Shown here: positions 1-64,000 of the stretch, piece by piece
Position numbering within the stretch: position 1 is the stretch's first letter
How the letters are laid out: each line of letters begins with the position of its first letter
DNA from: a virus
Length of the DNA stretch: 64,000 nt
Virus record (IMG/VR): IMGVR_UViG_3300049187_000041
Direction: 5' to 3' (one strand)
Program-made: the position numbers and the translations under genes
Notes under the pieces: model-generated
Database searches by the model: none
What the model was told of the DNA's origin: nothing
What the model saw: the letters and a program-made list of their open reading frames with translations, nothing else

Positions 1-2
1 CG

Positions 3-611
3 GCCCTGCATGCAGTGCTGGCCGAGTTCTTCGAGCTGGTCGACGACAGCCACCGGCAGGAGCGCTGCGAGCGCGAGATCAGCCGCTACCAGGACAAGCA
101 GGCGAAGGCCAAACGCAGCGCCGAGGCACGCTGGAGCGCTGGCAAAACGCAAAGCGAAGGCAATGCGAACGCATCTGCGGACGCAATGCGAACGCATAGC
201 GAAGGCAATGCACCGCGCGCCCGTCCCCAGACACCAGACACCAGACACCAGTATTCCTCAGCCCCCCCCACGGGGGCTTCGGAGAAGCGCTCCGCGCCTT
301 TGCCCTGCCCGGATGGCGTCGATGCCCAGGTCTGGTCCGACTGGCTGCAGCTGCGCAAGGCCAAGAAGGCGCCCGTGACCGACACGGTGCTGAAGGGCGC
401 CGCCAGCGAGGCGGCGAAGGCAGGGATGTCGCTCGACGCCTTCCTGCGCATCTGGTGCTCGCGGGGATCGCAGGGCCTGCAGGCGGACTGGCTGAAGCCG
501 CAAGAGCGCACCCAGTCGCCGACAGACGACCGCTCCGCAAAGGTTGTCGCAACGCAGCGCCTGCTTGGCATTCCCACACCCACACCGCAAGGGGATTTCA
601 TCGATGGATAG
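3..611 (+). CDS. Phage replication initiator, lambda O-like (5'-truncated by window)
   Basis: Frame open from window start; 'ARWS' helix, internal iteron repeats, C-terminal 'WSDWLQLRKAKKAP...W.G' domain typical of prophage replisome organisers. Confidence 0.7.
   Translation, partial: ALHAVLAEFFELVDDSHRQERCEREISRYQDKQAKAKRSAEARWSAGKTQSEGNANASADAMRTHSEGNAPRARPQTPDTRHQYSSAPPTGASEKRSAPLPCPDGVDAQVWSDWLQLRKAKKAPVTDTVLKGAASEAAKAGMSLDAFLRIWCSRGSQGLQADWLKPQERTQSPTDDRSAKVVATQRLLGIPTPTPQGDFIDG
154..251. repeat. Iteron-like repeats inside initiator gene (probable ori)
   Basis: GCAATGCGAACGCAT at 160 and 183; GCGAAGGCAATGC at 154 and 199; (CCAGACA)x3.5 at 227-251. Confidence 0.65.
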
Positions 612-1539
612 CGCCGATCTCGAATCGTTCTCGGCCATGCTCGACAGCGTCAGCGGGCTCATCAGCAAGGGCCGCTACACACCGAGCGTGGAGCACACCG
701 CGGTGTTCTTCGCCGCTCTGCAGCCGTACTCGCTGGCCGAGGTGTCAGCGGCTTTCACGGCTCACGTCCGCGACCCCGAGCGCGGCAAGTACGCCCCGAC
801 GCCGGCTGACGTCATCCACCAAATCGAGGCCTCGCGCAGCGATGGCCGGCCCGGCGCCGACGAGGCCTGGGCGATGACGCCGACGAGCGAAGCGCAGTCC
901 GTGGTGTGGACCACGGAGATGGCCGAGGCGTTCGGCGTCGCGGCGCCGCTGCTGCAGGCCGGTGATCGCGTCGGCGCGCGGTTCGCCTTTCGCGATGCCT
1001 ACGAGCGGATCGTCGACCAGGCCAAGCGCGCCGGCCGTCGTCCGTTGTGGGTGCCTTCCCTCGGGCACGACCTGCACCAGCGCAAGCAGGCGCTGACCGC
1101 CGCCGTCGAGAAGGGCCTGTTGACGGCCGAGGCTGCGCACGAGGCCTGCCCCGCGCTGCCGTTGCCCGACAGCCAGCGCCTGCTGTTGCCGGCACCGAAG
1201 GCCGGCGGGCGCGAGTCGTTCCGCGCTGCCGTCACGTCGCTCGTCGAGCAGATGCGCGTCGACGGGCAAGACCCCAAGGGCTGGGCGAAGGATCTGCAGC
1301 GGCGCGAAGAGGCCGGCGAGACCCTGCACCAGTCGCAGAAGGACGCGTGGCGCCGCGCGCTGTGGGGGTCCGACATGCCCGAAAGCGTGCTGTTCGCCGG
1401 CATCTCGCTCATCCCCGACGAGGTGCTGCCGCCGGCCATGCGCAAGCACGCCATCCCGGCCAGCATGACCTTCGACGAGCAGGACGACGCGACGGCGAAC
1501 GCCGAAGCGCAGGCGCTGCAGTGGGAGGCCCAGCCATGA
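604..1539 (+). CDS. Prophage protein downstream of initiator, putative helicase loader
   Basis: Overlaps initiator stop; position matches lambda P-type loaders; function inferred from position. Confidence 0.45.
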   Translation: MDSADLESFSAMLDSVSGLISKGRYTPSVEHTAVFFAALQPYSLAEVSAAFTAHVRDPERGKYAPTPADVIHQIEASRSDGRPGADEAWAMTPTSEAQSVVWTTEMAEAFGVAAPLLQAGDRVGARFAFRDAYERIVDQAKRAGRRPLWVPSLGHDLHQRKQALTAAVEKGLLTAEAAHEACPALPLPDSQRLLLPAPKAGGRESFRAAVTSLVEQMRVDGQDPKGWAKDLQRREEAGETLHQSQKDAWRRALWGSDMPESVLFAGISLIPDEVLPPAMRKHAIPASMTFDEQDDATANAEAQALQWEAQP

Positions 1540-2450
1540 CCCTGACCCCTTGCATGGGCGGCTGGTGCACGAGGCGCGACCACTGCGCGCATTTCCACGC
1601 AGCCAGTGAACACCACCAACCCGCCGAGCGCTTGTGCCCTCCTGGGCATGACGGAGTCGGCTTGCAAACCCTGGAGCACATCGACATGACCCGTCCCTAC
1701 ATCAGCGCCGAATTGCGCCGGCAGCAGGCCCTCGAGATCCTGCGCGACGGCATCACCATCGCCGAGATTCGCGATGCGCTCGGGTACGCCAGCAACGAGA
1801 ACGCGACCCGCGTCATGGATGCGCTGGTCTACGCCGGCCAAGCGTTCCATGCGCGCGCCAAGGCCGATCCCGAGTCCGGCGGCCGCGCGTGGACGACGCA
1901 CTACTTCAAGACGGCCGAGGCGCGCGATGCCTACGTCAAGGCGAAGGACAAGGCCATCGCCGAGCGCAAGAGCGCGCGAAAGAAGGCGACAGCCAACCGC
2001 ATGCCGTACTACATCAAGCGCAACGCCGAACGCAAGGCGGCGCGCCAGGCGAGGGTGCAGGAGGACGCTGCAAAGCGGGCCGCCGAGAAGGCGCAGCGCG
2101 AGGCCTTGCAACTGGCCGAGGCCGAACAGCGCAAAGAGCGCGCCCGCCTCGAGCGAGAGGCGAAGGCCGCCGCCAAGCAGCGCGAGGCCGCTTCGGCCAA
2201 GAGTCAGCAGGCCCGCCTGAAGGCCGAGACGAAGGCCGCCGGCCTGATGGCGCAGCTCAAGAGCAACGCCAAGGCCGCACCTGTCGTCATCAAGGCACGC
2301 GGCCCGGCGTTTGTCGATGGCCCGGCCGACATGTCGCGAGCGAAGATCACGAAGCTGCCGACGCCGCCGGATCGCTTCGCGGTCACGAAGGCGCCGAGCG
2401 TCATCTCGTCGGGAGCATGCCGCTCCTGGGCTGCGGCGGTGGCAGCATGA
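1536..2450 (+). CDS. Hypothetical protein (Cys/His-rich N-terminus, HTH-like middle, Ala/Lys/Arg coiled coil)
   Basis: ATGA overlap with upstream gene; MTLTPCMGGWC start. Confidence 0.6.
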   Translation: MTLTPCMGGWCTRRDHCAHFHAASEHHQPAERLCPPGHDGVGLQTLEHIDMTRPYISAELRRQQALEILRDGITIAEIRDALGYASNENATRVMDALVYAGQAFHARAKADPESGGRAWTTHYFKTAEARDAYVKAKDKAIAERKSARKKATANRMPYYIKRNAERKAARQARVQEDAAKRAAEKAQREALQLAEAEQRKERARLEREAKAAAKQREAASAKSQQARLKAETKAAGLMAQLKSNAKAAPVVIKARGPAFVDGPADMSRAKITKLPTPPDRFAVTKAPSVISSGACRSWAAAVAA

Positions 2451-2662
2451 TGCCCGCTCGCGTGCTCGCCCAAGTGCTGCGCTTGGGGTCTCAGTGGCTG
2501 GAGGTGAAGGCCGCGGCGCTGCGTCGCACCCATCCCGCGCGCCCGCGCGCATTTCCCCGCATCACCGCCGCGGCGTTCTGGTGGACCTACATCCTGGTGG
2601 GCATGCCGCTGCTTGGCTGGGGGCTGAGAGCGCTGATCGAGGCGCTGGGGCTGCGGGCATGA
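2447..2662 (+). CDS. Small protein with C-terminal TM helix
   Basis: ATGA overlaps at both ends; hydrophobic FWWTYILVGMPLLGWGL. Confidence 0.6.
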   Translation: MMPARVLAQVLRLGSQWLEVKAAALRRTHPARPRAFPRITAAAFWWTYILVGMPLLGWGLRALIEALGLRA

Positions 2663-3045
2663 TCCACGTCCCCATCCGCACAGTCCCCGGACTCAACGTC
2701 CGCGAGCACTTCGCCGTCCGCGCCAAGCGCGTCAAGGCCGAGCGCACGGCCACTGCAACCGCGCTCTACGGCAAGCCCAAGCCGCCCATCCCCTGCAGCG
2801 TGCGCCTGACCCGCGTTGCGCCGTCGGCCGGCGTGGACGACGACAACCTCGTCGGCGCGCTCAAGGGCGTGCGAGATCAGGTCGCGGCATGGCTCGGCGT
2901 CGACGACAAGCACCGCAACCAGGTGCGCTATGTCTACGAGCAGAAGCGCGGGCCCTGGGGCGTCGAGATCGAGTTCGGCCAGCCGGTGTCGGGCGCGCAG
3001 TTCACGCTGCTACTGCCCGAGCCGGAAGAGGAGGGCGCGTTTTGA
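2659..3045 (+). CDS. rusA: RusA-like Holliday junction resolvase
   Basis: DDDNLVGALKGVRD...GVDD matches the RusA D-x-D-N...K...D...DD pattern. Confidence 0.75.
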   Translation: MIHVPIRTVPGLNVREHFAVRAKRVKAERTATATALYGKPKPPIPCSVRLTRVAPSAGVDDDNLVGALKGVRDQVAAWLGVDDKHRNQVRYVYEQKRGPWGVEIEFGQPVSGAQFTLLLPEPEEEGAF

Positions 3046-3287
3046 GCTGCCCCGCCTGCACCGAAGCCGCGGCCGTGGAGTCGCACCAGTTCGCCGCCGG
3101 CTGCCGCGGCTGCGTCGCCCGCGGCCTGGCCCGCATCTTCCTCCGCCGTGGCGAGCGCGGCCGCAAGCTCCGCATGGCCTGCGAACAGGCCGGCGTCACC
3201 GAGCAGCAGGTGCGCCAGGCGTGGGCCGCGGATGCGGCGAACCCGGAGCGGCCGTTGACGAAAGCTGACCAGGAGGCAAGTTCGTGA
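3042..3287 (+). CDS. Small Zn-binding hypothetical protein
   Basis: TTGA overlap; CPAC...CRGC. Confidence 0.55.
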   Translation: MSCPACTEAAAVESHQFAAGCRGCVARGLARIFLRRGERGRKLRMACEQAGVTEQQVRQAWAADAANPERPLTKADQEASS

Positions 3288-3312
3288 CACGAAGTCATCT
3301 CACCCGCACAAT
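3284..3312 (+). promoter_or_regulatory. Sigma70-like promoter for small membrane ORF
   Basis: GTGACA-N17-CACAAT ending 8 nt before ATG 3321. Confidence 0.4.
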
Positions 3313-3320
3313 GGCGGCCC

Positions 3321-3500
3321 ATGTTCAAGGCCTTGCTGATCGCTGTCTCCATCGCCATCACCACGGCGCTGGTGCAGCTCGTCATGGCGGCCTTCCCCTC
3401 CGGCGTGAGCGAGACCAGGGCCGTACTGGTCGTGCTGCTGGTGCTGCTGAACCCACTCCAGACCTACTGGCTGCTGAAGAAGCTGGCCGGCGGGCTCTGA
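3321..3500 (+). CDS. 59-aa two-TM membrane protein (not in ORF track)
   Basis: MFKALLIAVSIAITTALVQLVMAAFPSGVSETRAVLVVLLVLLNPLQTYWLLKKLAGGL; fills the gap between neighbouring genes. Confidence 0.65.
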   Translation: MFKALLIAVSIAITTALVQLVMAAFPSGVSETRAVLVVLLVLLNPLQTYWLLKKLAGGL

Positions 3501-3513
3501 CCGGGAGCTGGTC

Positions 3514-3909
3514 GTGAGGGCGCCGCAGATGGCGCCGGACTGGCACCAGGTGCTCGATCAGCTGATGCATGCTGGCCTCAGCCGCAGGGACATCAGCCAG
3601 CGCATCGGCTGCGACCTCACGCTGCGCATGATTGCCCACTACAAAAACGGCGCCCAGCCGCTGCACTACCGTGGCGAGGCGCTAATCGCTTTCTGGTGCG
3701 AGACGCTGCAGCGCACGCGCGATCAGCTGCCGGTCGCGGCGGTGGTCCGTGGGCACCGGGTCAACTTCAACCGCGACCCGAACAACGCCCCGCAGATGCG
3801 CGCGCCGCTGCCGCAGTGGCCGCCGATCCACCAGATGGCGAAGGCGACCAAAGCGCGCAAGGCAGCAACTGCGTCGGCGCCGCGGAAGAAGGCGAAGGAG
3901 CCGGCGTGA
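3514..3909 (+). CDS. HTH-like protein, candidate late-gene activator
   Basis: LSRRDISQRIGC...IAHYKNG HTH-like segment; directly upstream of terS. Confidence 0.5.
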   Translation: MRAPQMAPDWHQVLDQLMHAGLSRRDISQRIGCDLTLRMIAHYKNGAQPLHYRGEALIAFWCETLQRTRDQLPVAAVVRGHRVNFNRDPNNAPQMRAPLPQWPPIHQMAKATKARKAATASAPRKKAKEPA

Positions 3910-4388
3910 CGCCAAAGCAGGAGGCCTTCGTCCGCGAATACCTGGTGGACCTGAACGCCACGCAGGCGGCGATCCGCGCCGGCTACAGCGAGCGGACGGC
4001 GAAGCAGATCTCGCACACGCTGCTGGGTCGGCCCGAGGTTGCGGACGCCGTTGCCCAGGCCATGAAGGCTCGCGGCGAGCGTACGCAGATCACCGCCGAC
4101 CGTGTTCTGACGGAGATCGAGCACATGGCCATGCTGGACCCAGCCGCCCTCATCAACGTCAAGCGCCCAGCCGACATCGCCAAGCTGCCCGAGGATGTGC
4201 GGCGGGCCATCGTCGGCTGGTCGTGGGATGCCAAGGGACGATTCCAGGTGAAGCTCGCCAAGGAGGCCGCCTTGCAGATGCTGGGCCGGCATCACCGGCT
4301 GTTCAATGACAAGGTCGTCGTCGAGGTGGTCGACCGCGCCCAGGCCCTGCGCGAAGCGCGCGAGCGCGTGAATGCAGGACGCAGCTGA
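3906..4388 (+). CDS. terS: Terminase small subunit
   Basis: GTG start; TPKQEAFVREYLVDLNATQAAIRAGYS signature. Confidence 0.92.
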   Translation: MTPKQEAFVREYLVDLNATQAAIRAGYSERTAKQISHTLLGRPEVADAVAQAMKARGERTQITADRVLTEIEHMAMLDPAALINVKRPADIAKLPEDVRRAIVGWSWDAKGRFQVKLAKEAALQMLGRHHRLFNDKVVVEVVDRAQALREARERVNAGRS

Positions 4389-5863
4389 TGGACCATATCG
4401 AGAAGCAGCTGACCGAAGACATCGCCGGGTTCCAGCACGATCCGCTGGGCTTCGTGCTCTACGCGTTCCCGTGGGGCAAGGAGGGCACTGAACTGGCCAA
4501 GCACCCAGGTCCGCGCACCTGGCAGCGAGAAACGCTCGAGCTGATGGGTGAGAAGCTGCGCGACGGCGCAACCGTGGAGGATGCGATCCAGATCGCGACC
4601 GCGTCTGGCCACGGCATCGGCAAGTCGGCGCTGGTTTCGATGGTGATCCTGTGGGCGCTGGCCACGCGGGAGGACACGCGCGGCGTGGTCACGGCCAACA
4701 CCGAGAAGCAGCTGGTCTCTAAGACTTGGCCGGAGCTGGCCAAGTGGCACCGCATGTCGGTCATCCGGCACTGGTTCACCTTCACGGCCACAGCGCTCTA
4801 CAGCACGCAGGGCGACCACGAGAAGACCTGGCGTGTCGATGCGATCGCCTGGAGCCTGACCAACACCGAGGCGTTCGCCGGCCTGCACAACGAAGGCAAG
4901 CGCGTGCTGCTGATCTTCGACGAGGCATCGGCTATCCCTGACGAGATTTGGGAGGTGTCCGAGGGCGCGCTGACCGACGCCGACACCGAGATCCTGTGGC
5001 TGGCGTTCGGCAACCCCACACGGAACACCGGTCGGTTCAAGGAGTGCTTTGGCAAGCGCCGCCACCGCTGGGCGCATCGCCAGATCGACAGTCGCACCGT
5101 CGAGGGCACCAACAAGGCCCAGCTCGAGAAGTGGGTTGAGGACTACGGCGAGGACAGCGACTTCGTGCGCATTCGCGTGCGCGGCATCTTCCCGCGGGCC
5201 GGTGTGAGCCAGCTGATCGGGACCGACCTTGTTGAGGACGCGCAGAAGCGCAAGGCTGACGGCATCGACCCTGGCGCGCCGTTCATCCTCGGCTGCGACA
5301 TCGCCCGCTTCGGCGACGACCAGAACGTCGTGCGCGGGCGCCAGGGCCGGACCACGCGAGGCATGCGACCCGAGAAGTGGCGCGGCATGGACACGGTCTA
5401 CACGGCCAACCGCATCGCCACCATCATCGACCGCACGAACCCAGACGCCGTGTTCATCGACGGTGGCGGCATTGGCGGCGCGGTGGTTGACATCCTCAAG
5501 AGCCGCAACTACCGGGTCATCGAGGTCAACTTCGGCGGCAAGGCCAAGAACGAGCAGGACTTCTACAACAAGGCCGCCGAGATGTACCAGGCCATCAAAG
5601 ACTGGCTGCCCACGGCGCAGCTGGACGACGACTCCGAACTGGCCGACGACCTTACGGCGCGCGAGTACGGCTTCGACAAGGACGGCCGCCTGCAGTTAGA
5701 GAAGAAGGAAGACATGAAGAAGCGCGGCCTGCCCAGCCCTGACGATGGTGACGCGCTCGCGCTGACCTTCGCCGAGCCGGTCCAGCGCAAGGACACGCGC
5801 ACTAGCCGGCAGCCGCTGGGCCGCACACGCGTGGCAGCGACGGACTACAACCCGCTGGGCTAG
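4388..5863 (+). CDS. terL: Terminase large subunit
   Basis: Walker A SGHGIGKS, Walker B LIFDEAS, GNP motif, nuclease GCDIARFGDD and SPDDGDALALTF. Confidence 0.95.
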   Translation: MDHIEKQLTEDIAGFQHDPLGFVLYAFPWGKEGTELAKHPGPRTWQRETLELMGEKLRDGATVEDAIQIATASGHGIGKSALVSMVILWALATREDTRGVVTANTEKQLVSKTWPELAKWHRMSVIRHWFTFTATALYSTQGDHEKTWRVDAIAWSLTNTEAFAGLHNEGKRVLLIFDEASAIPDEIWEVSEGALTDADTEILWLAFGNPTRNTGRFKECFGKRRHRWAHRQIDSRTVEGTNKAQLEKWVEDYGEDSDFVRIRVRGIFPRAGVSQLIGTDLVEDAQKRKADGIDPGAPFILGCDIARFGDDQNVVRGRQGRTTRGMRPEKWRGMDTVYTANRIATIIDRTNPDAVFIDGGGIGGAVVDILKSRNYRVIEVNFGGKAKNEQDFYNKAAEMYQAIKDWLPTAQLDDDSELADDLTAREYGFDKDGRLQLEKKEDMKKRGLPSPDDGDALALTFAEPVQRKDTRTSRQPLGRTRVAATDYNPLG

Positions 5864-5898
5864 GGAAAAACGTTCGCCCACCCGGGCAGGACATTGCC
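5861..5898 (+). promoter_or_regulatory. Phage 1 late-promoter motif, copy 1
   Basis: TAGGGAAAAACGTTCGCC-N11-GACATTGCC. Confidence 0.75.
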
Positions 5899-5919
5899 GG
5901 CACTTCCGGAGTGCCGCCG

Positions 5920-6108
5920 ATGTCCTTTCTCCGCCCCAAGATCCAATCCACCCCCGCGCCACCGCCTCCGACCATCGAGGACACCGCCGGTGCGCAGCAG
6001 GACTACCAGGACCAACTGCGCCGCCGCAAGGGGCGCGCCGCGTCCATCCTGACGGACCGCAATCAGGCGCCGCCGCAGACCGCCGCCAAGCAGCTGCTGG
6101 GCCAGTGA
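5920..6108 (+). CDS. Small Pro-rich virion protein upstream of portal
   Basis: MSFLRPKIQSTPAPPPP...KQLLGQ; same position as the small '...LLG' ORFs of phage 2. Confidence 0.7.
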   Translation: MSFLRPKIQSTPAPPPPTIEDTAGAQQDYQDQLRRRKGRAASILTDRNQAPPQTAAKQLLGQ

Positions 6109-7778
6109 TGGACATCGAGGCCGTCATCCGCCGCTTCGAGACGGCACGGGGCAACCGCGGCAACTGGGAAGACACCTGGCAGCAGATCGCCGACCGTGTG
6201 CTGCCGTCCATGGCCGACTTCAACACCCAGCGCTCGGACGGCGCTCGCCGCACCGAGCACATGTTCGATGCGACGGCTGCGCTGGCTGCGCAGAAGGCCA
6301 ATGCCGTGGTGTCGACCTTCGTCTGGCCGTCGAACCAGCGATACCAGAAGCTCAGCACCGGCAACCCGGACCTGGACAAGATCCACAGCGTGGCCGTGTG
6401 GCTGGACGCCGCCACCGACTGGCTTTTCCAGGCGCGCTATTCCCCGCGCGGCGCCTTCGAGGCGCAGATGGGCGAGTCGTCGCTGCAGGGCTTCGTGTTC
6501 GGTACCGGCAACCTCTACGTTGACGAGGGCTGGGCGGTGGACCCGAACAGCCGGATGCGCCGGCCGTTCCTGCGCTACAAGTCGCTGCACCTGGCGCGGA
6601 CCATCATCATGGAGAACGACGCTGGCATCGTCGACACGGTGTTCCGGTGGTGGTCGTGGTCGCTGCGCCAGCTGCACTCGTGGATCGAGAAGCAGAAGGC
6701 CCAGGGCTTCAAGGTCGCCGACATGCCGACGCAGCTGGCCGCTCGATTGCAGAGGTATCCGGACGAGCAGGTCGAGGTGGCGCACGTCGTCATGCCGCGC
6801 GAGGACTACGACCCGGAGCGCGTCGGACACGCCGGCATGCCCTGGGCGTCGTGCTACTTCCTGACCGGCCAGAAGGTCGCGCTGCAGGAGGGCGGCTTCA
6901 ACACCTGGCCGTTCGGCACCATGCGCTACATGACCTCGCCCGGCGAGGTCTACGGCCGCTCGCCGGCCTGGATGGCACTCAGCGACATCAAGGTGCTGAA
7001 TGCGATGAAGAAGACGGTCATCCAGGCTGGCCAGAAGATCGTGGACCCGCCGCTGCTGCTGTCCGAGGACGGCGTGCTGGGAGCCTTCAGCATGGTGCCG
7101 GGCGCTCTGAACTTCGGCGGCATCAACAGCCAGGGCCAGCGAATGGTCGAACCGCTGCTGACCGGCGCCAAGGTCGAGATCGGCATGGACATGATGGACA
7201 AGGAGCGCGAGATCATCGCCAGCGCGTTCCTGCTGGACGTCTTCCGCGTGCTGGTCGAGCACCCGAACATGACGGCCACACAGACGCTGGAGCTGATGCA
7301 GGAGCGTGCCGTTCAGCTCGCGCCCATCGGCGGCCGGCTGGAGACCGAGTGCCTGGGCCCGATCACCGAGCGCGAGCTGGACCTGGGCGCGCGCTCTGGT
7401 CAGCTGCCGCCTATGCCGCCCGAGATGATCGAGGCCGCTGGCGAGTACCGCATCGAGTACACCAGCCCGATGCGCCAAGCCATGCGAGCGAGCGAGGGCA
7501 TCGCCATCACGCGCACGCTGGAGGCCGCGCTGCCGATGGCCGAGGCCGACCCGAGCGTGCTGGACGCCTTCAAGCTGCCCGAGATGGCGCTGGGCCTGGC
7601 CGAGATCAACGGCGTGCCAGCCAAGTACCTCAACGACGCACAGGCCATCTCCGATGCCAAGGAGCAGCGCGCGCAGCAGGCCGAGATGCAGCAGCTCGTG
7701 GAGGCAGCGCCAGCCGTGTCGTCCGCAGCCGCCAACCTCACCAGGATGCAGGCCGCTGGCGGCCGTCCTCAACTCTGA
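6108..7778 (+). CDS. Portal (head-to-tail connector), podovirus type
   Basis: 557 aa; GEVYGRSPA, MTAT..LE...E, IEYTSPM motifs; follows terL. Confidence 0.92.
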   Translation: MDIEAVIRRFETARGNRGNWEDTWQQIADRVLPSMADFNTQRSDGARRTEHMFDATAALAAQKANAVVSTFVWPSNQRYQKLSTGNPDLDKIHSVAVWLDAATDWLFQARYSPRGAFEAQMGESSLQGFVFGTGNLYVDEGWAVDPNSRMRRPFLRYKSLHLARTIIMENDAGIVDTVFRWWSWSLRQLHSWIEKQKAQGFKVADMPTQLAARLQRYPDEQVEVAHVVMPREDYDPERVGHAGMPWASCYFLTGQKVALQEGGFNTWPFGTMRYMTSPGEVYGRSPAWMALSDIKVLNAMKKTVIQAGQKIVDPPLLLSEDGVLGAFSMVPGALNFGGINSQGQRMVEPLLTGAKVEIGMDMMDKEREIIASAFLLDVFRVLVEHPNMTATQTLELMQERAVQLAPIGGRLETECLGPITERELDLGARSGQLPPMPPEMIEAAGEYRIEYTSPMRQAMRASEGIAITRTLEAALPMAEADPSVLDAFKLPEMALGLAEINGVPAKYLNDAQAISDAKEQRAQQAEMQQLVEAAPAVSSAAANLTRMQAAGGRPQL

Positions 7779-7793
7779 CGGAAGGAGCCGGCT

Positions 7794-8105
7794 ATGGGCT
7801 GGAACGAAGCATTCGAGCGCGTCCGCGCGCGCCTGCGCAATCGGGCGTGGTGCTACCGAGCGCTGTTCAGGACGCCTGGCGGTGAGCTGACGCCGGCCGC
7901 CGAGACGGTCATGAAGGATCTGGCGAACTACTGCTACGCCAGCCGGTCCACCCTCAAGGTTTCGCAGGTCACGCAGGCAAGCGATCCGCTTGCGATGGCC
8001 TTCGCGGAAGGGCGGCGCGATGTGTTCAACCGCATCTGCGCCATGTGCAACCTCAGCGCCGACCAGATCGACCGGATCGCGCAACACAGGACGAACGACG
8101 AATGA
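7794..8105 (+). CDS. Bbp19-like small head protein
   Basis: AFAEGRRDV motif; follows portal. Confidence 0.75.
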   Translation: MGWNEAFERVRARLRNRAWCYRALFRTPGGELTPAAETVMKDLANYCYASRSTLKVSQVTQASDPLAMAFAEGRRDVFNRICAMCNLSADQIDRIAQHRTNDE

Positions 8106-8983
8106 ACACCCGATTCCGCTTTCACAAGCGTTACCCCCTCATGAACGAAGCTGACGCCGGTGGCGGCGGTGGCGGCGCACCAACCCCGCCTGGCGCTCCC
8201 ACGCCGCCGGCCCCGCCCGCACCGGGCCCGCTGGCATGGCTGGGCGAGAGCCCCGATGCCGAACTGCTGGGCCACGCCCAGAACGCCGGCTGGAAGTCGC
8301 CGCTCGACGCCGTGCAGGGACACCGCAACCTGGAGAAGCTGCTTGGCGCCGACCGCGCCGGCCGCACCATCGTGCTGCCCAAGGACGACGCCACGCCGGC
8401 CGAGTGGTCGGACTTCTACTCGAAGCTCGGCCGCCCGGGCACGCCCGACGACTACAAGCTGCCGGTGCCGCAGGGCGGCGATCCGGCCTTCGCCAAGGCT
8501 GCGGCCGGGTGGATGCATGAAGCTGGCATCCCCCTCAAGGCGGGGCAGGCGCTGGCCGCCAAGATGAACGAGCACGCTGCAGCGCAGGCGGCCGCCGAAC
8601 AGCAGGCGATCACGGCCGCGCTTGACGCGGAGCAGTCCGGGCTGAAGCGTGATTGGGGCGGCGAGTACGACATGCGCAAGGAGCTGGCCCGCCGCGCCGC
8701 CGTGGGCCTCGGCCTGGACGAGTCGAGCATCGAGACCCTGGAAACCGCCGTGGGCTTCTCCAAGGTCATGAAGGCCCTGGCCAAGGCAGGCGACCTAATG
8801 CGCGAGCACGGCGCCGAGGGCATGGGCGAGATGGGCAGCTTCGGCATGACACCCGAGGGCGCCAAGGCCCGCCGCACGCAGCTGATGGCCGACAAGGACT
8901 GGCGCACCAAGGCCATGGTGGCCAACAGCGCCGAGTGGGCGGAGCTGCAGAAGCTCGACCGCATCGTGGCCGGCGTGAAGTAG
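8102..8983 (+). CDS. Capsid scaffolding protein
   Basis: Pro/Gly N-terminus, LGRP..PDDY, L..DWG..YD; upstream of capsid gene. Confidence 0.8.
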   Translation: MNTRFRFHKRYPLMNEADAGGGGGGAPTPPGAPTPPAPPAPGPLAWLGESPDAELLGHAQNAGWKSPLDAVQGHRNLEKLLGADRAGRTIVLPKDDATPAEWSDFYSKLGRPGTPDDYKLPVPQGGDPAFAKAAAGWMHEAGIPLKAGQALAAKMNEHAAAQAAAEQQAITAALDAEQSGLKRDWGGEYDMRKELARRAAVGLGLDESSIETLETAVGFSKVMKALAKAGDLMREHGAEGMGEMGSFGMTPEGAKARRTQLMADKDWRTKAMVANSAEWAELQKLDRIVAGVK

Positions 8984-9018
8984 GGAAAAACGTTCGCCCC
9001 CCGGCCGCCGACATTGCC
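8981..9018 (+). promoter_or_regulatory. Phage 1 late-promoter motif, copy 2
   Basis: TAGGGAAAAACGTTCGCC-N11-GACATTGCC, fixed parts identical to copy 1. Confidence 0.75.
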
Positions 9019-9181
9019 CGCCAGACAGCCGGGAAACCGGTGGATCGGGCAGGGCCGGCGGGCCTCCGATGGCTCCAGGGGAAGACATGGCGGTTGGCGC
9101 ACGACACGCGCAAGCGAGGCTCCCGCAAGGGGCAGGCCAGGCGATCAGCAACCCCAGTGATCCAACCCATCGGAGCCAGCC

Positions 9182-10084
9182 ATGCCTGACAACAGCATTG
9201 CCTTCTACAGCCAGCAGTACGCCTCGGCTGTCGAACTCGTCGCCCAGCAGATGCGTCCGCGCATCGCGAGCACCTTCACCCCCGAGACCGCCGTCGGCAA
9301 GGCCGCCACGGTCATCAACCTGATCGAGGCCTTCGAGGCCGACGAGCGCACGGGCCTCTACGAGCCCATGGTCGGCACCAACCCCGACCACAAGCGCCCG
9401 TGGGTCTACCCGCGCCACTTCGACAAGGCGGTTCTGTTCGACTCCATCGAGCAGATGCAGATGAACGCCAACCCCCAGAGCGAGTACGTGATGGGCATCG
9501 TGTCGGCGCTCAACCGTAAGCAGGACGACGAGGCCATCCGCGCCTTCTTCGCCGATCGCAACCTGGAGACGAACAACGGCGGCATCGCCACCGACAGCTT
9601 CGCGGCCGGCTTCCAGGTCGGTGTCAGCGTCGGCGGCGCCACCTCGGGCCTCAACGTCGAGAAGATCCAGGCGGCGCTGGAGATCCTGCGCAGCCAGGAA
9701 GTCGGGATCGAGGATGACGAGCAGATCTTCTGCCCAATCAGCCCGAAGCAGGAGCGCAACCTGATGAACGAGATCGAGGTCACCTCGACCGACTTCACCA
9801 GCAAGCGAATCATCGACGCCGGCACCATCGTGGGCAGCAACTACATGGGGATCCAGTGGATCCTCAGCAACCGCCTGCAGACGGACGGCAGTGGCTACCG
9901 CCGCATCCCGTTCTACACGCGCCGCGCCATGGCGTCGTGCGTCTGGAACGGCGGCGCCAAGACCCGCGTGTCCCAGCGCAACGACCTGCGCGGCGAGCCC
10001 TGGCAGGCCTACGGCGACGGCCACTATGGCTCGGTCCGCCGCGACGCCAAGCGCCTGATCGAGATCAAGTGCAACGAGTCCTGA
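9182..10084 (+). CDS. Major capsid protein
   Basis: 300 aa after scaffold; YSQQY...LVAQQ..PR start and G..R.D.K.LIEI end typical of this capsid group. Confidence 0.8.
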   Translation: MPDNSIAFYSQQYASAVELVAQQMRPRIASTFTPETAVGKAATVINLIEAFEADERTGLYEPMVGTNPDHKRPWVYPRHFDKAVLFDSIEQMQMNANPQSEYVMGIVSALNRKQDDEAIRAFFADRNLETNNGGIATDSFAAGFQVGVSVGGATSGLNVEKIQAALEILRSQEVGIEDDEQIFCPISPKQERNLMNEIEVTSTDFTSKRIIDAGTIVGSNYMGIQWILSNRLQTDGSGYRRIPFYTRRAMASCVWNGGAKTRVSQRNDLRGEPWQAYGDGHYGSVRRDAKRLIEIKCNES

Positions 10085-10114
10085 TCCGCTGACCCCAACT
10101 GAAGGAGAACCATC

Positions 10115-10633
10115 ATGGCAGTTGTTGCCCTCAAGAGCACGGCGGTGACGAACGCGAACGCGCTCCCCCGCGTGCAGAACTCCCGCGGCCTGGCCGACGG
10201 CGAGGTCGTTCGCGCAGTCAATGCGATGTCGACCATCACCTCCGGCGACAGCGTCGGCTCGACGTACCGCGTCGGCAAGATCAAGTCCAGCGACTTCATG
10301 GACCGCATCCGCGTCACCACGACCGCAGACATGGGCACCACGACCGCTGCGGACCTGGGCCTCTACGACCTGCTGACGCACCCGAACGGCGGCACGGTGG
10401 TGGACGTCGACTTCTTCGCCTCGGCGGTGTCCTTCAACGGCGGCGCCATCGACTCGGACATCACCGACGAGGCGGCTGCGGCCGGCGGCCTGATCGCCAA
10501 CGGCGAGAAGCGCGTGTGGGAGATGCTGGGCCTGTCGTCTGACCCCGGCAAGGAGTACGACGTCGCATGGACCCTGACCGGCGCCTGCGACGGCACCGGC
10601 TCCGTCCGGACCCGCGTCTACGTCGTTCGCTGA
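10115..10633 (+). CDS. Capsid cement/decoration protein
   Basis: GAAGGAG RBS; beta-rich; follows capsid, precedes terminator. Confidence 0.6.
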   Translation: MAVVALKSTAVTNANALPRVQNSRGLADGEVVRAVNAMSTITSGDSVGSTYRVGKIKSSDFMDRIRVTTTADMGTTTAADLGLYDLLTHPNGGTVVDVDFFASAVSFNGGAIDSDITDEAAAAGGLIANGEKRVWEMLGLSSDPGKEYDVAWTLTGACDGTGSVRTRVYVVR

Positions 10634-10639
10634 CCCAAC

Positions 10640-10666
10640 GACCGGGGCTTCGGCCCCGGTCTTTCC
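10640..10666 (+). terminator. Rho-independent terminator
   Basis: GACCGGGGC-TTCG-GCCCCGGTC followed by TTT. Confidence 0.75.
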
Positions 10667-10681
10667 ATCTGGAGGCCAGCA

Positions 10682-10876
10682 ATGGCGGATCGCTTCTACA
10701 GCGTGAACTTCGGCCAGGATAAGACCCAGGTCGCCGAGACCGCGTCCACCACGGCCGGCGCGCACGTCGAGGTGCGTGTCACCTACGACGCCACCAACAA
10801 CAGCAAGGGCGCCGCGATTCGCGCGCTGGAGCTGCTCATGGCTCGGGTGCTCGAAGACACCTGGCCGCCGAACTGA
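10682..10876 (+). CDS. Small hypothetical structural-region protein
   Basis: GGAGG RBS; 64 aa. Confidence 0.7.
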   Translation: MADRFYSVNFGQDKTQVAETASTTAGAHVEVRVTYDATNNSKGAAIRALELLMARVLEDTWPPN

Positions 10877-10886
10877 GGAGGCCTCG

Positions 10887-11156
10887 ATGCCGCGACTTCT
10901 CGAAAACGCAGGCGCTGGCAACGGCGCCTCTTTCCTTTGGGGCGGTGGCCGGGGCATGTTCTCGGCCGTGGCCACCTGGGGCGGCGGCAACGTCCAGCTC
11001 CAGTACATGGGGCCCGACGACGCCACATGGCTGAACGTCGGCGCCGCCATCTCCGCGAACGGCTGGGCGCTGTTCGAGTTGCCGCCGGGCCGCATCCGGG
11101 CCGTCGTCACGACAGCGACAGGCTGCTACGCCGACGCCAACCAAACCAAGGGGTAA
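10887..11156 (+). CDS. Small beta-rich virion protein
   Basis: GAGGAGG RBS; ATWGGGNVQLQY..PD..TW; F.LPPGRIR. Confidence 0.7.
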   Translation: MPRLLENAGAGNGASFLWGGGRGMFSAVATWGGGNVQLQYMGPDDATWLNVGAAISANGWALFELPPGRIRAVVTTATGCYADANQTKG

Positions 11157-11159
11157 GAG

Positions 11160-12482
11160 ATGCCGCAGACCTACACACCTATCGCAGGCTTGCGCAAGAA
11201 GATCGACGCGACCAGTGGCGCCATTCTCGACATCGTCGATCAGAACGGCGATTCCCTAGGCTTGGTGTCAGGGGCTGGGCTTTCCAAGCTGGTGGGCGAC
11301 CAGGTTGCGGCTTCGAGCGGCACGCCGACCAGCGCCGTAGGTGCGGCCGGCAGCCTGACAGGCGCCTACTACTACACCGTCACCTTCGTCACGGCGCAGG
11401 GTGAAACCGCCCCCTGGCCCGGCACGGCAACGGTCGTCAATCCGTCGTCGCAGCAGGTCAACCTCACCTCCATCCCCATCGGCCCGGCCGGCACGACGGC
11501 ACGCCGCATCTATCGCACGCCCGCCACTCCGACCGATCCGAAGGACTACCGCTTCCTGGTCGAGATCAGCGACAACACGACGACTACTTACACCGACAAC
11601 ACCGCAGACGGCTCGCTTGGCAGCCCGGCGAACTGGAACGCGACCAACCGTGGCGTCGTCACGGACGGCTCCGTCCCGCTTCTGCGCGCCAGCGACCAGA
11701 GCACCGGCGTTGGCTACCAAGCGTTCAACAACAACGTCGGCTATGCCTCCACTGCGGTGGGCTACCAGTCGCTGTACTCCTGCACAACCGGCCGCCGAAA
11801 TGTTGCCGTCGGCACCTATTCGCTCACGACGCTGACAACCGGCTATGAAAACGTCGGCGCGGGTACGCATGCCGGCCAATCCATCACGACGGGCATCCAG
11901 AACACGCTCCTCGGCTATAGCGCCGGCTTCAATGTCACGACGCAGGGCGGCAACACCTTCGTCGGCAACTCGTCCGGGTCGAACGCGGGCCTGGGCGGCA
12001 CGTCGCAGTTCAACACGGCGCTGGGTCGCGATTCGCTTCGCGGCACAGCCAGCGGCTTGGGCCAGCTCAACGTGGGCATCGGCTACTTCGCGCTGCGCGA
12101 CATCAACACCGCCGACCAGTGCGCGGCGCTCGGGCCGTATGCCGGCCGCTATGCCAATGCCAGCCGGCAGCTGTTCGTCGACACAGGCGGCGACCGCACC
12201 AACATCGCCAATTGCCAAAACATCGGCCTGATCTACGGCAAGGGCGAGACGACCGCGGCGGCTCAGGTCCTGCACCTCAATGCCCAGGTTCGCATCGGCG
12301 CGGGTGACGCGCCGGTCGTTGCCGGACTGCCGGCCGCTGCCTCTGGCTACAAGGGGTATCGCGGATACGTCACTGACGCCACCGTGGCCTACACGTCGGC
12401 AAACGTCGGCAGCACCGTCGCCGGTGGCGGCTCCAACACCGTGCCGGTGTTCTGCAACGGCACCAACTGGGTGATCGGCTGA
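11160..12482 (+). CDS. Head-fibre-like protein: short anchor + FN3-like domain + beta-roll (TAVGYQSL-type) repeats
   Basis: Repeats STAVGYQSL / NVAVGTYSL / NVGAGTHAG / NTLLGYSAG / NTALGRDSL; C-terminal CNGTNW. Confidence 0.65.
   Translation: MPQTYTPIAGLRKKIDATSGAILDIVDQNGDSLGLVSGAGLSKLVGDQVAASSGTPTSAVGAAGSLTGAYYYTVTFVTAQGETAPWPGTATVVNPSSQQVNLTSIPIGPAGTTARRIYRTPATPTDPKDYRFLVEISDNTTTTYTDNTADGSLGSPANWNATNRGVVTDGSVPLLRASDQSTGVGYQAFNNNVGYASTAVGYQSLYSCTTGRRNVAVGTYSLTTLTTGYENVGAGTHAGQSITTGIQNTLLGYSAGFNVTTQGGNTFVGNSSGSNAGLGGTSQFNTALGRDSLRGTASGLGQLNVGIGYFALRDINTADQCAALGPYAGRYANASRQLFVDTGGDRTNIANCQNIGLIYGKGETTAAAQVLHLNAQVRIGAGDAPVVAGLPAAASGYKGYRGYVTDATVAYTSANVGSTVAGGGSNTVPVFCNGTNWVIG
11261..11280 (+). 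other. Left cassette-junction motif (LVSG), phage 1
   Basis: CTTGGTGTCAGGGG identical to 53383-53396. Confidence 0.6.
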
Positions 12483-12489
12483 CGCCGAA

Positions 12490-12507
12490 TTTCAAGCCCC
12501 TGCCGGT
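12490..12507 (+). other. Right cassette-junction motif, phage 1
   Basis: CAAGCCCCTGCCGGT (12493-12507) identical to 54824-54838; intergenic. Confidence 0.6.
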
Positions 12508-12516
12508 ATCCATCAA

Positions 12517-13119
12517 ATGGCCTCCCAAGTCGAGATCTGTAACCAAGCGCTGACCAAGGCAGGCGCAGCTCGCATCGTCAGCCTGAACGACGAGACCGAG
12601 TCGGCCGGCGTGCTGCGCACGATCTACAACGTCAAGCTCGACGCCGAGCTGGCTGCGCAGCCCTGGACCTTCGCCATCAAGCGCCAGCAGCTGCCGGCCA
12701 GCAGCACGGCACCGCTGTTCGGCTGGGCTCGCGCATTTCCAGTGCCGGCCGACTACCTGGCCATGGTGGAGGTTGGCGAGAACTACGTGTTCTACGACTC
12801 CAATGCCGGCGCGCTGTTCCAGCTGGAGGGCAGCGACAGCGGCATGCAGATCCTGACCGACCAGGGCTCGCCGCTGAACGTCCGCTACGTGCGCCGCGTG
12901 ACGACGCCGGGCCTGTTCCCGGCACTGTTCGTCGAGGCCTTCGCTTGCCGCCTGGCTGCCGAGATCTGTGAGCGCCTGACGCAGAACCAGAGCAAGCGTG
13001 AGCTGGCTTGGCAGGAGCGGGAGCGCGCCATCCGCGACGCGCGCCGCGTCAACGCCATCGAGCAGCCGCCGCGGCAAGTCCCGCCGAGCAGCTGGCTGCG
13101 CGCACTGACGGAGGGTTGA
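12517..13119 (+). CDS. Tail tubular protein A (T7 gp11-like adaptor)
   Basis: S.VEICNQAL..G; PWTFAIKR..L; LF.EAFACRLAAEI. Confidence 0.88.
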   Translation: MASQVEICNQALTKAGAARIVSLNDETESAGVLRTIYNVKLDAELAAQPWTFAIKRQQLPASSTAPLFGWARAFPVPADYLAMVEVGENYVFYDSNAGALFQLEGSDSGMQILTDQGSPLNVRYVRRVTTPGLFPALFVEAFACRLAAEICERLTQNQSKRELAWQERERAIRDARRVNAIEQPPRQVPPSSWLRALTEG

Positions 13120-15326
13120 TGAAGTCCTCTCCGATGCAGACGTCGTTCAACGGCGGCGAGCTGTCGCCCTACATCGCGGGACGGCCCGATGTGGCCAAGT
13201 ACGCCAGCGGCTGCAAGCGCATGGAGAACTTCCTGCCAGCCGTGCAGGGCCCAGCCTTCACGCGTCCCGGCTTCGTCTTCTGCGCCGAGGTGAAGGACAG
13301 CGGCGACCGCTGCTGGCTCGTGCGATTCGAGTTCGGCGTCGAGGACTCCTACATGCTGGAGTTCGGCGATGGCTACGTGCGCTTCTTCTACAACCACGGC
13401 CAGGTGGTCACTGGGCCGTCGACGCCCTACGAGATCGTGTCGCCATACACCGCGGCCGAACTGACCAACGCCGACGGCTCCTGCGCGCTGCGCTACGTGC
13501 AGACCGGGGATGTCGTCTACCTGGTGCACCCGTCTCACCCGCCTTACAAGCTGTCGCGCCTGGCGCCCACCAATTGGACACTGGACGCGGTGGACTTCGC
13601 GCCGCCCCCCTTCAAGGCGCAGAACATCACCACCACCACCATCTACGCTGGAGCCAAGACCGGCGCGACGACGCTGGTGGCCAGCGCCGCGGTCTTCACC
13701 TCAGACATGGTCGGGCAGCAGATCTACCTTGGCGAGAAGGACGTCCGCGACACCAAGCAATGGGAGGCGGACAAGCCGATTGCCATCGGCGACCTGCGAC
13801 GCAGCGACGGCAAAAACTACCGCGCCCTGAACTCGGCGACGACCGGCAGCGTCAAGCCGACGCACGCCATCGGCGCAGCCTACGATGGCGACAACGGGGT
13901 GCAGTGGCAGTTCGAGGATGCGGGCTACGGCTGGGCCGAGATCACCGCCTTCACCGACTCGACGCACGTCAGCGCGACCGTTATTTCCCAAATCCCGGCC
14001 GGCGCCGTCGGCAGCGGCAACGCCACCACGCGCTGGGCGCTGCAGGCCTGGAACGCGACGGACGGCTACCCGACGTCCGTCACCTTCTTCCGAGAACGCC
14101 TGGTGTTCGCGCGCGACGAGACCGTGTGGTTCAGCGTCTCCGCCGATTTCGAGAACTTCGCCACCCAGATCGACGGCGTGACCACGGCGGACGCCGGCTT
14201 CGAGCGCACGCTGTCCAGCGACGGCGTCAACGCCATTCGCTGGATGTCGCCCGGCGACGTGCTGCTGGTTGGCACCTCCGGCGACGAGTGGGCCGTGGTA
14301 GAGGCGACGACATCAGACCCATTCGGCCCCCAGAACTGCAAAGCGCAGCGCCAGAGCAAGTACGGCAGCAACCGCGTGCAGCCGCAGCGCGTCGGCAGCG
14401 ACACCCTGTTCGTGCAGAAGGCGGGCCGCAAGGTGCGCGCCATGGCCTTTCGATTCGAGGAGGATGGTTTCGAGAGCCCGGACGTCACGAAGTTCGCGCA
14501 CCACATCCCAAAGCCCGGGCTGGTGGACGCCGCCTTCCAGCAGGAGCCTTGGTCTGTGGTCTGGGGCGCGCGCAGCGACGGCAAGCTCGTGGCCCTCACC
14601 TTCGACCGAGAGCACGACGTCGTCGCCTGGACGCGGCACCCGATGACCGGCGCCAGTGTCGAGTGCGTCGAGACCATCCCAGCGCCCGACGGCTCGCGCG
14701 ACGACCTCTGGCTGATCGCCCGCTACACCATCGCCGGCGTCACGCGCCGCTACGTCGCGTACATGGGCAAGGAGCAAGACGAGACCGACGAGATGGACCA
14801 GGCGGATTGGTGCTACTCCGACATGCTGCTGACCTACGACGGCGCGCCAGCCACCACCATCAGCGGGCTGGGCCACCTGGAAGGCCAGGCGGTTTGGGTG
14901 CTCTCCGACGGCGCCCGCCATCCGGACCGCACCGTCACAGGCGGTCAGATCACGCTGCAGCGCGCGGCATCCAAGGTGCAGGTCGGCCTGCCCTGCGAAG
15001 GATTCCTGCAGCCCATGGATATGGAAGGTGGCAGCGGCAACGGCACCAGCCAGGGCAAGACCAAGCGCCCCAACGTCATGGTCATCCGCGTCGACAACTC
15101 TCTGGGCGGCACCGCGGGCCGCTCCGAGGAGACGCTGAAGGAAATGAAGTACCGCAACACCAGCGTCCCCATGGGCAGCCCGCCGCCGGCCTTCACCGGC
15201 GACATCGAGATGGAGTGGGATGGCGACTACGAGAAGTCCATGCCCATCGTCATCAAGAAGGACCGGCCCATGCCGCTGACGGTGGTCGCCGTCATGCCGC
15301 AGGCCTTGGTGTCGGAGGGTCGGTGA
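13119..15326 (+). CDS. Tail tubular protein B (T7 gp12-like nozzle)
   Basis: QTSFNGGELSP start; YP..VTFF.ERL; follows tubular A. Confidence 0.9.
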   Translation: MKSSPMQTSFNGGELSPYIAGRPDVAKYASGCKRMENFLPAVQGPAFTRPGFVFCAEVKDSGDRCWLVRFEFGVEDSYMLEFGDGYVRFFYNHGQVVTGPSTPYEIVSPYTAAELTNADGSCALRYVQTGDVVYLVHPSHPPYKLSRLAPTNWTLDAVDFAPPPFKAQNITTTTIYAGAKTGATTLVASAAVFTSDMVGQQIYLGEKDVRDTKQWEADKPIAIGDLRRSDGKNYRALNSATTGSVKPTHAIGAAYDGDNGVQWQFEDAGYGWAEITAFTDSTHVSATVISQIPAGAVGSGNATTRWALQAWNATDGYPTSVTFFRERLVFARDETVWFSVSADFENFATQIDGVTTADAGFERTLSSDGVNAIRWMSPGDVLLVGTSGDEWAVVEATTSDPFGPQNCKAQRQSKYGSNRVQPQRVGSDTLFVQKAGRKVRAMAFRFEEDGFESPDVTKFAHHIPKPGLVDAAFQQEPWSVVWGARSDGKLVALTFDREHDVVAWTRHPMTGASVECVETIPAPDGSRDDLWLIARYTIAGVTRRYVAYMGKEQDETDEMDQADWCYSDMLLTYDGAPATTISGLGHLEGQAVWVLSDGARHPDRTVTGGQITLQRAASKVQVGLPCEGFLQPMDMEGGSGNGTSQGKTKRPNVMVIRVDNSLGGTAGRSEETLKEMKYRNTSVPMGSPPPAFTGDIEMEWDGDYEKSMPIVIKKDRPMPLTVVAVMPQALVSEGR

Positions 15327-15550
15327 AGCCGACGCTTGGCGACGACATCGAGTCGGGCCGGCTGGTGCTGGGCGGCCTGGGCGCCGCCTCTACCGGCCCG
15401 CGGGCCAACGCCATGCAGGGCGGTGGGGCCTTGCTGCACCTGACGCGCCTCAAGCGCATCGCGCCGGCACCGCCCACCGGGCCGCGCACGTCGCCCTCTC
15501 CGGGCGGCGGTGGCTACGGAGGCGGACGCATCTACGAGCAGGAACGGTGA
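15323..15550 (+). CDS. 75-aa Gly/Pro-rich hypothetical protein
   Basis: GTGA overlaps at both ends; no counterpart in phage 2. Confidence 0.45.
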   Translation: MKPTLGDDIESGRLVLGGLGAASTGPRANAMQGGGALLHLTRLKRIAPAPPTGPRTSPSPGGGGYGGGRIYEQER

Positions 15551-15960
15551 TCGACGTCCGCCCGTTCATGCCTGGCGACCTGCAGAACTTGCGAGTGCAG
15601 CGACAGCAGGCCGAAGAGCTGGCATCGCACCGCGATGCACCCGTGGGCCAGGCCTGGACGTTTCTGGTCAACGCCGAGCCGATCTGCTGCTCTGGGCTGA
15701 TCGAGCTTTGGGCCGGCCGCGCCTATGCCTGGGCGCTGCTGTCCGAGCGCGCCGGCCCGCACATGCTGGCGCTGACCAGGGAAATGCGTTCGGGCTTTAT
15801 CCGGACACCATTCGCCCGGATCGAGATGGCGGTCGACGCCAACTTCGCCCAGGGCCGCCGGTGGGCTGAGCTGCTGGGATTCAACTGCGAGACGCCCCAG
15901 CCAATGCGCCACTACCTACCCAACGGGCACGATGCCTATCTCTACGCGAGGATCGCATGA
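15547..15960 (+). CDS. GNAT-fold virion-assembly protein (T7 gp13-like)
   Basis: GRAYAWALLS...RWAELLGF; same position as 57759-58229. Confidence 0.7.
   Translation: MIDVRPFMPGDLQNLRVQRQQAEELASHRDAPVGQAWTFLVNAEPICCSGLIELWAGRAYAWALLSERAGPHMLALTREMRSGFIRTPFARIEMAVDANFAQGRRWAELLGFNCETPQPMRHYLPNGHDAYLYARIA
15777..15814 (+). promoter_or_regulatory. Phage 1 late-promoter motif, degenerate intragenic copy
   Basis: CAGGGAAATGCGTTCGGG-N11-CACCATTCG; same spacing as other copies. Confidence 0.5.
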
Positions 15961-16409
15961 GCGGCTTCATGGAGCTGATCGGCCAAGGTGTCGGCATGAT
16001 GGGCGGCATCTACGACACCAACAGCGCTGGCGTTGACGCCGCGCAGTCCAAGGAGGGCGGCTACCGCACCGCCTCCGCGAACGAGGACCGCATCCGCCGC
16101 GCCAACGCCCGCCGCCTTGGCGAGCAACGCGCTGCGGCCGCTCAGTCTGGCTTCGACCCGAACTCCGGGTCCATCGCGCAGCTGCAAGGTGAGAGCGCAG
16201 GCGAGGGCGAACTGGACGCGCTGACCGAGCGCTACAAGGGCGACTTGAACGCCTGGCGCATGGACGAGCAGACCTCCCGCCAGCAGGAGAAGCTGGCCTA
16301 CCTGCTGGATCCGGTGTTCCACGGCAGCAAGAGCGGCAGCCTGCTCTTTGGCGGCGGCGTGTCCTACTTCGGCGGCAAGCGAGCCCGTCGCCTCGGGGGG
16401 AAGACCTGA
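15957..16409 (+). CDS. Small internal virion protein (gp14-like)
   Basis: G.QRAAAAQSGFD.NSGS motif; ATGA overlap. Confidence 0.75.
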   Translation: MSGFMELIGQGVGMMGGIYDTNSAGVDAAQSKEGGYRTASANEDRIRRANARRLGEQRAAAAQSGFDPNSGSIAQLQGESAGEGELDALTERYKGDLNAWRMDEQTSRQQEKLAYLLDPVFHGSKSGSLLFGGGVSYFGGKRARRLGGKT

Positions 16410-18628
16410 TGCCGTCCTTGCCCATCACCCAGATCCAGTCGCGCACACTGCTGCCCGATGCATCGCTCGACGCCAGCCGCAACAACGTCACCGGCGTCGC
16501 CCAGAGCATCGCCAACATAGTGACCTCGGCCGTGTCCATCGGCCAGCGCGACGCCGATCGCGAGCGCCAGATCCGCGAGGAGAAGCAGCAACGCCAGCAG
16601 GCCAACGAGGCCGACGTCCAGATCATCAACGCCCAGAGCCGCCTGCAGTTACGGGCGCAGGAGCGGCTGCGCGAGCTGGAGGGTTCCGAGCAGGGGCTGG
16701 CCGGGGCCACGGACACCCTGCTGAAGGAGTTCGACACCTGGGCAAAGGACGAGGACACGGCCGCGAGCTCGATGGCCAAGCCCAGGCTGGCAAGCGCGCT
16801 GGCGCGGATGCGCGGCCAGCTGAACGAGCAGGTCTACAACGCCGAGACCGGCTACCGGCAGAAGAAGATCGCGACCGACTTCAGCGCCGGCCTGGACGAC
16901 GACCGCCGCCTTGTCTATGCGAACCCGGCCGCCTTCGCCGACGCGCTTGCCCGCCGCCGCGCACTGGCGCAGTCGCTGTCGCTGCCGGAGGCGGCCAAGG
17001 CAGAGCTCGATCGTCATGCGTCCGAGACGCTGGCCGCAGGCGCCGCCACATCGCTGGCCGAGAACTCGCCGCAGCAGCTGCTGGACCGGGCCGGCAACGG
17101 CGACCCAGCCAAGGCCGAGAAGGCGGTGAAGGACGACCCGATCCTGTCCAAGCTCTCGCCCGAGGCCCTGCGGTCGACGCTTCACCTGGCGCGCACTGAA
17201 CTGAGCCGACGCGCCGCAGAGGGCCGCTACGACGTCGCCATGCGCACGAAGGATACGCAGTCCATGGTCATGGCAGGCGTGGCCGTGCCGCCCAACGTCG
17301 CACCCACGGTCGAGGAGTACACCCGCTTGCACGGCGCCAGCGGCCCGGCCATGTGGCAGCAAGAGGTCGGCAACTACCTGGAGATCGGCGGCGCCATCCA
17401 GCAAATGCGCACCGCCAGCGCCGTCGAGCGCGCGCAGATCGTCGAGGCACAGAAGCCCGCGGCCGGCGCAGGATTCGCTGGCAACGCCCAGAAGTTCGAG
17501 GCCGTCCAGCAGGCGCAGAAGCTGGTCGAGAAGCAGATCGCCGCGGATCCCGCGGCCTACGCCGCCGCCACGTCGCCACGCGTGCAGGAGGCGCAGCGCC
17601 AGCTGAATGAGGTGCTGAGCGAGGTGTCCGCGCCCGGCACCGTGTTCGGCTCGCCCACCTCGCGACAGGCGGCCATCGCCAACGCCGTCCAGCGCTACGC
17701 CTCGACCAGCATGGCCGAGCAGGAGAGGCTGGGCGTCAGCGTCATCCGCGACGACGTCGCCGGCAACAAGCCGCGCGGCCCCAAGCTGTTGACGAACATG
17801 CAGGCCAACGCCATCAGCGACCAGTTCAACCAGGGCGGCGCCAATGCCGCCGAGCTGGTCCAGGGGCTGGAACAGTCGTGGGGCAAGTACTGGCCGCAGG
17901 TCTACGCTCAGCTGGCCGGCGACAACAAGCTGCCGCCCGCGGCGCTGATCATCCCGAACATGCCCAACGATGCCAGCCGCCTGCGGATGGCCGAGGTGGC
18001 GAAGATGAAGCCCGACGACCTCAAGGCGCTGGTGAAGCCCGGCGACCTCAAGGATTTGCGCGATGCCGTGTTGACCCAGTTCGACGAGGCACAGCGCACC
18101 TTCGCGGCCCAGGGTGCATCTGGCCGCTCAACGCTGGCCACGGTGATGGAGCAAGCGGAGAAGCTGGCCACCTACTACATGGGAAACGGTCAGTCGGCCA
18201 AGGCTGCGGCCAAGCAGGCCTACACCGAGACCATGGGCCGCCGGTACCAGTGGGGCGACACCTACCGCGTGCCGAAGACCGTCGACATGCCGGCCATCCG
18301 CCGCGGCACCGATGCCGCGGTCGAGGAGTTGGTGAAGACCGGCCAGGCCAAGGTCTTTGCCGGCGACGCGCCGCAGTTGCTGGCTGACGACGTGCTGCGC
18401 ACTCGGGCGATGTGGATCACCAACAGCGACGAGAGCGGCCTGGAACTGCGCCTGCGCGGCGCCGACGGCGGCGTCTACGCGGTGCTGGGGCCCGACGGCC
18501 GGCCGGTGGCGCGCAGCTGGGCCGACCTCACGACCAAGGCCGCCACCGCCAAGACCGTGGACGACACGCGCGAGGGCCAAGAGGAGTGGATGCGCCGGCG
18601 CCAGCAAGAACTCAACCCGCGCCGCTGA
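16409..18628 (+). CDS. Internal virion (ejection) protein
   Basis: 739 aa, helical, Ala/Gln-rich; position in cluster. Confidence 0.7.
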   Translation: MPSLPITQIQSRTLLPDASLDASRNNVTGVAQSIANIVTSAVSIGQRDADRERQIREEKQQRQQANEADVQIINAQSRLQLRAQERLRELEGSEQGLAGATDTLLKEFDTWAKDEDTAASSMAKPRLASALARMRGQLNEQVYNAETGYRQKKIATDFSAGLDDDRRLVYANPAAFADALARRRALAQSLSLPEAAKAELDRHASETLAAGAATSLAENSPQQLLDRAGNGDPAKAEKAVKDDPILSKLSPEALRSTLHLARTELSRRAAEGRYDVAMRTKDTQSMVMAGVAVPPNVAPTVEEYTRLHGASGPAMWQQEVGNYLEIGGAIQQMRTASAVERAQIVEAQKPAAGAGFAGNAQKFEAVQQAQKLVEKQIAADPAAYAAATSPRVQEAQRQLNEVLSEVSAPGTVFGSPTSRQAAIANAVQRYASTSMAEQERLGVSVIRDDVAGNKPRGPKLLTNMQANAISDQFNQGGANAAELVQGLEQSWGKYWPQVYAQLAGDNKLPPAALIIPNMPNDASRLRMAEVAKMKPDDLKALVKPGDLKDLRDAVLTQFDEAQRTFAAQGASGRSTLATVMEQAEKLATYYMGNGQSAKAAAKQAYTETMGRRYQWGDTYRVPKTVDMPAIRRGTDAAVEELVKTGQAKVFAGDAPQLLADDVLRTRAMWITNSDESGLELRLRGADGGVYAVLGPDGRPVARSWADLTTKAATAKTVDDTREGQEEWMRRRQQELNPRR

Positions 18629-20442
18629 TGCCCTACTACGTCGACACCTCTCCCGCCGTCCTCGCCGGCCGCGGCGAGCTGCAGCCCTCGGCGCGACTGT
18701 CCTTCGCTGGCGCCGTCGGTTCAGCCGTCACAGGCAACGCCTCGTCGGTCATCGCCGACTACGCCGAGTTGCAGCAAGCCAACCAGGGGCCGCGTCTCAC
18801 GCAGGACGCGGCGAACCAGCTTTTCAAGGACGCCGGGGTCAAGCACTCGGCGCCGGCGGACGGCTACACGCAGTCGGCGGTGGACGTCATCGTCAAGCGC
18901 CAGCGCAACCAGATGCTCGCCCGCGAGATCGACGCGGCAACGCCTTACTCGTGGCTCGGCACGCCGGTGCGCGGAGGCGCGATGCTGCTTGCTGGACTGG
19001 CCGACCCGCTAAACGTGGCCTCGGCCTTCATGCCGGTGGTGCGCGAGGCGCGCGTGGCCAGCATACTCGCCAACGCCGGAGAGTCGGCGCTGGCCAGGGC
19101 TGGCGCGCGGGCAGCCATTGGCGCCGCCGAGGGCTTCGCGGGCGCCGCGGCGCTGGAGTTGCCGACCTACGGCCTGCGCACAGCCATGCAGGACGACTAC
19201 CACCTGACAGACAGCCTGTTGAACATGGCATTCGGCACGGCGCTGGGCGGTGGGCTGCATGCGGTCGGTGGCGCCATCGGCGACCACCTGGGCGGCGGCA
19301 ACCCGTACAGCCGGTTCGCAGGCCTGGGCACCAAGGAAATCCGCCAGGTGCTGGACTACGAGGCCGGCAAGCTCACGGACGCCTCGGGCTTCTCAGATCT
19401 GCAGCGCCGCGCTGCGGGGCTGGGCCAGCGCGACACCGTGCCGGTGGCTGTGGCTGAGCAGCGCGTGCTGCAGCCGGCAGAGCGCCAGCGGCTGGCGGTT
19501 GTCAGCGAAGCCCCCTTCGCGCGGCTGTACGACATGACGCCCGAGGCGGCCACTGCCCGGGCGAGCGACGGCCTACGCGAGACCTTCAGGGCCGAACTGC
19601 TGGCCGAAGCCGGGCAGCGCGCAGAACCGCGCGTCATCGCCGAGACCCGCACGCAGCTGGCGCAGATCGAGCAGCGGCTGAAGACGCTGCAGGGTGACGG
19701 CGACTTCAAGCGCCTGGCCAAGGAGTTCCAGGGCCAGGGCCAGTCGCGCAAGCAGGCCGAGGCCAGCGCCCGCAAGCAACTGGGTGAAGAGGCCGCAGAC
19801 CTCACGGCCACGCGCGATCGGCTGCAGGCTACTGTCGACGCCAACGCCAAGGCCTCCCAGGCCGAGCAGCAACTGGCCGCGCTGGACCGCGGCGAGACGC
19901 CGGAGCGCTTCGCCGAGCGTGTCGCCGAGGAAGCTGGACGCATCCGTGGCGCTGCCGACATCGCGCGCGCCATCACAGGCGCCGACGAGCCGCCGGCCGC
20001 ATTCGTCATCGGCATGGCCCAGCCAGAGACCCGCGAGGCTGCCATGCGCGCCGCGGTGGCCGACTTCGCAGCGGGCCGGCTGCCCTCTGTCGAGGCGCTG
20101 GTACGGTCCGACCCGGGCCTAATCGGCAACCGCACGACGCCGCAGGAGGTTGCGCGGGCGGCGCGTCTGCAGCGCGAGCCCGACGCTGCCTTCCTTGGCA
20201 GCCGCGAGGCATCCGAGGCTGCGGCCAGCAAGGAGCGCCGCGAGCCGCTGGAGATCGAGAAGGAGCTGGAGGCTGACCTGCAGCGACTGGACGACCTCGT
20301 GCGCAACCTCGAGGCCAACGGCATCCCGCGCGAAAGCCTGGACCGCATCGCGGGTCTGGCCGCCTTCGACGACGAGGTGAAGCGCGCCAGGGCCATCGGC
20401 GAGGTGTCGCGCATCGCCGCCATTTGTGGGATCAGGACATGA
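18628..20442 (+). CDS. Internal virion (ejection) protein
   Basis: TGATG overlap; MPYYVD start; Gly/Ala hydrophobic hairpin segment. Confidence 0.7.
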   Translation: MPYYVDTSPAVLAGRGELQPSARLSFAGAVGSAVTGNASSVIADYAELQQANQGPRLTQDAANQLFKDAGVKHSAPADGYTQSAVDVIVKRQRNQMLAREIDAATPYSWLGTPVRGGAMLLAGLADPLNVASAFMPVVREARVASILANAGESALARAGARAAIGAAEGFAGAAALELPTYGLRTAMQDDYHLTDSLLNMAFGTALGGGLHAVGGAIGDHLGGGNPYSRFAGLGTKEIRQVLDYEAGKLTDASGFSDLQRRAAGLGQRDTVPVAVAEQRVLQPAERQRLAVVSEAPFARLYDMTPEAATARASDGLRETFRAELLAEAGQRAEPRVIAETRTQLAQIEQRLKTLQGDGDFKRLAKEFQGQGQSRKQAEASARKQLGEEAADLTATRDRLQATVDANAKASQAEQQLAALDRGETPERFAERVAEEAGRIRGAADIARAITGADEPPAAFVIGMAQPETREAAMRAAVADFAAGRLPSVEALVRSDPGLIGNRTTPQEVARAARLQREPDAAFLGSREASEAAASKERREPLEIEKELEADLQRLDDLVRNLEANGIPRESLDRIAGLAAFDDEVKRARAIGEVSRIAAICGIRT

Positions 20443-22943
20443 GCGATTGTTTCGAGAAGGTCAACGCCGCCGAGGGCTCGCCGCTGTCGGCGACCGAGCT
20501 GGCGGCGCTGGAGGAGGCCATCGAGGCACGCACGCGTTACGTGATGGTCCGCGACGGCCTCAGTGAAGCAGACGCCAGGCTGAAGGCCGGCCAGGAGGTC
20601 GCCGATCAGGTCGAGATGGCCGCCTTCGTCGAGAAGCGCAATGCCGCCATGAACGCCGCCAAGCGGCTCCAGCGCGCGGGCTGGGTGCAGCAGCACTTCG
20701 GCAAGAACGTGGCGCTCGGCATCGATTCCATGCTGGTTGGCACGCAGCGCGCGAAGCAGGGCGCCCGGCTCAGCGTGGCCTCGACGCAGGAGTCGCTGAA
20801 GGCGCAGTACCTGGCCGGCTTCACGCACGACCTGGAGGCCAGCGGCCACGGCGCCCTGTTCGCCTCCGGCGCGCTGGACCGCGACGTGGCGCGCGCGCTG
20901 TACCTGATCCGCCGCGACGGCGCCGACCTGTCCAATGTGCCGTCCGAGGCCGTCGATATCGCCCGCATCGTGGCGAAGTGGCAGGAGGTCACGCGCACCG
21001 ACGCCAACCGCGCTGGCGCCTGGATCGGCCAGCGCGACGACTACATCACTCGGCAGAGCCACGTGCCCGAGAAGGTGCGCGGCGAGGGCGGTGACGCCGG
21101 CTTTCAGGCCTGGGCCGATCTGGCCCGGCGCACTTTCGACCTGCCGCAGATGATGGCGCTCAGCGGCGCCACCGACGCCGACAAGGTGCTGCGCGCGCTC
21201 TGGACGAATCTGGCCAGCGGCAACCACATGAAGGCCGTGCCAGACGACGTCGCCAGCGGTTTCAAGGGGCCGGCCAACCTGGCCAAGAAGCTGTCGCAGT
21301 CGCGCTCGGTGATCTTCAAGAGCGCGGACGACTGGTTCGACTACAACCAGGCATTCGGCGCCGGCAACCTGCGCGAGAGCGTGCTGCAGGGGCTGGAGCG
21401 AAGCGCGCAGGCCACCGGCATCATGCAGATGCTGGGAACCAACCCCACGGCCATGGTCGATGCCATTCGCAGCGACCTGACGCTTGCCGCCAAGGAGGCC
21501 GGCAACGTCGAGGCCGTCACGAAGCTGGGCGATGCCCGCGGCGCGCACGACCGCTACCTGTCGGCCGTGGACGGCTCCATGAACATCGCCGGCAATGCCA
21601 TGTGGGCCCGACGCGCGGCCAACGTGCGCAGCTGGGAGTCGCTGTCCAAGCTCGGCGGCATGCTGCTGTCCCAGCTCAACGACGTGGCCGTCTACGCCAG
21701 CGGCGCGCGCTACCAGGGCCGCGGCTTCTTCAGCGGCATGGCCGAAGCCGTCGGCGGCCTGGGCCGCAGCCTCAGCGCGCCGGAGCGCCGCGAGCTGGCC
21801 GCGTCCCTCGGCGTCGTACTCGACAACATGGCCGGCGAGCTCGGCCGCGTGGGATCGTTCGCCGAGGCGGGCTCGATGTCCCGCGTCATGGCCACCTTCA
21901 TGAAGTGGAACGGCAGCCAGTGGTGGCAGAGCCGCATGCGCACGTCGGCCGCCTTCGGCATGTCGCACCACATGGCGCTGCAGGCTGGCAAGTCCTTCGC
22001 CGAGATAGGCGGCGAGTATCAGCGCGTGCTCGGCCTCTATGGCATCGGGGAGGCCGAGTGGAGTGTCATCGCCAAGACCGCCGAGAAGCACGTCGACGGT
22101 AAGGCTTACATCGTGCCGGAGGCGCTGCGCGACGTGGACGAGGCGGTCATGCGCGGCTACGTCGGCGCCGGCGCGACCGACGGCGAGCTGGCGCGCGCGC
22201 GGCGCGACATCGAGGACAAGCTGCGCACCTACTTCGTCGACCAGACCAGCACCCTCGCGCTAGAGCCCGACGCCAAGACGCGGGCCATCGTGTTGCAGGG
22301 CACGCGGCCCGGCACCTGGACCGGCGAGTTCATGCGCTTCGCCATGCAGTTCAAGAGCTTCACTGGCGCCTACACGCAGCGCGTCCTGGGTCGCGAGGTC
22401 TACGGCCGCGGCTACGAGGGCGACAGCCTCATCGGCGCACTGCGCAACGGCAACGGTGAGTTGCAGGGCCTGGCCCGGCTGATTGCGATGTCTACGCTGA
22501 TGGGCTACGCCTCGATGTCGCTGAAGGACATTGCCAAGGGCAAGACGCCGCGCGACCCCACCGAGGACGGCCAGGCGCTGAAGGTCATGCTGGCGGCGAT
22601 GGTGCAGGGTGGGGGCGCCGGCATCTACGGCGACTTCCTGTTCGGCGCCGCCAACCGCATGGGTTCCGGCACCATCGAGAGCCTGGCCGGCCCGGTGGTC
22701 AGCAGCGCCGGCCGCATCGTCGACCTCTACCACAAGGCACTGGAAGGCGACGACGTGTCGGCCCGTGCGTTCGGCGAGGTGCTGAACAACACGCCATTCA
22801 TGAACCTCTTCTACGTCCGGCCAGTGCTGAACTACATGGTGCTGTACCAGATCCAGGACATGCTCTCGCCGGGCTACCTGCGGCGCATGCAGCGCGATGC
22901 GGAGAAGAACGGCCAGGAGTGGCTGATCGCCCCCAGCCGCTAG
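20439..22943 (+). CDS. Large internal virion (ejection) protein
   Basis: 834 aa; GTW.GE.MRF..QFKSF; C-terminal NNTPF.NLFY.R..LN typical of gp16-like proteins. Confidence 0.75.
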   Translation: MSDCFEKVNAAEGSPLSATELAALEEAIEARTRYVMVRDGLSEADARLKAGQEVADQVEMAAFVEKRNAAMNAAKRLQRAGWVQQHFGKNVALGIDSMLVGTQRAKQGARLSVASTQESLKAQYLAGFTHDLEASGHGALFASGALDRDVARALYLIRRDGADLSNVPSEAVDIARIVAKWQEVTRTDANRAGAWIGQRDDYITRQSHVPEKVRGEGGDAGFQAWADLARRTFDLPQMMALSGATDADKVLRALWTNLASGNHMKAVPDDVASGFKGPANLAKKLSQSRSVIFKSADDWFDYNQAFGAGNLRESVLQGLERSAQATGIMQMLGTNPTAMVDAIRSDLTLAAKEAGNVEAVTKLGDARGAHDRYLSAVDGSMNIAGNAMWARRAANVRSWESLSKLGGMLLSQLNDVAVYASGARYQGRGFFSGMAEAVGGLGRSLSAPERRELAASLGVVLDNMAGELGRVGSFAEAGSMSRVMATFMKWNGSQWWQSRMRTSAAFGMSHHMALQAGKSFAEIGGEYQRVLGLYGIGEAEWSVIAKTAEKHVDGKAYIVPEALRDVDEAVMRGYVGAGATDGELARARRDIEDKLRTYFVDQTSTLALEPDAKTRAIVLQGTRPGTWTGEFMRFAMQFKSFTGAYTQRVLGREVYGRGYEGDSLIGALRNGNGELQGLARLIAMSTLMGYASMSLKDIAKGKTPRDPTEDGQALKVMLAAMVQGGGAGIYGDFLFGAANRMGSGTIESLAGPVVSSAGRIVDLYHKALEGDDVSARAFGEVLNNTPFMNLFYVRPVLNYMVLYQIQDMLSPGYLRRMQRDAEKNGQEWLIAPSR

Positions 22944-22978
22944 GGAAAAACGTTCGCCGCCCCAGCCAAGACCATGCC
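22941..22978 (+). promoter_or_regulatory. Phage 1 late-promoter motif, copy 3
   Basis: TAGGGAAAAACGTTCGCC-N11-GACCATGCC. Confidence 0.75.
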
Positions 22979-23000
22979 GCGGTCTTAGAGGGCCGCGCGC

Positions 23001-25184
23001 ATGACCGTCGAAACCACCGTCTCCCGGGCACAGTACAACACCAACGGGACGACCGGCCCGTGGACGGTGCCGTTCTACTTCATCGAGAGCGGCGACCTGT
23101 CCCTCATCCACACCGACGCCGACGGCAACGAAACCGAACTGGTGCTGGACGTCGACTATTCGGTGACGGGTGCGGGCGATCCGACAGGCACCGTCACGAC
23201 GACCATCGCCTATCCGTCGGGCGGCACCATCACGGTATTGCGCGACGTTCAGCCGCTGCAGACCCACGACTTCACTGACGGCGACGACTTCCCGGCCGCA
23301 ACCGTCGAGATCGGGCTGGACCGTCTGACGCAGCTGGTCCAGCAGGCCCTGGAGATCGTCGGTCGCGCGCTGGTGTTCTCACCGTCTGATGCCGATGGCT
23401 CGACATTGCCGGCCGCCGCCTCTCGCGCCAACCTGCTTCTTGGCTTTGACTCTGACGGCCGGGTCAGTTTGGTCGCGCCTGTCAGCGGCAGCGCCGCCGC
23501 CCTCGCCCTCGACCTCGCCAACACCGCCAGCGCCACCAAGGGCCCGGCGCTTGTCGGATTCGCATACGCCATGGCATACGCCAGCGGCACCGTTGGCTAC
23601 GCGCTCAAGCAGCACCGCATCGACGTGCGGCTGCTGGGCGTGGACAACACCGGCGCGACGGATTGCAGCACCGCCCTGGCGGCGGCTCTGGCGCTCGGCA
23701 TCCCGCTGGCCATGCGCGGCACCTTCAAGCTGCTGTCCAAGGTCACATACACCGGCGCCGTGGACATCCTCGGCGAGGATTGCACGATCAACAGCGACGT
23801 GACGTGTTTCGAGATCACGGACGGTGACGGCAGCCGCATCCGCAATCTCAACCTGATGCCGATCACGACGCCTTACACGCTGCTGCGCAACACGACGACC
23901 TGGGTCAACGTGGCCGGCGATGTGGTGCAGTCGCTGGAGGGCTATCAGCCATCTGCGCTCGACACCGACATTTGGGCGTCTCTCTCTGGCGCCATCCAGA
24001 ACCAGAGCGCGAACAAGACCATCAACCCCGGCATCATCTTCAAGAGCAGCACGGGCCTGACGGCGCGCCGTGATGTGCAGATCAGCGGCATCACAGGCCG
24101 GGCTGTGCTGATCCAGCTGGAGGGCTACAGCGACTCCGAGGTGTCGGGCTGCGACTTCGGCGCCGGCCCGCGCGAAGGCATCAACTTCCTGAACGGCCAG
24201 ACGCTGGCGCGCGGCGCTCGCAACCGCATCATCAACAACCGCGTCCGTTACGCCAGCCAGTGCGGCATCCTGTGGTGGGCGCAGGACGAACTGGAGTGCT
24301 ACGGCAATGACTCCAGGCTCAACGGCGAGAGCAACTACAAGTCCTACCAGTACGACGGCACCAACACGACCGACGTCATCAGCAAGCGGTGCCGGATCTT
24401 CGGCAACCACTCGCAGGACGCGTTCTACGACGGCTTCGACCTGCAGAGCTACTACAACGTCGCCGACCCGGGCGTCTACACGGCCAACCAGTGCTACGGC
24501 AACACGTCACGCAACTGCCGCCACACCACCTTCACGATCAACGGCGAGGGCGACACGATGTCGCTCAACTACGCCGAGCGCTCGGGATCGCACGGCATCA
24601 GCGTCAAGTCCAAGCGCGCCACGGTGACGGGCAATTCCACGAAGGACTGCTGTGCCTTCCCGGCTGTGCACGCGTTTCAGATCTTCGACATGCTCGTCCA
24701 GGGCGACGGCATCAACAGCAGCAGCAACAACATCGCGAACGCCACTGCTGCCTACACGTACAACTATCTGCACTCCGGCGTGACAGGCGCGGACCCGACG
24801 ACCGGGGACGAGGGTTTCGACTTCGGCAACCGCTGCTCGGGAGGCCCTGATCGAATCACGGTCTCCAAGAACATCCCGACGTATCTCATCACGTCGGTGG
24901 TCAAGAGCATCACAGCCGCCACCTACACGGTGGCCGGCACGGACGCGGCACTGTCCTTCTTCACCTCAGCGACATGTACCGTCACGCTGCCGAGCCCGGC
25001 TGCCTACCCGGGGCGTGTGCTGAGCTTCCGCAATACCGCCGCCTTCGCCATCAACTCCGCAAGCGCCAACGTCTCGCCCATCGGCGGCGGGGCGCTGTCA
25101 GCGTCCATCTTGGCGGCCACTGTCGGCAAGTGGTGCGAGCTGCAAAGCGACGGCACCAACTGGCTAATCATGTCGAGCAACTGA
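23001..25184 (+). CDS. Tailspike/tail fibre with parallel beta-helix (putative depolymerase)
   Basis: T7 gp17-like N-terminal anchor (VPFYF...DL...LDRLT.L.QQ); GVDNTGATDCS beta-helix cap; Asn-ladder repeats. Confidence 0.8.
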   Translation: MTVETTVSRAQYNTNGTTGPWTVPFYFIESGDLSLIHTDADGNETELVLDVDYSVTGAGDPTGTVTTTIAYPSGGTITVLRDVQPLQTHDFTDGDDFPAATVEIGLDRLTQLVQQALEIVGRALVFSPSDADGSTLPAAASRANLLLGFDSDGRVSLVAPVSGSAAALALDLANTASATKGPALVGFAYAMAYASGTVGYALKQHRIDVRLLGVDNTGATDCSTALAAALALGIPLAMRGTFKLLSKVTYTGAVDILGEDCTINSDVTCFEITDGDGSRIRNLNLMPITTPYTLLRNTTTWVNVAGDVVQSLEGYQPSALDTDIWASLSGAIQNQSANKTINPGIIFKSSTGLTARRDVQISGITGRAVLIQLEGYSDSEVSGCDFGAGPREGINFLNGQTLARGARNRIINNRVRYASQCGILWWAQDELECYGNDSRLNGESNYKSYQYDGTNTTDVISKRCRIFGNHSQDAFYDGFDLQSYYNVADPGVYTANQCYGNTSRNCRHTTFTINGEGDTMSLNYAERSGSHGISVKSKRATVTGNSTKDCCAFPAVHAFQIFDMLVQGDGINSSSNNIANATAAYTYNYLHSGVTGADPTTGDEGFDFGNRCSGGPDRITVSKNIPTYLITSVVKSITAATYTVAGTDAALSFFTSATCTVTLPSPAAYPGRVLSFRNTAAFAINSASANVSPIGGGALSASILAATVGKWCELQSDGTNWLIMSSN

Positions 25185-25186
25185 GC

Positions 25187-25426
25187 ATGAACGACGACAT
25201 CAAGCACCCCGTGGCCAAGGCAGCCAGCGCTGGCGCGGTTTTCCTCGGCGGCATGACCTGGGGCGAGGTGGCGCAGATGCTGGCGGCGATCTACACGGCC
25301 TGTCTCGTCATCGAATGGCTGTGGAAGCGCGTGCTGAAGCCGCTGCTGCAGCGCTCGGGCGTGATCAAGGGCCAGCCTCGCCCGTTCCTCGACAGTACCG
25401 GCGCGGCGCCGCTGGACGGCAAATGA
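25187..25426 (+). CDS. Holin-like small membrane protein
   Basis: 79 aa, two hydrophobic segments then basic WKR; precedes endolysin. Confidence 0.6.
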   Translation: MNDDIKHPVAKAASAGAVFLGGMTWGEVAQMLAAIYTACLVIEWLWKRVLKPLLQRSGVIKGQPRPFLDSTGAAPLDGK

Positions 25427-25809
25427 ATAGCTACCAGCTGAGCGGGCGCAGCCTGACGAAACTGCAGGGCGTCCACCCGGACCTTGTGCGCGTGGTGCAG
25501 CGGGCGTTGCAGCTCAGCAAAGTCGACTTCGCTGTGACAGAGGGGGTGCGCACCATCGAGCGGCAAGCAGAGCTCGTGGCTGGCGGTGCATCGCGGACCA
25601 TGAGCAGCCGGCATATCACCGGCCACGCTGTCGACCTGGCGCCCATCATCGGCGGCCAGATCAGCTGGGCCTGGCCGCCGTTCTACGACCTGGCCGACGC
25701 CATGAAGAAAGCCGCCGCTGAACTCAAGGTGGCGGTCTGCTGGGGAGGCGACTGGGTCACGTTCCGCGATGGACCGCATTTCGAACTCGACCGAAAGGTG
25801 TACCCATGA
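25423..25809 (+). CDS. Endolysin, peptidase M15 family
   Basis: LQGVHPDL, VTEGVRT.ERQ, SRHITGHAVD, WGGDW, DGPHFEL. Confidence 0.92.
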   Translation: MNSYQLSGRSLTKLQGVHPDLVRVVQRALQLSKVDFAVTEGVRTIERQAELVAGGASRTMSSRHITGHAVDLAPIIGGQISWAWPPFYDLADAMKKAAAELKVAVCWGGDWVTFRDGPHFELDRKVYP

Positions 25810-26210
25810 GCCTCGATCCCGTCACGGCACTGCTCGACATCGGCGGCAAGGTCATCGACCGCATCTTCCCCGACCCTGCCCAGAAAGCCGCCGCGCAACT
25901 GGAGCTGTTCAAGCTGCAGCAGCAGGGCGAGCTTTCGCAGATGGCCGGGCAGATGAGCATCAACCAGACCGAGGCGGCGAGCAGCAACGCCTTCGTTGCC
26001 GGATGGCGGCCCTTCGTCGGCTGGGTGTGCGGCACGGGCTTCGCGGTGCAGTTCGTGGTCGGGCCCATGGCGGAGTGGGGAGCCGCGCTGGCTGGCCACC
26101 CCGTCAAGTTCCCGCAGATGGACATGGCGACCATGATGCCGCTGCTGTTCGGCATGCTGGGTCTGGGCGCTTACCGTTCCGTCGAGAAGGTCAAGGGCGT
26201 GGCGAGCTGA
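25806..26210 (+). CDS. 3TM holin family protein (DUF3154-like)
   Basis: GWRPFVGWVCG...GMLGLGAYRSVEKVKG. Confidence 0.85.
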   Translation: MSLDPVTALLDIGGKVIDRIFPDPAQKAAAQLELFKLQQQGELSQMAGQMSINQTEAASSNAFVAGWRPFVGWVCGTGFAVQFVVGPMAEWGAALAGHPVKFPQMDMATMMPLLFGMLGLGAYRSVEKVKGVAS

Positions 26211-26214
26211 TGTC

Positions 26215-26532
26215 ATGCGCTCGAACTGCATCGCCTTCGCCGTCGCCCTGTACTGGCGGCGGTGGCTGGCCTCGCGCCGGGTGCGGATTGACGGCGAACG
26301 GTACTTCACGGTCTGGCGAGGCGGGGAGAAGGACCGCGAGCGCCTTCTGTTGCTCAGGACCAGCCGGCTAGGCTCCAAGCTGCCGCACGTCTTGTTCGCA
26401 GAGCGGCGCCATGGCAGGCCGCGTGTCGTTCACTTCGTCCCGGACAGGGCCAAGGTCAAGAAGCTGCCTCCCCCGCTGTTCCGGGGTCACGTCAAGCGCG
26501 GCGACTGGCCGGACACCGAGGCCCTGCCGTGA
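26215..26532 (+). CDS. Arg-rich hypothetical protein after lysis genes
   Basis: 105-aa ORF 4 nt after holin stop. Confidence 0.55.
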   Translation: MRSNCIAFAVALYWRRWLASRRVRIDGERYFTVWRGGEKDRERLLLLRTSRLGSKLPHVLFAERRHGRPRVVHFVPDRAKVKKLPPPLFRGHVKRGDWPDTEALP

Positions 26533-26816
26533 ACTGCGCGCGCTGCGGCGGCGCGCATCGGCTGAGCCGGTGCCCGTGGCCCCGTTTGCGGAACGCGTCG
26601 CGGAACAAACGCGGAACACATGCAATTCAGTTTCGTCTGGTGCCCGGGGCCGGACTCGAACCGGCACACCTTGCGGCGGGGGATTTTGAGTCCCATGGCC
26701 CGCGCCGACTTTCGTCAATGGGCATCGGCACAGGGGCAGCAAAGTGTTCCGCGTCTGAACCGAGATCGTTCAGGGCTAGCGCAAAGAAAGCGGAACGCCT
26801 CAGCGCACCGGCTTGA
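26529..26816 (+). CDS. Zn-knuckle-like ORF reading through the att site
   Basis: GTGA overlap; CARCGGAHRLSRC; C-terminal part may be non-functional read-through. Confidence 0.3.
   Translation: MNCARCGGAHRLSRCPWPRLRNASRNKRGTHAIQFRLVPGAGLEPAHLAAGDFESHGPRRLSSMGIGTGAAKCSASEPRSFRASAKKAERLSAPA
26588..26617 (+). repeat. Integrase arm-type repeats (left of core)
   Basis: GCGGAAC at 26588, 26600, 26611. Confidence 0.7.
26638..26694 (-). pseudogene. 3' fragment of tRNA-Leu(CAA) = att core duplication
   Basis: Minus strand GGGA-CTCAAAA-TCCCC, long variable arm, CCGGTTCGAGTCCGG T-arm, CCCGGGC-A-CCA; 5' half (D-arm, 5' acceptor strand) absent. Confidence 0.92.
26746..26796. repeat. Integrase arm-type repeats (right of core)
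   Basis: GTTCCGC (inverted) at 26746 and GCGGAAC at 26790. Confidence 0.6.
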
Positions 26817-27834
26817 GCTTGGTCGCGCGGGTACGGTAATGCCGCCGCGTGAGGGCAACGCTGCCGTGCTGCAGTAGGGTCGCAGCCTCCTCGTCCGTCT
26901 CGACCAGATCGCCGGCCATCTTGCGCATGTCGCGCAGGTACATGGCTCGGATGCCGCGGAGAAGCTCGTCATCGTTCGCCAGCCCGGCCTTCACCGCCGC
27001 CCGTTGGCGCGCCTCGTCCCAGCGGTCACGCAGCATGCGCTGCGACACCGGCCGGCCGTCGGGCGTGGACAGCAGCATGAGGTGGTCAGCCCGCAGCGCT
27101 CGGCGCCGCTCGATCAGGTCGGGCAGCACCGCCGACAGGCTCAGGTCGAAGTCGGCCTTCTTGCCGGTCTTGCTCGCCTTCAGGCGCAGCAGGTCGCCGG
27201 CCGGCAGCAGCACCTGGCGGGCGTCGGTCAGGCGCATGCCGGTGGCGCTGCTGATGTCCATGCAGTCGCGCAGCACCTGGTCGCCCTCGGCGTAGACGGC
27301 GGCGAACAACTCGGGCGTGACCTCGAACTCGCGGGGCTGCTCCTCGTTCTTCCAGCGGCTGCGCTCCATGCCGGCAGCCGGCCAGGGCAGGCGGGTCATC
27401 CCCTCCATGCGCGCCCAATTCCAGATGATCGACAGCAGGGACATCTCGCGGTTGCCCTGCGTCTTCGCCGTGCGCGCCCGCAGATAGGCCTTCAGCGCCG
27501 GCAGGTCGATCTGATCCCATGTGGCCTCGCCGAACACCGGTCGCAGCTGGCGCAGGTTCTTCGTGTATCCGCGCTTCGTCTCGGCGCTGGTGTAGCTGGG
27601 CAGCCCGCGCTCTTTGTCGGTCTCCCAGCCGGAAAACGCCTCTTCCAGCGTGCCGGCTATGCGCGGCGCACGGTTGTAAAGCTCGTCCCACTTCTTCAGC
27701 GCCTCGTCGAAGTCGGTGCCCAGCGGCACGTCCGGCTTCCCCTCTGGCCGCATGTCGTAAAAGTAATACGTCACGACGCGCCCGCTCTTGCGCTTGCGCG
27801 AGTGGTGCCGCAGCCGTGGGTGCTGGCCAGTCAT
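26800..27834 (-). CDS. int: Tyrosine integrase 1
   Basis: ATGMRLTD, K, RDMRK, LLQH, TRRHYR; start MTGQHP by ATGA overlap with xis; adjacent to att. Confidence 0.92.
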   Translation of the reverse strand: MTGQHPRLRHHSRKRKSGRVVTYYFYDMRPEGKPDVPLGTDFDEALKKWDELYNRAPRIAGTLEEAFSGWETDKERGLPSYTSAETKRGYTKNLRQLRPVFGEATWDQIDLPALKAYLRARTAKTQGNREMSLLSIIWNWARMEGMTRLPWPAAGMERSRWKNEEQPREFEVTPELFAAVYAEGDQVLRDCMDISSATGMRLTDARQVLLPAGDLLRLKASKTGKKADFDLSLSAVLPDLIERRRALRADHLMLLSTPDGRPVSQRMLRDRWDEARQRAAVKAGLANDDELLRGIRAMYLRDMRKMAGDLVETDEEAATLLQHGSVALTRRHYRTRATKLKPVR

Positions 27835-28055
27835 TTCACCAGGGCGAGGTTGATGCCGCGCGATGGTGCCACGGGCCTGCCGGACAGCCACTCGCGGCAG
27901 TGGAAGCGCGACACCAGCAGGCGGTTGCCTCGGCGCTTGGCCGGCAGGCCCTGGCGCTTCAGCTCGGCCTCCTGGTCGTCAGGCTTCGCGCAGCCGGTCA
28001 GGTCTTTGACCTCGGCCGCCGACAGGAATTCGCTGTCTAAGGTGGCGGTGCTCAT
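27831..28055 (-). CDS. xis: DUF4224-family excisionase-like protein 1
   Basis: FLSAAEVKDLTG..KP..Q...L...G; C-terminal INLALV. Confidence 0.8.
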   Translation of the reverse strand: MSTATLDSEFLSAAEVKDLTGCAKPDDQEAELKRQGLPAKRRGNRLLVSRFHCREWLSGRPVAPSRGINLALVK

Positions 28056-28077
28056 ACGTCAGTTCGAAGGGTGGGAT

Positions 28078-28602
28078 TCAGGCGGCGGCCAGCTGGCGAT
28101 TGACCAGTGCGTCCCACATGCGCAGGTTGGCGAGGCGGGCGATGTCGATGGCGTCTTTCGCGGCGATGGGCTGGGCGTCCTTGCAGGGCTTCGCCATGCG
28201 CTCGACGAAGGGGCCGCGGCCGTCGAGCAGGATCACGCCCGACATCGGCGACGGCAGGAACTCGACCAGCTCGGGCTTCCAGATCTCGCGCGGCATGGCG
28301 AAGTAGTGCTTCCAGACCTTGCGGGGCCAGTCGTCGTGCTCGCGATGGGTCCACCAGTCCAGGCCGCGCGCGCGGGCCTCTTCGACCGGGATCCGGTGCC
28401 ACCACTTGTCCTTCGCGGCGTCGCGCTTGAAGTCGGCGCGGCTGATCTTGATCTCGACATCGATGATGCGCATGGACTTGTGGACGACCAGCAGGTCGCA
28501 CTCGTGGCCGGTCCAGTTGCACTCAGGGACGAGGATCAGCGCCTGCCGCTGGAACGTCTGGTGCATGAGCTGGCGGATCTGAAAGGCAGTCAGCATGTGC
28601 AT
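28078..28602 (-). CDS. MmcB-like PD-(D/E)xK nuclease
   Basis: ECDLLVV...IDVEIKISRADFKRD..KDKW. Confidence 0.75.
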   Translation of the reverse strand: MHMLTAFQIRQLMHQTFQRQALILVPECNWTGHECDLLVVHKSMRIIDVEIKISRADFKRDAAKDKWWHRIPVEEARARGLDWWTHREHDDWPRKVWKHYFAMPREIWKPELVEFLPSPMSGVILLDGRGPFVERMAKPCKDAQPIAAKDAIDIARLANLRMWDALVNRQLAAA

Positions 28603-28619
28603 CTTCCGGGGATCGAAAG

Positions 28620-28985
28620 TTAGGCGGTGGCCATCGGCACATCCCGCCATTCGCATGGGCCGCCACCGTGGAGAGGCGCCCATGACTGCTGCAGCACACG
28701 CACCCTGCGGGCCGTGCCGTCGCCCTGATCCTCCTGGCGCTCCAGGAACCGCAGGTGCTCGGTCGGTCGCATCGGGCGGGCGGACTGTGGTGGCGCGGTC
28801 CAGGACGCCGTCTGCGTCTCGCCGGTGTGCTTGAGCGCGGCTTGCCATGCCTCCCACGCTTCGTGGGTCTCGATGTAGACGAATTGCGGTCCCGCGCCGG
28901 GCGCGCCGGAAAGCGTCTCGTCCAGCGGAAGGCCGCGCTTCTCAGCGTGGACCTCGAAGGCTTCGCGCATCTGGTCGTTGTTCAT
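28620..28985 (-). CDS. Hypothetical phage protein
   Basis: MREAFE...AWEAWQAA motif common in prophage early genes. Confidence 0.6.
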   Translation of the reverse strand: MNNDQMREAFEVHAEKRGLPLDETLSGAPGAGPQFVYIETHEAWEAWQAALKHTGETQTASWTAPPQSARPMRPTEHLRFLERQEDQGDGTARRVRVLQQSWAPLHGGGPCEWRDVPMATA

Positions 28986-29018
28986 GGTGATACTCAGTTC
29001 CAGGGGATGGGAAGCGGC

Positions 29019-29789
29019 TCAGATGCCGCAGTGCAGCGCGCAGGCGCCGCCGTGCTTGGCCTCGCCGTGCTTGCTGTTGAAGAAGGGCTTGCCAAGGTCG
29101 GCCGCGATGCGGATGAACTTCCGGTACTGCTGGCGCCCGAAGTCATCGAACTGGTACGCCTTGGCGCGCGGCGCATCGCCTGACGCCTCGCAGGGGAAGC
29201 AGCCCACGCGATCGAAGCCCGGCTCGCCGTCCCGCTCCAGGTAGAGCGGGTTCAGGTTCTCCAGGCCGACGAAGCGCTTCACCTCGTCCTCTGACCAATC
29301 CAGCACGGCGAGGCGGAAGCGCACGCCCATGGCGCCGAGGTACTGCGGGTACTTCTTCAGCACCTCGTGCGGCTCGTACAGCTCGTCATTGACCATGGCG
29401 GCGTAGCGTTCGGCACGGTCGCGGCTCTCGCCCTCGCGCATGCCGTACCAGACTTCAAAGCCGCCCTGTTCTTCGGCCAGCGCCCTGTAGTACCACTTCG
29501 CCGGCCAGATCTTCAGTTCCTCGGTGCAGAACCGGGCTGTGCCGCTGGGCAGGCGCTCGTGCTTGTAGCACTGCCACTCGACGGACCCGTTGTTCACGCG
29601 GTCGATGCGGACGCCGTACAGCTCGCGCATCTTGTCGATGTGGGCATAGGTCAGCGGGTGCTCGTTGAGCGTGTCGCAGAACAGGCCGCGCACCTGGGAT
29701 GCCGGGTAGTTCTCCAGCGCCAGCTTCAGGCAGGCTTGGCTGTCCTTGCCGCCGCTGACCGGCACGATGATGCGAATTGGGCTGTCCAT
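29019..29789 (-). CDS. Phosphoadenosine phosphosulfate (PAPS) reductase family protein
   Basis: PP-loop VSGGKDSQA, RFCTEELK, GMREGESRDR, RVGCFPC. Confidence 0.88.
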   Translation of the reverse strand: MDSPIRIIVPVSGGKDSQACLKLALENYPASQVRGLFCDTLNEHPLTYAHIDKMRELYGVRIDRVNNGSVEWQCYKHERLPSGTARFCTEELKIWPAKWYYRALAEEQGGFEVWYGMREGESRDRAERYAAMVNDELYEPHEVLKKYPQYLGAMGVRFRLAVLDWSEDEVKRFVGLENLNPLYLERDGEPGFDRVGCFPCEASGDAPRAKAYQFDDFGRQQYRKFIRIAADLGKPFFNSKHGEAKHGGACALHCGI

Positions 29790-29913
29790 ACTCGTCGCTC
29801 AAGTAGCGGAAGGCTCGGCCGCCACGTATTGCGGGTCATTGGCAGCCTGGGTGTCCGCAGGCGCCTGAATGGGCATCGCGGGGAGGGGGCCGATGGGGAA
29901 GAACATGGCGTGG

Positions 29914-30972
29914 TCAGGCCCCAATCTGGCGGCTGTTCGACACAGCCGTCTCACGCCACCGGGCTTTGACGTAGATCTCGGTGGTCGTCTTGTCTTTGTG
30001 CCCGCACAGCAACTGCACGAGCTCGAGCGGTCTGCCTTCGCGGTAGACCAGGTCCGTGGCTCCCTTGCCCTTCAGGTCGTAGAAGCCCCAGGTCGGCATG
30101 CCGGGGATGTCCTTGCGCACCTTGGCTTGCACGCGCCGGAAGATGGCGCACAGGCCGTCGTAGGTGTACGCCTCGCCCTTCAGGGTGTGCAGCCACGGCT
30201 GGCTGATGCTGGGCACCTCGCCCTGCAGCTCGCGGATCACGGCGTCGAGGCCGGCGTCGATCGCGATGTCGACGACCGTGCCGGTCTTGCCCTGGTCGTT
30301 GCGCAGCACGCGCTGGCCGTCCTTGTGGACGATGTTCCACGGGCCCCAGCCGAGGATGTCATCGGGGCGCTGCAACGTGCGGTAGACCAGCGCCATCATG
30401 CCGCGCACCGACTTAGGCGATGCGTCGTAGACGGCCCGGTACCAGGCATCCTCGACGTACACCTCGCGCTTCGTCTCGCGGTTGCGCTTGACGCCGGACT
30501 GCCGCATGCAGGGGTTGACCTTGATGCCGCAGTTCTCGTCGGTGCGGATCAGCCACGACAGGCACGCCGACAGGCAGGCCCGCTCGCGGTTGGCCCGCAC
30601 GGCGCGATTGAGCTCGGCGCCCAGGTCGAGGTAGTCCTGCACCGCCTTGCTCGTCACCTGGGCCGGCGTGAGCTTGCCGAAATACTTCTTCAGCGGCTCG
30701 CTGTCGCGCTTGTAGTCGTCGCGCGTGCGCTCGGCCAGTCCCTTCGCGGCGACGCGCTTGTCGCAGTGCGCGAGGAACAGGTCGAGGTAGTAGGACATCG
30801 TGCCGAAGCTGCTGCCCGGGTCGTTGTAGACCTTGGCCCTGCGCTTGGCTTCCTCGACATCGGTGCCGAGGTGTTCCCACTCGCCGGACTTGTGGACGTA
30901 GTAGAACGCCCCGTGGTGGGCGTAGACCCGGGCCGGCAGGCCGAGCGGGTTGTGCTTGCGTGGGCGGGCCAT
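29914..30972 (-). CDS. int: Tyrosine integrase 2
   Basis: LPARVY.HHGAFYY N-terminal arm-binding domain; QRPDD, K, FYDLKGK, LCGH, TEIY. Confidence 0.92.
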   Translation of the reverse strand: MARPRKHNPLGLPARVYAHHGAFYYVHKSGEWEHLGTDVEEAKRRAKVYNDPGSSFGTMSYYLDLFLAHCDKRVAAKGLAERTRDDYKRDSEPLKKYFGKLTPAQVTSKAVQDYLDLGAELNRAVRANRERACLSACLSWLIRTDENCGIKVNPCMRQSGVKRNRETKREVYVEDAWYRAVYDASPKSVRGMMALVYRTLQRPDDILGWGPWNIVHKDGQRVLRNDQGKTGTVVDIAIDAGLDAVIRELQGEVPSISQPWLHTLKGEAYTYDGLCAIFRRVQAKVRKDIPGMPTWGFYDLKGKGATDLVYREGRPLELVQLLCGHKDKTTTEIYVKARWRETAVSNSRQIGA

Positions 30973-30973
30973 G

Positions 30974-31261
30974 TCAGGCAGCCACGCGCCGGCGGCCCTT
31001 GCTCAGGTGCGCGACCAGCGCCGCGCGATCCGGCTGCGCATCGTTCGACGCTGCCGGGCGCTTCGGGTCGGCCGGCTTCGGGTCGGCCGGCGGCAGGCCG
31101 CCGAGCACCGCCTCGACGTTCGAGCACAGCACCCGCGGCGCGCCGCTGGGCGTCTCGACCACCCGCAGCCCGAGCCCGCGCAGGAACTTGCAACGCCGGG
31201 CCTTCTGCTCGCGGCTGATGCCTTCGCAGAGTTCGTCGAGTTGGGTGTCACTGAGCCACAT
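30974..31261 (-). CDS. xis: DUF4224-family excisionase-like protein 2
   Basis: WLSDTQLDELC.G...FL..LG...G.P.VL; C-terminal PD.AAL. Confidence 0.78.
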   Translation of the reverse strand: MWLSDTQLDELCEGISREQKARRCKFLRGLGLRVVETPSGAPRVLCSNVEAVLGGLPPADPKPADPKRPAASNDAQPDRAALVAHLSKGRRRVAA

Positions 31262-31288
31262 GGTGTGTGCCTGAAAGTTGCTGAAAAG

Positions 31289-31316
31289 ACTTTAGCAGGT
31301 GCTAAGTTTTTGACAA
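31289..31316 (-). promoter_or_regulatory. Leftward promoter with operator in the spacer (xis2/int2)
   Basis: TTGTCA-N16-TAAAGT; TTAGCAGGTGCTAA at 31292-31305. Confidence 0.7.
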
Positions 31317-31622
31317 GTGCTGTTTTGACTCAAGTTCGATCAGCAGGTCGAGAAAGTGGCGGGCCTTCTCCAGATCCTTGATACCGCCCTTGTCGCGCCA
31401 GCGGGTCACGTACTTGATCACGCTGCCCTCGGCGAAGGGGATGCCGTTCGCGTGGATGAACTCGATCGGCTGGATCTTCAATTTCTTGTAGTGGTCGCCC
31501 GCGACCTGCACGGTGAGGGGACTGGTTGGCGCGCCCCCGGCGTCGGCGATCTCGCGCAGCGTCATGGGTCGGCCGCCGTGCACCGGCACGCCGAGCCCGG
31601 CTTCTCGCATTGGGTCGCTCAT
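31302..31622 (-). CDS. DUF3310 family protein
   Basis: QVAGDHYK...QPIEFI...F.EGSVIKYVTRWRDKGG..DLEKA. Confidence 0.9.
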   Translation of the reverse strand: MSDPMREAGLGVPVHGGRPMTLREIADAGGAPTSPLTVQVAGDHYKKLKIQPIEFIHANGIPFAEGSVIKYVTRWRDKGGIKDLEKARHFLDLLIELESKQHLSKT

Positions 31623-33004
31623 TTCTGTCCTTTCGCTTTTAGGTAGTCGAGCAGCGCGTCCTGCACCGCGCGCTTGGAGTCCCGCCGCGCGACGACGACT
31701 TCGTCGACGGTGTCCGCGGCGGCCAGGTAGTGAACGAACACGGGGCGATCAAGCCCGGCCTGCGCCTGGCGCACCGGACCCACGCGCTCGACGAACTGGT
31801 CGTGCTCTTCGCTGTTCCACCACGACGTGAAGAAACACACGATGTTCGTCACCCGCTGCAGGCCGTCCACGCCGTGGCCCAGGCTGGCCGGGTGGGCGAG
31901 CCCGAGCGGCGCGGCGCCGGCCTTGAACCGGGCCATGCCTTCATCGGTTGCGAGGTTCGCCGCGGTGGGGAACGCCTTCGCGATCCGCGCGAGGTCGCTC
32001 TTGAAGTGGTAGGCCACGAGCACCGGCATGCCGGCCGCTTCCTCGACCACCGACTCGAGGGCCTGCAGCTTCGCGTCGTGCACCTCGACGAACTCGCTGC
32101 ACGTCTCGTCGGTGTAGACCGCGCCGCTCGCCATCTGCAGGCACTTCATCGACTTGGCCGCTGCGCTCACGGCCTCGATGTCGTGGCCCTGCAGTTGCGT
32201 GAAAAGCTCGCGCTCGAACTCGCGGTACTGCGCCATCTTGGCCGGCGGCATCTTCACCTTGATCACGTTGCGCACCGGGTCTTTGATGTCGAACCAATCC
32301 TTCGCGTTCAGGCTCAGGCACACGTCGCGGATGCGCTCTTGGATCTCGGCTTGGCTGTGGGCGTGCGGCACGAGCTGCGTGAACCCACTGTCGCCCTTGG
32401 CGACGTTGTAGAACCACCGGCCGGTGAAGCCGCTGAAGGTGCGGCCCAGCCGCTGGCCGGCGTCGACGAAATACATCTGGCCCCACAGGTCCATGATCCC
32501 GTTCGGGCTGGGCGTGCCGGTGAGCAGGACGAGCCGCTTCACGTGCTTGTGCGCGACCTTCGCCAGCGCGCGGGCCCGCTGCGTTCCTTGGCGCAGGCGG
32601 AAGCCCTTCAGCTTCGACGACTCGTCGACCACGACCATCGCGAACGGCCATTTGTCGCCCAGCCGGTCGACGAGCCAGGGCAGCACCTCGAAGTTCACGG
32701 TGTAGATGTCGGCGTCGACGGCCAGGGCGCGGGCTCGTTCCTCGGCGCTGCCGACGACGACCGAGAACCGCAGGTGCGCGAACTGTTTCCAGCGCCGCAG
32801 TTCGTCGGGCCAGGTGTCACGGGCCACGCGCACCGGCGCGACGATCAGCACCTTGATGCGCTCGACCAGCAGGATCGCGACGATCGCCGACAGCGTGGCC
32901 GAGGACTTACCCATGCCCATCGGCACGAACAGCGCGCCGCGCTCGTTGTCGATGACGTGGTCGCGCATGAGCGGCTGGTAGGGGCGCAGCGTCAGGTCAC
33001 GCAT
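31619..33004 (-). CDS. SNF2-family helicase
   Basis: LRPYQ, MGMGKS, VVVDESS, LTGTP, helicase-C motifs. Confidence 0.92.
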   Translation of the reverse strand: MRDLTLRPYQPLMRDHVIDNERGALFVPMGMGKSSATLSAIVAILLVERIKVLIVAPVRVARDTWPDELRRWKQFAHLRFSVVVGSAEERARALAVDADIYTVNFEVLPWLVDRLGDKWPFAMVVVDESSKLKGFRLRQGTQRARALAKVAHKHVKRLVLLTGTPSPNGIMDLWGQMYFVDAGQRLGRTFSGFTGRWFYNVAKGDSGFTQLVPHAHSQAEIQERIRDVCLSLNAKDWFDIKDPVRNVIKVKMPPAKMAQYREFERELFTQLQGHDIEAVSAAAKSMKCLQMASGAVYTDETCSEFVEVHDAKLQALESVVEEAAGMPVLVAYHFKSDLARIAKAFPTAANLATDEGMARFKAGAAPLGLAHPASLGHGVDGLQRVTNIVCFFTSWWNSEEHDQFVERVGPVRQAQAGLDRPVFVHYLAAADTVDEVVVARRDSKRAVQDALLDYLKAKGQK

Positions 33005-33296
33005 CGAGCAGCCTGTCGACGCCTTCGATGCTGTCGATGACGACTACGCGCTGGCCCATCTTGCGCATGCGCTCGTGCTCGCGCAGTTGGTGCGTCTCGG
33101 GCTTGACGCCGGTGGCCTTCAGTTCGACCCAAACCGATTGACCGTAGTCGGCGTGGCCCGCAACGACAAAACCGTACGGCAGCATCACCAGCCGATCCGG
33201 CGCGCCGCGGCGCCCGATCCACTTCACTTTGCGCACCTCACCGCCCAGCGCATTCACGCGCTTGACGAGGTGGGCCTCGATGTCACGTTCTCTCAT
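32997..33296 (-). CDS. VRR-NUC domain nuclease
   Basis: E.DIE..L...GAPDRL...WVELK...Q..EH. Confidence 0.9.
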   Translation of the reverse strand: MRERDIEAHLVKRVNALGGEVRKVKWIGRRGAPDRLVMLPYGFVVAGHADYGQSVWVELKATGVKPETHQLREHERMRKMGQRVVVIDSIEGVDRLLDA

Positions 33297-33625
33297 CGTC
33301 TTCCGTTTCTACGCCCGCCGGCGTTCTGCTCATTCGCCATTGGTTCGCCGTGGTTGGGGTGGATGCAGCTCGTCACCTTGCAGTGGTGTTCCCAAGTGTC
33401 GTTCTTCTCGTCGAACTGCACGCCCGCGAACACCTGCGCGGCGACGCGGTGGGCGAGCACCTTCTTGTGCTTGCCGCCCACGCGCAACGTCAGCCGGCCG
33501 TAGCCGCGCTGGTTGCGGTTGCCCATCCAGATCCAGCACTCGGACGGCTCGCCGTTGATCGTGTGGCCCATGTGCTCGGCCGCGCTGTTCGCGAGCAGGC
33601 GGTCCTGCAGGTCGCGGTACTTCAT
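33293..33625 (-). CDS. HNH (Zn-binding) homing-endonuclease-like protein
   Basis: ECWIW.G..N..GYG...HRVA...HHC...CIHPNH. Confidence 0.8.
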   Translation of the reverse strand: MKYRDLQDRLLANSAAEHMGHTINGEPSECWIWMGNRNQRGYGRLTLRVGGKHKKVLAHRVAAQVFAGVQFDEKNDTWEHHCKVTSCIHPNHGEPMANEQNAGGRRNGRR

Positions 33626-33801
33626 GGCCAGGTGGCCAGCGCGAGGGCCGCCAAGATGGACACGGCGAGGACGCAGGCCCACAAGCGCGTGCCGTCGCTG
33701 CGCGGCCTGTGCGGGCCGCTGACGGGGCTCGCACGCTCGGGCTTGATGCGGGGCGTGTAGGCGCTGCCGATCAGCACCTTGCCGGTGTTGTACGGGGTCA
33801 T
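33622..33801 (-). CDS. Small protein with C-terminal TM helix
   Basis: MTPYNTGKVLIG...; ATGA overlaps. Confidence 0.65.
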   Translation of the reverse strand: MTPYNTGKVLIGSAYTPRIKPERASPVSGPHRPRSDGTRLWACVLAVSILAALALATWP

Positions 33802-33971
33802 GACCACAGCACTCCGACTTGCCGCACGGTGCCGTCGGGGTAGACGACCACGAGGTGCGTGCCGTCGGTCTTCGTCTCCCAGAACTGCAGCCGGCCGGCC
33901 GCGGCGAGTTCGCTGAAGAGCTGCGGGTGGCGGCGCGCGATGCTCAGGACGCTATAGGTGTGGCGGTGCAT
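33798..33971 (-). CDS. 57-aa hypothetical protein (not in ORF track)
   Basis: MHRHTYSVLSIARRHPQLF...VGVLWS; ATGA overlap with next gene. Confidence 0.55.
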   Translation of the reverse strand: MHRHTYSVLSIARRHPQLFSELAAAGRLQFWETKTDGTHLVVVYPDGTVRQVGVLWS

Positions 33972-33975
33972 GGTC

Positions 33976-34170
33976 TTAGGCGGTGCAGATAACGCTGTTG
34001 ATCAACGACCATGCTTGCGAGCGCGAGCCGGCGAGGACGCACAGGAATTTGTCGCGCCCGTAGATCGCAACGGACCCGCCGATGTCGTCCTCGCGGACCT
34101 CGAAGCGCGAGAACTCGCCGGCCTTGGCAGCGGCCTTGATCTCGCGCTTGATGATTTGCTTTGCGTTCAT
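33976..34170 (-). CDS. 64-aa hypothetical protein
   Basis: GGAG RBS; first gene after operator-bearing promoter. Confidence 0.65.
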   Translation of the reverse strand: MNAKQIIKREIKAAAKAGEFSRFEVREDDIGGSVAIYGRDKFLCVLAGSRSQAWSLINSVICTA

Positions 34171-34204
34171 GGTCAGGGTCTCCGGTTGGCGTTGCGATGA
34201 GCAA

Positions 34205-34234
34205 ATATTAGCACCTGCTAAAAGCTTTGAGCAA
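34205..34234 (-). promoter_or_regulatory. Leftward promoter with operator in the spacer
   Basis: TTGCTC-N18-TAATAT; TTAGCACCTGCTAA at 34208-34221. Confidence 0.7.
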
Positions 34235-34245
34235 ATGGAAAACCC

Positions 34246-34506
34246 TTAGTCGCCCATGTGGTGAACGCGCGAGCCGCCGGCCCACGCGCTGGGCGCTTCC
34301 GTCTTCGGCCGCTGGGCGCGCGCCTCGGCGAGCGCCTTCTGGTACTTGGCGATGTGATCGCGCAACTCCGCGTTGCGGGCGTTGGCCTGGTCGCGTTGCC
34401 GGGTCAGCGTGCCGACCTTGCGGCGCAGGTTCTTCAGCTCGTTGGCCTGCTTGCCGTAGGTCTCGCAGATTTCCTGCAGGTGGTGGAGGGCTTTGCTGTC
34501 CTTCAT
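34246..34506 (-). CDS. Coiled-coil hypothetical protein
   Basis: MKDSKALHHL...; ATGA overlap. Confidence 0.6.
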   Translation of the reverse strand: MKDSKALHHLQEICETYGKQANELKNLRRKVGTLTRQRDQANARNAELRDHIAKYQKALAEARAQRPKTEAPSAWAGGSRVHHMGD

Positions 34507-34721
34507 GGCAGAACCTCGAAGTCGTCGGTTATCGGGCAGACGTGCTCGACGCCGGGCTTGCTGCTGAACAGCACCCACCGGCCGCCCTGCTGGCGCCAGC
34601 GCACGTCGGTCGAGCCGCAGCGGTTGCAGCGTGGCATGCGCCCCGGGTACGGGTTGCGCTCGTCGTCCTCGTCGTTCAGGCTGTCCCACGCGTCGGCCTC
34701 GTGGTTGAAGATGTCGCTCAT
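34503..34721 (-). CDS. Small Zn-finger protein
   Basis: CNRC...HVC; ATGA overlap with pol. Confidence 0.65.
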   Translation of the reverse strand: MSDIFNHEADAWDSLNDEDDERNPYPGRMPRCNRCGSTDVRWRQQGGRWVLFSSKPGVEHVCPITDDFEVLP

Positions 34722-36847
34722 TTCCGATACCTCTTCGCTTCAAAGCCTTCGGCGGCCAGCGGCATGCCGGCCGCCCACGGTGGCGCGGCGCACAGCAGCG
34801 CGGCCAGGCGTTCGCTGGTGAACTCGTCGGTGTCCGGCGCTTCGCAGACCACCTCGTCGTGCACGGTGGTCACGATCTCGAAGCCGGCGGCCTCGATCAG
34901 CGGCATGTTGTGCGCCATCACGTCACGCGCCACGGCCTGGCACACGTTCTCGAACAGCTTGCCGCCGTAGGTCTTCAGGCGCTGCCACTTCCGGCTGTAC
35001 TGGTTGATCCCCATGTAGGTGATCTCGCCGCCGTCGCCGACCTGTGGGTGCGGGTAGCACAGCGCGCGGCCCGAGGGCAGCACCAGGCGCAGCCAGGCGC
35101 CATCGCGGCGCACCTTGAGCTTGCCGCACACCAGCGTGACGCCGGGCGCGTTGATGGCCTCGCGCACGGTCTCGGCGAGCTGCTTCCAGTAGGCCGCGAT
35201 GTTGCCGTGGCCGCGCCGCCAGCCGCGTTTGAGCGCGTCGCAGGTCACGAACGCCTGGTCGGACAGCCCGAACGTCGAGCGCTTCTGATCGCGGGACCAT
35301 TGCAGGAAGCCCTGCGCCTCTTCGCGCAGATCGGCGGGCAGGGTGGGGTAGGCCGTGGCGCCCAGTGCTTCGAGGTCGACGCTGTAGGCGAGGGCGAACG
35401 TCACCCACGCGCCGACGCCGCCCTCGTACCCGAAGGCCAGCTCCTGCACCTTGCCGATCTGTCGCTGATCCTTCGTGACCTTGTCGACGGGTACGCCGAA
35501 CGACTTGCCGTAGGCGTATTTGTAGAGGTCGGGCCCGGTGCCGGCGTCGTACTCGCGGAAGGCCTGCAGCTTCCACTGCTCGCCGGCCAGCCAGGCCTGG
35601 TCGCGGCCCTCGATGTTCGACAGGTCGGCGCACACCAGCTTCTTGCCGGGCGGCGCGACGATCGCGCCGCGGATGGCCGACACGCAGACGTGCATGACGT
35701 TGTCGAACAGCAGGTGCTCGCAGTCCGCGAGCATCGCCTCGATGCCGAAGTCGATCTCGTCCTGCGGCAGCAGGCCGCGCGATGGCAAGTTCTGTGGCTG
35801 GAAGAGGCGGCCCGCCCACCGGCCGGTGCGCGAGGCGCCGGCGAACTGCAGCGTGCCGCGCAGCCGGCCGTCGCTGCTGGTGCCGCGCAGCAGCGTGTTG
35901 TACTTCGCGACGCTGGTGCTGCTGGCCTGCAGTCGGTTCTGCAGCAGTTCCTTCACCGCCCATGGCAGGGCCGGGTCTTCGATGCGGCGCTCAAGCGTCG
36001 ACATCTGCATGTCGGGCAGATCGACGCCGTACTCGGCGAGCAGGTGCTTCAGCAGCGCGTCGCGCTGGGTGGTCGCCTGCAGCTCGCCGTCGGTCAGCTC
36101 CTGGGCGCGCTCGGCCAGTGCAGCCTTCGCGCGGTCAGCGGCACGGATGGCCGCGTCGACGAGGCCCATGTCGATGCACATGCCGCGCTGGTTGATCGCC
36201 TGGTCGAGGTGCCAGAGCTCGAGCTCGCGGCCCTGGTAGTTCCACGCCGGCATGCGCTTGACGTTGGCCCGCATCGCGTGGATGTCGCCGCCGGCGTAGC
36301 GCACGAACTCGGCCCACTCGGCGGGGTGCGTCTCGCGCGTGGCGCGCCGCAGCTTCTGGTTCTCGGGCCGCGGCATGCAGAACAGCCGCACCAGGTCTTT
36401 GCCCTCGCGCTTGCGCTCGCTGTCGAGCGTCTGCAGCACCTCGCCCTGCTTCTCGAGGGCGCCCGGCAGGCTGTGCGCCAGGCCGCGGGCCATCGTGCAG
36501 CGCCAGCGCTTGATGTCACGAGCTGCGGCACGCTCGACCGTGCTGCCGGCGTGTAGGAGCACGGTGCGGTCGAAGCCGGCGTTGTGCGCAACACACTCGA
36601 CGTTAGGGTCGGTGAGCGCTCTGAACAGATCGTCGGGCATCGTGGGCGACGGCTCGGTCACGAACTCGTCGAGCAGTGGCTCCCAGTGGCCGACCGTGTC
36701 GCCGAGGACATCCCACACTTTGACGGGGCCGTCTTCGTCGATCGCATAGGCCCACAGCAGGATGTGAGCCGATTCCGCGTAGCGCCACGTGCCGTCACGC
36801 AGTGGCGTCTCGCAATAGGTCTCGAGGTCGAGGTAGAGACGGCTCAC
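34718..36847 (-). CDS. polA: Family A DNA polymerase (APSE/BPP-1 type)
   Basis: Exo LYLDLETY; motif A CADLSNIEGR; motif B RQIGKVQELAFGY (Leu at the 762-equivalent position, usual in temperate phages); motif C TVHDE. Confidence 0.95.
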   Translation of the reverse strand: MSRLYLDLETYCETPLRDGTWRYAESAHILLWAYAIDEDGPVKVWDVLGDTVGHWEPLLDEFVTEPSPTMPDDLFRALTDPNVECVAHNAGFDRTVLLHAGSTVERAAARDIKRWRCTMARGLAHSLPGALEKQGEVLQTLDSERKREGKDLVRLFCMPRPENQKLRRATRETHPAEWAEFVRYAGGDIHAMRANVKRMPAWNYQGRELELWHLDQAINQRGMCIDMGLVDAAIRAADRAKAALAERAQELTDGELQATTQRDALLKHLLAEYGVDLPDMQMSTLERRIEDPALPWAVKELLQNRLQASSTSVAKYNTLLRGTSSDGRLRGTLQFAGASRTGRWAGRLFQPQNLPSRGLLPQDEIDFGIEAMLADCEHLLFDNVMHVCVSAIRGAIVAPPGKKLVCADLSNIEGRDQAWLAGEQWKLQAFREYDAGTGPDLYKYAYGKSFGVPVDKVTKDQRQIGKVQELAFGYEGGVGAWVTFALAYSVDLEALGATAYPTLPADLREEAQGFLQWSRDQKRSTFGLSDQAFVTCDALKRGWRRGHGNIAAYWKQLAETVREAINAPGVTLVCGKLKVRRDGAWLRLVLPSGRALCYPHPQVGDGGEITYMGINQYSRKWQRLKTYGGKLFENVCQAVARDVMAHNMPLIEAAGFEIVTTVHDEVVCEAPDTDEFTSERLAALLCAAPPWAAGMPLAAEGFEAKRYRK

Positions 36848-37344
36848 GCTGCCCGCTCCCAGCGATAGCCGTAGGCCGACTTCTTTTTGCCGACGAGACA
36901 GTGGTGCACCGCGGAGGACGGGCGCCCGGTGAGTGCGATCTCGGCCGCGACCTGGCTCTCAAAGCGGACAGGTGCGCCGCCAGCGATGGGGGTGCCGATC
37001 ACAGCGCGGCTCGTGGGCTCCGGGCGCAGGCCGTTCGCGGCAGCGTGCGCGACGTTTCCTAAGCGCGTCGTCCACTCGAGGTTGTCAGCGGCGCAATTCG
37101 CCTTGACGCCGTCGCGGTGGTTGACTTCGGGCAGGTGCTCGGGGTTAGGCTTGAACGCTTGGGCGACCAGTCGGTGCACGAGGCGGTTCTGCTTGCCGTG
37201 GGGGTAGAGGCTGATGGTGATCTGCAGGTAGCCGCGGCCGTTGTCGTTCGTCTTCAGAACCTTGCCGCTCGGCCCGCGCACCCGGCCCTGATCGCTCACC
37301 TGGTATCGGCCTTCGTGGCCGGGGATGTCTCGCCAGTTTTCCAT
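36844..37344 (-). CDS. NUMOD4-HNH homing endonuclease
   Basis: WRDIPGHEGRYQVSDQGRVR; VHRLVAQAF..NP..LPEVNHRDG.K.N. Confidence 0.9.
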   Translation of the reverse strand: MENWRDIPGHEGRYQVSDQGRVRGPSGKVLKTNDNGRGYLQITISLYPHGKQNRLVHRLVAQAFKPNPEHLPEVNHRDGVKANCAADNLEWTTRLGNVAHAAANGLRPEPTSRAVIGTPIAGGAPVRFESQVAAEIALTGRPSSAVHHCLVGKKKSAYGYRWERAA

Positions 37345-37370
37345 GTCGTGTGTTCTCAGAAAAGCCGATT

Positions 37371-37568
37371 GCCCAGGATCGTCGCCATGTGGTTGCCAAC
37401 GTCCGCGACTCGAACCGGATGCGCGATGCCAAAACACTTACCGGGCACATCGCGCGGGTCTCCTGGGCCTTGTTCCCTCGGGGCTTAGGCGAAGGTAGGA
37501 GTAGGACGTTCCCGTCTGTTGGGTGAGGGGGCGTGTCCACCCGCTCACCGAACAGCCCCCGAAGGGGC
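37371..37568 (-). ncRNA. Candidate structured RNA between DUF2815 and HNH genes
   Basis: Several stacked hairpins, a cUUCGg loop and a T-loop GTTCGAGTC; structure inferred by eye. Confidence 0.35.
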
Positions 37569-37574
37569 GGAACT

Positions 37575-38129
37575 TCAGGCCAGGTCGGCAGCCGCGTCGG
37601 CGCCCTGACTGATGTCGTCGAAGTCGTCGGGGTTGGGCCGGCTGCCACCGCCGAACGAGTCGCCGTCGCGGAAGAACTGGACGCCCAGCAGTTCGCAGCG
37701 CACGGCCTTGCCGTGGTTGTTGTCCTGGCACCAGAACGACACGCTCGCGTTCACGTAGCAGCCGGCATAGAGCACGCCGGTGTCGGTGTCGAGCAGGTTC
37801 TTCTGGCGGTCGTAGCGCAGCGGCGGGCCCTTCTTCTCGGGGCGGCCTGCCGACAGCGCCCACATGCCCTCATAGCCGTCGTAGGTGCGCTTCGCGCCGT
37901 CGATGAAGCAGTGCTTCTGCGGGATGCCCTCGTTCGCCTTCAGGATCGCCGCGGCCTTGGCGCCCCACTTGGCGACGGCCACGCGCGTGATCTCTTCGTC
38001 GATCTGCTTGCGCAGCGGCGAGTCGGCGGGCACGAGGAACTGGGCGCCGTACTTCGGCTCGCCCTGGCCGTTGACGGTCTCGGCGGTGAAGAGGGTAGGG
38101 AACGAGAGACGAACGTCGGTGAGTTTCAT
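37575..38129 (-). CDS. DUF2815 ssDNA-binding protein
   Basis: MKLTDVRLSFP.LF; YAGCYVNA; GVQF.RDGD.FGG; acidic tail. Confidence 0.9.
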   Translation of the reverse strand: MKLTDVRLSFPTLFTAETVNGQGEPKYGAQFLVPADSPLRKQIDEEITRVAVAKWGAKAAAILKANEGIPQKHCFIDGAKRTYDGYEGMWALSAGRPEKKGPPLRYDRQKNLLDTDTGVLYAGCYVNASVSFWCQDNNHGKAVRCELLGVQFFRDGDSFGGGSRPNPDDFDDISQGADAAADLA

Positions 38130-38140
38130 GATGGGGTCTT

Positions 38141-39409
38141 TCAGCAGAGTTCGAGACCGGCTTCGGCCTCTTGGGTTTCAGGGATCGGTGCGAAGTCGTC
38201 GGCCGCGTTGGGCGGCACGTAGGCGTCGCGCTTGTCGGAGACCGGCGCGACGCTGGGCTTAGACTCACTGCGCGTGATCAGCGCCTCGGCTTTCTTCCAC
38301 TGGCGGTCGCCGATGTCGCCGGCCTTCTTTAACTTCTCGGCCGTGGTCGGACTGATCAACGTCAGGTCGTAGGCCTTCTCGACCGGCAGGCGGAACTGCT
38401 TGCGCAGCATTTCCTCGGCGGCCTTCTCGTCGGCCCACTTGCGGTTGCCTTGCTTGCCGAGCACGAGCTTGAAGCCCGGCACCGGCTTGCCGGCCAGCAG
38501 GCGACGCTCGGTCTCAGCGCGGACGGCCTTGCAGAAGTCCTCGACGAGGCCGATCTTCTCCATCTGCTTCGACAGCAGGGACTCATCGTCCGTCGCGACC
38601 TGCGGCACCGACTCGACGACCGTGAAGTCCATGCCGACGGTCTGCTCGATCGCGGCACGCATGCTCGGGCACGTCGCCATGGCCTTGCAGTAGCGGCAGG
38701 CGTCCTCGCTCGGGTTCTGGTTCAGGAAGGTGGCGTTCCACTTGTACGCGTCGACCTTGCCGTGCATCTGGATCGCGTTCTGCACGCTGGCCGCACGGCT
38801 GCGGGCTTCCTTGCCGAAGGCCAGCAGGTCGTCGATGCTGCAGTCCCACTCGCGGGCCTTGCGCTGGTGGATCACGAGCCGCACGCGGGCGATGTCGTAG
38901 ACCATGTCGAACTCGGCCAGCGCGCCCAGCGCGTACAGCATCAACTGCTTGTTGCGCTCGGGGCTCACCTCGTGATAGCCGGTCTTGCGGTCGACGATGA
39001 TCAGCTCGTAGCCGGCCAGCATCGGGCTCAACACGATCGCGTCGGCGGTGCCGAAGCTGTCGCCCTTGACCTGGGTGTAGGTCTCGAAGTTGACGACGCG
39101 CTCGACGAACAGTTCGCCGCCCTCGGCCAGGCTGCTCACGGTGTCGACGTAGTCCTGGTCCTCTTCGACCCACTCGGGCTTGTAGGTGACGGTCTTGTCG
39201 GCGCTGACGGTGATGTCGCTGCCCACGGCGTCGGCCACCGGCCGGCCGGTGACCAGGCTGTCGGCGCAGACGTTATGCCGCGCCGTGCCGTCGCTGCTGT
39301 AGTCGGTGTCCTGGTCGGGAAACTCCGACTCCATCACGATGCGACCCGGGCAGGCGAACCAGCCCTCGGCGCCGCTGGGGCTGCAGGTCTTGGCGTGGAT
39401 GTCAGGCAT
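38141..39409 (-). CDS. DUF2800 PD-(D/E)xK (Cas4-like) exonuclease
   Basis: HA..SPS.A..W..CPG; FGTADA; IVDRKTG; QLMLYALGA; C.YCKA. Confidence 0.9.
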   Translation of the reverse strand: MPDIHAKTCSPSGAEGWFACPGRIVMESEFPDQDTDYSSDGTARHNVCADSLVTGRPVADAVGSDITVSADKTVTYKPEWVEEDQDYVDTVSSLAEGGELFVERVVNFETYTQVKGDSFGTADAIVLSPMLAGYELIIVDRKTGYHEVSPERNKQLMLYALGALAEFDMVYDIARVRLVIHQRKAREWDCSIDDLLAFGKEARSRAASVQNAIQMHGKVDAYKWNATFLNQNPSEDACRYCKAMATCPSMRAAIEQTVGMDFTVVESVPQVATDDESLLSKQMEKIGLVEDFCKAVRAETERRLLAGKPVPGFKLVLGKQGNRKWADEKAAEEMLRKQFRLPVEKAYDLTLISPTTAEKLKKAGDIGDRQWKKAEALITRSESKPSVAPVSDKRDAYVPPNAADDFAPIPETQEAEAGLELC

Positions 39410-39479
39410 TGCGAGCCCTCCGCAACGCCGCGAACATCTCGCGGAACGACCGCTTCAGGAGGTAGAGGGCGAAGCTCAC
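39402..39479 (-). CDS. 25-aa translationally coupled micro-ORF
   Basis: VSFALYLLKRSFREMFAALRRARNA; overlaps both neighbours (GTGA, ATGCCTGA). Confidence 0.35.
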   Translation of the reverse strand: MSFALYLLKRSFREMFAALRRARNA

Positions 39480-39997
39480 GCCGCCACCCCTTGGGCTTCC
39501 TTCGCGGCGGCCAGGAAGTCGGCGTAGGACTCGAGCGGCAGCTTCGTGCCGTGGTCGCACGGCTCGCCGTTCTGGCCCTTGAACTTGGCGAGCGTGTCCT
39601 TCGCGAGCTGCGGCGAGATCTTCGCCAGCGCCAGCACCGCGGCCTTCACGTCGTTGTAGTCGGGGCCCTTGGCTTCAGAAGGGGACGCAGCGGCAGGCGC
39701 TGATGGGGACGCCGCAGTCGAGGCAGCGGGGGCCGGGCCGGCCGCAGCAGACTTTTCCACCTGCGCGGCGGCTTCCTTCTTCGGCTTGGGCGCCGGCGTC
39801 TTCACCTCGGGCTCGTCGACCGTAGGCAGCAACGGAAGCTGCAGGTCCGGGCCGGCCGCTTCGGTCGGCTGCAGCTTGCCGACGATCAGCGTCAGCGCGG
39901 CCAGGGTCTTCGTACTGATGTGCACATGGCCCCCGGGCAGCGCCAGCGAAGCGCTGAAGCCGGTCTCGGGGATGTAGGTCGTCGCGGTTTCGCTCAC
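39476..39997 (-). CDS. Ala/Pro-rich hypothetical protein (usual upstream neighbour of DUF2800)
   Basis: GTG start with AAGGA RBS; C-terminal helical domain. Confidence 0.7.
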   Translation of the reverse strand: MSETATTYIPETGFSASLALPGGHVHISTKTLAALTLIVGKLQPTEAAGPDLQLPLLPTVDEPEVKTPAPKPKKEAAAQVEKSAAAGPAPAASTAASPSAPAAASPSEAKGPDYNDVKAAVLALAKISPQLAKDTLAKFKGQNGEPCDHGTKLPLESYADFLAAAKEAQGVAA

Positions 39998-40021
39998 AGT
40001 GGTTCCTTTCGTTGGAGTGAG

Positions 40022-40282
40022 TCAGGAGAGTTCGCGCAGCTTCACGCGAAGCTGGTCGCGCTCGATGCACAGGTCGGTGTAGAAATCGGTGAGGCCTTCG
40101 GCCGCGAGCATGTCGCGGTCGTGGATCGCGTCGGCGATGTCGTCGCACACGTCGCGGATCTCGGCGAGGACGAGGGCCAGCTTGAAGCGGGCGTACCAGC
40201 GCCGCACGGCGCGCACGGGTGGCGTGTCGACCAGGGCGCCGAGCGCGAGGCCCGCGGTCAGGGCGATCACGTCGCGGATCAT
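40022..40282 (-). CDS. Hypothetical protein with N-terminal hydrophobic helix
   Basis: MIRDVIALTAGLALGAL; ATGA overlap. Confidence 0.6.
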   Translation of the reverse strand: MIRDVIALTAGLALGALVDTPPVRAVRRWYARFKLALVLAEIRDVCDDIADAIHDRDMLAAEGLTDFYTDLCIERDQLRVKLRELS

Positions 40283-40776
40283 GTTGCTTCTCCTACGGCG
40301 ATCGCGTGGTGCGTGCGCTTTCCGGTCAGGTACGCAACGTGCGCCTGCTCCGGCGTTGCGTAGGTGCCGAGGTGGTAGGTCACGCCGCGGCATTTCAGAC
40401 GTGCACCGAAACGTCCGGTTCGGTCGCGGTAGACGCCGCGGTAGCCTGTCGTACTGTTCTTCTGGGGGTGGTGCTGGTTCTGCAGGTTGACCGCATTGGT
40501 CACGTCGCGCAGGTTCGCGATGCGGTTGTCCGCGCGGTCTTCGTTGCGGTGGTCGATGAAGCGCTCGGGCCACACGCCGTGCACGTACAGCCACGCGAGG
40601 CGATGGGCGAGGTGCGACTCAAACACCCGAATCACGACGTACCCGTCAGGGCGCACATAGCCGGCCCGCTGACCGACCTTCACGCAACGAGCGCGCGGGT
40701 GCGGCTTGCGCCAAGTGAACACCCCGGTCAGCGGGTCGTAGTGCAGCGCCTCGCGCAAGACTTCAGCGGTCAGCAT
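40279..40776 (-). CDS. HNH-AP2 homing endonuclease
   Basis: L.YDP.TG.F.W; HRLAW.Y..G.WP..IDH.N..R.DNR..NLR; TGYRGV AP2 domain. Confidence 0.9.
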   Translation of the reverse strand: MLTAEVLREALHYDPLTGVFTWRKPHPRARCVKVGQRAGYVRPDGYVVIRVFESHLAHRLAWLYVHGVWPERFIDHRNEDRADNRIANLRDVTNAVNLQNQHHPQKNSTTGYRGVYRDRTGRFGARLKCRGVTYHLGTYATPEQAHVAYLTGKRTHHAIAVGEAT

Positions 40777-40955
40777 GGGCGCACCGCCAGAATGAGAACG
40801 GCGATCTCCGGGGCTACCCCTTGTTTTTTCAACTGCCGGGCCACGGTCTGCACGCCGGCTGTCGCGGCGCGCTCGCGGTACTTCTTCAGGAAGTAGTCGC
40901 CGACTGCGCGGGCCTGTGCGGCGGGCTCGCTGGGCTTCAGTTCGGATGTGAGCAT
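40770..40955 (-). CDS. Small early protein, first gene of leftward operon
   Basis: GAAGGGG RBS; 61 aa. Confidence 0.6.
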   Translation of the reverse strand: MLTSELKPSEPAAQARAVGDYFLKKYRERAATAGVQTVARQLKKQGVAPEIAVLILAVRPC

Positions 40956-40969
40956 GTCCGGTTCCCCTT

Positions 40970-41055
40970 CCAGCACTTGCTAAAAGTGTGCTGGTGTGAA
41001 CGGACTATAGGCCCCCGCGCTTAAAAAATGCAAGCAAATTTTTAGCAGGGGCTAA
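40970..41055 (-). promoter_or_regulatory. PL-like promoter with two operators
   Basis: TTGCAT-N18-TATAGT (41033-41004); CCAGCACTTGCTAA at 40970; TTAGCAGGGGCTAA at 41042. Confidence 0.7.
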
Positions 41056-41065
41056 CACCTACGGC

Positions 41066-41092
41066 AAAAGAAAAGCCGCCCGGAGGCGGCTT
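41066..41092 (-). terminator. Rho-independent terminator of repressor operon
   Basis: AAGCCGCC-TCCG-GGCGGCTT followed by TTCTTTT on minus strand. Confidence 0.75.
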
Positions 41093-41113
41093 GTGCAGGG
41101 AGAGCGGCGTCTG

Positions 41114-41281
41114 TCAGCGCAGTGCGAGGACCGCGAGCCCGATGGCCCCGGCGATGACGACGCCGGCCAGGGTCCACTTCACGATGCGCATGTCGCGCCG
41201 GATGTCGGCGAGGGGGTCGTCGAACAGCCCGCCCTCTTCGACCAGGTACTTGATCCGCTGCGTGATGAGCTCGCTGTGCAT
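41114..41281 (-). CDS. 55-aa membrane protein downstream of repressor (not in ORF track)
   Basis: MHSELITQRIKYLVEEGGLFDDPLADIRRDMRIVKWTLAGVVIAGAIGLAVLALR. Confidence 0.6.
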   Translation of the reverse strand: MHSELITQRIKYLVEEGGLFDDPLADIRRDMRIVKWTLAGVVIAGAIGLAVLALR

Positions 41282-41284
41282 CTA

Positions 41285-41704
41285 CTACCCTACGAGTTTT
41301 AGAAGACGCTGCACGTAGTCGCGTTCGACCTTGCCCGTGGCCGCGGCGCGCTCGTATGCCAGTGATACAACCTCGGCGGTCTTGTCCGCAGAGGGCCTTT
41401 GACCGGCATCTTCCAGCACAGCCATCACGACCCGGATGACTTCGGCGACCAGCGGCGCCTGCACGTCGCTGGACGGCGTCGGACCTTCCTGGTCGAGGTA
41501 GCCGTCGGGCAGGCCGAGCATCTTCTCCATCGCGCGGGCGACGTTCTCGCTGATGTCCCGGCTGGGCGTCGGACCGGCCACCTGGCTCAGGTAGCTGCCG
41601 GTCGAGTACCCCAGCTTCTTCGCCAGTGCCCCCGGGCCGCCGCGGGCGCGCATCAACTCGCGTAGCCGCTGGCGGCGGATGTCTAGAACGTTACTTTTAG
41701 GCAT
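41285..41704 (-). CDS. cI: CI-like repressor (XRE HTH)
   Basis: RRQRLRELM...GALAKKLG..SYLSQ; divergent from cro; no peptidase S24 domain visible. Confidence 0.8.
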   Translation of the reverse strand: MPKSNVLDIRRQRLRELMRARGGPGALAKKLGYSTGSYLSQVAGPTPSRDISENVARAMEKMLGLPDGYLDQEGPTPSSDVQAPLVAEVIRVVMAVLEDAGQRPSADKTAEVVSLAYERAAATGKVERDYVQRLLKLVG

Positions 41705-41767
41705 GGGTGAGTACGTAGCATGTTGTGAAAGGGCTGCGCAAGGGTTTTCGCCCGGGTTGTGTAACTT

Positions 41768-41846
41768 TAAGCAAGTGCTAATATCCTAGGGATGAAAGAC
41801 GCAGTTCGAACGGCAACCCGCAGCCGATTATCCCAGCAATTGCTAA
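41768..41846 (+). promoter_or_regulatory. PR-region operators
   Basis: TAAGCAAGTGCTAA at 41768; CCAGCAATTGCTAA at 41833. Confidence 0.65.
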
Positions 41847-41889
41847 CGCAATACGTGTGCCAGTTCCTACAAACATGGGAGGCGCTGCA

Positions 41890-42195
41890 ATGAACGACAC
41901 CCTGAAGCGCTGGCTGCGGGCCGCCACGGCGGCCGAGCAGACCGAGCTGGCCGACGCCGTCGGCACCAGCACCAACACCCTGGAGCAGTACGCCTGCCGG
42001 CACCGCAAGCCCAGCGCCGAGCGCGCCGTCGCGATCGAACTGGCCGCCGCGCCCATCACGCGCCGCAGCAAGGGCCGCCTGCCGCGCCTGCTGCGTACCG
42101 ACATGGCGTCGGCCTGCTCCCAGTGCGAGTTCGCCCGCAAGTGCCTGGGCATGGCCGCCGTCGCGTCGGACTTCGACGCCGTGCCCAAGGACTGA
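41890..42195 (+). CDS. cro: Cro-like regulator
   Basis: LADAVGTSTNTLEQYA..HRKPSAERA..IE; C-terminal CxxC. Confidence 0.75.
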   Translation: MNDTLKRWLRAATAAEQTELADAVGTSTNTLEQYACRHRKPSAERAVAIELAAAPITRRSKGRLPRLLRTDMASACSQCEFARKCLGMAAVASDFDAVPKD

Positions 42196-42409
42196 CCCCC
42201 TAGAGCGCTTGCTCAAGCGGGCACCCCGCCTGCTACCCGGGTAAAACCTGCTGAAAGTATTTCAGCAACTGCGCAAAACCCGGCGTACCATTAGCACCGC
42301 CAACTTCTGATATGTGTGCCCCAAGGTGGGGACCGGGGCCCGTACACACGGGGGAGGTTGGCGCTTTCGCCCGGTCTCCACCTTGGGGCTTTCTTCTTGA
42401 AAGCGCCCT

Positions 42410-43423
42410 TTGAAGCCCTACGAACTTCTGCACGCCGACTGCATCGCTGCCATGTCGCTCGTGATCGAACCGGGCAGCGTCGACGCGATCGTCACCGACC
42501 CGCCCTACGAGCTGGGGTTCATGGGCAAGGGCTGGGACAGCACCGGCATCGCGAACAACCCGGCCATGTGGCGCGCGGCGTTCGACTGCTTGAAGCCTGG
42601 CGGCCACCTGCTCGCGTTCAGCGGCACGCGGACCTACCACCGCATGGTGTGCGCGATCGAGGACGCCGGGTTCGAGATCCGCGATCAGATCGGCTGGGCC
42701 TACGGCTCGGGCTTTCCTAAGTCGCTGGACGTGAGCAAGGCTATTGGCGAGAGCTATCGAGCCCCGGCTTGGCAAGGCTGGGGCACCGCCCTGAAACCCG
42801 CCTGGGAGCCGATCTGCGTGGCCCGCAAGCCGCTGACCGGGACCGTCGCGGCCAACGTGCTGGCGCACGGCACGGGCGCGCTGAACATCGACGGGTGCCG
42901 TGTTGCGCACTGGGGTGGCGACCCGTCAGTCCAGGACTATGCGTCAACGGTCTCTCCACCGCGTGGCCGCTGGCCGGCCAACCTGGTCCATGACGGCAGT
43001 GACGAGGTGCTGGCGGCGTTCCCGGACAGCAACGGCAGCGGCCCGGCGCGCAAGCTGAAGCGTGGCGAGCGTGAAGACGGCGCCGGCTGGGGCATGGCTG
43101 GCGCCGATGGCGAGCTGCGTGACGCTGGTACCGGCAGCGCCGCCCGGTTCTTCTACTGCGCCAAGGCCAGCAAATCCGACCGCGGCGAAGGCAACGTCCA
43201 CCCCACGGTGAAGCCCACCGAATTGATGCGCTACCTGTGCCGACTGATCACGCCGCCGGGCGGCGTGGTACTGGACCCATTCACCGGCTCGGGCAGCACC
43301 GGCAAGGCCGCGGTGCTCGAAGGCTTCCGGTTCGTCGGGTGCGAACTGTCCGACGAGTACGTGCGGATCGCCGAGGCCCGCATCGCCCACGCCTGGACGT
43401 CGACGATCAAGGCCGCGGCATGA
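42410..43423 (+). CDS. DNA N6-adenine/N4-cytosine methyltransferase (orphan)
   Basis: TTG start; VTDPPY; HPTVKP; VLDPFTGSGSTG. Confidence 0.92.
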   Translation: MKPYELLHADCIAAMSLVIEPGSVDAIVTDPPYELGFMGKGWDSTGIANNPAMWRAAFDCLKPGGHLLAFSGTRTYHRMVCAIEDAGFEIRDQIGWAYGSGFPKSLDVSKAIGESYRAPAWQGWGTALKPAWEPICVARKPLTGTVAANVLAHGTGALNIDGCRVAHWGGDPSVQDYASTVSPPRGRWPANLVHDGSDEVLAAFPDSNGSGPARKLKRGEREDGAGWGMAGADGELRDAGTGSAARFFYCAKASKSDRGEGNVHPTVKPTELMRYLCRLITPPGGVVLDPFTGSGSTGKAAVLEGFRFVGCELSDEYVRIAEARIAHAWTSTIKAAA

Positions 43424-45411
43424 GCAGCGTGCCCACCCTGAACCCCATGATCAGCCGCATCGGCATCCCCGCAGCGCTGGCTGATCTCCACGGCTGGCTC
43501 TGCTGGAAGTTCGAACACCTGCCCGGCGAGCCCAAGGCCCGCAAGGTGCCGGTCTACGCCGACGGCAGCAAGCGCCGCGGCCGGCAGGGCAGCACCGAGG
43601 ACCGGGCCCGCCTCGTCACCTACGCCGACGCGATCAAGGTCGCCATGGCCCGCGGCTGGGGCGTCGGCTTCGCGCCGATGCCCGAGTGGGGCGTCACGGC
43701 CCTCGACTTCGACAACTGCGTGACCGCGGGCCGCGTGCACCCGGATGTCGAGCGTCTGGTCGCGGGCACCTACGCCGAGCTCTCACCCTCGGGCCGCGGC
43801 GTCCGCGCGTTCGTCATCGGCCAGCTCGGCAACCGCAAGGACGCCCACGGCAAGCCGTTCGGCTTCGAGACGTTCAGCAGCAAGGGCTTCACCACCGTCA
43901 CCGGCAGCCTGCTGCCCGTGTGCGAGCTGACCGACAGCGCGGGCACCGTGGCCGAGGCGTCGCCGGATCTGCTGGCCTACTGCGCCCAGCGCTTCCAGCG
44001 CGAGGCCGTCGAGACGCCCGAGGCCACGAGCGACACGCCACCGCTCGGGCTCACCCAAGACCAGTTGCAGGAAGCGCTCGACGTGCTGGACCCGTCCATG
44101 CCGCACGAGGGCTGGCTGCGCGTGGGCATGGCGCTGCACCACGAGACCAGCGGTCAAGGGTTCGCCCTGTGGGACCAGTGGAGCAGCACCGGCAGCACGT
44201 ACCCGGGCGCCGAGGCGCTGCAGGCGCGCTGGGACAGCTTCGGGCGTGGCGGCCAGTCACCCACCACCGCGCAGGCCCTGGTGCGCATGGCGAACGCCAA
44301 CGGCGCCCGCATCGACATCGCCGCGCTCGAGGCGGCCGATGACTTCGACGTCATCCCCGACACGCCCGAGAGCATCGCGGCGGCCGAAGAGAAGGCTGCC
44401 CGGTTCAAGGTCATCAGCGCTGACGAGTTCACCGGCCGGCCGCCCCCTGAGTGGCTGATCAAGGGCATCCTGCCGAAGGCCGAGCTCGTGGTGCTGTTCG
44501 GCGAGTCGGGCGCGGGTAAGTCTTTCGTCGCGCTCGATATGGCCGGCGCGCTCGACCGTGGCGTCGGGTGGCGCGGCCACCGCGTGAAGCAGTCCCGCGT
44601 GGTCTACATCGCAGCCGAGGGCGCGGGCGGCTTCCGCAACCGCATGGCCGCTTATTGCCTGCACAACAAGATCTCCCCGAAGGATCTGGGCGTCGGCGTC
44701 ATCCACGCTGCGCCGAACCTCTTGCAGAAGGACGACGCCCTCGACGTGTGCAAGGCGATCACCGCGTGGGGCGGTGCGGACGTGGTCATCGTCGACACCT
44801 TCGCGCAGACCACGCCTGGCGCCAACGAGAACGCCGCCGAGGACATGGGCAAGGCGCTCGCCCACTGCAAGGGCATCCACCGACACACCGGCGCGGTCGT
44901 GATGCTCGTCCACCACGCTGGCAAGGATGCGGCGCGCGGCGCGCGGGGCTGGTCAGGGCTCAAGGCTGCGGCCGACGCCGAGATCGAGATCACGCGCGGC
45001 GTGGGCGGTCGGATGCTGCGCACCAGCAAGCAGAAGGACGGCGAGGACGACATGAAGTTCGGGTTCGACCTGCAGCCGCTGCCCATCGGCGCGGACGCCG
45101 ACGGCGACGTGATCACGAGCTGCGTGGTCATCGAGGCCGAGTTGCCTGCAGCCGGCCAGGTGGGTGAGGCCCTGAAGCGGGCGGGGCCGGTCACCAAGGC
45201 CGTGATCGAGGTGGTCAGCGAGATCGCCGAGTCGCAGACCTCGGGCATCGAACTGAAAGCCGTGATCGAGGCGGCTGCAAAACGCTTGCCAGAACCCGAG
45301 GACGGCAAGCGCGACACCCGCAAACAGCGGTGCAGGCGCGCGGTCCTGGAACTGTGTGAAGGCGATTCGGCGCCGTACTTCCTTGAAGGCGACAGCCTTT
45401 CGATCGTTTGA
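43420..45411 (+). CDS. Primase-polymerase / PriCT-2 / AAA_25 helicase fusion
   Basis: LDFDNC, ELSPSGRGVRAF; W..VGMALH..W..WS; FGESGAGKSF, VIVDT, LVHHAGK, RGWSGL. Confidence 0.9.
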   Translation: MSSVPTLNPMISRIGIPAALADLHGWLCWKFEHLPGEPKARKVPVYADGSKRRGRQGSTEDRARLVTYADAIKVAMARGWGVGFAPMPEWGVTALDFDNCVTAGRVHPDVERLVAGTYAELSPSGRGVRAFVIGQLGNRKDAHGKPFGFETFSSKGFTTVTGSLLPVCELTDSAGTVAEASPDLLAYCAQRFQREAVETPEATSDTPPLGLTQDQLQEALDVLDPSMPHEGWLRVGMALHHETSGQGFALWDQWSSTGSTYPGAEALQARWDSFGRGGQSPTTAQALVRMANANGARIDIAALEAADDFDVIPDTPESIAAAEEKAARFKVISADEFTGRPPPEWLIKGILPKAELVVLFGESGAGKSFVALDMAGALDRGVGWRGHRVKQSRVVYIAAEGAGGFRNRMAAYCLHNKISPKDLGVGVIHAAPNLLQKDDALDVCKAITAWGGADVVIVDTFAQTTPGANENAAEDMGKALAHCKGIHRHTGAVVMLVHHAGKDAARGARGWSGLKAAADAEIEITRGVGGRMLRTSKQKDGEDDMKFGFDLQPLPIGADADGDVITSCVVIEAELPAAGQVGEALKRAGPVTKAVIEVVSEIAESQTSGIELKAVIEAAAKRLPEPEDGKRDTRKQRCRRAVLELCEGDSAPYFLEGDSLSIV

Positions 45412-45460
45412 AGGGGGCCAACGTGTTGAAAACTTCAAGCAAAGATTCGCGGATTGGGTT

Positions 45461-45590
45461 TGCAACACTGCAACACGGCTGCAACGTTGCACTTTTGTTG
45501 CTGTTGCGTGGTCCGAAAACTGGCAACACAACACAACAACCCTTTAGGAGTTGTTGTTGTGTTGCAGTTGCACGGGGGTTTGTTGCCCCT
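45461..45590. repeat. TGCAAC/CAACA repeats and inverted repeat (probable ori)
   Basis: TGCAACAC x2; GCAACACAACACAACAAC ... GTTGTTGTTGTGTTGC; AT-rich; directly after primase. Confidence 0.65.
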
Positions 45591-45673
45591 TTTCTGCTGA
45601 AAAAAGCTCGTTCGATCACTCGGACGGTGGCCGACTTTCAATGCGCAAATTTCCGCGCGCCGCGGGGCGCCGC

Positions 45674-45982
45674 ATGAAACTTGTAGCAATCAACGAGAAC
45701 GGCAAACGCATGGGCGAGAGCCATGGCCGGGCCAAGCTGACCGATCACGATGTGGAGTTGATCCAGTCCCTGCTTGAGGCCCGCGACCTGCTGCTCGCCG
45801 AGTACACGAAGGTCGGCCTGGCCCGCGGCTTCGTGCACCGGGTGCTGAACGAGAAGCAACTGTCTTATGCCTGGATCGCCGAGAAGTTCGAGGTGAGCAA
45901 GTCGCTGATCAAGGGCATCCACGACGGCAAGGTGAGGGCGCGGCCTGCGGTGCGGTGGAAGCGGGTCGTCGAGTGCACATAG
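45674..45982 (+). CDS. HTH protein, candidate late-gene activator
   Basis: GESHGRAKLT; LSYAWIAEKFEVSKSLI HTH; directly upstream of terS promoter motif. Confidence 0.6.
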   Translation: MKLVAINENGKRMGESHGRAKLTDHDVELIQSLLEARDLLLAEYTKVGLARGFVHRVLNEKQLSYAWIAEKFEVSKSLIKGIHDGKVRARPAVRWKRVVECT

Positions 45983-46004
45983 CCTGCTAATGGGCCGCTA
46001 AATT
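45973..46004 (+). promoter_or_regulatory. Phage 2 late-promoter motif, copy 1
   Basis: GTGCACATAGC-N15-TAAATT. Confidence 0.7.
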
Positions 46005-46014
46005 CGGCCGGGCT

Positions 46015-46488
46015 ATGGAAGCCCCTGACCCGCCCGAATCGGACGCCCTGACCGCCATTGAGCGCGAAGAGGCGCGCGAGCACCGTCTCTTCGAGGACGC
46101 CCTGCCACTGCCCAATCAGCGCAAAGAACTGCGCAAGGCAGCGGCGATCGAGATGATGGCCGCGGGCATGGGGCCGAGCGAGGTGGCCGCAGCGATCGGC
46201 GTGAACCGCGTGACGCTGTTCCGCTGGCGTCAGGAAGACCCGACGTTCGACGAGCGGCTGACGGCCGCGCTGAACGTGACCCTCGAAAAGCTCAAGCGTG
46301 AGGCCGAGCGCCGCGCCGTGAACGGCAGCGACAAACTGCTCATGTTCCTGCTTGAGCGCTACGACCCCGCGACCTTCCACCTCGCGCAGAAGCTCGAGCA
46401 CAGCGGCGCCGTGGACCTGGCGAGCGCGGTGCTCGCGGGCCGTCGGCGTGCGGCCGTGGATGACGAGCCCGGCAGCGACCTGGTCTGA
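46015..46488 (+). CDS. terS: Terminase small subunit
   Basis: HTH (GVNRVTLFRWRQEDP.F); SDKLLMFLL; upstream of terL. Confidence 0.8.
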   Translation: MEAPDPPESDALTAIEREEAREHRLFEDALPLPNQRKELRKAAAIEMMAAGMGPSEVAAAIGVNRVTLFRWRQEDPTFDERLTAALNVTLEKLKREAERRAVNGSDKLLMFLLERYDPATFHLAQKLEHSGAVDLASAVLAGRRRAAVDDEPGSDLV

Positions 46489-48059
46489 TGAACCCCGAGC
46501 TGCAACTCGCCACCGACATCGGCGGCTTCTATGACGACCCGCTAGCCTTCGTCCTTTACGCGTATCCCTGGGACACCGACCCGAGCATCCAGATCGTCGA
46601 GCTCGAGTCACCCTACCGCGAGCGCTTCGGCTGTGAGTTCGGGCCCGACCGCTGGGCGTGCGAGTTCCTGGACTGGCTCGGCGACGAGATCAAGGCCCGC
46701 GGCTTCGACGGCGTGAGCGCTGTTGCCCCGATCCAGGCCGCGGTGTCCTCGGGTCACGGCATCGGCAAGTCGGCGATGGCCGCATGGCTGACCCACTTCA
46801 TCATGTCCACGCGCCCGCACAGCAAGGGCGTGATCACGGCCAACACCGCCGAGCAGTTGGCCTCGAAGACCTGGGCCGGCGTGTCGGCGTGGGTCAAGCG
46901 ATCCGTGAATGCGCACTGGTTCACCATCACGACCGGCAAGGGTGCCATGCGGATGGTGCACAACGACTACCCCGACACCTGGCGTGTCGATGCGCAGACC
47001 AGCCGCGAAGAGAACAGCGAGTCGTTCGCCGGCTTGCACGCAGCATCCTCGACGCCCTGGTATCTGTTCGACGAGGCCTCGGCCATCCCGTCGAAGATCT
47101 GGGAAGTGGCCGAGGGCGGCAAGACCGACGGCGAGCCGATGCACTTCGTCTTCGGCAACCCGACCCGCAACACCGGCGCGTTCGCCGAGTGCTTCGGCAA
47201 GCAGCGCCACAGGTGGAAGACCTGGCAGATCGACAGCCGTCGGGTCAAGATCACCAACAAGACGCTGATTGCCGGCTGGGTCAGGGATTACGGCGAGGAC
47301 AGCGACTTCGTGCGCGTGCGCGTGCGCGGCGTGTTCCCGCGGGCCAGCAGCATGCAGTTCATCGGCCGCGACCTGGTCGACGATGCGATGACGCGCGACA
47401 TGCACGCCTACAGCCCGCACACCCGCGTGGCCCTGGTCGGCGTGGACGTGGCGCGCTTCGGCGGCGACGAGTCGACGATCTACACGCGCATGCAGCGCGA
47501 CGCCCGCACGTACCCGCCCAAGGCGTTCCGCGAGCTGGACACGATGCAGCTCGCCGCGCAGGTCGGCGAGCACATCAACGAGCTCAAGGCCCTGGGCCTG
47601 CGCGTGATCGCGTTCGTCGACGGCGGCGGCATCGGTGGCGGGGTGATCGACCGGCTGCGCCAGCTCGGGCACGAGGTGATCGAGGTGAACTTCGGCGGCA
47701 AGCCCGACGACCCGAAGCGGTACGTCAACAAGGCGGCCGAGATGTGGGACCGCGTCAAGGCCTGGCTGCCCACGGGCTACCTGCCCGAGCCCGAGTCGGA
47801 ATACGGCGAGACGCTGGCCACGGACCTGACGGGCCGCGAGTACGGCTTCAACGACGCGTCGCAGATCGTGCTCGAAAAGAAGGAGCACATGAAGGAGCGC
47901 GGGCTCGCCAGCCCCGACCACGCCGACGGCCTATGCCTCACGTTCGCGCACCCGGCGATGGAACTGATGCCCGTGCCCGACGGCACGCTGGGGGCACGGG
48001 GTGCACATAGCGCAAGTCGGCGCCAACACAATCCGTTTGCGAAGAACCGTCTTCGATAA
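46488..48059 (+). CDS. terL: Terminase large subunit
   Basis: SSGHGIGKS, LFDEAS, GNPTRNTG, GVDVARFGGD, SPDHAD; homologous to 4388-5863. Confidence 0.95.
   Translation: MNPELQLATDIGGFYDDPLAFVLYAYPWDTDPSIQIVELESPYRERFGCEFGPDRWACEFLDWLGDEIKARGFDGVSAVAPIQAAVSSGHGIGKSAMAAWLTHFIMSTRPHSKGVITANTAEQLASKTWAGVSAWVKRSVNAHWFTITTGKGAMRMVHNDYPDTWRVDAQTSREENSESFAGLHAASSTPWYLFDEASAIPSKIWEVAEGGKTDGEPMHFVFGNPTRNTGAFAECFGKQRHRWKTWQIDSRRVKITNKTLIAGWVRDYGEDSDFVRVRVRGVFPRASSMQFIGRDLVDDAMTRDMHAYSPHTRVALVGVDVARFGGDESTIYTRMQRDARTYPPKAFRELDTMQLAAQVGEHINELKALGLRVIAFVDGGGIGGGVIDRLRQLGHEVIEVNFGGKPDDPKRYVNKAAEMWDRVKAWLPTGYLPEPESEYGETLATDLTGREYGFNDASQIVLEKKEHMKERGLASPDHADGLCLTFAHPAMELMPVPDGTLGARGAHSASRRQHNPFAKNRLR
48001..48032 (+). 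promoter_or_regulatory. Phage 2 late-promoter motif, copy 2
   Basis: GTGCACATAGC-N15-CACAAT. Confidence 0.72.
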
Positions 48060-48070
48060 CCCCCATTGCG

Positions 48071-48403
48071 ATGTGCACAGGATCAAAATCGACAGCCACG
48101 CTACTCGGATTCGGTGACAACGCGATCGGCCGGGTGAACAGTCTGCTCGATCCCGGTACCGCGGCACTCGTGACGGGGGACAAGGGCAAGCTCGATCCGC
48201 TTCACCTCGTGATGAAGAAGCCCTTGCCGCCTCCGCCGAAGCCGCCCGCGCCGCCGCAAGGCGCCAAGACCCCCGACACCACACCGCTGAAGCGGCGCAA
48301 CACGTCGGCAGGGCTCGCGGGCAGTTCGACCATGCTCACCGGCGTCTCGGGCGTCGAGCGCTCACAACTCAATCTCGGCGGGTCCAGCCTGCTGGGCGGC
48401 TGA
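48071..48403 (+). CDS. Small virion protein, paralog A
   Basis: MC start; PDTTPLKRRN...STMLTG...LNLG.SSLLGG. Confidence 0.7.
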   Translation: MCTGSKSTATLLGFGDNAIGRVNSLLDPGTAALVTGDKGKLDPLHLVMKKPLPPPPKPPAPPQGAKTPDTTPLKRRNTSAGLAGSSTMLTGVSGVERSQLNLGGSSLLGG

Positions 48404-48405
48404 CC

Positions 48406-48636
48406 ATGTGCCTGGGTGGTAGCGACATCCCCGACGCGCCGAAGCCGCCTCCGCCGCCACAAGCGGCCAAGGCGCCGGACACCACACCGCTGAAGCGGCG
48501 CAACGCCGGCGGCGGTGGCGTGTCGATGCCCACGGGCTCGACCATGCTCACCGGCAGTTCAGGCATCACCGCGGCACAGCTGAACCTCGGCGCGTCCAGC
48601 CTGCTGGGCGGCGACCCGGCCACGGGCCCCAAATGA
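48406..48636 (+). CDS. Small virion protein, paralog B
   Basis: MCLGG start; same C-terminal motif as paralog A. Confidence 0.75.
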   Translation: MCLGGSDIPDAPKPPPPPQAAKAPDTTPLKRRNAGGGGVSMPTGSTMLTGSSGITAAQLNLGASSLLGGDPATGPK

Positions 48637-50354
48637 ACCAGAACACCGACCCCCGCACCCCACAGCAGCGCATGCTGCAGCGGAAGAACTCGCTGTGGAA
48701 CGACCGCAGCAGCTACGACTCGCACGCGCAGGACATCGCCGACTTCCTGCTGCCGCGGGCCGTGCGCTTGGACACGAGCGACCGCAACAAGGGCGGCAGC
48801 GACAGCTACAACTCGATCATCGACGAGACCGGCACGCTCGCACACGGCGTGCTCGAAGCGGGCCTCATGGCCGGTATGACCAGCCCGGCGCGCCCGTGGG
48901 TCAAGCTCGCGACACCTGACCGCGACCTGATGGAGTTCGCGCCGGTGAAGGCCTGGCTGTCGAAGGTCACGCTGAAGATGCTGCAGATCTTCGCGAAGTC
49001 GAACACCTACCGCGCGTTCCGCAGCACCTACGGCCAGCTCGGCGGCTTCGGCGTCGGCGCGAACATCGTGGTCGACAACTACCAGAACGTGCTGCACAAC
49101 TATCCGCTCGCGTTCGGGCAGTACGCGATCGGCCTGAACCACCTGGGCCAGGCCGACACGGTCTACCGCACGATGACCAAGACCGTCGGCCAACTGGTCG
49201 GCGAGTTCGGTCTGGAGAACTGCTCGCAGACCGTGCGCAACCTGTGGGACAAGCACAGCTACGACGCCCCGGTCCCGGTACTGCACGCCATCGAGCCGCG
49301 ACGCGACCGCGACTACAGCAAGCACGACGCGAAGAACATGGCGTTCAAGTCGTGCTATCTCGAGATGGGCCGCGACGGCGAGCAGAAATACCTGCGCGAG
49401 TCGGGGTTCAAGGAGTTCCCCGCCATCTGCCCGCGCTGGCTGGTCGACGGCGACGACACCTATGCCTCGCGCTGGCCGGCGGCCATCGCGCTGGGTTCGA
49501 TCAAGCAGCTTCAGCAGGAGCAGTTGAAGAAGAGCACGGCCATCGACTACCAGGTCGAGCCACCGCTGCAGGTGCCGATCGCCTACAAGAACCAGGACAT
49601 CGACCGGCTGCCCGGCGGCGTGATGTACGTGGACGTGAACAGCCCAACCGGCGGCGTCCGCTCGGCGTTCGAGGTGAACCTGAACCTGCAGCACCTGCTG
49701 CTCGACATCCAGGATGTGCGCGACCGCATCAATAAGGCCTTCTTCGTCGACCTGTTCAAGATGCTGGCGAACGACACGCGCAGCAACGTCACGGCGCGCG
49801 AGATCGCCGAGCGGCACGAAGAGAAGCTGCTGATGCTGGGCCCGGTGCTGGAAAGCCTTCACACCGAGATGCTGCAGCCCTTCGTCGAGATCACGTTCGC
49901 GAAGATGATGCGGGCCGGCCTGTTCGCGCCCGGCATGCCGCTGGAGCCGCCCGCCGAACTGCATGGCCAAGACCTCGACATCGAGTTCATCAGCACGCTG
50001 GCGCAAGCACAGCGTGCCGTCGGCACCGCAGCCGTCGACCGGGTCATCGGCACGATCGCCTCGATGTCGGCCATCTGGCCGCAGGCCGTCGACAAGCTCG
50101 ACCCGGACCAGGCCGTCGACGCCTACAGCGACATGCTGGGCGTCGACCCCTCGCTGATCGTGGCCGACGACAAGGTCGCGCTGATCCGTAAGGCCAAGGC
50201 CCAGCAGCAACAGGTCGCGCAGCTCGCCGCGATGGCGCCGGCAATGAAGGACATGGCCGGCGCGGCCAAGGACTTGAGCCAGGCCGATCCCGAGGGCATG
50301 CAGAGCGCGGCCTCGGCGTTCAGTGGCTACAGCGTGCCGGGGATGGGGCGATGA
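48633..50354 (+). CDS. Portal (head-to-tail connector), BPP-1 type
   Basis: 573 aa; SPARPW, TAREI.ER.EEKL.MLGPVL, IEFISTLAQAQ. Confidence 0.93.
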   Translation: MNQNTDPRTPQQRMLQRKNSLWNDRSSYDSHAQDIADFLLPRAVRLDTSDRNKGGSDSYNSIIDETGTLAHGVLEAGLMAGMTSPARPWVKLATPDRDLMEFAPVKAWLSKVTLKMLQIFAKSNTYRAFRSTYGQLGGFGVGANIVVDNYQNVLHNYPLAFGQYAIGLNHLGQADTVYRTMTKTVGQLVGEFGLENCSQTVRNLWDKHSYDAPVPVLHAIEPRRDRDYSKHDAKNMAFKSCYLEMGRDGEQKYLRESGFKEFPAICPRWLVDGDDTYASRWPAAIALGSIKQLQQEQLKKSTAIDYQVEPPLQVPIAYKNQDIDRLPGGVMYVDVNSPTGGVRSAFEVNLNLQHLLLDIQDVRDRINKAFFVDLFKMLANDTRSNVTAREIAERHEEKLLMLGPVLESLHTEMLQPFVEITFAKMMRAGLFAPGMPLEPPAELHGQDLDIEFISTLAQAQRAVGTAAVDRVIGTIASMSAIWPQAVDKLDPDQAVDAYSDMLGVDPSLIVADDKVALIRKAKAQQQQVAQLAAMAPAMKDMAGAAKDLSQADPEGMQSAASAFSGYSVPGMGR

Positions 50355-50671
50355 GCGAGCAGCACGACCCGTTCGCCCAGCGCGAGCAGCGCGAGGACGC
50401 CGACCGCCGCAAGTTCATCGCGCAGGAGCAGCAGCGCGAGGACATGGCGTGGCTGATGGCCGACCCGCGCGGCCGGCGGCTGATGTGGTCATGGCTGGAG
50501 TTCTGTGGCGTGCGCCGCACCAGCATGACCGGCAACTCGCAGACGTTTTTCCTCGAAGGCCAGCGCAACGTCGGCCTGATGCTGGAGGCGAACATCCTCA
50601 CGCACACGCCCGAGCAGTGGCTGCGCATGGTCAACGAAGGCCAGGAACTGCGCAAGAAAGCACCCGCTTAA
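50351..50671 (+). CDS. Bbp19-like small head protein
   Basis: WLM.DPRGRR; FFLEGQRNVGL. Confidence 0.85.
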   Translation: MSEQHDPFAQREQREDADRRKFIAQEQQREDMAWLMADPRGRRLMWSWLEFCGVRRTSMTGNSQTFFLEGQRNVGLMLEANILTHTPEQWLRMVNEGQELRKKAPA

Positions 50672-50676
50672 ACGGC

Positions 50677-50708
50677 GTGCACTTAGCGCGCGGATGTGAT
50701 CCCACAAT
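50677..50708 (+). promoter_or_regulatory. Phage 2 late-promoter motif, copy 3
   Basis: GTGCACTTAGC-N15-CACAAT. Confidence 0.72.
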
Positions 50709-50716
50709 TTCGCGCC

Positions 50717-51415
50717 ATGGACACCACGTCTCCCGAATCTCTGCTCACAAGCGGCCAAGAATCCACTGCTGCCACGGGTGAACAGGCAACCACCGACGCG
50801 ACCACAACCGCGGCAGGTGCGGCGGCTGACGCGACGAAGACCGAAGGGTCTGCCGGCGCAGCCGATGACGGCAAGGGCACCACTGAAGCCAAGACCGAGG
50901 AAGCGAAGGAAGGCGACAAGCCGACCGGCGCACCCGAGGCCTACGAGGCTTTCACGATGCCCGAGGGCTACGAACTCGACGCCGAGCTGCTCGGCGAGTT
51001 CAGCCCGGTGCTGAAGGAACTGGACCTCTCGCAAGAGGCCGCGCAGAAGGTCATCGACTTCGCGCCGAAGCTGATCGAGAAGACCGTCGCGGCAACGCAG
51101 GCGGCCACCCTCGAAAGCCTCGGCCTGAAGGACGCGGGCACCTGGGCGGCTGCCGTGCGCGCGGACAAGGAGATCGGCGGCGACAAGCTGGCCGAAAACC
51201 TCGCCGTCGCGAACAAGGCGCTCGGCAATTTCTTCAGCAAAGACGCCATCTCCGCACTGCAGAAGACCGGCTTGGGGAACCACCCCGAGTTGATCCGCGG
51301 CCTCGTGAGGGTGGGCAAGGCGATCAGCGAAGACTCGTTCGTGCCAGGCGGCAAGAACACCTCGCCCGAGAGCCCCGCCACGCGCATCTACAGCGCGTCG
51401 AACATGAACCCGTGA
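50717..51415 (+). CDS. Capsid scaffolding protein
   Basis: GAPEAYE.F; D.EIGG.K; GLGNHP.LIR. Confidence 0.85.
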   Translation: MDTTSPESLLTSGQESTAATGEQATTDATTTAAGAAADATKTEGSAGAADDGKGTTEAKTEEAKEGDKPTGAPEAYEAFTMPEGYELDAELLGEFSPVLKELDLSQEAAQKVIDFAPKLIEKTVAATQAATLESLGLKDAGTWAAAVRADKEIGGDKLAENLAVANKALGNFFSKDAISALQKTGLGNHPELIRGLVRVGKAISEDSFVPGGKNTSPESPATRIYSASNMNP

Positions 51416-51432
51416 CCTGAAAGGCCACCGCA

Positions 51433-52431
51433 ATGACCACTCTCGCCACCACCCACCCGACGCTGCTCGACCTGAAGTCGCGCCTCGACTCGAAGGGCAA
51501 CGTGATCCCGGTCATCGAGATGTTGGCGCAGACCAACGAGATCCTCGACGACGCCGTTTTCCTCGAAGCCAACGAGCTGACCGGCCACACGACCAGCGTG
51601 CGCACCGGCATCCCCGAGCCCACCTGGCGCAAGCTGTACGGCGGCGTGCAGCCGACCAAGAGCACCAGCGTCAAGGTCCGCGAGGGCCTGGGCATGCTGG
51701 AGAACTACGCCGAAGTCGACAAGGCCCTGGCCGACCTGAACGGCAACAGCGCCGCGTGGCGCCTGTCGGAAGAGAGCGCGATCATCGAAGGCTTCGGCCA
51801 GAAGCTGGCGCGCTACATGATCTACGGCAACGAGGCCACCGAGCCCGAAGGCTTCACCGGCCTGGCCCCGCGCTTCAACGACCAGTCCGCGGTCAACGGC
51901 GAGAACATCCTCACGTCGGCCGCGACGCCGGACGGCACCGACAACACCTCGCTGTGGGTGGTCGTGTGGGGGCCGAACACCTGCCACATGGTCTACCCCA
52001 AGGGCTCGCAAGCCGGCCTGCAGATCAGCGACAAGGGCCAGGTCACGATCGAGAACGTCGACGGCGCCGGCGGCCGTATGGAAGCGTACCGGACGCACTA
52101 CCGCTGGGATGCCGGCATGGTGGTGCGCGACTGGCGCTACGTCGTGCGCGTGAACTACGACCTCGAAGACGTGGTGAAGTCGGGCGCCACGGGCCCCGTG
52201 CTGGCCGACATGCTGGCGAAGGCGCTGCGTCGCATCCCGAACCTGAACATGGGCCGGCCGGCGATCTACATGAACCGCGACTCGCTCGACGCGTTCGACC
52301 TGCAGAGCAACAACATGCCCCTGCTGCAGTTCAAGACGCAGGAAGAGGCGCAAGGCAAGTTCGTGACCCGCTTCCGCGGCGTCCCGATCCGCCGCGTCGA
52401 TCAGATCCTGTCCAACGAAGCGGGCATCTAA
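51433..52431 (+). CDS. Major capsid protein (BPP-1-like)
   Basis: PTLLD; E.L.QTNEIL.D; F.GL..R; FRGVPIRRVD. Confidence 0.9.
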   Translation: MTTLATTHPTLLDLKSRLDSKGNVIPVIEMLAQTNEILDDAVFLEANELTGHTTSVRTGIPEPTWRKLYGGVQPTKSTSVKVREGLGMLENYAEVDKALADLNGNSAAWRLSEESAIIEGFGQKLARYMIYGNEATEPEGFTGLAPRFNDQSAVNGENILTSAATPDGTDNTSLWVVVWGPNTCHMVYPKGSQAGLQISDKGQVTIENVDGAGGRMEAYRTHYRWDAGMVVRDWRYVVRVNYDLEDVVKSGATGPVLADMLAKALRRIPNLNMGRPAIYMNRDSLDAFDLQSNNMPLLQFKTQEEAQGKFVTRFRGVPIRRVDQILSNEAGI

Positions 52432-52456
52432 GCCGGCGCCCGAAAGGAAAATCACC

Positions 52457-52942
52457 ATGATTCTCGACGAACGCAATGAGTTCGCAGATGCCGTATCGGT
52501 GGCGGCAGCCGCCGGCACCGCCCTGATCGGCGACGTGATCGACCTCAAGCCGTCGACCACGAACCCGAACACCACGGTGGACCTGGAAGGGTCCGACCTG
52601 TATCTCGTGATCCAGACGGACACCGAGATCATTACCGGCGGCGCGGCCGGCACGCTGCAATTCAAGCTGTCGAGCGACGCACAAGCGGCCATCGCTACCG
52701 ACGGCTCGGCGACCGATCACATCGTCACGGCGTCGTTCGTGACCGACGACGCGGCGGCCAACTCGGCGGCGCTGAACGCCGGCGGGCTGATCTACTGCGG
52801 CAAGTTGCCGAGCGGCAGCTACGAGCGCTATCTCGGCATCCTGGCTGTGACCGGCACGACCACCACGACCGCCGGCAAGATCAACGCGTTCCTGACCAGC
52901 GACCCGGCGCTCTACCGCGCCTACGCTGACAACGTGGCCTGA
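52457..52942 (+). CDS. Capsid cement protein (Bbp16-like)
   Basis: MILDE.NEF; RYL; TAGKINAFL. Confidence 0.8.
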   Translation: MILDERNEFADAVSVAAAAGTALIGDVIDLKPSTTNPNTTVDLEGSDLYLVIQTDTEIITGGAAGTLQFKLSSDAQAAIATDGSATDHIVTASFVTDDAAANSAALNAGGLIYCGKLPSGSYERYLGILAVTGTTTTTAGKINAFLTSDPALYRAYADNVA

Positions 52943-52944
52943 TC

Positions 52945-53220
52945 ATGAGCGAGCAAAAACCCTCTGAGCCGATCACGCTGGTGGCTGTCGAGCGTGGCTT
53001 CGCGATGGGCCGCCTGATCGAGCCCGGCACGAGGTTCCAGTTCAACCCCGTGGGCAGCGACGGCAAGCCGCGCAAGCTGCCCAAGTGGGCGGCCCCGGTC
53101 GGCGACGCGCGCCTGAGCAAGCCCAAGCCGCAAGTCGGCGACCTGAAGCCCAAGGACGCGCAAGCGGCCGTCAAGCAGAAGGCCGGGCAGCTCGCGGGCG
53201 GCGGGTCGGACCTGGCCTAA
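52945..53220 (+). CDS. Small hypothetical head-region protein
   Basis: RGF..G.L..PG.RF...KLPKW. Confidence 0.7.
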   Translation: MSEQKPSEPITLVAVERGFAMGRLIEPGTRFQFNPVGSDGKPRKLPKWAAPVGDARLSKPKPQVGDLKPKDAQAAVKQKAGQLAGGGSDLA

Positions 53221-53241
53221 GTTTTCCGGCAAGCAGTTGCC

Positions 53242-53271
53242 AATGGGCCGCCTCTGAGCGGCCCATTTTTT
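53242..53271 (+). terminator. Rho-independent terminator
   Basis: AATGGGCCGC-CTCTGA-GCGGCCCATT followed by T-run. Confidence 0.85.
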
Positions 53272-53287
53272 CTGAAGGACTAGAACC

Positions 53288-54820
53288 ATGGACGGTCGGA
53301 TCGTCAGCGGCGTGCGCCACATCGTGAACGCGAGCGGGCAACTGATCGGGTATCGCAACCCGGTGACGGACCAAGACGAATCCTTGGTGTCAGGGGGTGG
53401 GAACGGCAGCACCTTCGTTGGCATGGGCCATAGCCGCATCGCCCAGGCATTCAACGGCGGCAGCTTCCCGTCGCTGAGCTTCGGGTATCCGACCATCATC
53501 ACGCAGATGCTGGGCCAGCGGATCACCTGGCTGGCCTCCTATGCGGTGGTTGGAAATACCGTCGCTCAGGTCATCTCCACCCAGCTCCCACAGCTTCAGG
53601 CGCTCTCGACGAAGCCGGACTATGTGCTGATGGAGATCGGCTACAACGATTTCAGCGTCGGCGCGACGGCGGCGGCAGTGCAAGCTCAGTACGCCCAGCT
53701 GCTGACGGCAATCAACGGGCTCGGCATCAAGGTCGTTGCTGTCACCGACTCCCCGGGCACGACCCTGACGGCCTCTCAGCAGCTCCAGCAGCAGACGTTC
53801 AATGCCTGGCTGGTGGGTCAGGGTCGCGCAAACAAGAGCCTGATCGTCGTGGATGGCTACAGCTGCGTCGTCGGCACGGCCGCAGACGGTTCGGCCGGCG
53901 CCATGCACTCGACCATGAGGCAGTCGGACGGCATCCACCATGCGCCGTCCGGCGCGATGGCTATTGCGCGCGAGCTGTTCACGGTGCTGGACCCGATCAT
54001 CCCCAAGCGCAGCATCTTTGGAGCCGGCGCCAGCGCGGCGGCGCAGCTGGTCTACAACCCCAACGCCGACGGCGACAACGCCAGCGGCGCCAACGGCTGG
54101 ACGGCCGGCGCGGGTGTTACCGGGAATGGCCCCAGCTACTGGAACGCGGTCTGCGCGAATGCGACGGCGACCACATCTTCTGTCGCTCGCTCGGCAAGCT
54201 CCTACGCCCCACAGAACAAGACTGGCGCGCTTCTCAATGTGGCGGCCAGCATCACGGCAAACGACGGCACCGTTACCGTCGTGCCGGCGACCACCACGAA
54301 CATCAGGTTTATCCCGTTCGCCAACGGCGCGACGGTGCAGCTGGGCTACCGCGTCATGCCGACCGTGGACAACGGCGCCGGCTATGTGGTGACAACGGCC
54401 GGCACGCTCGGCGCAGCGGACGACTCGGCCACCTGGTCAACTACGCCGGGGGCCGTCGTGCAATCTGGCGCTGGCACCGCCCGCCTGACGGTCGTGGAGA
54501 AGATCGTCCCCGGTGACACGGTGGTATTTGTCGCAGAGGTTTTCGGCGCAGTCACAGGCGGCTCGGGCGGCGTCTACGCCCAGCTGGCCGCCTTCACCTC
54601 GGCGTTCGGCAACCTCGGCTCGACCTACGGTGGGCGCCTCAACATCGGCACCTACGGCCCGAACGCCGGCTATATGCCGCCGTCGATGGTGCTGCAAACG
54701 GCCCCGTTCACGCTGCCGACCAACACCGGGATCGTGCAGCCGCAGGTCGTCATCAGCGGGACCAACGGAGCGGCGATCACGGCACAGATCGGCGCTTGCA
54801 TGCTGCGCAAGGTCAGCTGA
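53288..54820 (+). CDS. Head-fibre-like protein: short anchor + SGNH/GDSL hydrolase + beta-sandwich domains
   Basis: Blocks GHSR, AVVGNT, EIGYND, DGIHH. Confidence 0.75.
   Translation: MDGRIVSGVRHIVNASGQLIGYRNPVTDQDESLVSGGGNGSTFVGMGHSRIAQAFNGGSFPSLSFGYPTIITQMLGQRITWLASYAVVGNTVAQVISTQLPQLQALSTKPDYVLMEIGYNDFSVGATAAAVQAQYAQLLTAINGLGIKVVAVTDSPGTTLTASQQLQQQTFNAWLVGQGRANKSLIVVDGYSCVVGTAADGSAGAMHSTMRQSDGIHHAPSGAMAIARELFTVLDPIIPKRSIFGAGASAAAQLVYNPNADGDNASGANGWTAGAGVTGNGPSYWNAVCANATATTSSVARSASSYAPQNKTGALLNVAASITANDGTVTVVPATTTNIRFIPFANGATVQLGYRVMPTVDNGAGYVVTTAGTLGAADDSATWSTTPGAVVQSGAGTARLTVVEKIVPGDTVVFVAEVFGAVTGGSGGVYAQLAAFTSAFGNLGSTYGGRLNIGTYGPNAGYMPPSMVLQTAPFTLPTNTGIVQPQVVISGTNGAAITAQIGACMLRKVS
53382..53403 (+). 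other. Left cassette-junction motif (LVSG), phage 2
   Basis: CTTGGTGTCAGGGG (53383-53396) identical to 11261-11274. Confidence 0.6.
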
Positions 54821-54838
54821 TTCCAAGCCCCTGCCGGT
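54821..54838 (+). other. Right cassette-junction motif, phage 2
   Basis: TTCCAAGCCCCTGCCGGT immediately after the stop codon. Confidence 0.6.
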
Positions 54839-54860
54839 GCACATCGAGTAAGCCCACCCC

Positions 54861-55451
54861 ATGGCCTCCAAGACCGACATCTGCAACCTGGCCCTGAGCC
54901 ACTTCGGCCAGGCCGCGGACATCAGTTCGATCGACCCGCCCGACGGCAGCGCGGAGGCCGAGCACTGCGCGCGGTTCTACCCGATCGCCCTGGCCGAACT
55001 GCTGGAAGCGCACCCGTGGACGTTCGCCACGAAGCGCGCCACGCTGGCCGAGCTGACCAACGACCGCGAGGACTTCACCTACAAGTACCAGGTGCCGGCC
55101 GACTGTGCCAAGCCGCGCCGCCTGCTGCCCGACGGCTACACCAGCGACGAGGACGACGGCGCCGAATACCAGCGCGAGGGCAGCTACATCTACACCGACG
55201 AGGTGAACGCCACGCTGGTCTACACCTACCGGCTGAACGACACGACGAAGTTCTCGGGCCTGTTCGTGACGGCCCTGTCGTTGCGACTCGCGTCCTACAT
55301 CGTCGGTCCGATCATCAAAGACCCGAGCGGCGTGGTGCAGGACCGGCTCTACCAGCGCAGCGAGCGCAAGCTGGCCGAGGCTCGCGTCAGCGACGCCAAC
55401 AGCGAGCGCAGCCGCGCGACGCACACCTCGACCGCAGCAAGGGCCCGCTGA
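54861..55451 (+). CDS. Tail tubular protein A
   Basis: S.TDICNLAL.H.G; HPWTFATKR..L; F..ALS.RLA. Confidence 0.88.
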   Translation: MASKTDICNLALSHFGQAADISSIDPPDGSAEAEHCARFYPIALAELLEAHPWTFATKRATLAELTNDREDFTYKYQVPADCAKPRRLLPDGYTSDEDDGAEYQREGSYIYTDEVNATLVYTYRLNDTTKFSGLFVTALSLRLASYIVGPIIKDPSGVVQDRLYQRSERKLAEARVSDANSERSRATHTSTAARAR

Positions 55452-57757
55452 TGGCCGGCATGCACAAGCCCCTGATGCGGTCATTCGCCGGGGGCGAGAT
55501 CACCCCGGAGCTCTACGCCCGGCTCGACCTCGACAAGATGCAGACGGGCCTGGCCCGCGCGCTGAACTTCCTGGTGCTGCCGCACGGGCCGGCGGCCAAC
55601 CGGCCGGGCTTCCAGTTCGTCAACGAGGCGCGGGTCAACACCGGCTGCCGGATGATCCCGTTCGCGTACAACGTCGAGCAGACGATGGCGCTGGAGTTCA
55701 CCGACCAGCGCGTGCGCTTCCACACCAACGGCGCCACGCTGCTGGAGACCGGCCTGGCGATCAGCGCCATCACGCAGGCCAACCCCGGCGTGCTGACCTA
55801 CGTCGGCACCGACCCGAGCAACGGCGACACGATGTACCTGTCGGGCATCGGCGGCATGACCGCGCTGAACGGCCGCTACGTGAAGGTCGCCAACGTCAAC
55901 GCCGGCGCGAACACCTTCCAGTTGACCGACCTGGCCGGCGCCAACATCGACACGTCGGCGATGCCGGCGTTCACCGCCGGCGGCACCGCGGCGCGCGTCT
56001 ATACCGTCACGACGCCCTACCTGGCCGCGGACCTGTTCGACCTGCACTACACGCAGTCGGCCGACGTGCTGACGATCACGCACCCGAACTACGAGACGCG
56101 CGAGCTGCGCCGCCTGGGCGCGACGAACTGGCAACTGTCGACGGTGACGTTCGCGCCGGCCATCGCCACGCCGGCCGTACCGGCTGGCGCCGTGACGGGC
56201 CCGGGCGGCGGCACGCCGATCAACCACGAGTACGTCGTCACCGCGGTGTCGGCCGACACCTACGAGGAATCGCTCGCGTCGCCCAGCGTGACGCTGAGCC
56301 ATGACCTGACGGTCGTCGGCAACAAGACGCAGATCACGCCAGCCGCGGTCGCCGGCGCGATGCGCTACAACGTCTACAAGCTGGCGAACGGCGGCCTGTT
56401 CGGCTACGTCGGGCAGAGCGACGGCACCGTGTTCGAGGACGACAACATCCTGCCGGATATGTCGCAGACGCCGCCCGAGGCGAGCGCGCCGTTCACCGGC
56501 GCCGGCAACTACCCGTCGACCGTCACCTACATGGAGCAGCGGCGCTGCTTCGGCGCCACCGACAACCGGCCGCAGAACGTCTGGATGACGCGCAGCGCGA
56601 CCGAGAGCAACCTGTCGCAGTCGGTGCCGCTGCGCGACAACGACGCGATCATCTTCCGCATCGCGGCCAGCCAGCAGAACCGCATCCGACACCTGGTGCC
56701 GCTGGGCGACCTGATCGCGCTGACCGCCGGCGGCGAGTTCCGCATCTACGCCGCGGGCAGCGACGTGCTGACGCCGGCCAGTGTGACGCCGAAGCCGCAG
56801 AGCTACGTGGGCGCCAACAACGTGCAGCCCTGCGTGGCCGAGACCAGCGTGCTCTACGTGCAGGCCCAGGGCGGGCACGTGCGCGAGTTCGCCTTCGCTG
56901 GCGAAGGCATCAACGGTGCGCTGTACCGGACCAACGACATCAGCATCCTGGCGCCGCACCTGTTCGACGGCTACGACATCGACGACCTGGCCTACAGCCG
57001 GTCGGCCAAGTGCCCCACGCTGTGGGCGGTGCGCAGCGACGGCCGCCTGCTGGGCTTGACCTACGTGCCGGGCCAGAACGTGCGGGCCTGGCACCAGCAC
57101 GACACCGACGGCACGTTCGAGTCGGTGTGCTGCGTCGCCGAGGGCGGCGAGGACGTGCTCTACGCCGCGGTGAACCGCACGATCAACGGCCGTGCCGTGA
57201 CCTACGTCGAGCGGCTGCACACGCGCCAGTTCAGCACCCTGGCCGACGCGTTCTTTGTCGATTCCGGTCTGACCTACAGCGGCGCGCCGACGGCCACGGT
57301 CAGCGGCTTGTGGCACCTGGTCGGCAAGACCGTGAGCATCCTGTCCGACGGCGCCGTGCTGCCGCAGCAGGTGGTGCCGGCCAGCGCGACACTCACGCTG
57401 CCGGTCGCGGCCAGCAAGGTGCACGTCGGCCTGCCGATCACCGCGAACCTGCGCACACTGCCGCTGTCGTGGCAGGCCGACGGCTTCGGCCAGGGCACGA
57501 TCAAGAACATCAGCAAGGTGCATGTGCGCCTCGCCAATTCCAGCGGCGTGCACGTCGGCCCGACCGACGGGCGGCTCGTTGAGATCAAGCAGCGCACGAC
57601 CGAGCCCTACGGCTCGCCGCCCGCGATGGTCAACGGCTGGAAGCACACCAACGTCATGCCGCAGTGGGACGACGACGGCGGCGTCGAGATCGAGCAGACG
57701 GACCCGCTGCCGGTCATGCTGGTGGCGCTGATGCTCGACGTGGTGTCAGGCGGCTGA
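55451..57757 (+). CDS. Tail tubular protein B
   Basis: RSFAGGEITP start; YPSTV.Y.EQR; AWHQHDT. Confidence 0.9.
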   Translation: MAGMHKPLMRSFAGGEITPELYARLDLDKMQTGLARALNFLVLPHGPAANRPGFQFVNEARVNTGCRMIPFAYNVEQTMALEFTDQRVRFHTNGATLLETGLAISAITQANPGVLTYVGTDPSNGDTMYLSGIGGMTALNGRYVKVANVNAGANTFQLTDLAGANIDTSAMPAFTAGGTAARVYTVTTPYLAADLFDLHYTQSADVLTITHPNYETRELRRLGATNWQLSTVTFAPAIATPAVPAGAVTGPGGGTPINHEYVVTAVSADTYEESLASPSVTLSHDLTVVGNKTQITPAAVAGAMRYNVYKLANGGLFGYVGQSDGTVFEDDNILPDMSQTPPEASAPFTGAGNYPSTVTYMEQRRCFGATDNRPQNVWMTRSATESNLSQSVPLRDNDAIIFRIAASQQNRIRHLVPLGDLIALTAGGEFRIYAAGSDVLTPASVTPKPQSYVGANNVQPCVAETSVLYVQAQGGHVREFAFAGEGINGALYRTNDISILAPHLFDGYDIDDLAYSRSAKCPTLWAVRSDGRLLGLTYVPGQNVRAWHQHDTDGTFESVCCVAEGGEDVLYAAVNRTINGRAVTYVERLHTRQFSTLADAFFVDSGLTYSGAPTATVSGLWHLVGKTVSILSDGAVLPQQVVPASATLTLPVAASKVHVGLPITANLRTLPLSWQADGFGQGTIKNISKVHVRLANSSGVHVGPTDGRLVEIKQRTTEPYGSPPAMVNGWKHTNVMPQWDDDGGVEIEQTDPLPVMLVALMLDVVSGG

Positions 57758-57758
57758 T

Positions 57759-58229
57759 GTGAAGGTCGAGATTCGCGAGCTGCGCGACGGTGACGCTGAA
57801 GCGCTGCTCGCGAACCTGCGGCCGGCCGACCGCGACGAGATCGAGGCCCTGCTCGGGCCCGGCGCCGAAGCGCGGACCCTGGCCGAGAGCATCGAGCGTT
57901 CGGTGCTGCTGTGGGTTGCGGTCGCCGGCGACGAGATCGCGGCGATCTTCGGCGTCGTGCCGATCAACATGCTCGGCGGCCAGGGCGCCCCGTGGCTGCT
58001 CGGCACGCCGCTCATCGACCGCCACGGGGGTGCATTTATCAAGCTGAACCGCATCTACATTGCGCGGATGCTGGCCCTGTTTCCGACGCTGCTGAACATC
58101 GTGGACGCGCGCAACGTGAAGTCGATCGCGTGGCTGAAGCACATGGGCTTCAAGGTGTACCCGCCGCAGACGCTGGGCAAGGCCGGCCTGCCGTTCCACC
58201 CGTTCGTGATGGGGCCGCTGCATGTGTGA
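57759..58229 (+). CDS. GNAT-fold virion-assembly protein (T7 gp13-like)
   Basis: NLRPAD..E; PWLLGT; L.N.VD.RN..SI.WL..MGF. Confidence 0.8.
   Translation: MKVEIRELRDGDAEALLANLRPADRDEIEALLGPGAEARTLAESIERSVLLWVAVAGDEIAAIFGVVPINMLGGQGAPWLLGTPLIDRHGGAFIKLNRIYIARMLALFPTLLNIVDARNVKSIAWLKHMGFKVYPPQTLGKAGLPFHPFVMGPLHV
58030..58061 (+). promoter_or_regulatory. Phage 2 late-promoter motif, intragenic copy
   Basis: GTGCATTTATC-N15-TACATT; AT-rich patch inside GC-rich gene. Confidence 0.55.
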
Positions 58230-58791
58230 GCCGACCAGCATCGCCATGGTCATCGGCGTGGTGCTGGCTGGCGTCGGCGCCTACCAGGCGTCCGAGACGC
58301 GCAAGGACCAGGCCAAGTACCAATCGCAGGTCGCGGAGAACAACCGGCAGGTCGCCGAGTGGCAGGCCGCCGACGCGAAAGAGCGCGGTGATGTGGCCGC
58401 GGCCGGCGTGCGGCGCAAGTACGCCGCGCTGCAGGGCACGCAGACGGCATCGCTCGCCGCGCGCGGCTTGGACATCAGCGAGGGCTCGGCGAACGCCATC
58501 CTCACCGACACCGACTTCTTCGGCGATTACGACCAGCGGGTCACCAAGGCCAACGCGGCGCGCGAGGCATGGGGCTACAAGGTGCGAGCGTCGAATTTCG
58601 CCGGTGACGCCGCAGCCTACGGCGCGATGTCAGCGGCCGAGAACCCGCTGCTTTCCGGTGCGATGGCCGGCGCCAGTGCGTACTTCAGCATGGGTGGCGG
58701 CATGGGTCGCGGCGGCAGCGCACCGGCCGCCAACAGTGGCAGCCTGCTCGACAGCACCGCCACGCAAGTCGCCAGCAGGTGGTACGGCTGA
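58222..58791 (+). CDS. Small internal virion protein (gp14-like)
   Basis: MCEP start; G.Q...LAA.G.D...GSA. Confidence 0.8.
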   Translation: MCEPTSIAMVIGVVLAGVGAYQASETRKDQAKYQSQVAENNRQVAEWQAADAKERGDVAAAGVRRKYAALQGTQTASLAARGLDISEGSANAILTDTDFFGDYDQRVTKANAAREAWGYKVRASNFAGDAAAYGAMSAAENPLLSGAMAGASAYFSMGGGMGRGGSAPAANSGSLLDSTATQVASRWYG

Positions 58792-60431
58792 TGCGCGTCC
58801 CGACCGTCGACGGGCCCAGCGTCGCGCTGAACCCCGCACCGAACGCCTACCAGACCACGCCGCAGGCGCTGGGCGGCGCTGGCATGGTGCGGGCGAAGCA
58901 GTTCGACCAAGCTGCGCAGGTCAGCGCCCAGGTCGTCGAGATGCAGCAGAGGCAGCAGAACCGCGACGACATCGACGCGGTGTTCCGTGCCGAGACTGCG
59001 CTCAAGGACGACTACCTCAAGTTCGAGCGCGAGGAACTGGGCAAGCAGGGCGTCAACGCCAAGGGCGCCGCCGAGCGCGCGGCGCAGTGGTGGGGCGAGG
59101 CGACGAAGTACGGCGAGGGCCTGACCGAACGGCAAGCCCATGCGTTCCGTCGCAGCGCGACGCAGTTGCGGCTGTCGAGTTCGAGCACGCTGGGCCGCCA
59201 CGAGCAGCACCAGGCGAACGAGGCGCTGAAGGAATCCGCGCAGGCCCGCATCGGCACCGCCGTGAACATGGCGATCGCCGACCCTGTGCCCGAGCGCGTG
59301 GCCGCCGCGCGCAAGGAAATCGCCGAGGCTGTCGGCATCGCCGGCAACCTGGCCGGTTACCCGCCCGAGGTGACGCAGGCCAAGATGAGCGAGGCCCTAA
59401 CGCTCATGCACCGCGGCGTCGTGATGCAGATGGTCGACAACGACCCGGACGCGGCCAAGGCGTACTACTACACGAACAAGAAGGAGATCGCCGGCGCGAC
59501 GCGCGCGACGATCGAGAAGGCGCTCGACCACGGCGGGCGCCTGCAGAAGGCGCAGGAAGCTGCTGACCAACTGGTCGCGCAGTTCGGCGACAACATGCCC
59601 GCCGCGATGGCCCACGTCGAGAAGACCTACCAGGGCGAGGACGAGAAGGCGATCAAGGCCGAGGTGCTGCAGCGTTTCACGACGATCAAGCAGACGAAGC
59701 AGGCTATGTCGCAGACGGCCTACGAGACCGCGATGCTGCACACCGTGCAGGGCCAGAAGGTGCCCGCCGCGGTGTGGTCGCAGATGGACGACGGCCACAA
59801 GGCCGCGATCATCGAGAAGCGCGAGGCCGAGGCCAAGCAGCGCCGGCTCGAAGCCGAGGGCAAGGCGGTCAAGACCGACTTCGGCACGTGGGACAAGGTT
59901 AACCGCATGGTGACGGATGACCCCAAGGCCTTCGTCGCGTTCGACCTGGGCCGCTTGGCCGACAAGATCTCGCGCGGCGACCTGCAGCAGTTCGCCGACC
60001 TGCAGCGCAAGCTGCGCACCAGCGACGACAAGCCGCTGAAGGAAGCGGTGAACCTGGCCCAGCAGATCGACGTGGTCGTCGACAGCCTGCGCCTGAACGG
60101 CACGGCCAACGACGAGAAGCGCGCCCAGTTGCGCAAGTCGATCAACGACGCGCTGATCGCCGAACAGCAGGGCCGCAAGAAGGGCGAGGAGCTGACTTAC
60201 GAAGAGCGGCAGAAGGTCATCGACCGCCAGATCATGAAGGTCACGGTCCCCGGCTTCATCTGGGACACGACCAAGCGCGCCTACGAGCTCAAGCCCGGCG
60301 AGGCTGAGAAGGCGAAGATCGTGGTGCCCGACGATGACCGCAAGCTGATCATCCAGGCCCTGAAGGCCAAGGGACGCCCGACCGACGAGCAGGCTATCGT
60401 CGAGCTTTACCGGCGACAGAAAGGCCTGTAG
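58791..60431 (+). CDS. Internal virion (ejection) protein
   Basis: MRVPT start by TGATG overlap; helical, 546 aa. Confidence 0.75.
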   Translation: MRVPTVDGPSVALNPAPNAYQTTPQALGGAGMVRAKQFDQAAQVSAQVVEMQQRQQNRDDIDAVFRAETALKDDYLKFEREELGKQGVNAKGAAERAAQWWGEATKYGEGLTERQAHAFRRSATQLRLSSSSTLGRHEQHQANEALKESAQARIGTAVNMAIADPVPERVAAARKEIAEAVGIAGNLAGYPPEVTQAKMSEALTLMHRGVVMQMVDNDPDAAKAYYYTNKKEIAGATRATIEKALDHGGRLQKAQEAADQLVAQFGDNMPAAMAHVEKTYQGEDEKAIKAEVLQRFTTIKQTKQAMSQTAYETAMLHTVQGQKVPAAVWSQMDDGHKAAIIEKREAEAKQRRLEAEGKAVKTDFGTWDKVNRMVTDDPKAFVAFDLGRLADKISRGDLQQFADLQRKLRTSDDKPLKEAVNLAQQIDVVVDSLRLNGTANDEKRAQLRKSINDALIAEQQGRKKGEELTYEERQKVIDRQIMKVTVPGFIWDTTKRAYELKPGEAEKAKIVVPDDDRKLIIQALKAKGRPTDEQAIVELYRRQKGL

Positions 60432-63400
60432 TGGCGACGAACCCGTACCTGGACACGCTCAACCTCGAAGAGCAGCGGGTCCGCACGACCGACAGCGCCA
60501 CCGGCGCGCCGCCGAAGAACCCCTACCTCGACACGCTCGAAGCCGACGAGGCGCTGAAGCGCGCCCAACAACAGGCCGCGCTGCGCACCGCCGCGGCGGT
60601 GAACCCCGACGAAGCCGCGAAGGCGAGCAAGCTGGCTGCATCGCGCGGCCTGCCGCAGGACGTGGTGCTTCGCAACCTGCAAGACGTGCAGCGGCAGGAC
60701 AGCTTCGAGCGCGCCGACACGCTGCTGCAGGGCTCGCCCGCGCTGGCCGCGAAGATGCGCGACCTGCCGTTCGCCCAGGTGGCGCACGACAACGTCGAGA
60801 ACCTGTCGGCCATCGAGTCGGCGGTGCGCTACCTCGTCAGCCACCCGAGCGCGAAGAACACGCTGATGGGCGACATCGGCGCCGGGGTGCAGCGGGCCAA
60901 CCGCGGCGCGGCCGGCGTGTTCCAGGCAGTCGCCGAGTTCCCGGCGCCGCTGCTCGATTTTCTCGAGGGCAACAAGTTCGGCGGCAATCCGCTGCGGCGC
61001 CTGGCCGAGGGGTTCGCCGCGAAGGGCGCGGCCTCCGAACGCAAGGCGGAGGAACTGTCGCCGCCGCAAGAGGGCAACATCGCCGGCGGCATCTCCAGCG
61101 GCGTGCAGTCGTTCACGCAGAACATGATCGCGTTGCCGCTCGCGCTGTTGCCCGGCGGGCAGGGCGCGGCCCTGACGATGATGGTCGGCGGGCAGGGCGG
61201 CCAGTCCTATCAAGACGCGCGTGAGAAGGGTCTGTCGATGCCGCAGGCGCTGCCCTACGCCGCGTCGCAGGCCGCGATCGAATACGCGACCGAGAAGATC
61301 CCGCTCGCCCGCCTGATCGGCGACGTGAAGGTCGGCACCTCGTTCTTCAAAACGCTGGTGCGTCAGGCCGCGGTTGAGATCCCCGGCGAGCAGGTCGCGA
61401 CCATCTTGCAGGACATGAACGAGTGGGCGGTCCTGCCCGAGAACAAGAGCAAGCCGTTCAGCGACTACCTGGCCGAGCGGCCGAACGCCGCCGCGCAGAC
61501 GCTGATCGCCACGATCGTCGGCACCGGCGGCAACGTCACGCTGACCAAGGCCCTCGCCAAGGTCAGCGGCGCCGAGCAGCAGACGCAGCGGGCAGAGCAG
61601 GACGCGAAGAGCCTGGGCAACCTGCTCAAGCTGTCCGAGAAGGACAAGCTGCGCGAGCGCGACCCCACGGCGTTCGCGTCCATGGTGCAGGCCGCGGCCG
61701 AGCAGCACGGGGTGCCGGGCGCGGTCTACATCGACGCCGGCAAGCTGGTCGAAACGCTCGCGCAGTCGGGCATGAAGCCCGAGCAGATCGAGGCCGCGCT
61801 GCCCAGCACGAAGGCGCAGCTCGCCGAGGCAGTGGCCGCCGGTGGCGACGCCATCGTGCCGATCGGCGAGTTCACTGCGCTCGTCGCGGGCAGCGGGCTC
61901 GAAGCCCAACTCGTGAAGCACGCCCGCCTGTCGCCTGACGCCCTGAGCCAGGAAGACGCGAAGACGCTGGCGAAGATCGACCTGAAGGTCGAGACCGAAA
62001 AGGTCATGGCGCAGCAGGAAGCGGTCGTCGAAAGCAAGGCCGTGCGCGATCAGGTCTTCGAGCACTTGTCGCTCGCCGGCCGCTTCTCGCCCAGCGTGAA
62101 CGAGGCCTACGCTGACGCAGTGGCCGCGCTCTACGAGACACAGGCCGCGCGCCTCGGCATCAGCGTCGCCGAGTTCGCGAAGCGCTACCCGCTGAACGTG
62201 ACCGGCGTGGCCGGCACGCAGCAGAAGCTCGACCAGGGCGAGCGCGTCTACGCCGGCACGTTCAAGGACAAGCAGGGCCGCGACTTCGGCGTCGAGATCA
62301 CCCGCGAAATGCTGGGCCAGAACAAGGACACGCCGAGCGTGAACGTGTCGGCCATGTTCGAGGGCGGGCGGCGCGGCCGCATCGACTTCGGCGTGCTGCC
62401 TGATGGCACGCTCGCCGCCGAGAACACCATGGTCGCGGGCATCTTCCGCGGCGCCGGCATCGCCGAAGGCATGTACCGTGCAGCGCGCGAGGCGGGCTTC
62501 GACATCGCGCCCGGCCGCAAGCAAACCGAGCAGGGCGACAAGATGGTCGCGTCGCTGCTCGCGAAGGGCGTGATCAACAAGCCGCGGGCGGGTGTGCTCA
62601 ATCAAGACCGGCGGATCGACGAGGTCCGCGCAACGATCGAAGCCGCCGGCGTCGACGTGACGGTGAACGAGAAAGACGGCGTGATCACGCTGTCGCGCAT
62701 CGTCGTGCCGAAGGGGGAGCGTGCTGCGGGCAAGGGTACCGCCGCGATGCAGGCCCTGACCGACTACGCAGACCGCACGAATCAGCGCATCGCGCTGTCG
62801 CCGTCGTCTGATTTCGGTGGCAGCAAGAGCCGACTGGTCGACTTCTACAAGCGTTTCGGGTTCGTGCCGAACAAGGGGCGCAGCAAAGACTTCACGATCA
62901 GCGAGACGATGGTTCGCGAGCCGAAGCCGTTCGCGCAAGACGCCGACCCGAAAGGGACGTTCACCCCGAGCACCAGCACGATCGCGCTGCTCGCGAAGGC
63001 AGACCTGTCGACCTTCCACCACGAGCTCGGGCACTTCTACCTCGAAGCGCTGGCCGACATGGCCGCGCAGCCCGACGCGCCGGCCAGCGTGGTCGAGGAC
63101 ATGAACAAGGTGCTCGAGTGGTTCGGGATCAAGGGTGGCGAGACTGTCGCGGCTGAAGGGTCGAAGACCGGCGAGCTGAACCAACTGCTGCCCGATTTGC
63201 CAGCGATGCAGCGCAAGATCGACCAGCAGCGTCGTCTGCTGGATGCGCGACCCGATGGGCACCCGCTTCGCGCTACGGGCGAGCGAGCCCTCGCGCGTCT
63301 GGAATCGGAGTACCAGAGTGCACAGCGCGCCGCAGCGCCGGTGCTCAAGAAACTTGAAGGCACCAAGATCGTCGAGGCTGACGGCCGCCCGAAGGTCGTG

Positions 63401-64000
63401 TACCACGGCGGCGGTGCGGGGGTTGCGCAAGCAGGGAAGTTTCGGCGCAAAGAAGGCGGTCGAGCAATTTGGTTCGCTGACGCCTCTGTCGCGGACACCT
63501 ACGCCGCAGGCGAAGGGGGCGCACTCTACCCCGTCTATCTGAACGCAAGTAACCCCCTCACGTTCGACGCGGCTGGCGCCACCTGGCAAGAACTGGAGTT
63601 TGAGGGCGAACGTCTCAGCACCGACGGCCTCGCCGACATTGCAGAAGCCCGCGGGCACGATGCGCTGATTATCAAAAATCTGCGTGACGAGAACACTGAC
63701 GACGGCGGCGACACGCCTGCCGACCACTACGCCGTGTTCAAGCCCGAGCAGATTGTGAGCGCGACGAGCGGCGAGACGCTGGCGCAGGACGGCCCCGAGT
63801 CGGGGCCGACCGAACCCGTCACGCCGAAGGCCACCCCGCTCGACACCTGGCGCAGCATGAGCCTCGACCAGCAGCGCGAGTTTCACGAGAAATTCGCCCG
63901 CGGCTACGAGGCCTACCTGTTCGAGGGCAAGGCCCCGAGCACCGCACTGGCCCGCACGTTCCAGCGCTTCAGCGAGTGGATGCGCCGCATTTACCGCAGC
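60431..64000 (+). CDS. Large polyvalent ejection protein (2x GNAT, HExxH, ART-like); 3'-truncated; absent from ORF track
   Basis: GTG start by TAGTG overlap; frame open for 1190 codons to window end; FRGAGIA, G.GTAAM...FYKRFGF, HELGH, PKVVYHG motifs. Confidence 0.85.
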   Translation, partial: MATNPYLDTLNLEEQRVRTTDSATGAPPKNPYLDTLEADEALKRAQQQAALRTAAAVNPDEAAKASKLAASRGLPQDVVLRNLQDVQRQDSFERADTLLQGSPALAAKMRDLPFAQVAHDNVENLSAIESAVRYLVSHPSAKNTLMGDIGAGVQRANRGAAGVFQAVAEFPAPLLDFLEGNKFGGNPLRRLAEGFAAKGAASERKAEELSPPQEGNIAGGISSGVQSFTQNMIALPLALLPGGQGAALTMMVGGQGGQSYQDAREKGLSMPQALPYAASQAAIEYATEKIPLARLIGDVKVGTSFFKTLVRQAAVEIPGEQVATILQDMNEWAVLPENKSKPFSDYLAERPNAAAQTLIATIVGTGGNVTLTKALAKVSGAEQQTQRAEQDAKSLGNLLKLSEKDKLRERDPTAFASMVQAAAEQHGVPGAVYIDAGKLVETLAQSGMKPEQIEAALPSTKAQLAEAVAAGGDAIVPIGEFTALVAGSGLEAQLVKHARLSPDALSQEDAKTLAKIDLKVETEKVMAQQEAVVESKAVRDQVFEHLSLAGRFSPSVNEAYADAVAALYETQAARLGISVAEFAKRYPLNVTGVAGTQQKLDQGERVYAGTFKDKQGRDFGVEITREMLGQNKDTPSVNVSAMFEGGRRGRIDFGVLPDGTLAAENTMVAGIFRGAGIAEGMYRAAREAGFDIAPGRKQTEQGDKMVASLLAKGVINKPRAGVLNQDRRIDEVRATIEAAGVDVTVNEKDGVITLSRIVVPKGERAAGKGTAAMQALTDYADRTNQRIALSPSSDFGGSKSRLVDFYKRFGFVPNKGRSKDFTISETMVREPKPFAQDADPKGTFTPSTSTIALLAKADLSTFHHELGHFYLEALADMAAQPDAPASVVEDMNKVLEWFGIKGGETVAAEGSKTGELNQLLPDLPAMQRKIDQQRRLLDARPDGHPLRATGERALARLESEYQSAQRAAAPVLKKLEGTKIVEADGRPKVVYHGGGAGVAQAGKFRRKEGGRAIWFADASVADTYAAGEGGALYPVYLNASNPLTFDAAGATWQELEFEGERLSTDGLADIAEARGHDALIIKNLRDENTDDGGDTPADHYAVFKPEQIVSATSGETLAQDGPESGPTEPVTPKATPLDTWRSMSLDQQREFHEKFARGYEAYLFEGKAPSTALARTFQRFSEWMRRIYRS

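Follow-up and report, generated by a model that had tools for sequence, protein, structure and literature searches.

C-terminal cassettes of a putative virion-display gene are exchanged between otherwise unrelated phages at two short DNA joints

Whole cassettes encoding the C-terminal part of a putative virion-display protein move between otherwise unrelated phages, with the crossovers confined to 11-16 nt of identity in a left (L) and a right (R) joint of about 25 nt each. The window analysed here, that is the entire 64,000-nt stretch of the IMG/VR record IMGVR_UViG_3300049187_000041, holds two phages: phage 1 (the 11-kb locus) and phage 2 (the 53-kb locus). Each has one cassette-bearing gene; these genes, their sites and the tail tube A genes that follow lie on the plus strand.

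The cassette-bearing gene of phage 1 (P0001; 11160..12482; 440 aa) was characterized from its ORF and translation, its PHROG matches and an AF2 model. Its N-terminal module of 35 aa leads through the joint into a β-sandwich domain, which is followed by fibre-like repeats and the C-terminal domain: in the model, residues 50-160 form a confident β-sandwich, after which fibre- or spike-like repeats follow. The PHROG matches are to tail-spike and virion-structural families, and the Foldseek matches of the model are weak, the best being to the SPO1 capsid (E 1.7e-3). The N-terminal module (11160..11263), which belongs to the backbone, is reused on other cargoes; we find this module joined to at least four different ones (in the loci L001, L002 and L011 and in the window itself). 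The cassette-bearing gene of phage 2 (P0002; 53288..54820; 510 aa) combines a 33-aa N-terminal module and the joint with an SGNH/GDSL esterase cargo, which matches Lipase_GDSL_2 (E 3.8e-11; 44.2 bits against a gathering cut-off of 32.9) and Lipase_GDSL (31.9 against a cut-off of 23.6). The cargo types that an earlier note on this DNA had named from the letters are thus recovered: what it called FN3-like and beta-roll-like in phage 1 corresponds approximately to the β-sandwich and repeats, and its SGNH hydrolase in phage 2 to Lipase_GDSL_2.

Downstream of the cassettes lie the genes for tail tubular protein A, at 12517..13119 in phage 1 (phrog_394, E 2e-52), where it is the first backbone gene past the cassette, and at 54861..55451 in phage 2 (phrog_394, E 1.4e-48). 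Based on gene order, it is plausible that the product of the cassette-bearing gene is a head fibre. The two phages are otherwise distinct: their capsid folds differ (Phage_capsid_2 versus GP7, by Pfam) and, as had been claimed, blastn finds almost no further DNA in common between them outside the motifs. The proposed relationship between their N-termini of about 35 aa is not statistically supported: BLASTP gives no match between P0001 and P0002 and an HMM of the phage-1-type N-terminus misses P0002 at E<=10. The demonstrable common element of these N-termini is the joint itself. Protein searches initiated with the N-termini returned few relatives.

The left site of phage 1 (11253..11283) contains the core GGTGTCAGGGG at 11264-11274, which is read as GTG TCA GGG, within a 14-mer at 11261-11274; its inner arm, CAGGGGCTGGG, runs on into the cassette. 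The left site of phage 2 (53375..53405) has the same core at 53386-53396 within a 14-mer at 53383-53396. The right site of phage 1 (12483..12513) is non-coding and begins directly 3' of the stop codon, with the core CCCCTGCCGGT at 12497-12507 within a 15-mer at 12493-12507; the inner arms of the right and left sites are reverse complements. In the right site of phage 2 (54818..54848) the core lies at 54828-54838 and the 15-mer at 54824-54838, and the stop codon TGA adjoins the inner arm. The earlier note had placed these motifs exactly, with CTTGGTGTCAGGGG at 11261 and 53383 and CAAGCCCCTGCCGGT at 12493 and 54824: the left motif is in frame, its L-V-S-G occupying residues 35-38 of P0001 and 33-36 of P0002, and the right motif is intergenic, between the stop codon and the tail tube A gene (phrog_394) in both phages. 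Their relationship as inverted repeats, noted there, proves to be general, the common unit being CAGGGG-N-TGGGAAT.

In its general form the left site reads ..CC(C/T)(T/C)GGTGTCAGGGG-N-TGGGAAT, lies in frame at the hinge between module and cargo, and encodes the peptide (A/S)(L/P)-V-S-G-[A/G/D]-G. The right site reads ATTCCCA-N-CCCCTGCCGGT, i.e. (TGA)TTCCCA-N-CCCCTGCCGGTGCACAT, and is non-coding, directly past the stop codon of the cargo. L contains the partial palindrome CCCTG-GTGT-CAGGG, and in the loci L113 and L196 R is a complete arm-spacer-arm palindrome, CCCATCCCC-TGCCGGT-GGGGATGGG. Each match between the two phages is weak if taken alone: blastn finds dozens of chance 19-nt matches with one mismatch between them (E~0.6), and 8 of 100 shuffles gave two matches to the 15-mer when up to two mismatches were allowed. 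The motif pair is significant because of its placement and its recurrence elsewhere. Two look-alikes matching 12 of the 14 positions, at 15305 and 57739, were rejected as joints. Both fall at the C-terminus of tail tube B, which in the phage-1 relatives is a conserved protein end, ..MPQALVSEGR*; the corresponding end in phage 2 is ..LDVVSGG*.

The joint is conserved at the level of the DNA. The three codons that had been singled out as rare are so by the codon usage of the window genes, as TCA makes up 3.3% of the serine codons, GGG 11% of those for glycine and TTG 6.1% of those for leucine; given this usage, the probability of GTG TCA GGG for the peptide VSG is 0.0017. The exact GTG TCA GGG is nevertheless present in 5 of 7 genes that were located via the neighbouring tube A gene. 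In homologues selected by protein similarity the DNA is retained although the peptide differs: L265 has TCA changed to TTA, i.e. Ser to Leu, with the surrounding DNA kept, and L264 has GGTGTCAGATGATGGG along with a perfect R site.

The exchange itself is shown directly. The exchanged unit of phage 1 (11261..12518) recurs in other backbones: L180 and L167 have phage-2-type backbones, which on either side of the cassette match phage 2 at 91-94% identity, and carry the phage-1 cassette at 99.7-99.8% identity, and a third backbone, L139, carries it at 98.7%. In L180 and L167 the switch points fall inside TTGGTGTCAGGGG and CAAGCCCCTGCCGGT; the homology of both backbones to phage 2 stops at 53401 and that of L180 restarts at 54820. 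Homology between phage 1 and L001 stops at 11274. L111, L114/L209 and L196, which have unrelated flanks, share a second cassette at 100% identity over 1376 nt; here the identity starts at G1 of the left core and stops after CCGGT. The points at which identity starts and stops fall in the 11-nt cores. Two soil runs (X16 and X17) have metagenome assembly graphs in which contigs end at 11261 and 12507/12518, the cassette is covered more deeply than its flanks (368 versus 223-250 in X16; 28.5 versus 8.5-14 in X17), and the loose ends match L139-type and L180-type flanks. The swap between W1 and L001 differs in that its right end lies inside a common C-terminal segment, at 12368, and not at R; this exchange used ordinary homology inside the cargo.

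A database search with both motifs, as suggested in the earlier note, finds them bracketing variable C-terminal cargo in 64 distinct L-R pairs from IMG/VR viral contigs, with R 0.9-2.6 kb 3' of L; across these pairs the identity of the outer flanks is 0.2-0.4 and the cores are invariant. The left motif is present in at least 117 viral contigs versus 18 for a reversed control, and the right motif in 50 versus none. About 63 clusters of N-modules and about 76 clusters of cargoes, among which SGNH esterases are common, are joined at these sites: 13 N-modules are paired with two or more cargoes, and 10 cargoes with two or more modules. The carrier phages include HK97-like siphophages and several kinds of podophages. 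A search for the sites in prophages, covering 802 alpha- and gammaproteobacterial genomes, gave 9 motif matches, all in chance contexts. Among the relatives, L001 and L011 have degenerate R sites, and L002 and L016 are without the L core and have no R motif after their stop codons. Sites that are dispensable and decaying in this manner fit a role in evolvability and not one in expression.

We favour, with belief and doubt in about equal parts, a double crossover at universal linker joints that is carried out by general or phage-encoded recombination functions. The gene product would be displayed on the virion as a fibre of the head, neck or tail. Its N-terminal attachment module would be specific to the phage, and its C-terminal cargo, an esterase in some cases and a fibre domain in others, would be exchangeable and bracketed by the two universal DNA joints. 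Cargoes would be swapped during co-infection or in encounters between phages and prophages, and in phage 2, for example, the DUF2800 nuclease and the Enc34-type ssDNA-binding protein are candidates for the functions involved. The joints would be kept identical because they are copied at every exchange and because a lineage with intact joints retains access to a common pool of cargoes; they would thereby constitute a linker of the Botstein type, like those proposed for the T-even His boxes and the E. coli phage RBP motifs. Identity over 11-16 nt is well under the requirement of RecA and is poor even for phage annealases. That cassettes are 100% identical in three unrelated backbones nonetheless implies that exchange is frequent. 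The double crossover at linkers neither needs nor explains the 14-nt inverted inner arms in nearly all pairs, and it leaves the first acquisition of the joint by about 60 unrelated N-modules unaccounted for.

Because the symmetry of L and R is inverted, a dedicated exchange enzyme is also to be considered, albeit as a tentative and rather doubtful alternative: L and R would be recognized by a site-specific recombinase, a homing nuclease or an enzyme akin to a transposase, whose gene would be elsewhere, in the phage or the host. Its binding target would be the common 14-bp arm CAGGGG-N-TGGGAAT, in opposite orientations at the two ends of the cassette, and L and R would be heterospecific owing to their different outer and spacer parts (GGTGT versus CCGGT), such that only LxL and RxR events occur; the outcome would be a natural recombinase-mediated cassette exchange without inversion or loss. 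Consistent with such an enzyme are the inverted 14-nt inner arms in the 64 pairs, the identical end points of the mobile unit in independent events, the 100% identical cassettes in unrelated backbones that share the 11-nt cores only, and the palindromes, partial in L and complete in R of L113 and L196. The conservation of R across siphophage and podophage lineages points the same way: it is without other visible cause, as R is non-coding and is not in general a local hairpin or a terminator, nor is it a sigma-70 promoter or a known RNA family. The location of one conserved arm and the spacer inside the coding region is, furthermore, reminiscent of the sfx sites of the R64 shufflon. However, no invertase, resolvase or transposase gene adjoins the cassettes, either by a Pfam search of the non-structural genes of the window or in 162 loci, in agreement with the earlier note, which had identified no cognate recombinase. 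The window has a single recombinase, the prophage integrase of phage 2 (29914-30972; Pfam Phage_integrase), about 22 kb away; this phage also encodes two HNH endonucleases, a PD-(D/E)XK nuclease of the DUF2800 family and the Enc34-type protein mentioned above. With the integrase, nuclease and HNH proteins of the window as tblastn queries against the 162 loci, nothing was found near the cassettes except for HNH_AP2 homologues in 9 loci, which look like the usual HNH of packaging modules. An inverted junction is absent from the fetched loci and, in its consensus form, from the IMG/VR contigs, and there are no strand-changing joints in the contigs of 4 runs; the tandem or circle junction, CCCCTGCCGGTGTCAGGGG, is found neither in the fetched loci nor in IMG/VR contigs; and there are no empty or solo sites among the fetched loci. 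The inverted, empty and circular forms of the cassette for which the earlier note had proposed to look are therefore lacking in these assembled contigs and loci. An invertible two-faced segment was likewise rejected, as simulated inversion leaves a fusion frame with a median length of 27 codons, no different from that of control frames. Covariation between L and R is weak and seen at position N only (19 complementary pairs versus 13 expected), and the decay of sites in some phages and the off-site breakpoint of the W1/L001 swap also speak against a dedicated enzyme. Thus, of the original proposal of dedicated sites that exchange in-frame C-terminal cassettes, the exchange stands, by virtue of the recombinants, the graph branches and the many combinations of modules and cargoes, whereas 'dedicated' is rather doubtful, given the lack of a nearby recombinase and of site-specific products, and the one swap off the sites.

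It is improbable that the motifs are kept for expression or for the protein, with recombination being incidental, for instance through a hinge peptide with a pause-inducing Shine-Dalgarno-like AGGGGG or a long-range L:R stem in the mRNA that governs its stability or translation. Many N-modules do have a helix-like ..T-A-A-Q-V-A-A-x-Q-A-L before the VSGAG of the joint, where the AF2 helix begins, and the Shine-Dalgarno-like AGGGGG/GGGGGTG in L is complementary to the C-rich R over 6 + 6-7 bp. A protein constraint, however, cannot account for the rare codons or for the variant that changes serine to leucine while keeping the DNA; the weak covariation described above offers no clear compensatory changes between L and R; and relatives that are without one site, or have a degraded one, keep the gene. 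Searches at the motifs for a sigma-70 promoter, a terminator or an Rfam family gave no match, a general terminator or local hairpin at R was rejected as it holds in few loci only (e.g. L113 and L196), and the cassette boundaries are exactly the cores. Least probable by far is an artefact, with the window matches being coincidental and the 'recombinant' contigs being chimeras made during assembly. The one-mismatch matches between the two phages show how readily chance similarity of 19 nt arises, and exact 1.4-kb repeats in one sample can mis-join flanks: L209 is composed of the left flank of L114 and the right flank of L111. However, the common motif of 14-19 nt is shorter than the k-mers of assemblers and so cannot make false joins between flank and cassette; the same junctions recur in independent collections, namely IMG/VR, ENA and Logan unitigs from several studies; the reversed-pattern controls fall far below the true motifs; and the backbone of L180 is 6-9% removed from phage 2, which makes it a separate phage.

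The joints look like a natural plug-and-play standard for particle display in soil phages: unrelated attachment modules and unrelated cargoes, dozens of each, are linked by one invariant joint and its inverted partner, in siphophages as well as podophages, both in soil and in other sampled environments, and identical cassettes are seen in different backbones of the same samples. Modules for host range and surface enzymes are the fastest-evolving parts of phages, and their transfer between unrelated phages is usually ascribed to rare illegitimate events. In ecological terms, the joints point to a common pool of cargoes that can be traced in metagenomes by two short patterns. In terms of mechanism, they offer a clean substrate on which to set a dedicated enzyme against short-homology recombination in the making of mosaics, a question that dates back to the modular theory. 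For engineering, they suggest ready junctions for fusing enzymes to the attachment module of a laboratory phage. Were a dedicated enzyme to be responsible, this would be an in-frame integron of a kind for virion-displayed enzymes, working across phage lineages.

Several known systems resemble the one reported here in part. In the T-even distal tail-fibre locus the motifs belong to the structure of the protein itself (metal-binding His boxes and Gly islands) and recur within one gene family; the locus lacks both a non-coding partner site and inverted symmetry, and swaps take place within one phage group. According to Tetart, Desplats and Krisch (1998), the His boxes in gp37 and the glycine-rich motifs in gp38 reportedly flank hypervariable adhesin segments, and recombination between these motifs is said to change specificity in frame. 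The system described here differs from that locus in its non-coding partner site, its inverted symmetry and its exchange across phage lineages. Conserved DNA motifs also flank the receptor-binding domains of E. coli lytic phages: one or two precede the variable domain within the gene, and one is non-coding and located downstream (Witte et al. 2023, Virol J 20:174, PMC10408124). They are conserved across phage genera above their flanks and have been proposed as hotspots for the transfer of receptor-binding domains; they measure 20-95 nt, have 63-81% mean identity, occur in phages sharing homologous anchors, and the downstream motif is a predicted terminator (PMC10408124). Motif-flanked swapping is also attributed to Tetart 1998 as cited in that paper. 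Hence, the statement that no system of this type has been described was too strong, as motif-flanked receptor-binding domains had already been proposed as recombination hotspots (PMC10408124). The likeness to the E. coli RBP motifs lies in the combination of an in-gene motif and a downstream non-coding motif around a variable domain; here, in contrast, the cores of 11 nt are invariant, the N-modules, about 63 in number, are unrelated, R is not a terminator, and L and R are mutually inverted. We found no paper containing either motif string.

In the Gin-gix (Mu G), Cin-cix (P1 C) and Rci-sfx (R64 shufflon) inversion systems, a site inside the coding region is situated at the junction of the constant and variable parts, with an inverted partner past the variable part, alternative C-termini are encoded on both strands, and the recombinase gene is adjacent. 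The inverted sites, the in-frame placement of L at the hinge and the in-frame change of C-terminal specificity are comparable; by contrast, the phages reported here have no C-terminus on the opposite strand, no adjacent recombinase and, in the IMG/VR contigs, no inverted form, and the exchange is between genomes and not within one. In SP6/K1-5/K1E, the Klebsiella KP32-type anchor-branch systems and the P22-like head-binding domains, a constant N-terminal anchor carries a swappable enzymatic C-terminus that sets host range; in those, tens to hundreds of residues of the anchor are conserved and recombination takes place along the whole anchor, whereas here the anchors are wholly different and only the 25-nt joint is common. 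Integron cassettes, moved by IntI through attI x attC recombination, are promoterless and have a conserved 3' site and a diverse pool common to many genetic backgrounds. The cassettes described here share with them the lack of a promoter, the conserved site at the 3' end and the diverse pool in many backbones, but they are in-frame C-terminal fusions, whereas integron cassettes are whole ORFs; moreover, there is no IntI in the window, no consistent attC-like hairpin at R and there are no cassette arrays in the fetched loci or the IMG/VR contigs. As regards transposase-less insertion cassettes or MITE-like elements, which have terminal inverted repeats and variable target-site duplications and insert into unrelated targets, the cassettes here have a 14-nt inverted repeat; GGTG outside both cassette ends is constant and not variable, and symmetry is absent from the outer 5 nt of the mobile unit.

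The window, from a soil/rhizosphere metagenome, contains the late regions of two podovirus-type phages that lie next to each other, each with a cassette-bearing gene between the head genes and the gene for tail tubular protein A (phrog_394): P0001 of phage 1 (11160-12482, 440 aa) and P0002 of phage 2 (53288-54820, 510 aa). Two motifs, the 14-mer CTTGGTGTCAGGGG at the hinge between N-terminal module and cargo (11261 and 53383) and the non-coding 15-mer CAAGCCCCTGCCGGT after the cargo stop (12493 and 54824), had been described in an earlier note as exact in both phages, and they are so at all four positions; the similarity it claimed for the 35-residue N-termini of the two proteins has no statistical support. 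The only other DNA common to the phages is a terminase stretch (66% identical), and their capsid folds differ (Phage_capsid_2 vs GP7 plus Bbp16). As blastn between the phages returns many 19-nt matches with one mismatch (E~0.6), the motif matches taken alone are unremarkable. Given V-S-G, the codons GTG TCA GGG have a probability of 0.0017 under the codon usage of the window. The P0002 cargo is a GDSL/SGNH domain, and P0001 matches tail-spike and virion-structural PHROGs. In an AlphaFold2 model of P0001 (74 sequences, mean pLDDT 73) residues 1-35 are of low confidence, the joint is the exact start of a helix (residues 36-45), a β-sandwich at 50-160 is modelled with confidence, and the repeats at 180-320 are modelled poorly, with a C-terminal domain thereafter.

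The exchange of the cassettes, i.e. the cargo units between the left (L) and right (R) sites, is seen directly. The viral contigs L180 and L167 match phage 2 at 91-94% identity to the left (50289-53401) and right (54820-57666) of the cassette, yet hold the phage-1 cassette (11261-12518) at 99.7-99.8% identity, with the switch points falling within TTGGTGTCAGGGG and CAAGCCCCTGCCGGT; a third backbone, L139, carries this cassette at 98.7%. In Logan contigs of two soil metagenome runs, X16 and X17, breaks occur at 11261 and 12507/12518, cassette depth is above flank depth (368 vs 223-250, and 28.5 vs 8.5-14), and the loose ends are L139-type and L180-type flanks, so that the variants coexist within the same samples. 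A second, independent cassette of 1376 nt occurs at 100% identity in L111, L114/L209 and L196, the flanks of which have no other similarity: the identical stretch runs from the initial G of the left core through CCGGT. L209 joins the left flank of L114 to the right flank of L111 across this cassette; it represents a genuine recombinant or else a chimera assembled over a 1.4-kb exact repeat, which calls for caution when left flanks are paired with right ones in short-read assemblies. The recombinant backbones and the contig breaks at the motifs support the cargo swapping that had been proposed for these sites.

The site pair extends well beyond the window. The pattern GGTGTCAGGGGSTGGG is present in at least 117 IMG/VR contigs, vs 18 for the same pattern read backward, and CCCCTGCCGGTGCACA in 50 contigs, vs none for the control, about half of these 50 being one unrelated phage group. 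That group (L218-L254, about 25 contigs, mostly of IMG sample 3300045988) has the 16-mer without an upstream left site and in a different conserved context, ..GATGGTATT preceding and TTCATTGCC.. following it. In 64 non-redundant L-R pairs the left core is in frame, encoding V-S-G-(A/G/D)-G, and CCCCTGCC lies 0.9-2.6 kb 3' of it, a few bases past the stop of the last cassette gene; the bracketing of cargo by the motifs is confirmed and greatly generalised. The consensus is atCCctGGTGTCAGGGGcTGGGa.t for L and (TGA)ttCCcAtCCCCTGCCGGTgcacat for R, with inner arms that are 14-nt inverted repeats (CAGGGG-N-TGGGAAT). The right sites of L113 and L196 are perfect palindromes of arm, spacer and arm, CCCATCCCC-TGCCGGT-GGGGATGGG, the 3' arm being identical to the left-site inner arm and followed in L113 by a T run. 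Some 63 N-module clusters and about 76 cargo clusters combine in 95 non-redundant fusions, with several cargoes on 13 modules and several modules under 10 cargoes; SGNH-like GDS motifs are found at the start of many cargoes, and two genes are present in some cassettes, such as that of L010. Judged from flanking genes, the host phages are diverse: HK97-like siphophages with the major head protein upstream and the head-tail adaptor Ad1 downstream, other podophages with phrog_332 adaptor and phrog_578 head-closure neighbours, and the window phages with tube A downstream. Since this position at the head/connector boundary recurs, the product is plausibly a head or neck fibre.

Among 87 loci fetched via the neighbouring tube A gene, the motif not being used in selection, a gene is missing at the cassette position in most and present in seven, five of which (the window's own W1 and W2, L001, L010 and L011) contain the exact 11-mer GGTGTCAGGGG, read as GTG TCA GGG 33-52 codons from the start. 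A search limited to P0001 residues 1-45 found this module joined to two further cargoes, P0003 (SGNH, 454 aa) and P0004 (257 aa). Across 119 homologues of the phage-1 cargo (protein search) the joint peptides vary (VSGAG.., ALVSDDGIAAP, ALVLGAG..). Two were fetched as DNA: L264 (ALVSDDG) has CCTTGGTGTCAGATGATGGGATT at the joint and a perfect R site, and L265 has CAAGCCCTGGTGTTAGGGGCTGGGAAG, the joint with one C→T change (Ser to Leu). Conservation of the joint is at the DNA level. The R sites of L001 and L011 are degenerate, and L002 and L016 have neither the L core nor an R motif after their stop codons; hence, the sites are not needed for gene function.

Most economically, the swaps are read as double crossovers in universal linker sequences that flank the cargo, a reading about as likely as not. 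L001, the contig that encodes P0003, matches phage 1 at ~80% identity across the head genes; homology ends at 11274, the final G of GGTGTCAGGGG, and restarts at 12368, within the 3'-terminal part of the phage-1 cargo. The right end of this swap is within homologous cargo sequence and not at R, and therefore ordinary homologous recombination acts at the locus. Recombination at linkers has already been proposed for the His boxes of T-even phages and, in E. coli phages, for RBP motifs (PMC10408124). Unlike those motifs, the cores here are invariant, and the sites cross phage lineages, join unrelated anchors and form an inverted pair; these departures are unusual enough to merit experimental follow-up.

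That a dedicated enzyme acts on the L and R sites is a less probable alternative. In its favour stand two facts that fit the linker reading badly: the shared identity of 11-16 nt is very short given the apparent exchange frequency, and the inverted symmetry of the sites has no explanation under that reading. The swapping part of the earlier claim of 'dedicated recombination sites' holds, and their dedicated nature does not find support: no recombinase was found near the cassettes, nor were site-specific products, be they circle or tandem junctions or an empty site, and IMG/VR does not contain the consensus inverted junction. The window's only recombinase is the phage-2 prophage integrase, ~22 kb away; besides it there are only two HNH endonucleases, a DUF2800 PD-(D/E)XK nuclease and an Enc34-type SSB. 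An inversion switch was rejected, as simulated inversion yields no open fusion frame (median 27 codons, as in controls). As to RNA or expression roles, R does not generally form a hairpin or terminator, no promoter, terminator or Rfam family was found at the motifs, and L-R covariation is weak.

Phage 1 terminates in a GTA-type 3TM holin (25806-26210), so phages 1 and 2 abut. The phage-2 early region (26800-45411) encodes a tyrosine integrase, a PAPS-reductase-like protein, a SNF2 helicase, a family A DNA polymerase, the two HNH endonucleases (free-standing, one of NUMOD4 and one of AP2 type), the SSB, the DUF2800 nuclease and a primase-helicase. At 53242-53267, just 5' of the phage-2 cassette gene, is a strong hairpin that resembles an intrinsic terminator (10-bp stem, then a T run), so this gene may form a moron-like transcription unit of its own. 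Sequences resembling the left motif (12/14 bases) are found at 15305-15318 and 57739-57752, where each of the two tail tube B genes encodes its extreme C-terminus (..PQALVSEGR* and ..DVVSGG*). The relatives of phage 1 conserve this protein end, and the phage-2 copy, GGTGTCAGGCGGCTGA, resembles the joint with a stop codon directly after it. L139, unrelated to phage 1 outside the shared segments, has a second, separate 1.24-kb segment in common with it (L139:6467-7702 vs window 2013-3248, 99.35% identical); no Pfam domains were found in its ORFs, and the segment could be a further mobile module with boundaries of its own.

Follow-up and report, generated by a model that had tools for sequence, protein, structure and literature searches.

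Two putative virion protein genes of tandem prophages

The window, that is, the whole stretch of 64,000 nucleotides analysed here (IMG/VR record IMGVR_UViG_3300049187_000041), carries two neighbouring prophages in tandem, phage 1 and phage 2, each of which has a fibre or enzyme gene placed between the head genes and the gene for tail protein A. In phage 1, the open reading frame at 11160..12482 (+ strand) is translated into a protein of 440 amino acids, P0001, in which a backbone-specific N-terminal anchor is fused in frame to exchangeable fibre-like cargo. The anchor module of this phage-1 type (11160..11260, +) is about 34 amino acids long and contains ..AGLRKKID..DIVDQNG.., and it is followed by the exchangeable cassette (11261..12507, +), which extends from a left motif through the cargo to a right motif. 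The middle region of P0001 was matched to tail-fibre proteins by tblastn. While the preliminary description had assigned the cargo as FN3-like plus beta-roll, no match was found in Pfam, and PHROG matches were instead to tail-spike and virion structural proteins. The earlier assignment as a head fibre is no more than putative; based upon the gene position and these weak PHROG matches, P0001 looks like an accessory virion protein of a receptor-binding or depolymerase type; phage 1 also has a main T7-like fibre at 23001..25184. A single-sequence AlphaFold2 model of P0001, made with no alignment, had a pLDDT of 33 and was unusable.

The corresponding protein of phage 2, P0002 (53288..54820, +; 510 amino acids), is composed of a phage-2-type anchor of about 32 amino acids (53288..53382, +) and an SGNH/GDSL esterase cassette; the earlier assignment of this cargo as an SGNH hydrolase was confirmed by a match to PF13472 (E = 3.8e-11). 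Downstream of the cassettes lie the backbone genes for tail protein A or an adaptor-like protein, at 12517..13119 (+) in phage 1 and 54861..55451 (+) in phage 2, both assigned to phrog_394 (PHROG E = 2.1e-52 and 1.4e-48, respectively). The product of the former aligns with Bbp14 of BPP-1 and gp11 of BcepC6B, and the latter matches bbp14 of BPP-1 at the DNA level; in the genomes of BPP-1 and BcepC6B, the anchor-cargo gene is absent altogether. As had been stated from the sequence, almost nothing else is alignable between the two phages near these genes. The two genes had also been considered to share a related N-terminus of about 35 amino acids, but BLASTP gave no match between the N-termini, which fall into different anchor clusters, and their common part is essentially the junction itself.

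Boundary motifs of the cassettes

The 5' boundary of the phage-1 cassette is the left junction motif CTTGGTGTCAGGGGCTGGG (11261..11279, +), which is read as L V S G A G, and its counterpart in phage 2 is CTTGGTGTCAGGGGGTGGGA (53383..53402, +), read as L V S G G G. The 14-mer CTTGGTGTCAGGGG is identical between the two (11261-11274 and 53383-53396) and is translated in frame as L-V-S-G in both genes. On the other side, the right boundary motif is TTTCAAGCCCCTGCCGGT in phage 1 (12490..12507, +; non-coding) and, with the stop codon included, TGATTCCAAGCCCCTGCCGGTGCAC in phage 2 (54818..54842, +); here, the non-coding 15-mer CAAGCCCCTGCCGGT is identical (12493-12507 and 54824-54838) and is located 10 nt and 3 nt past the respective stop codons. 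Also, the codons of the 14-mer are indeed rare in these phages, with TTG used for 5.8% of Leu, TCA for 2.5-4.3% of Ser, and GGG for 8-11% of Gly; in the phage-1 gene, TCA accounts for 1 of the 34 Ser codons. A conserved Gly within the anchor, on the other hand, is encoded by any of four codons.

The window has a GC content of 67.6%, and 66 maximal shared 14-mers and 27 shared 15-mers were counted in it at separations of more than 3 kb. Because shared k-mers are common in such a GC-rich window, the significance of the motifs has to be derived from their position and from comparative data, not from k-mers.

When the loci were compared, the left motif was summarised by the consensus (CAAGCC)YTGGTGTCAGGGGCTGGGAAT, with the translation ..(Q)(A)LVSGAG.., and the right motif, which is non-coding and sits 0-13 nt past the stop codon, by TGA-T(T)CC-CA[T/A/G][C/G]-CCCTGCCGGT[G/A], given from the stop codon on. 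In what follows, we call these two sequences the left and right adapters. The peptide preceding the junction is often (S/T)xxEVxxxQALVSGAG, and in both phages the tail B protein likewise terminates in ..QALVS.G. In its third frame, the right motif reads (F/S)KPLPV, a peptide similar to that with which some anchors begin (TFKPL).

As the preliminary description had noticed, each motif is an imperfect inverted repeat of the other, with 11 of 14 positions matching in phage 2 and 10 of 14 in phage 1, and this relation is found at many other loci as well. The reverse complement of the right motif matches the left core CAGGGGCT; in most loci, 11-14 of the 18 positions of the inverted core CAGGGGCT.GGAAT are matched, and L003 reaches 13 of 14. 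Just outside both arms, GGTG is common in direct orientation; each cassette thus lies between two short specific sites whose arms are inverted and which both have GGTG on the outer side. In two loci (L004 and L083), the left motif is kept while the right one is degenerate. Long-range RNA pairing between the arms was considered, and covariation of the two arms was examined as a sign of it, but many right arms have CATCCCCTG while the left arm stays CAGGGGCTG, and pairing is therefore not maintained.

Recurrence of the motifs with diverse anchors and cargo

In IMG/VR, 70 sites with the exact left motif were found, 60 of which are in frame (..LVSGAG..) within a long open reading frame, and in 30 of the 70 the right core follows, without mismatch, at a distance of 0.3-5 kb. 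The control, for which the pattern was shuffled, hit 22 sites, none of which was in frame or had the right core. Among the loci found via the right motif alone, six of the eight [LVIM]V[ST]GAG sites are encoded by GTG-TCA/ACA-GGG-GCT. Scans in other directions were less productive: the right motif gave only chance matches in named phage genomes (INPHARED), a genome-contig scan with the anchor returned one false positive (a chorismate-mutase-like protein), and an N-terminal word search with the phage-2 anchor retrieved nothing beyond the query's own cluster.

At these loci, about 33 anchor clusters are combined with about 43 cargo clusters; six cargo clusters are found on at least two anchor clusters, and 11 anchor clusters bear at least two cargo clusters. 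The phage-1 anchor itself bears three cargo clusters, a shared anchor thus being joined to unrelated C-termini. The motifs are present in the related phages with swapped cargo, and the cargo after LVSG is variable across homologs. The cargo includes GDSL/SGNH esterase, polysaccharide deacetylase, GH28-like, BNR, and tail-fibre-like repeat proteins as well as many with no match in Pfam, and the types that were assigned from sequence fit receptor-binding or surface-glycan enzymes.

The motifs are kept in contigs of differing flank composition, both GC-rich and AT-rich, and the right adapter is nearly invariant in non-coding DNA whatever lies downstream, be it tail A, lysis, or connector-like genes. 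The right motif of phage 2, for example, has a 22-nt identity with that of L094, and a nearly identical site is found in L091, with an unrelated polysaccharide-lyase gene on its upstream side and unrelated genes on its downstream side.

Homology breakpoints coincide with the motifs

When the genomes were compared with each other, the homology breakpoints were found to coincide with the motifs. The phage-1 cassette is 99.68% identical to that of L195 over 1258 nt, from 11261 to 12518, which is about 11 nt past the 15-mer; the flanks of L195, a phage-2-like backbone, are 92.8% identical to phage 2, not to phage 1. Against L155, which bears a third anchor and has flanks unrelated to phage 1, the identity is 98.7% over 1248 nt, from 11261 to exactly 12507, the end of the 15-mer. 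In comparisons that have nothing but the cassette in common, identity thus sets in at the left adapter and is lost at the right adapter or no more than about 11 nt from it. Viewed from phage 2, the homology to L195 passes through the left motif and stops there, and a phage-2-type anchor (92.8% DNA identity) bears the phage-1 cargo in both L195 and L244. The members of the protein clusters (P0018, P0021, and P0023) agree with this sharing of the phage-1 cassette; in clusters at 90% identity, the phage-1 cargo is found on three anchors, and so is the SGNH cargo of phage 2, which occurs on two other anchors (P0029 and P0033) besides that of P0002.

Conversely, the phage-1 N-terminus is joined to unrelated cargo in L004, L083 (P0005), and L084 (P0006), and more divergent forms of it are seen in L089-L091. 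In L083, the homology to phage 1 ends at 11274 and resumes at 12368, so that one of the breakpoints is inside the cargo. L100 and L246 share their backbones at 99.7% identity as far as +19 of the left motif; their cargo is then unrelated, and identity returns, at 100%, from the right core on. The upstream homology similarly ends at +16 to +26 of the left motif in the pairs L100/L215, L243/L259, L216/L236, and L140/L265. In near-identical backbones, the difference is thus confined to the segment between the motifs.

With one cassette found on three anchors and backbones and with a recurrent motif pair around diverse cargo, the motifs bracket exchangeable in-frame C-terminal cassettes, as had been suspected from the two phages, and we regard cassette swapping at these motifs as strongly supported by the sequence comparisons. 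The 14- and 15-mers shared at long range in the window might be taken as a sign that the motifs are identical by chance or by ordinary recent homology of two related phages, but the two motifs are collinear and occur together in dozens of independent contigs, unlike the shuffled control, and around these genes nothing else can be aligned between the two phages. The recurrence in IMG/VR against the control, together with the breakpoints at the motifs, refutes this explanation, the probability of which we consider negligible.

Possible mechanisms of the exchange

We lean, with moderate confidence and from sequence comparisons, toward general recombination between the adapters, which would be used as homology arms and would swap the cassettes borne by the anchors. 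In this mechanism, each gene would encode an accessory virion protein of a receptor-binding or surface-polysaccharide-enzyme type, made of a short backbone-specific anchor and a cassette that comprises one to four genes and can be exchanged; the first cassette gene has no start codon of its own and is read in frame from the anchor. Phages that reside in or infect the same cell, for example the tandem prophages of this window, would exchange cassettes by a double crossover or by gene conversion, carried out by general recombination, namely by single-strand-annealing or exonuclease functions of the phages or by RecA of the host. Phage 2 encodes a PD-(D/E)XK nuclease (DUF2800) and an Enc34-type ssDNA-binding protein. 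The adapters would be portable homology arms of 14-26 bp, the sole sequence common to different backbones, and their near-invariance, including the rare codons, may be kept because no swap succeeds that does not pass through them and copy them. Receptor or enzyme specificity would then probably be re-assorted fast. Indeed, the cargo alleles are mosaic (P0032, P0033, and P0002), and ordinary homologous recombination therefore acts here. The shared arms are 14-26 nt long on the left and 11-18 nt on the right, and arms of these lengths are short for efficient recombination of the RecA type. Plain homology, furthermore, does not explain the inverted-repeat relation of the adapters or the outer GGTG, and the near-invariance of the right adapter in non-coding DNA counts against it.

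The main rival is a dedicated site-specific exchange of cassettes, in which the adapters would be bound, and the crossovers made in them, by a trans-acting recombinase whose gene is in the host or in another part of the phage genome. Such an exchange, which we consider possible but rather doubtful, would resemble that of integron attC x attI, of Acinetobacter dif modules with XerCD, or of the recombinase-mediated cassette exchange used in laboratories, and the ends of an excised circle would be joined as inverted arms of about 14 bp around a spacer of about 6-7 bp containing GGTG. The inverted-repeat arms are kept to their own consensus across very diverse phages, and the direct GGTG just outside both arms, the sharp breakpoints inside the motifs, the invariance of the right site regardless of its neighbours, and the conservation across GC-rich and AT-rich flanks would all be consistent with recombination sites. 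Cassette systems with no linked recombinase are also known, namely the Acinetobacter dif modules, which are flanked by inverted XerC/D sites (PMC6449649, PMC13141974).

Among the gene families of 55 loci, on the other hand, neither a recombinase nor any other family was linked to the cassettes, with the top family common to at most nine loci; the statement of the preliminary description that no cognate recombinase is identified thus stands. The two tyrosine integrases of the window are 15-24 kb away from the cassettes. The joint CCCCTGCCGGTGTCAGGGG, which is predicted for a circle or an empty site, had no match in IMG/VR, a database of assembled contigs where circles are not expected. The degenerate right motifs of L004 and L083 and the breakpoints found inside cargo also speak against dedicated sites, and we know of no resemblance of the arms to the consensus sequences of attC or dif. 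Of the earlier proposal that these are dedicated sites exchanging cassettes, therefore, the exchange is borne out by the breakpoints at the motifs while the dedicated recombinase is not, given no linked recombinase and the degenerate right motifs. Homology-driven exchange is thus the more likely mechanism of the two. That the adapters are the true sites of an integron- or dif-module-like platform, a counterpart in nature of the laboratory cassette exchange, on which a recombinase supplied by host or phage in trans would deliver in-frame receptor-binding or enzyme cargo to many virion anchors across unrelated phages, is likewise possible but rather doubtful.

An invertible segment like that of Mu G was rejected: the in-frame antisense frames from the right motif have 4-207 amino acids, mostly with GC3 below that of the sense cargo, so that there is no antisense cargo, and no invertase gene was found next to the segment. 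The inverted ends with GGTG on both outer sides would also suit a non-autonomous transposon-like element with terminal inverted repeats CAGGGGCTGGGAAT ... ATTCCCAGCCCCTG, a target duplication of GGTG, and a transposase encoded elsewhere. This is very improbable, however, since GGTG is not equally far from the inverted repeat on the two sides (1 nt versus 2 nt), the supposed target is one and the same in-frame junction in every case, cargo is replaced in near-identical backbones and not inserted into empty sites, and no transposase is among the neighbouring genes.

Alternatively, the motifs might be kept for functions of their own and the swapping be incidental, with LVSGAG serving as a structural linker and the right motif as an expression signal for the downstream gene (e.g., re-initiation or a leader). 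The occurrence of ..QALVS.G at the end of both tail B proteins and the recurrent pre-junction peptide could be understood in this way, and in several loci the next gene begins 5-15 nt past the right motif with no Shine-Dalgarno sequence obvious by eye. A constraint on the protein, nonetheless, leaves the invariant rare codons unexplained, and there is wide variation in which gene follows the right motif and at what distance, with a terminator coming next in some loci. Also, no promoter- or terminator-like site was found at either motif, local hairpins at both are no more stable than those of shuffled sequences, and the right motif in particular has neither a terminator-like site nor a stable fold. 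Rfam and tRNA scans of the window gave nothing, and an origin of the right motif as the remnant of a tRNA 3'-end or attachment site is hence unsupported. An RNA or promoter role, which had been raised as an objection to the swapping, accordingly finds no counterpart in an RNA family, promoter, or terminator at the motifs. As the breakpoints furthermore coincide with the motifs, we consider independent functions of this kind unlikely.

Relation to known systems

The host range of phages is set largely by their receptor-binding proteins, and how these are rapidly traded among unrelated phages is only partly understood. Here, an adapter pair of about 20 bp marks the exact limits of cassettes in dozens of uncultivated phages with more than 30 unrelated anchors and more than 40 cargo types, and cassette exchange is a likely route to rapid change of host recognition. 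The adapters provide a clear case from nature of the "linker" sequences that modular theories of phage evolution predict. They also offer a ready rule by which plug-and-play receptor-binding modules could be designed for laboratory phages and their hosts, and a simple sequence tag for receptor-binding and depolymerase genes in metagenomes; with them, the choice between general recombination and a dedicated recombinase becomes directly testable.

In the gp37/gp38 locus of T-even phages, recombination at conserved motifs was reportedly described by Tetart et al. in 1996. In gp38 of T-even phages, conserved glycine-rich motifs part hypervariable segments that are easily interchanged, and adhesin domains are swapped in phage crosses (PMC3157838). 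The adapters are similar in that short conserved motifs separate interchangeable specificity segments and in that the junction is glycine-rich. The T-even motifs are, however, coding and structural and lie inside one protein family of one phage group, whereas one of the adapters is non-coding, and whole enzyme cassettes of one to four genes are exchanged between unrelated backbones.

In coliphages, receptor-binding genes with flanking motifs of a comparable kind have been reported before. Conserved DNA motifs flank the receptor-binding domain in tailspike genes of lytic coliphages (Kagunavirus, Kuttervirus, Gamaleyavirus, and others) and were proposed to be recombination hotspots (PMC10408124). 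Both sets of motifs are found, conserved, in genera that are unrelated, and both enclose receptor-binding domains that can be exchanged, but their sequences differ, and the motifs examined here are shorter and almost invariant, in contrast to the published average identity of 63-81%. Furthermore, our downstream motif is not terminator-like, the two motifs are mutual inverted repeats serving about 33 unrelated anchors, and the breakpoints lie exactly at the motifs at 99-100% identity.

Integron attC/attI sites and dif modules share with the present cassettes discrete cargo, short conserved inverted sites, no linked recombinase, and the occurrence of the same module in different backbones; here, in contrast, the cargo is fused in frame to a host gene, and no recombinase was identified. 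In Mu G/Gin, P1 C/Cin, and shufflons, inverted repeats are similarly found at the junction between the constant and variable parts of a fibre gene. The present loci differ from them in having no cargo in the opposite orientation and no invertase nearby, and the variation is by replacement between genomes, not by inversion within one.

At the protein level, secondary receptor-binding proteins of Klebsiella phages have a "conserved docking peptide", and an architecture of an anchor with exchangeable domains is described in podoviruses (PMC6872550, PMC13352976). P0001 and its relatives resemble these proteins in the short conserved N-terminal peptide joined to unrelated depolymerase or esterase domains, and P0001 also in being accessory beside a main T7-like fibre. 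In our case, the anchor would dock to a component of the head or tail, and the published modularity is one of proteins, not of universal adapters at the nucleotide level.

Two tandem prophages and their cassette genes

The window (67.6% GC) is made up of two tandem prophages: phage 1, which resembles Burkholderia phage BcepC6B, with structural genes on the plus strand up to ~26 kb, and phage 2, which resembles Bordetella phage BPP-1, with structural genes from ~43 kb and a replication module on the minus strand. Two integrase genes (phage 1, 26800-27891; phage 2, 29914-30972; both on the minus strand) lie 2 kb apart at the prophage junction, one identified by PHROG integrase families, its neighbour by Pfam Phage_integrase. 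It follows that the two phages are lysogens in tandem, an arrangement conducive to mutual exchange. In both, a cassette gene is situated between the head genes and the gene for the phrog_394 "tail protein A", where BPP-1 and BcepC6B have none. The phage-2 product (P0002, 510 aa; 53288-54820) contains an SGNH/GDSL esterase domain, in line with the SGNH hydrolase previously assigned to it. The phage-1 product (P0001, 440 aa; 11160-12482) has no Pfam match and hits PHROGs for tail spikes and virion structural proteins, along with remote tail-fibre proteins. Because phage 1 also carries a T7-like main fibre (23001-25184), we regard both as accessory virion proteins; their designation as head fibres in the preliminary description was not established. 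The phage-1 gene starts 3 nt past the upstream stop codon, unlike that of phage 2, which has its own ribosome-binding site (GAAGGA) and a strong intrinsic-terminator-like hairpin with a T-run just 5' of it (53242-53277).

A left 14-mer (11261-11274 and 53383-53396) and a right 15-mer (12493-12507 and 54824-54838) were present in both phages exactly as first described, the former reading in frame as L-V-S-G in rare codons and the latter non-coding. Their identity by itself is unremarkable, since 66 14-mers and 27 15-mers are shared within the window. No other DNA is alignable between the phages near the cassette genes, in agreement with the little shared DNA noted earlier. The two N-termini, described as related, are only weakly alike: they give no BLASTP match and fall into separate clusters. 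Between the terminase genes (4610-5700 and 46755-47850) lie exact matches of 27, 21 and 18 nt, longer than any others in the window; despite these, the capsid protein families differ (PF19821 and PF20911).

Recurrence of the motif pair

An exact scan of IMG/VR with the 15-mer gave many chance matches, and at least 15 loci had an extended right context (stop codon, TT(T)C, 15-mer, G(CAC)) with diverse genes on both sides; in several of these loci, all found by the right motif alone, the left motif lies 1.3-2.0 kb upstream. Scanning with TGGTGTCAGGGGCTNGG retrieved 70 loci, 60 of which carry it in frame ahead of a long ORF and 30 of which have an exact CCCCTGCCGGT 0.3-5 kb downstream, mostly 4-13 nt past the stop codon; a composition-matched shuffled pattern matched 22 times, never in frame or with the right core. 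The N-terminal anchors are extremely diverse (33 clusters, 16-130 aa) and nearly all end in ..(Q/K)(A/S)LVSGAG, and the cargos (43 clusters) include GDSL esterases, polysaccharide deacetylases, and GH28-like and BNR proteins. The pair thus recurs in IMG/VR bracketing variable cargo, and the feature is real.

Protein and profile searches with the phage-1 N-terminus gathered a small family sharing ~30 N-terminal residues before unrelated cargo; among the cargos are a 739-aa protein without Pfam match, two SGNH-type esterases and several short proteins with enzyme genes of their own behind them. Cassettes with 2-4 genes between the motifs, a short anchor-fused protein preceding separate enzyme genes, occur at L003 (2023-3973), L083 (4001-5889), L091 (4001-6337), L100 and L224; in L083 the C-terminal 54 aa of P0001 reappear, here closing a separate gene of 174 aa. 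Also, L100, L219, L224 and L269 have a second gene with the left motif, 3.6-5.3 kb away, and L140, L155 and L181 each have two or three right motifs in succession, which suggests more than one cassette position, or small additional cassettes, in some phages.

Exchange at the motifs

Over 1258 nt, L195 matches the phage-1 cassette at 99.68% identity, and its flanks match phage 2 (92.8%) instead of phage 1; L155, with a third anchor, matches the cassette at 98.7%. In both, identity starts at 11261 and stops at 12507 (L155) or ~11 nt further (L195). Conversely, L100 and L246 share 99.7% identity in their backbones as far as +19 of the left motif; their cargos are unrelated, and from the right core on the two are identical again. 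In four further backbone pairs homology is lost between +16 and +26 of the left motif, and between phage 1 and its close relatives homology ends at 11210-11274 and restarts at 12368-12516. Independently of these DNA comparisons, protein clusters at 90% identity place the phage-1 cargo and the phage-2 esterase cargo on three anchors each. What is exchanged is therefore the cassette, with the motifs as its limits; replacement bounded by the motifs is shown to be recent and repeated. L195 looks as if it arose by exchange between phages like phage 1 and phage 2, two potential parents that adjoin in the window.

Nature of the motifs and mechanism

The left consensus is (CAAGCC)YTGGTGTCAGGGGCTGGGAAT and the right TGA-T(T)CC-CA[T/A/G][C/G]-CCCTGCCGGT[G/A], with both edges sharp. 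As proposed, the two are imperfect inverted repeats: in most loci the core CAGGGGCT.GGAAT matches at 11-14 of 18 positions, and in L003 at 13 of 14. In ~20 loci the reverse-complemented right motif fits the left core of 14 nt with no more than two mismatches. GGTG stands directly outside both arms. The arms do not covary across the loci compared, and pairing is therefore not maintained. Conservation extends to the DNA itself: sites retrieved by way of the right motif alone keep the rare codons at LVSG, whereas a conserved anchor Gly is encoded by four different codons. An RNA or promoter role for this conservation was not detected, neither motif coinciding with an Rfam family, tRNA, stable local fold, or promoter-like or terminator-like site.

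The motifs were first read as dedicated recombination sites; they do limit swapped in-frame cassettes, but no recombinase is linked to the cassettes among the gene families around the loci compared. Given also the mosaic cargo alleles, one homology breakpoint inside cargo and the precedent of coliphage tailspikes with conserved flanking DNA motifs (PMC10408124), homology-driven exchange via the motifs is the most likely mechanism, with somewhat better than even chances. Different backbones would use the motifs, their sole common homology, for crossover, and cassettes would be swapped by double crossover or gene conversion. The main rival, in which the motifs are the substrate of a recombinase supplied in trans, would suit the inverted arms, the GGTG common to both sides, the sharp edges and a motif invariant in non-coding DNA regardless of its neighbours; it is rather doubtful, as no candidate enzyme was found, the right motif is degenerate in some members and the predicted joint is absent from IMG/VR. 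A transposon-like element is unlikely, and inversion of the Mu G type was rejected.

An anchor with an exchangeable enzyme domain, as here, is the standard architecture of podovirus receptor-binding proteins, and T-even adhesins have conserved glycine-rich motifs between interchangeable segments (PMC3157838); a literature search found no paper on the peptide LVSGAG in a phage context. New here are the specific, nearly invariant adapter pair, the inverted-repeat relation of its members, the dozens of unrelated anchors that employ it in uncultivated phages, and breakpoints at base level with 99-100% identity. Adapter-bounded cassettes make the recombination mechanism directly testable.

Other observations

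In both phages the tail protein B gene ends with a near-copy of the left motif (15296-15326 and 57736-57757), one reading CAGGCCTTGGTGTCGGAGGGTCGGTGA (..QALVSEGR*) and the other GTGGTGTCAGGCGGCTGA (..DVVSGG*), the latter with the rare TCA codon; these may represent a structural peptide common to the two proteins, or latent cassette acceptor sites. Phage 2 has a NUMOD4 and HNH endonuclease gene of the homing-endonuclease type (36844-37437, minus strand), flanked by the genes for DNA polymerase (34718-36847) and an Enc34-type ssDNA-binding protein (37575-38129), and a DUF2800 PD-(D/E)XK nuclease gene (38141-39409). In phage 1, furthermore, the TAG stop codons of the terminase (4388-5863), protease-like (8045-8983) and structural protein (20424-22943) genes each mark the start of a repeat, (GC)TAGGGAAAAACGTTCGCC(C), with copies at 5859-5878, 8981-8999 and 22939-22958. 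It is followed after 15-20 nt by a looser ..GAC(A/C)(A)TGCC.. and may serve as a regulatory or promoter element, specific to the phage and tied to stop codons.
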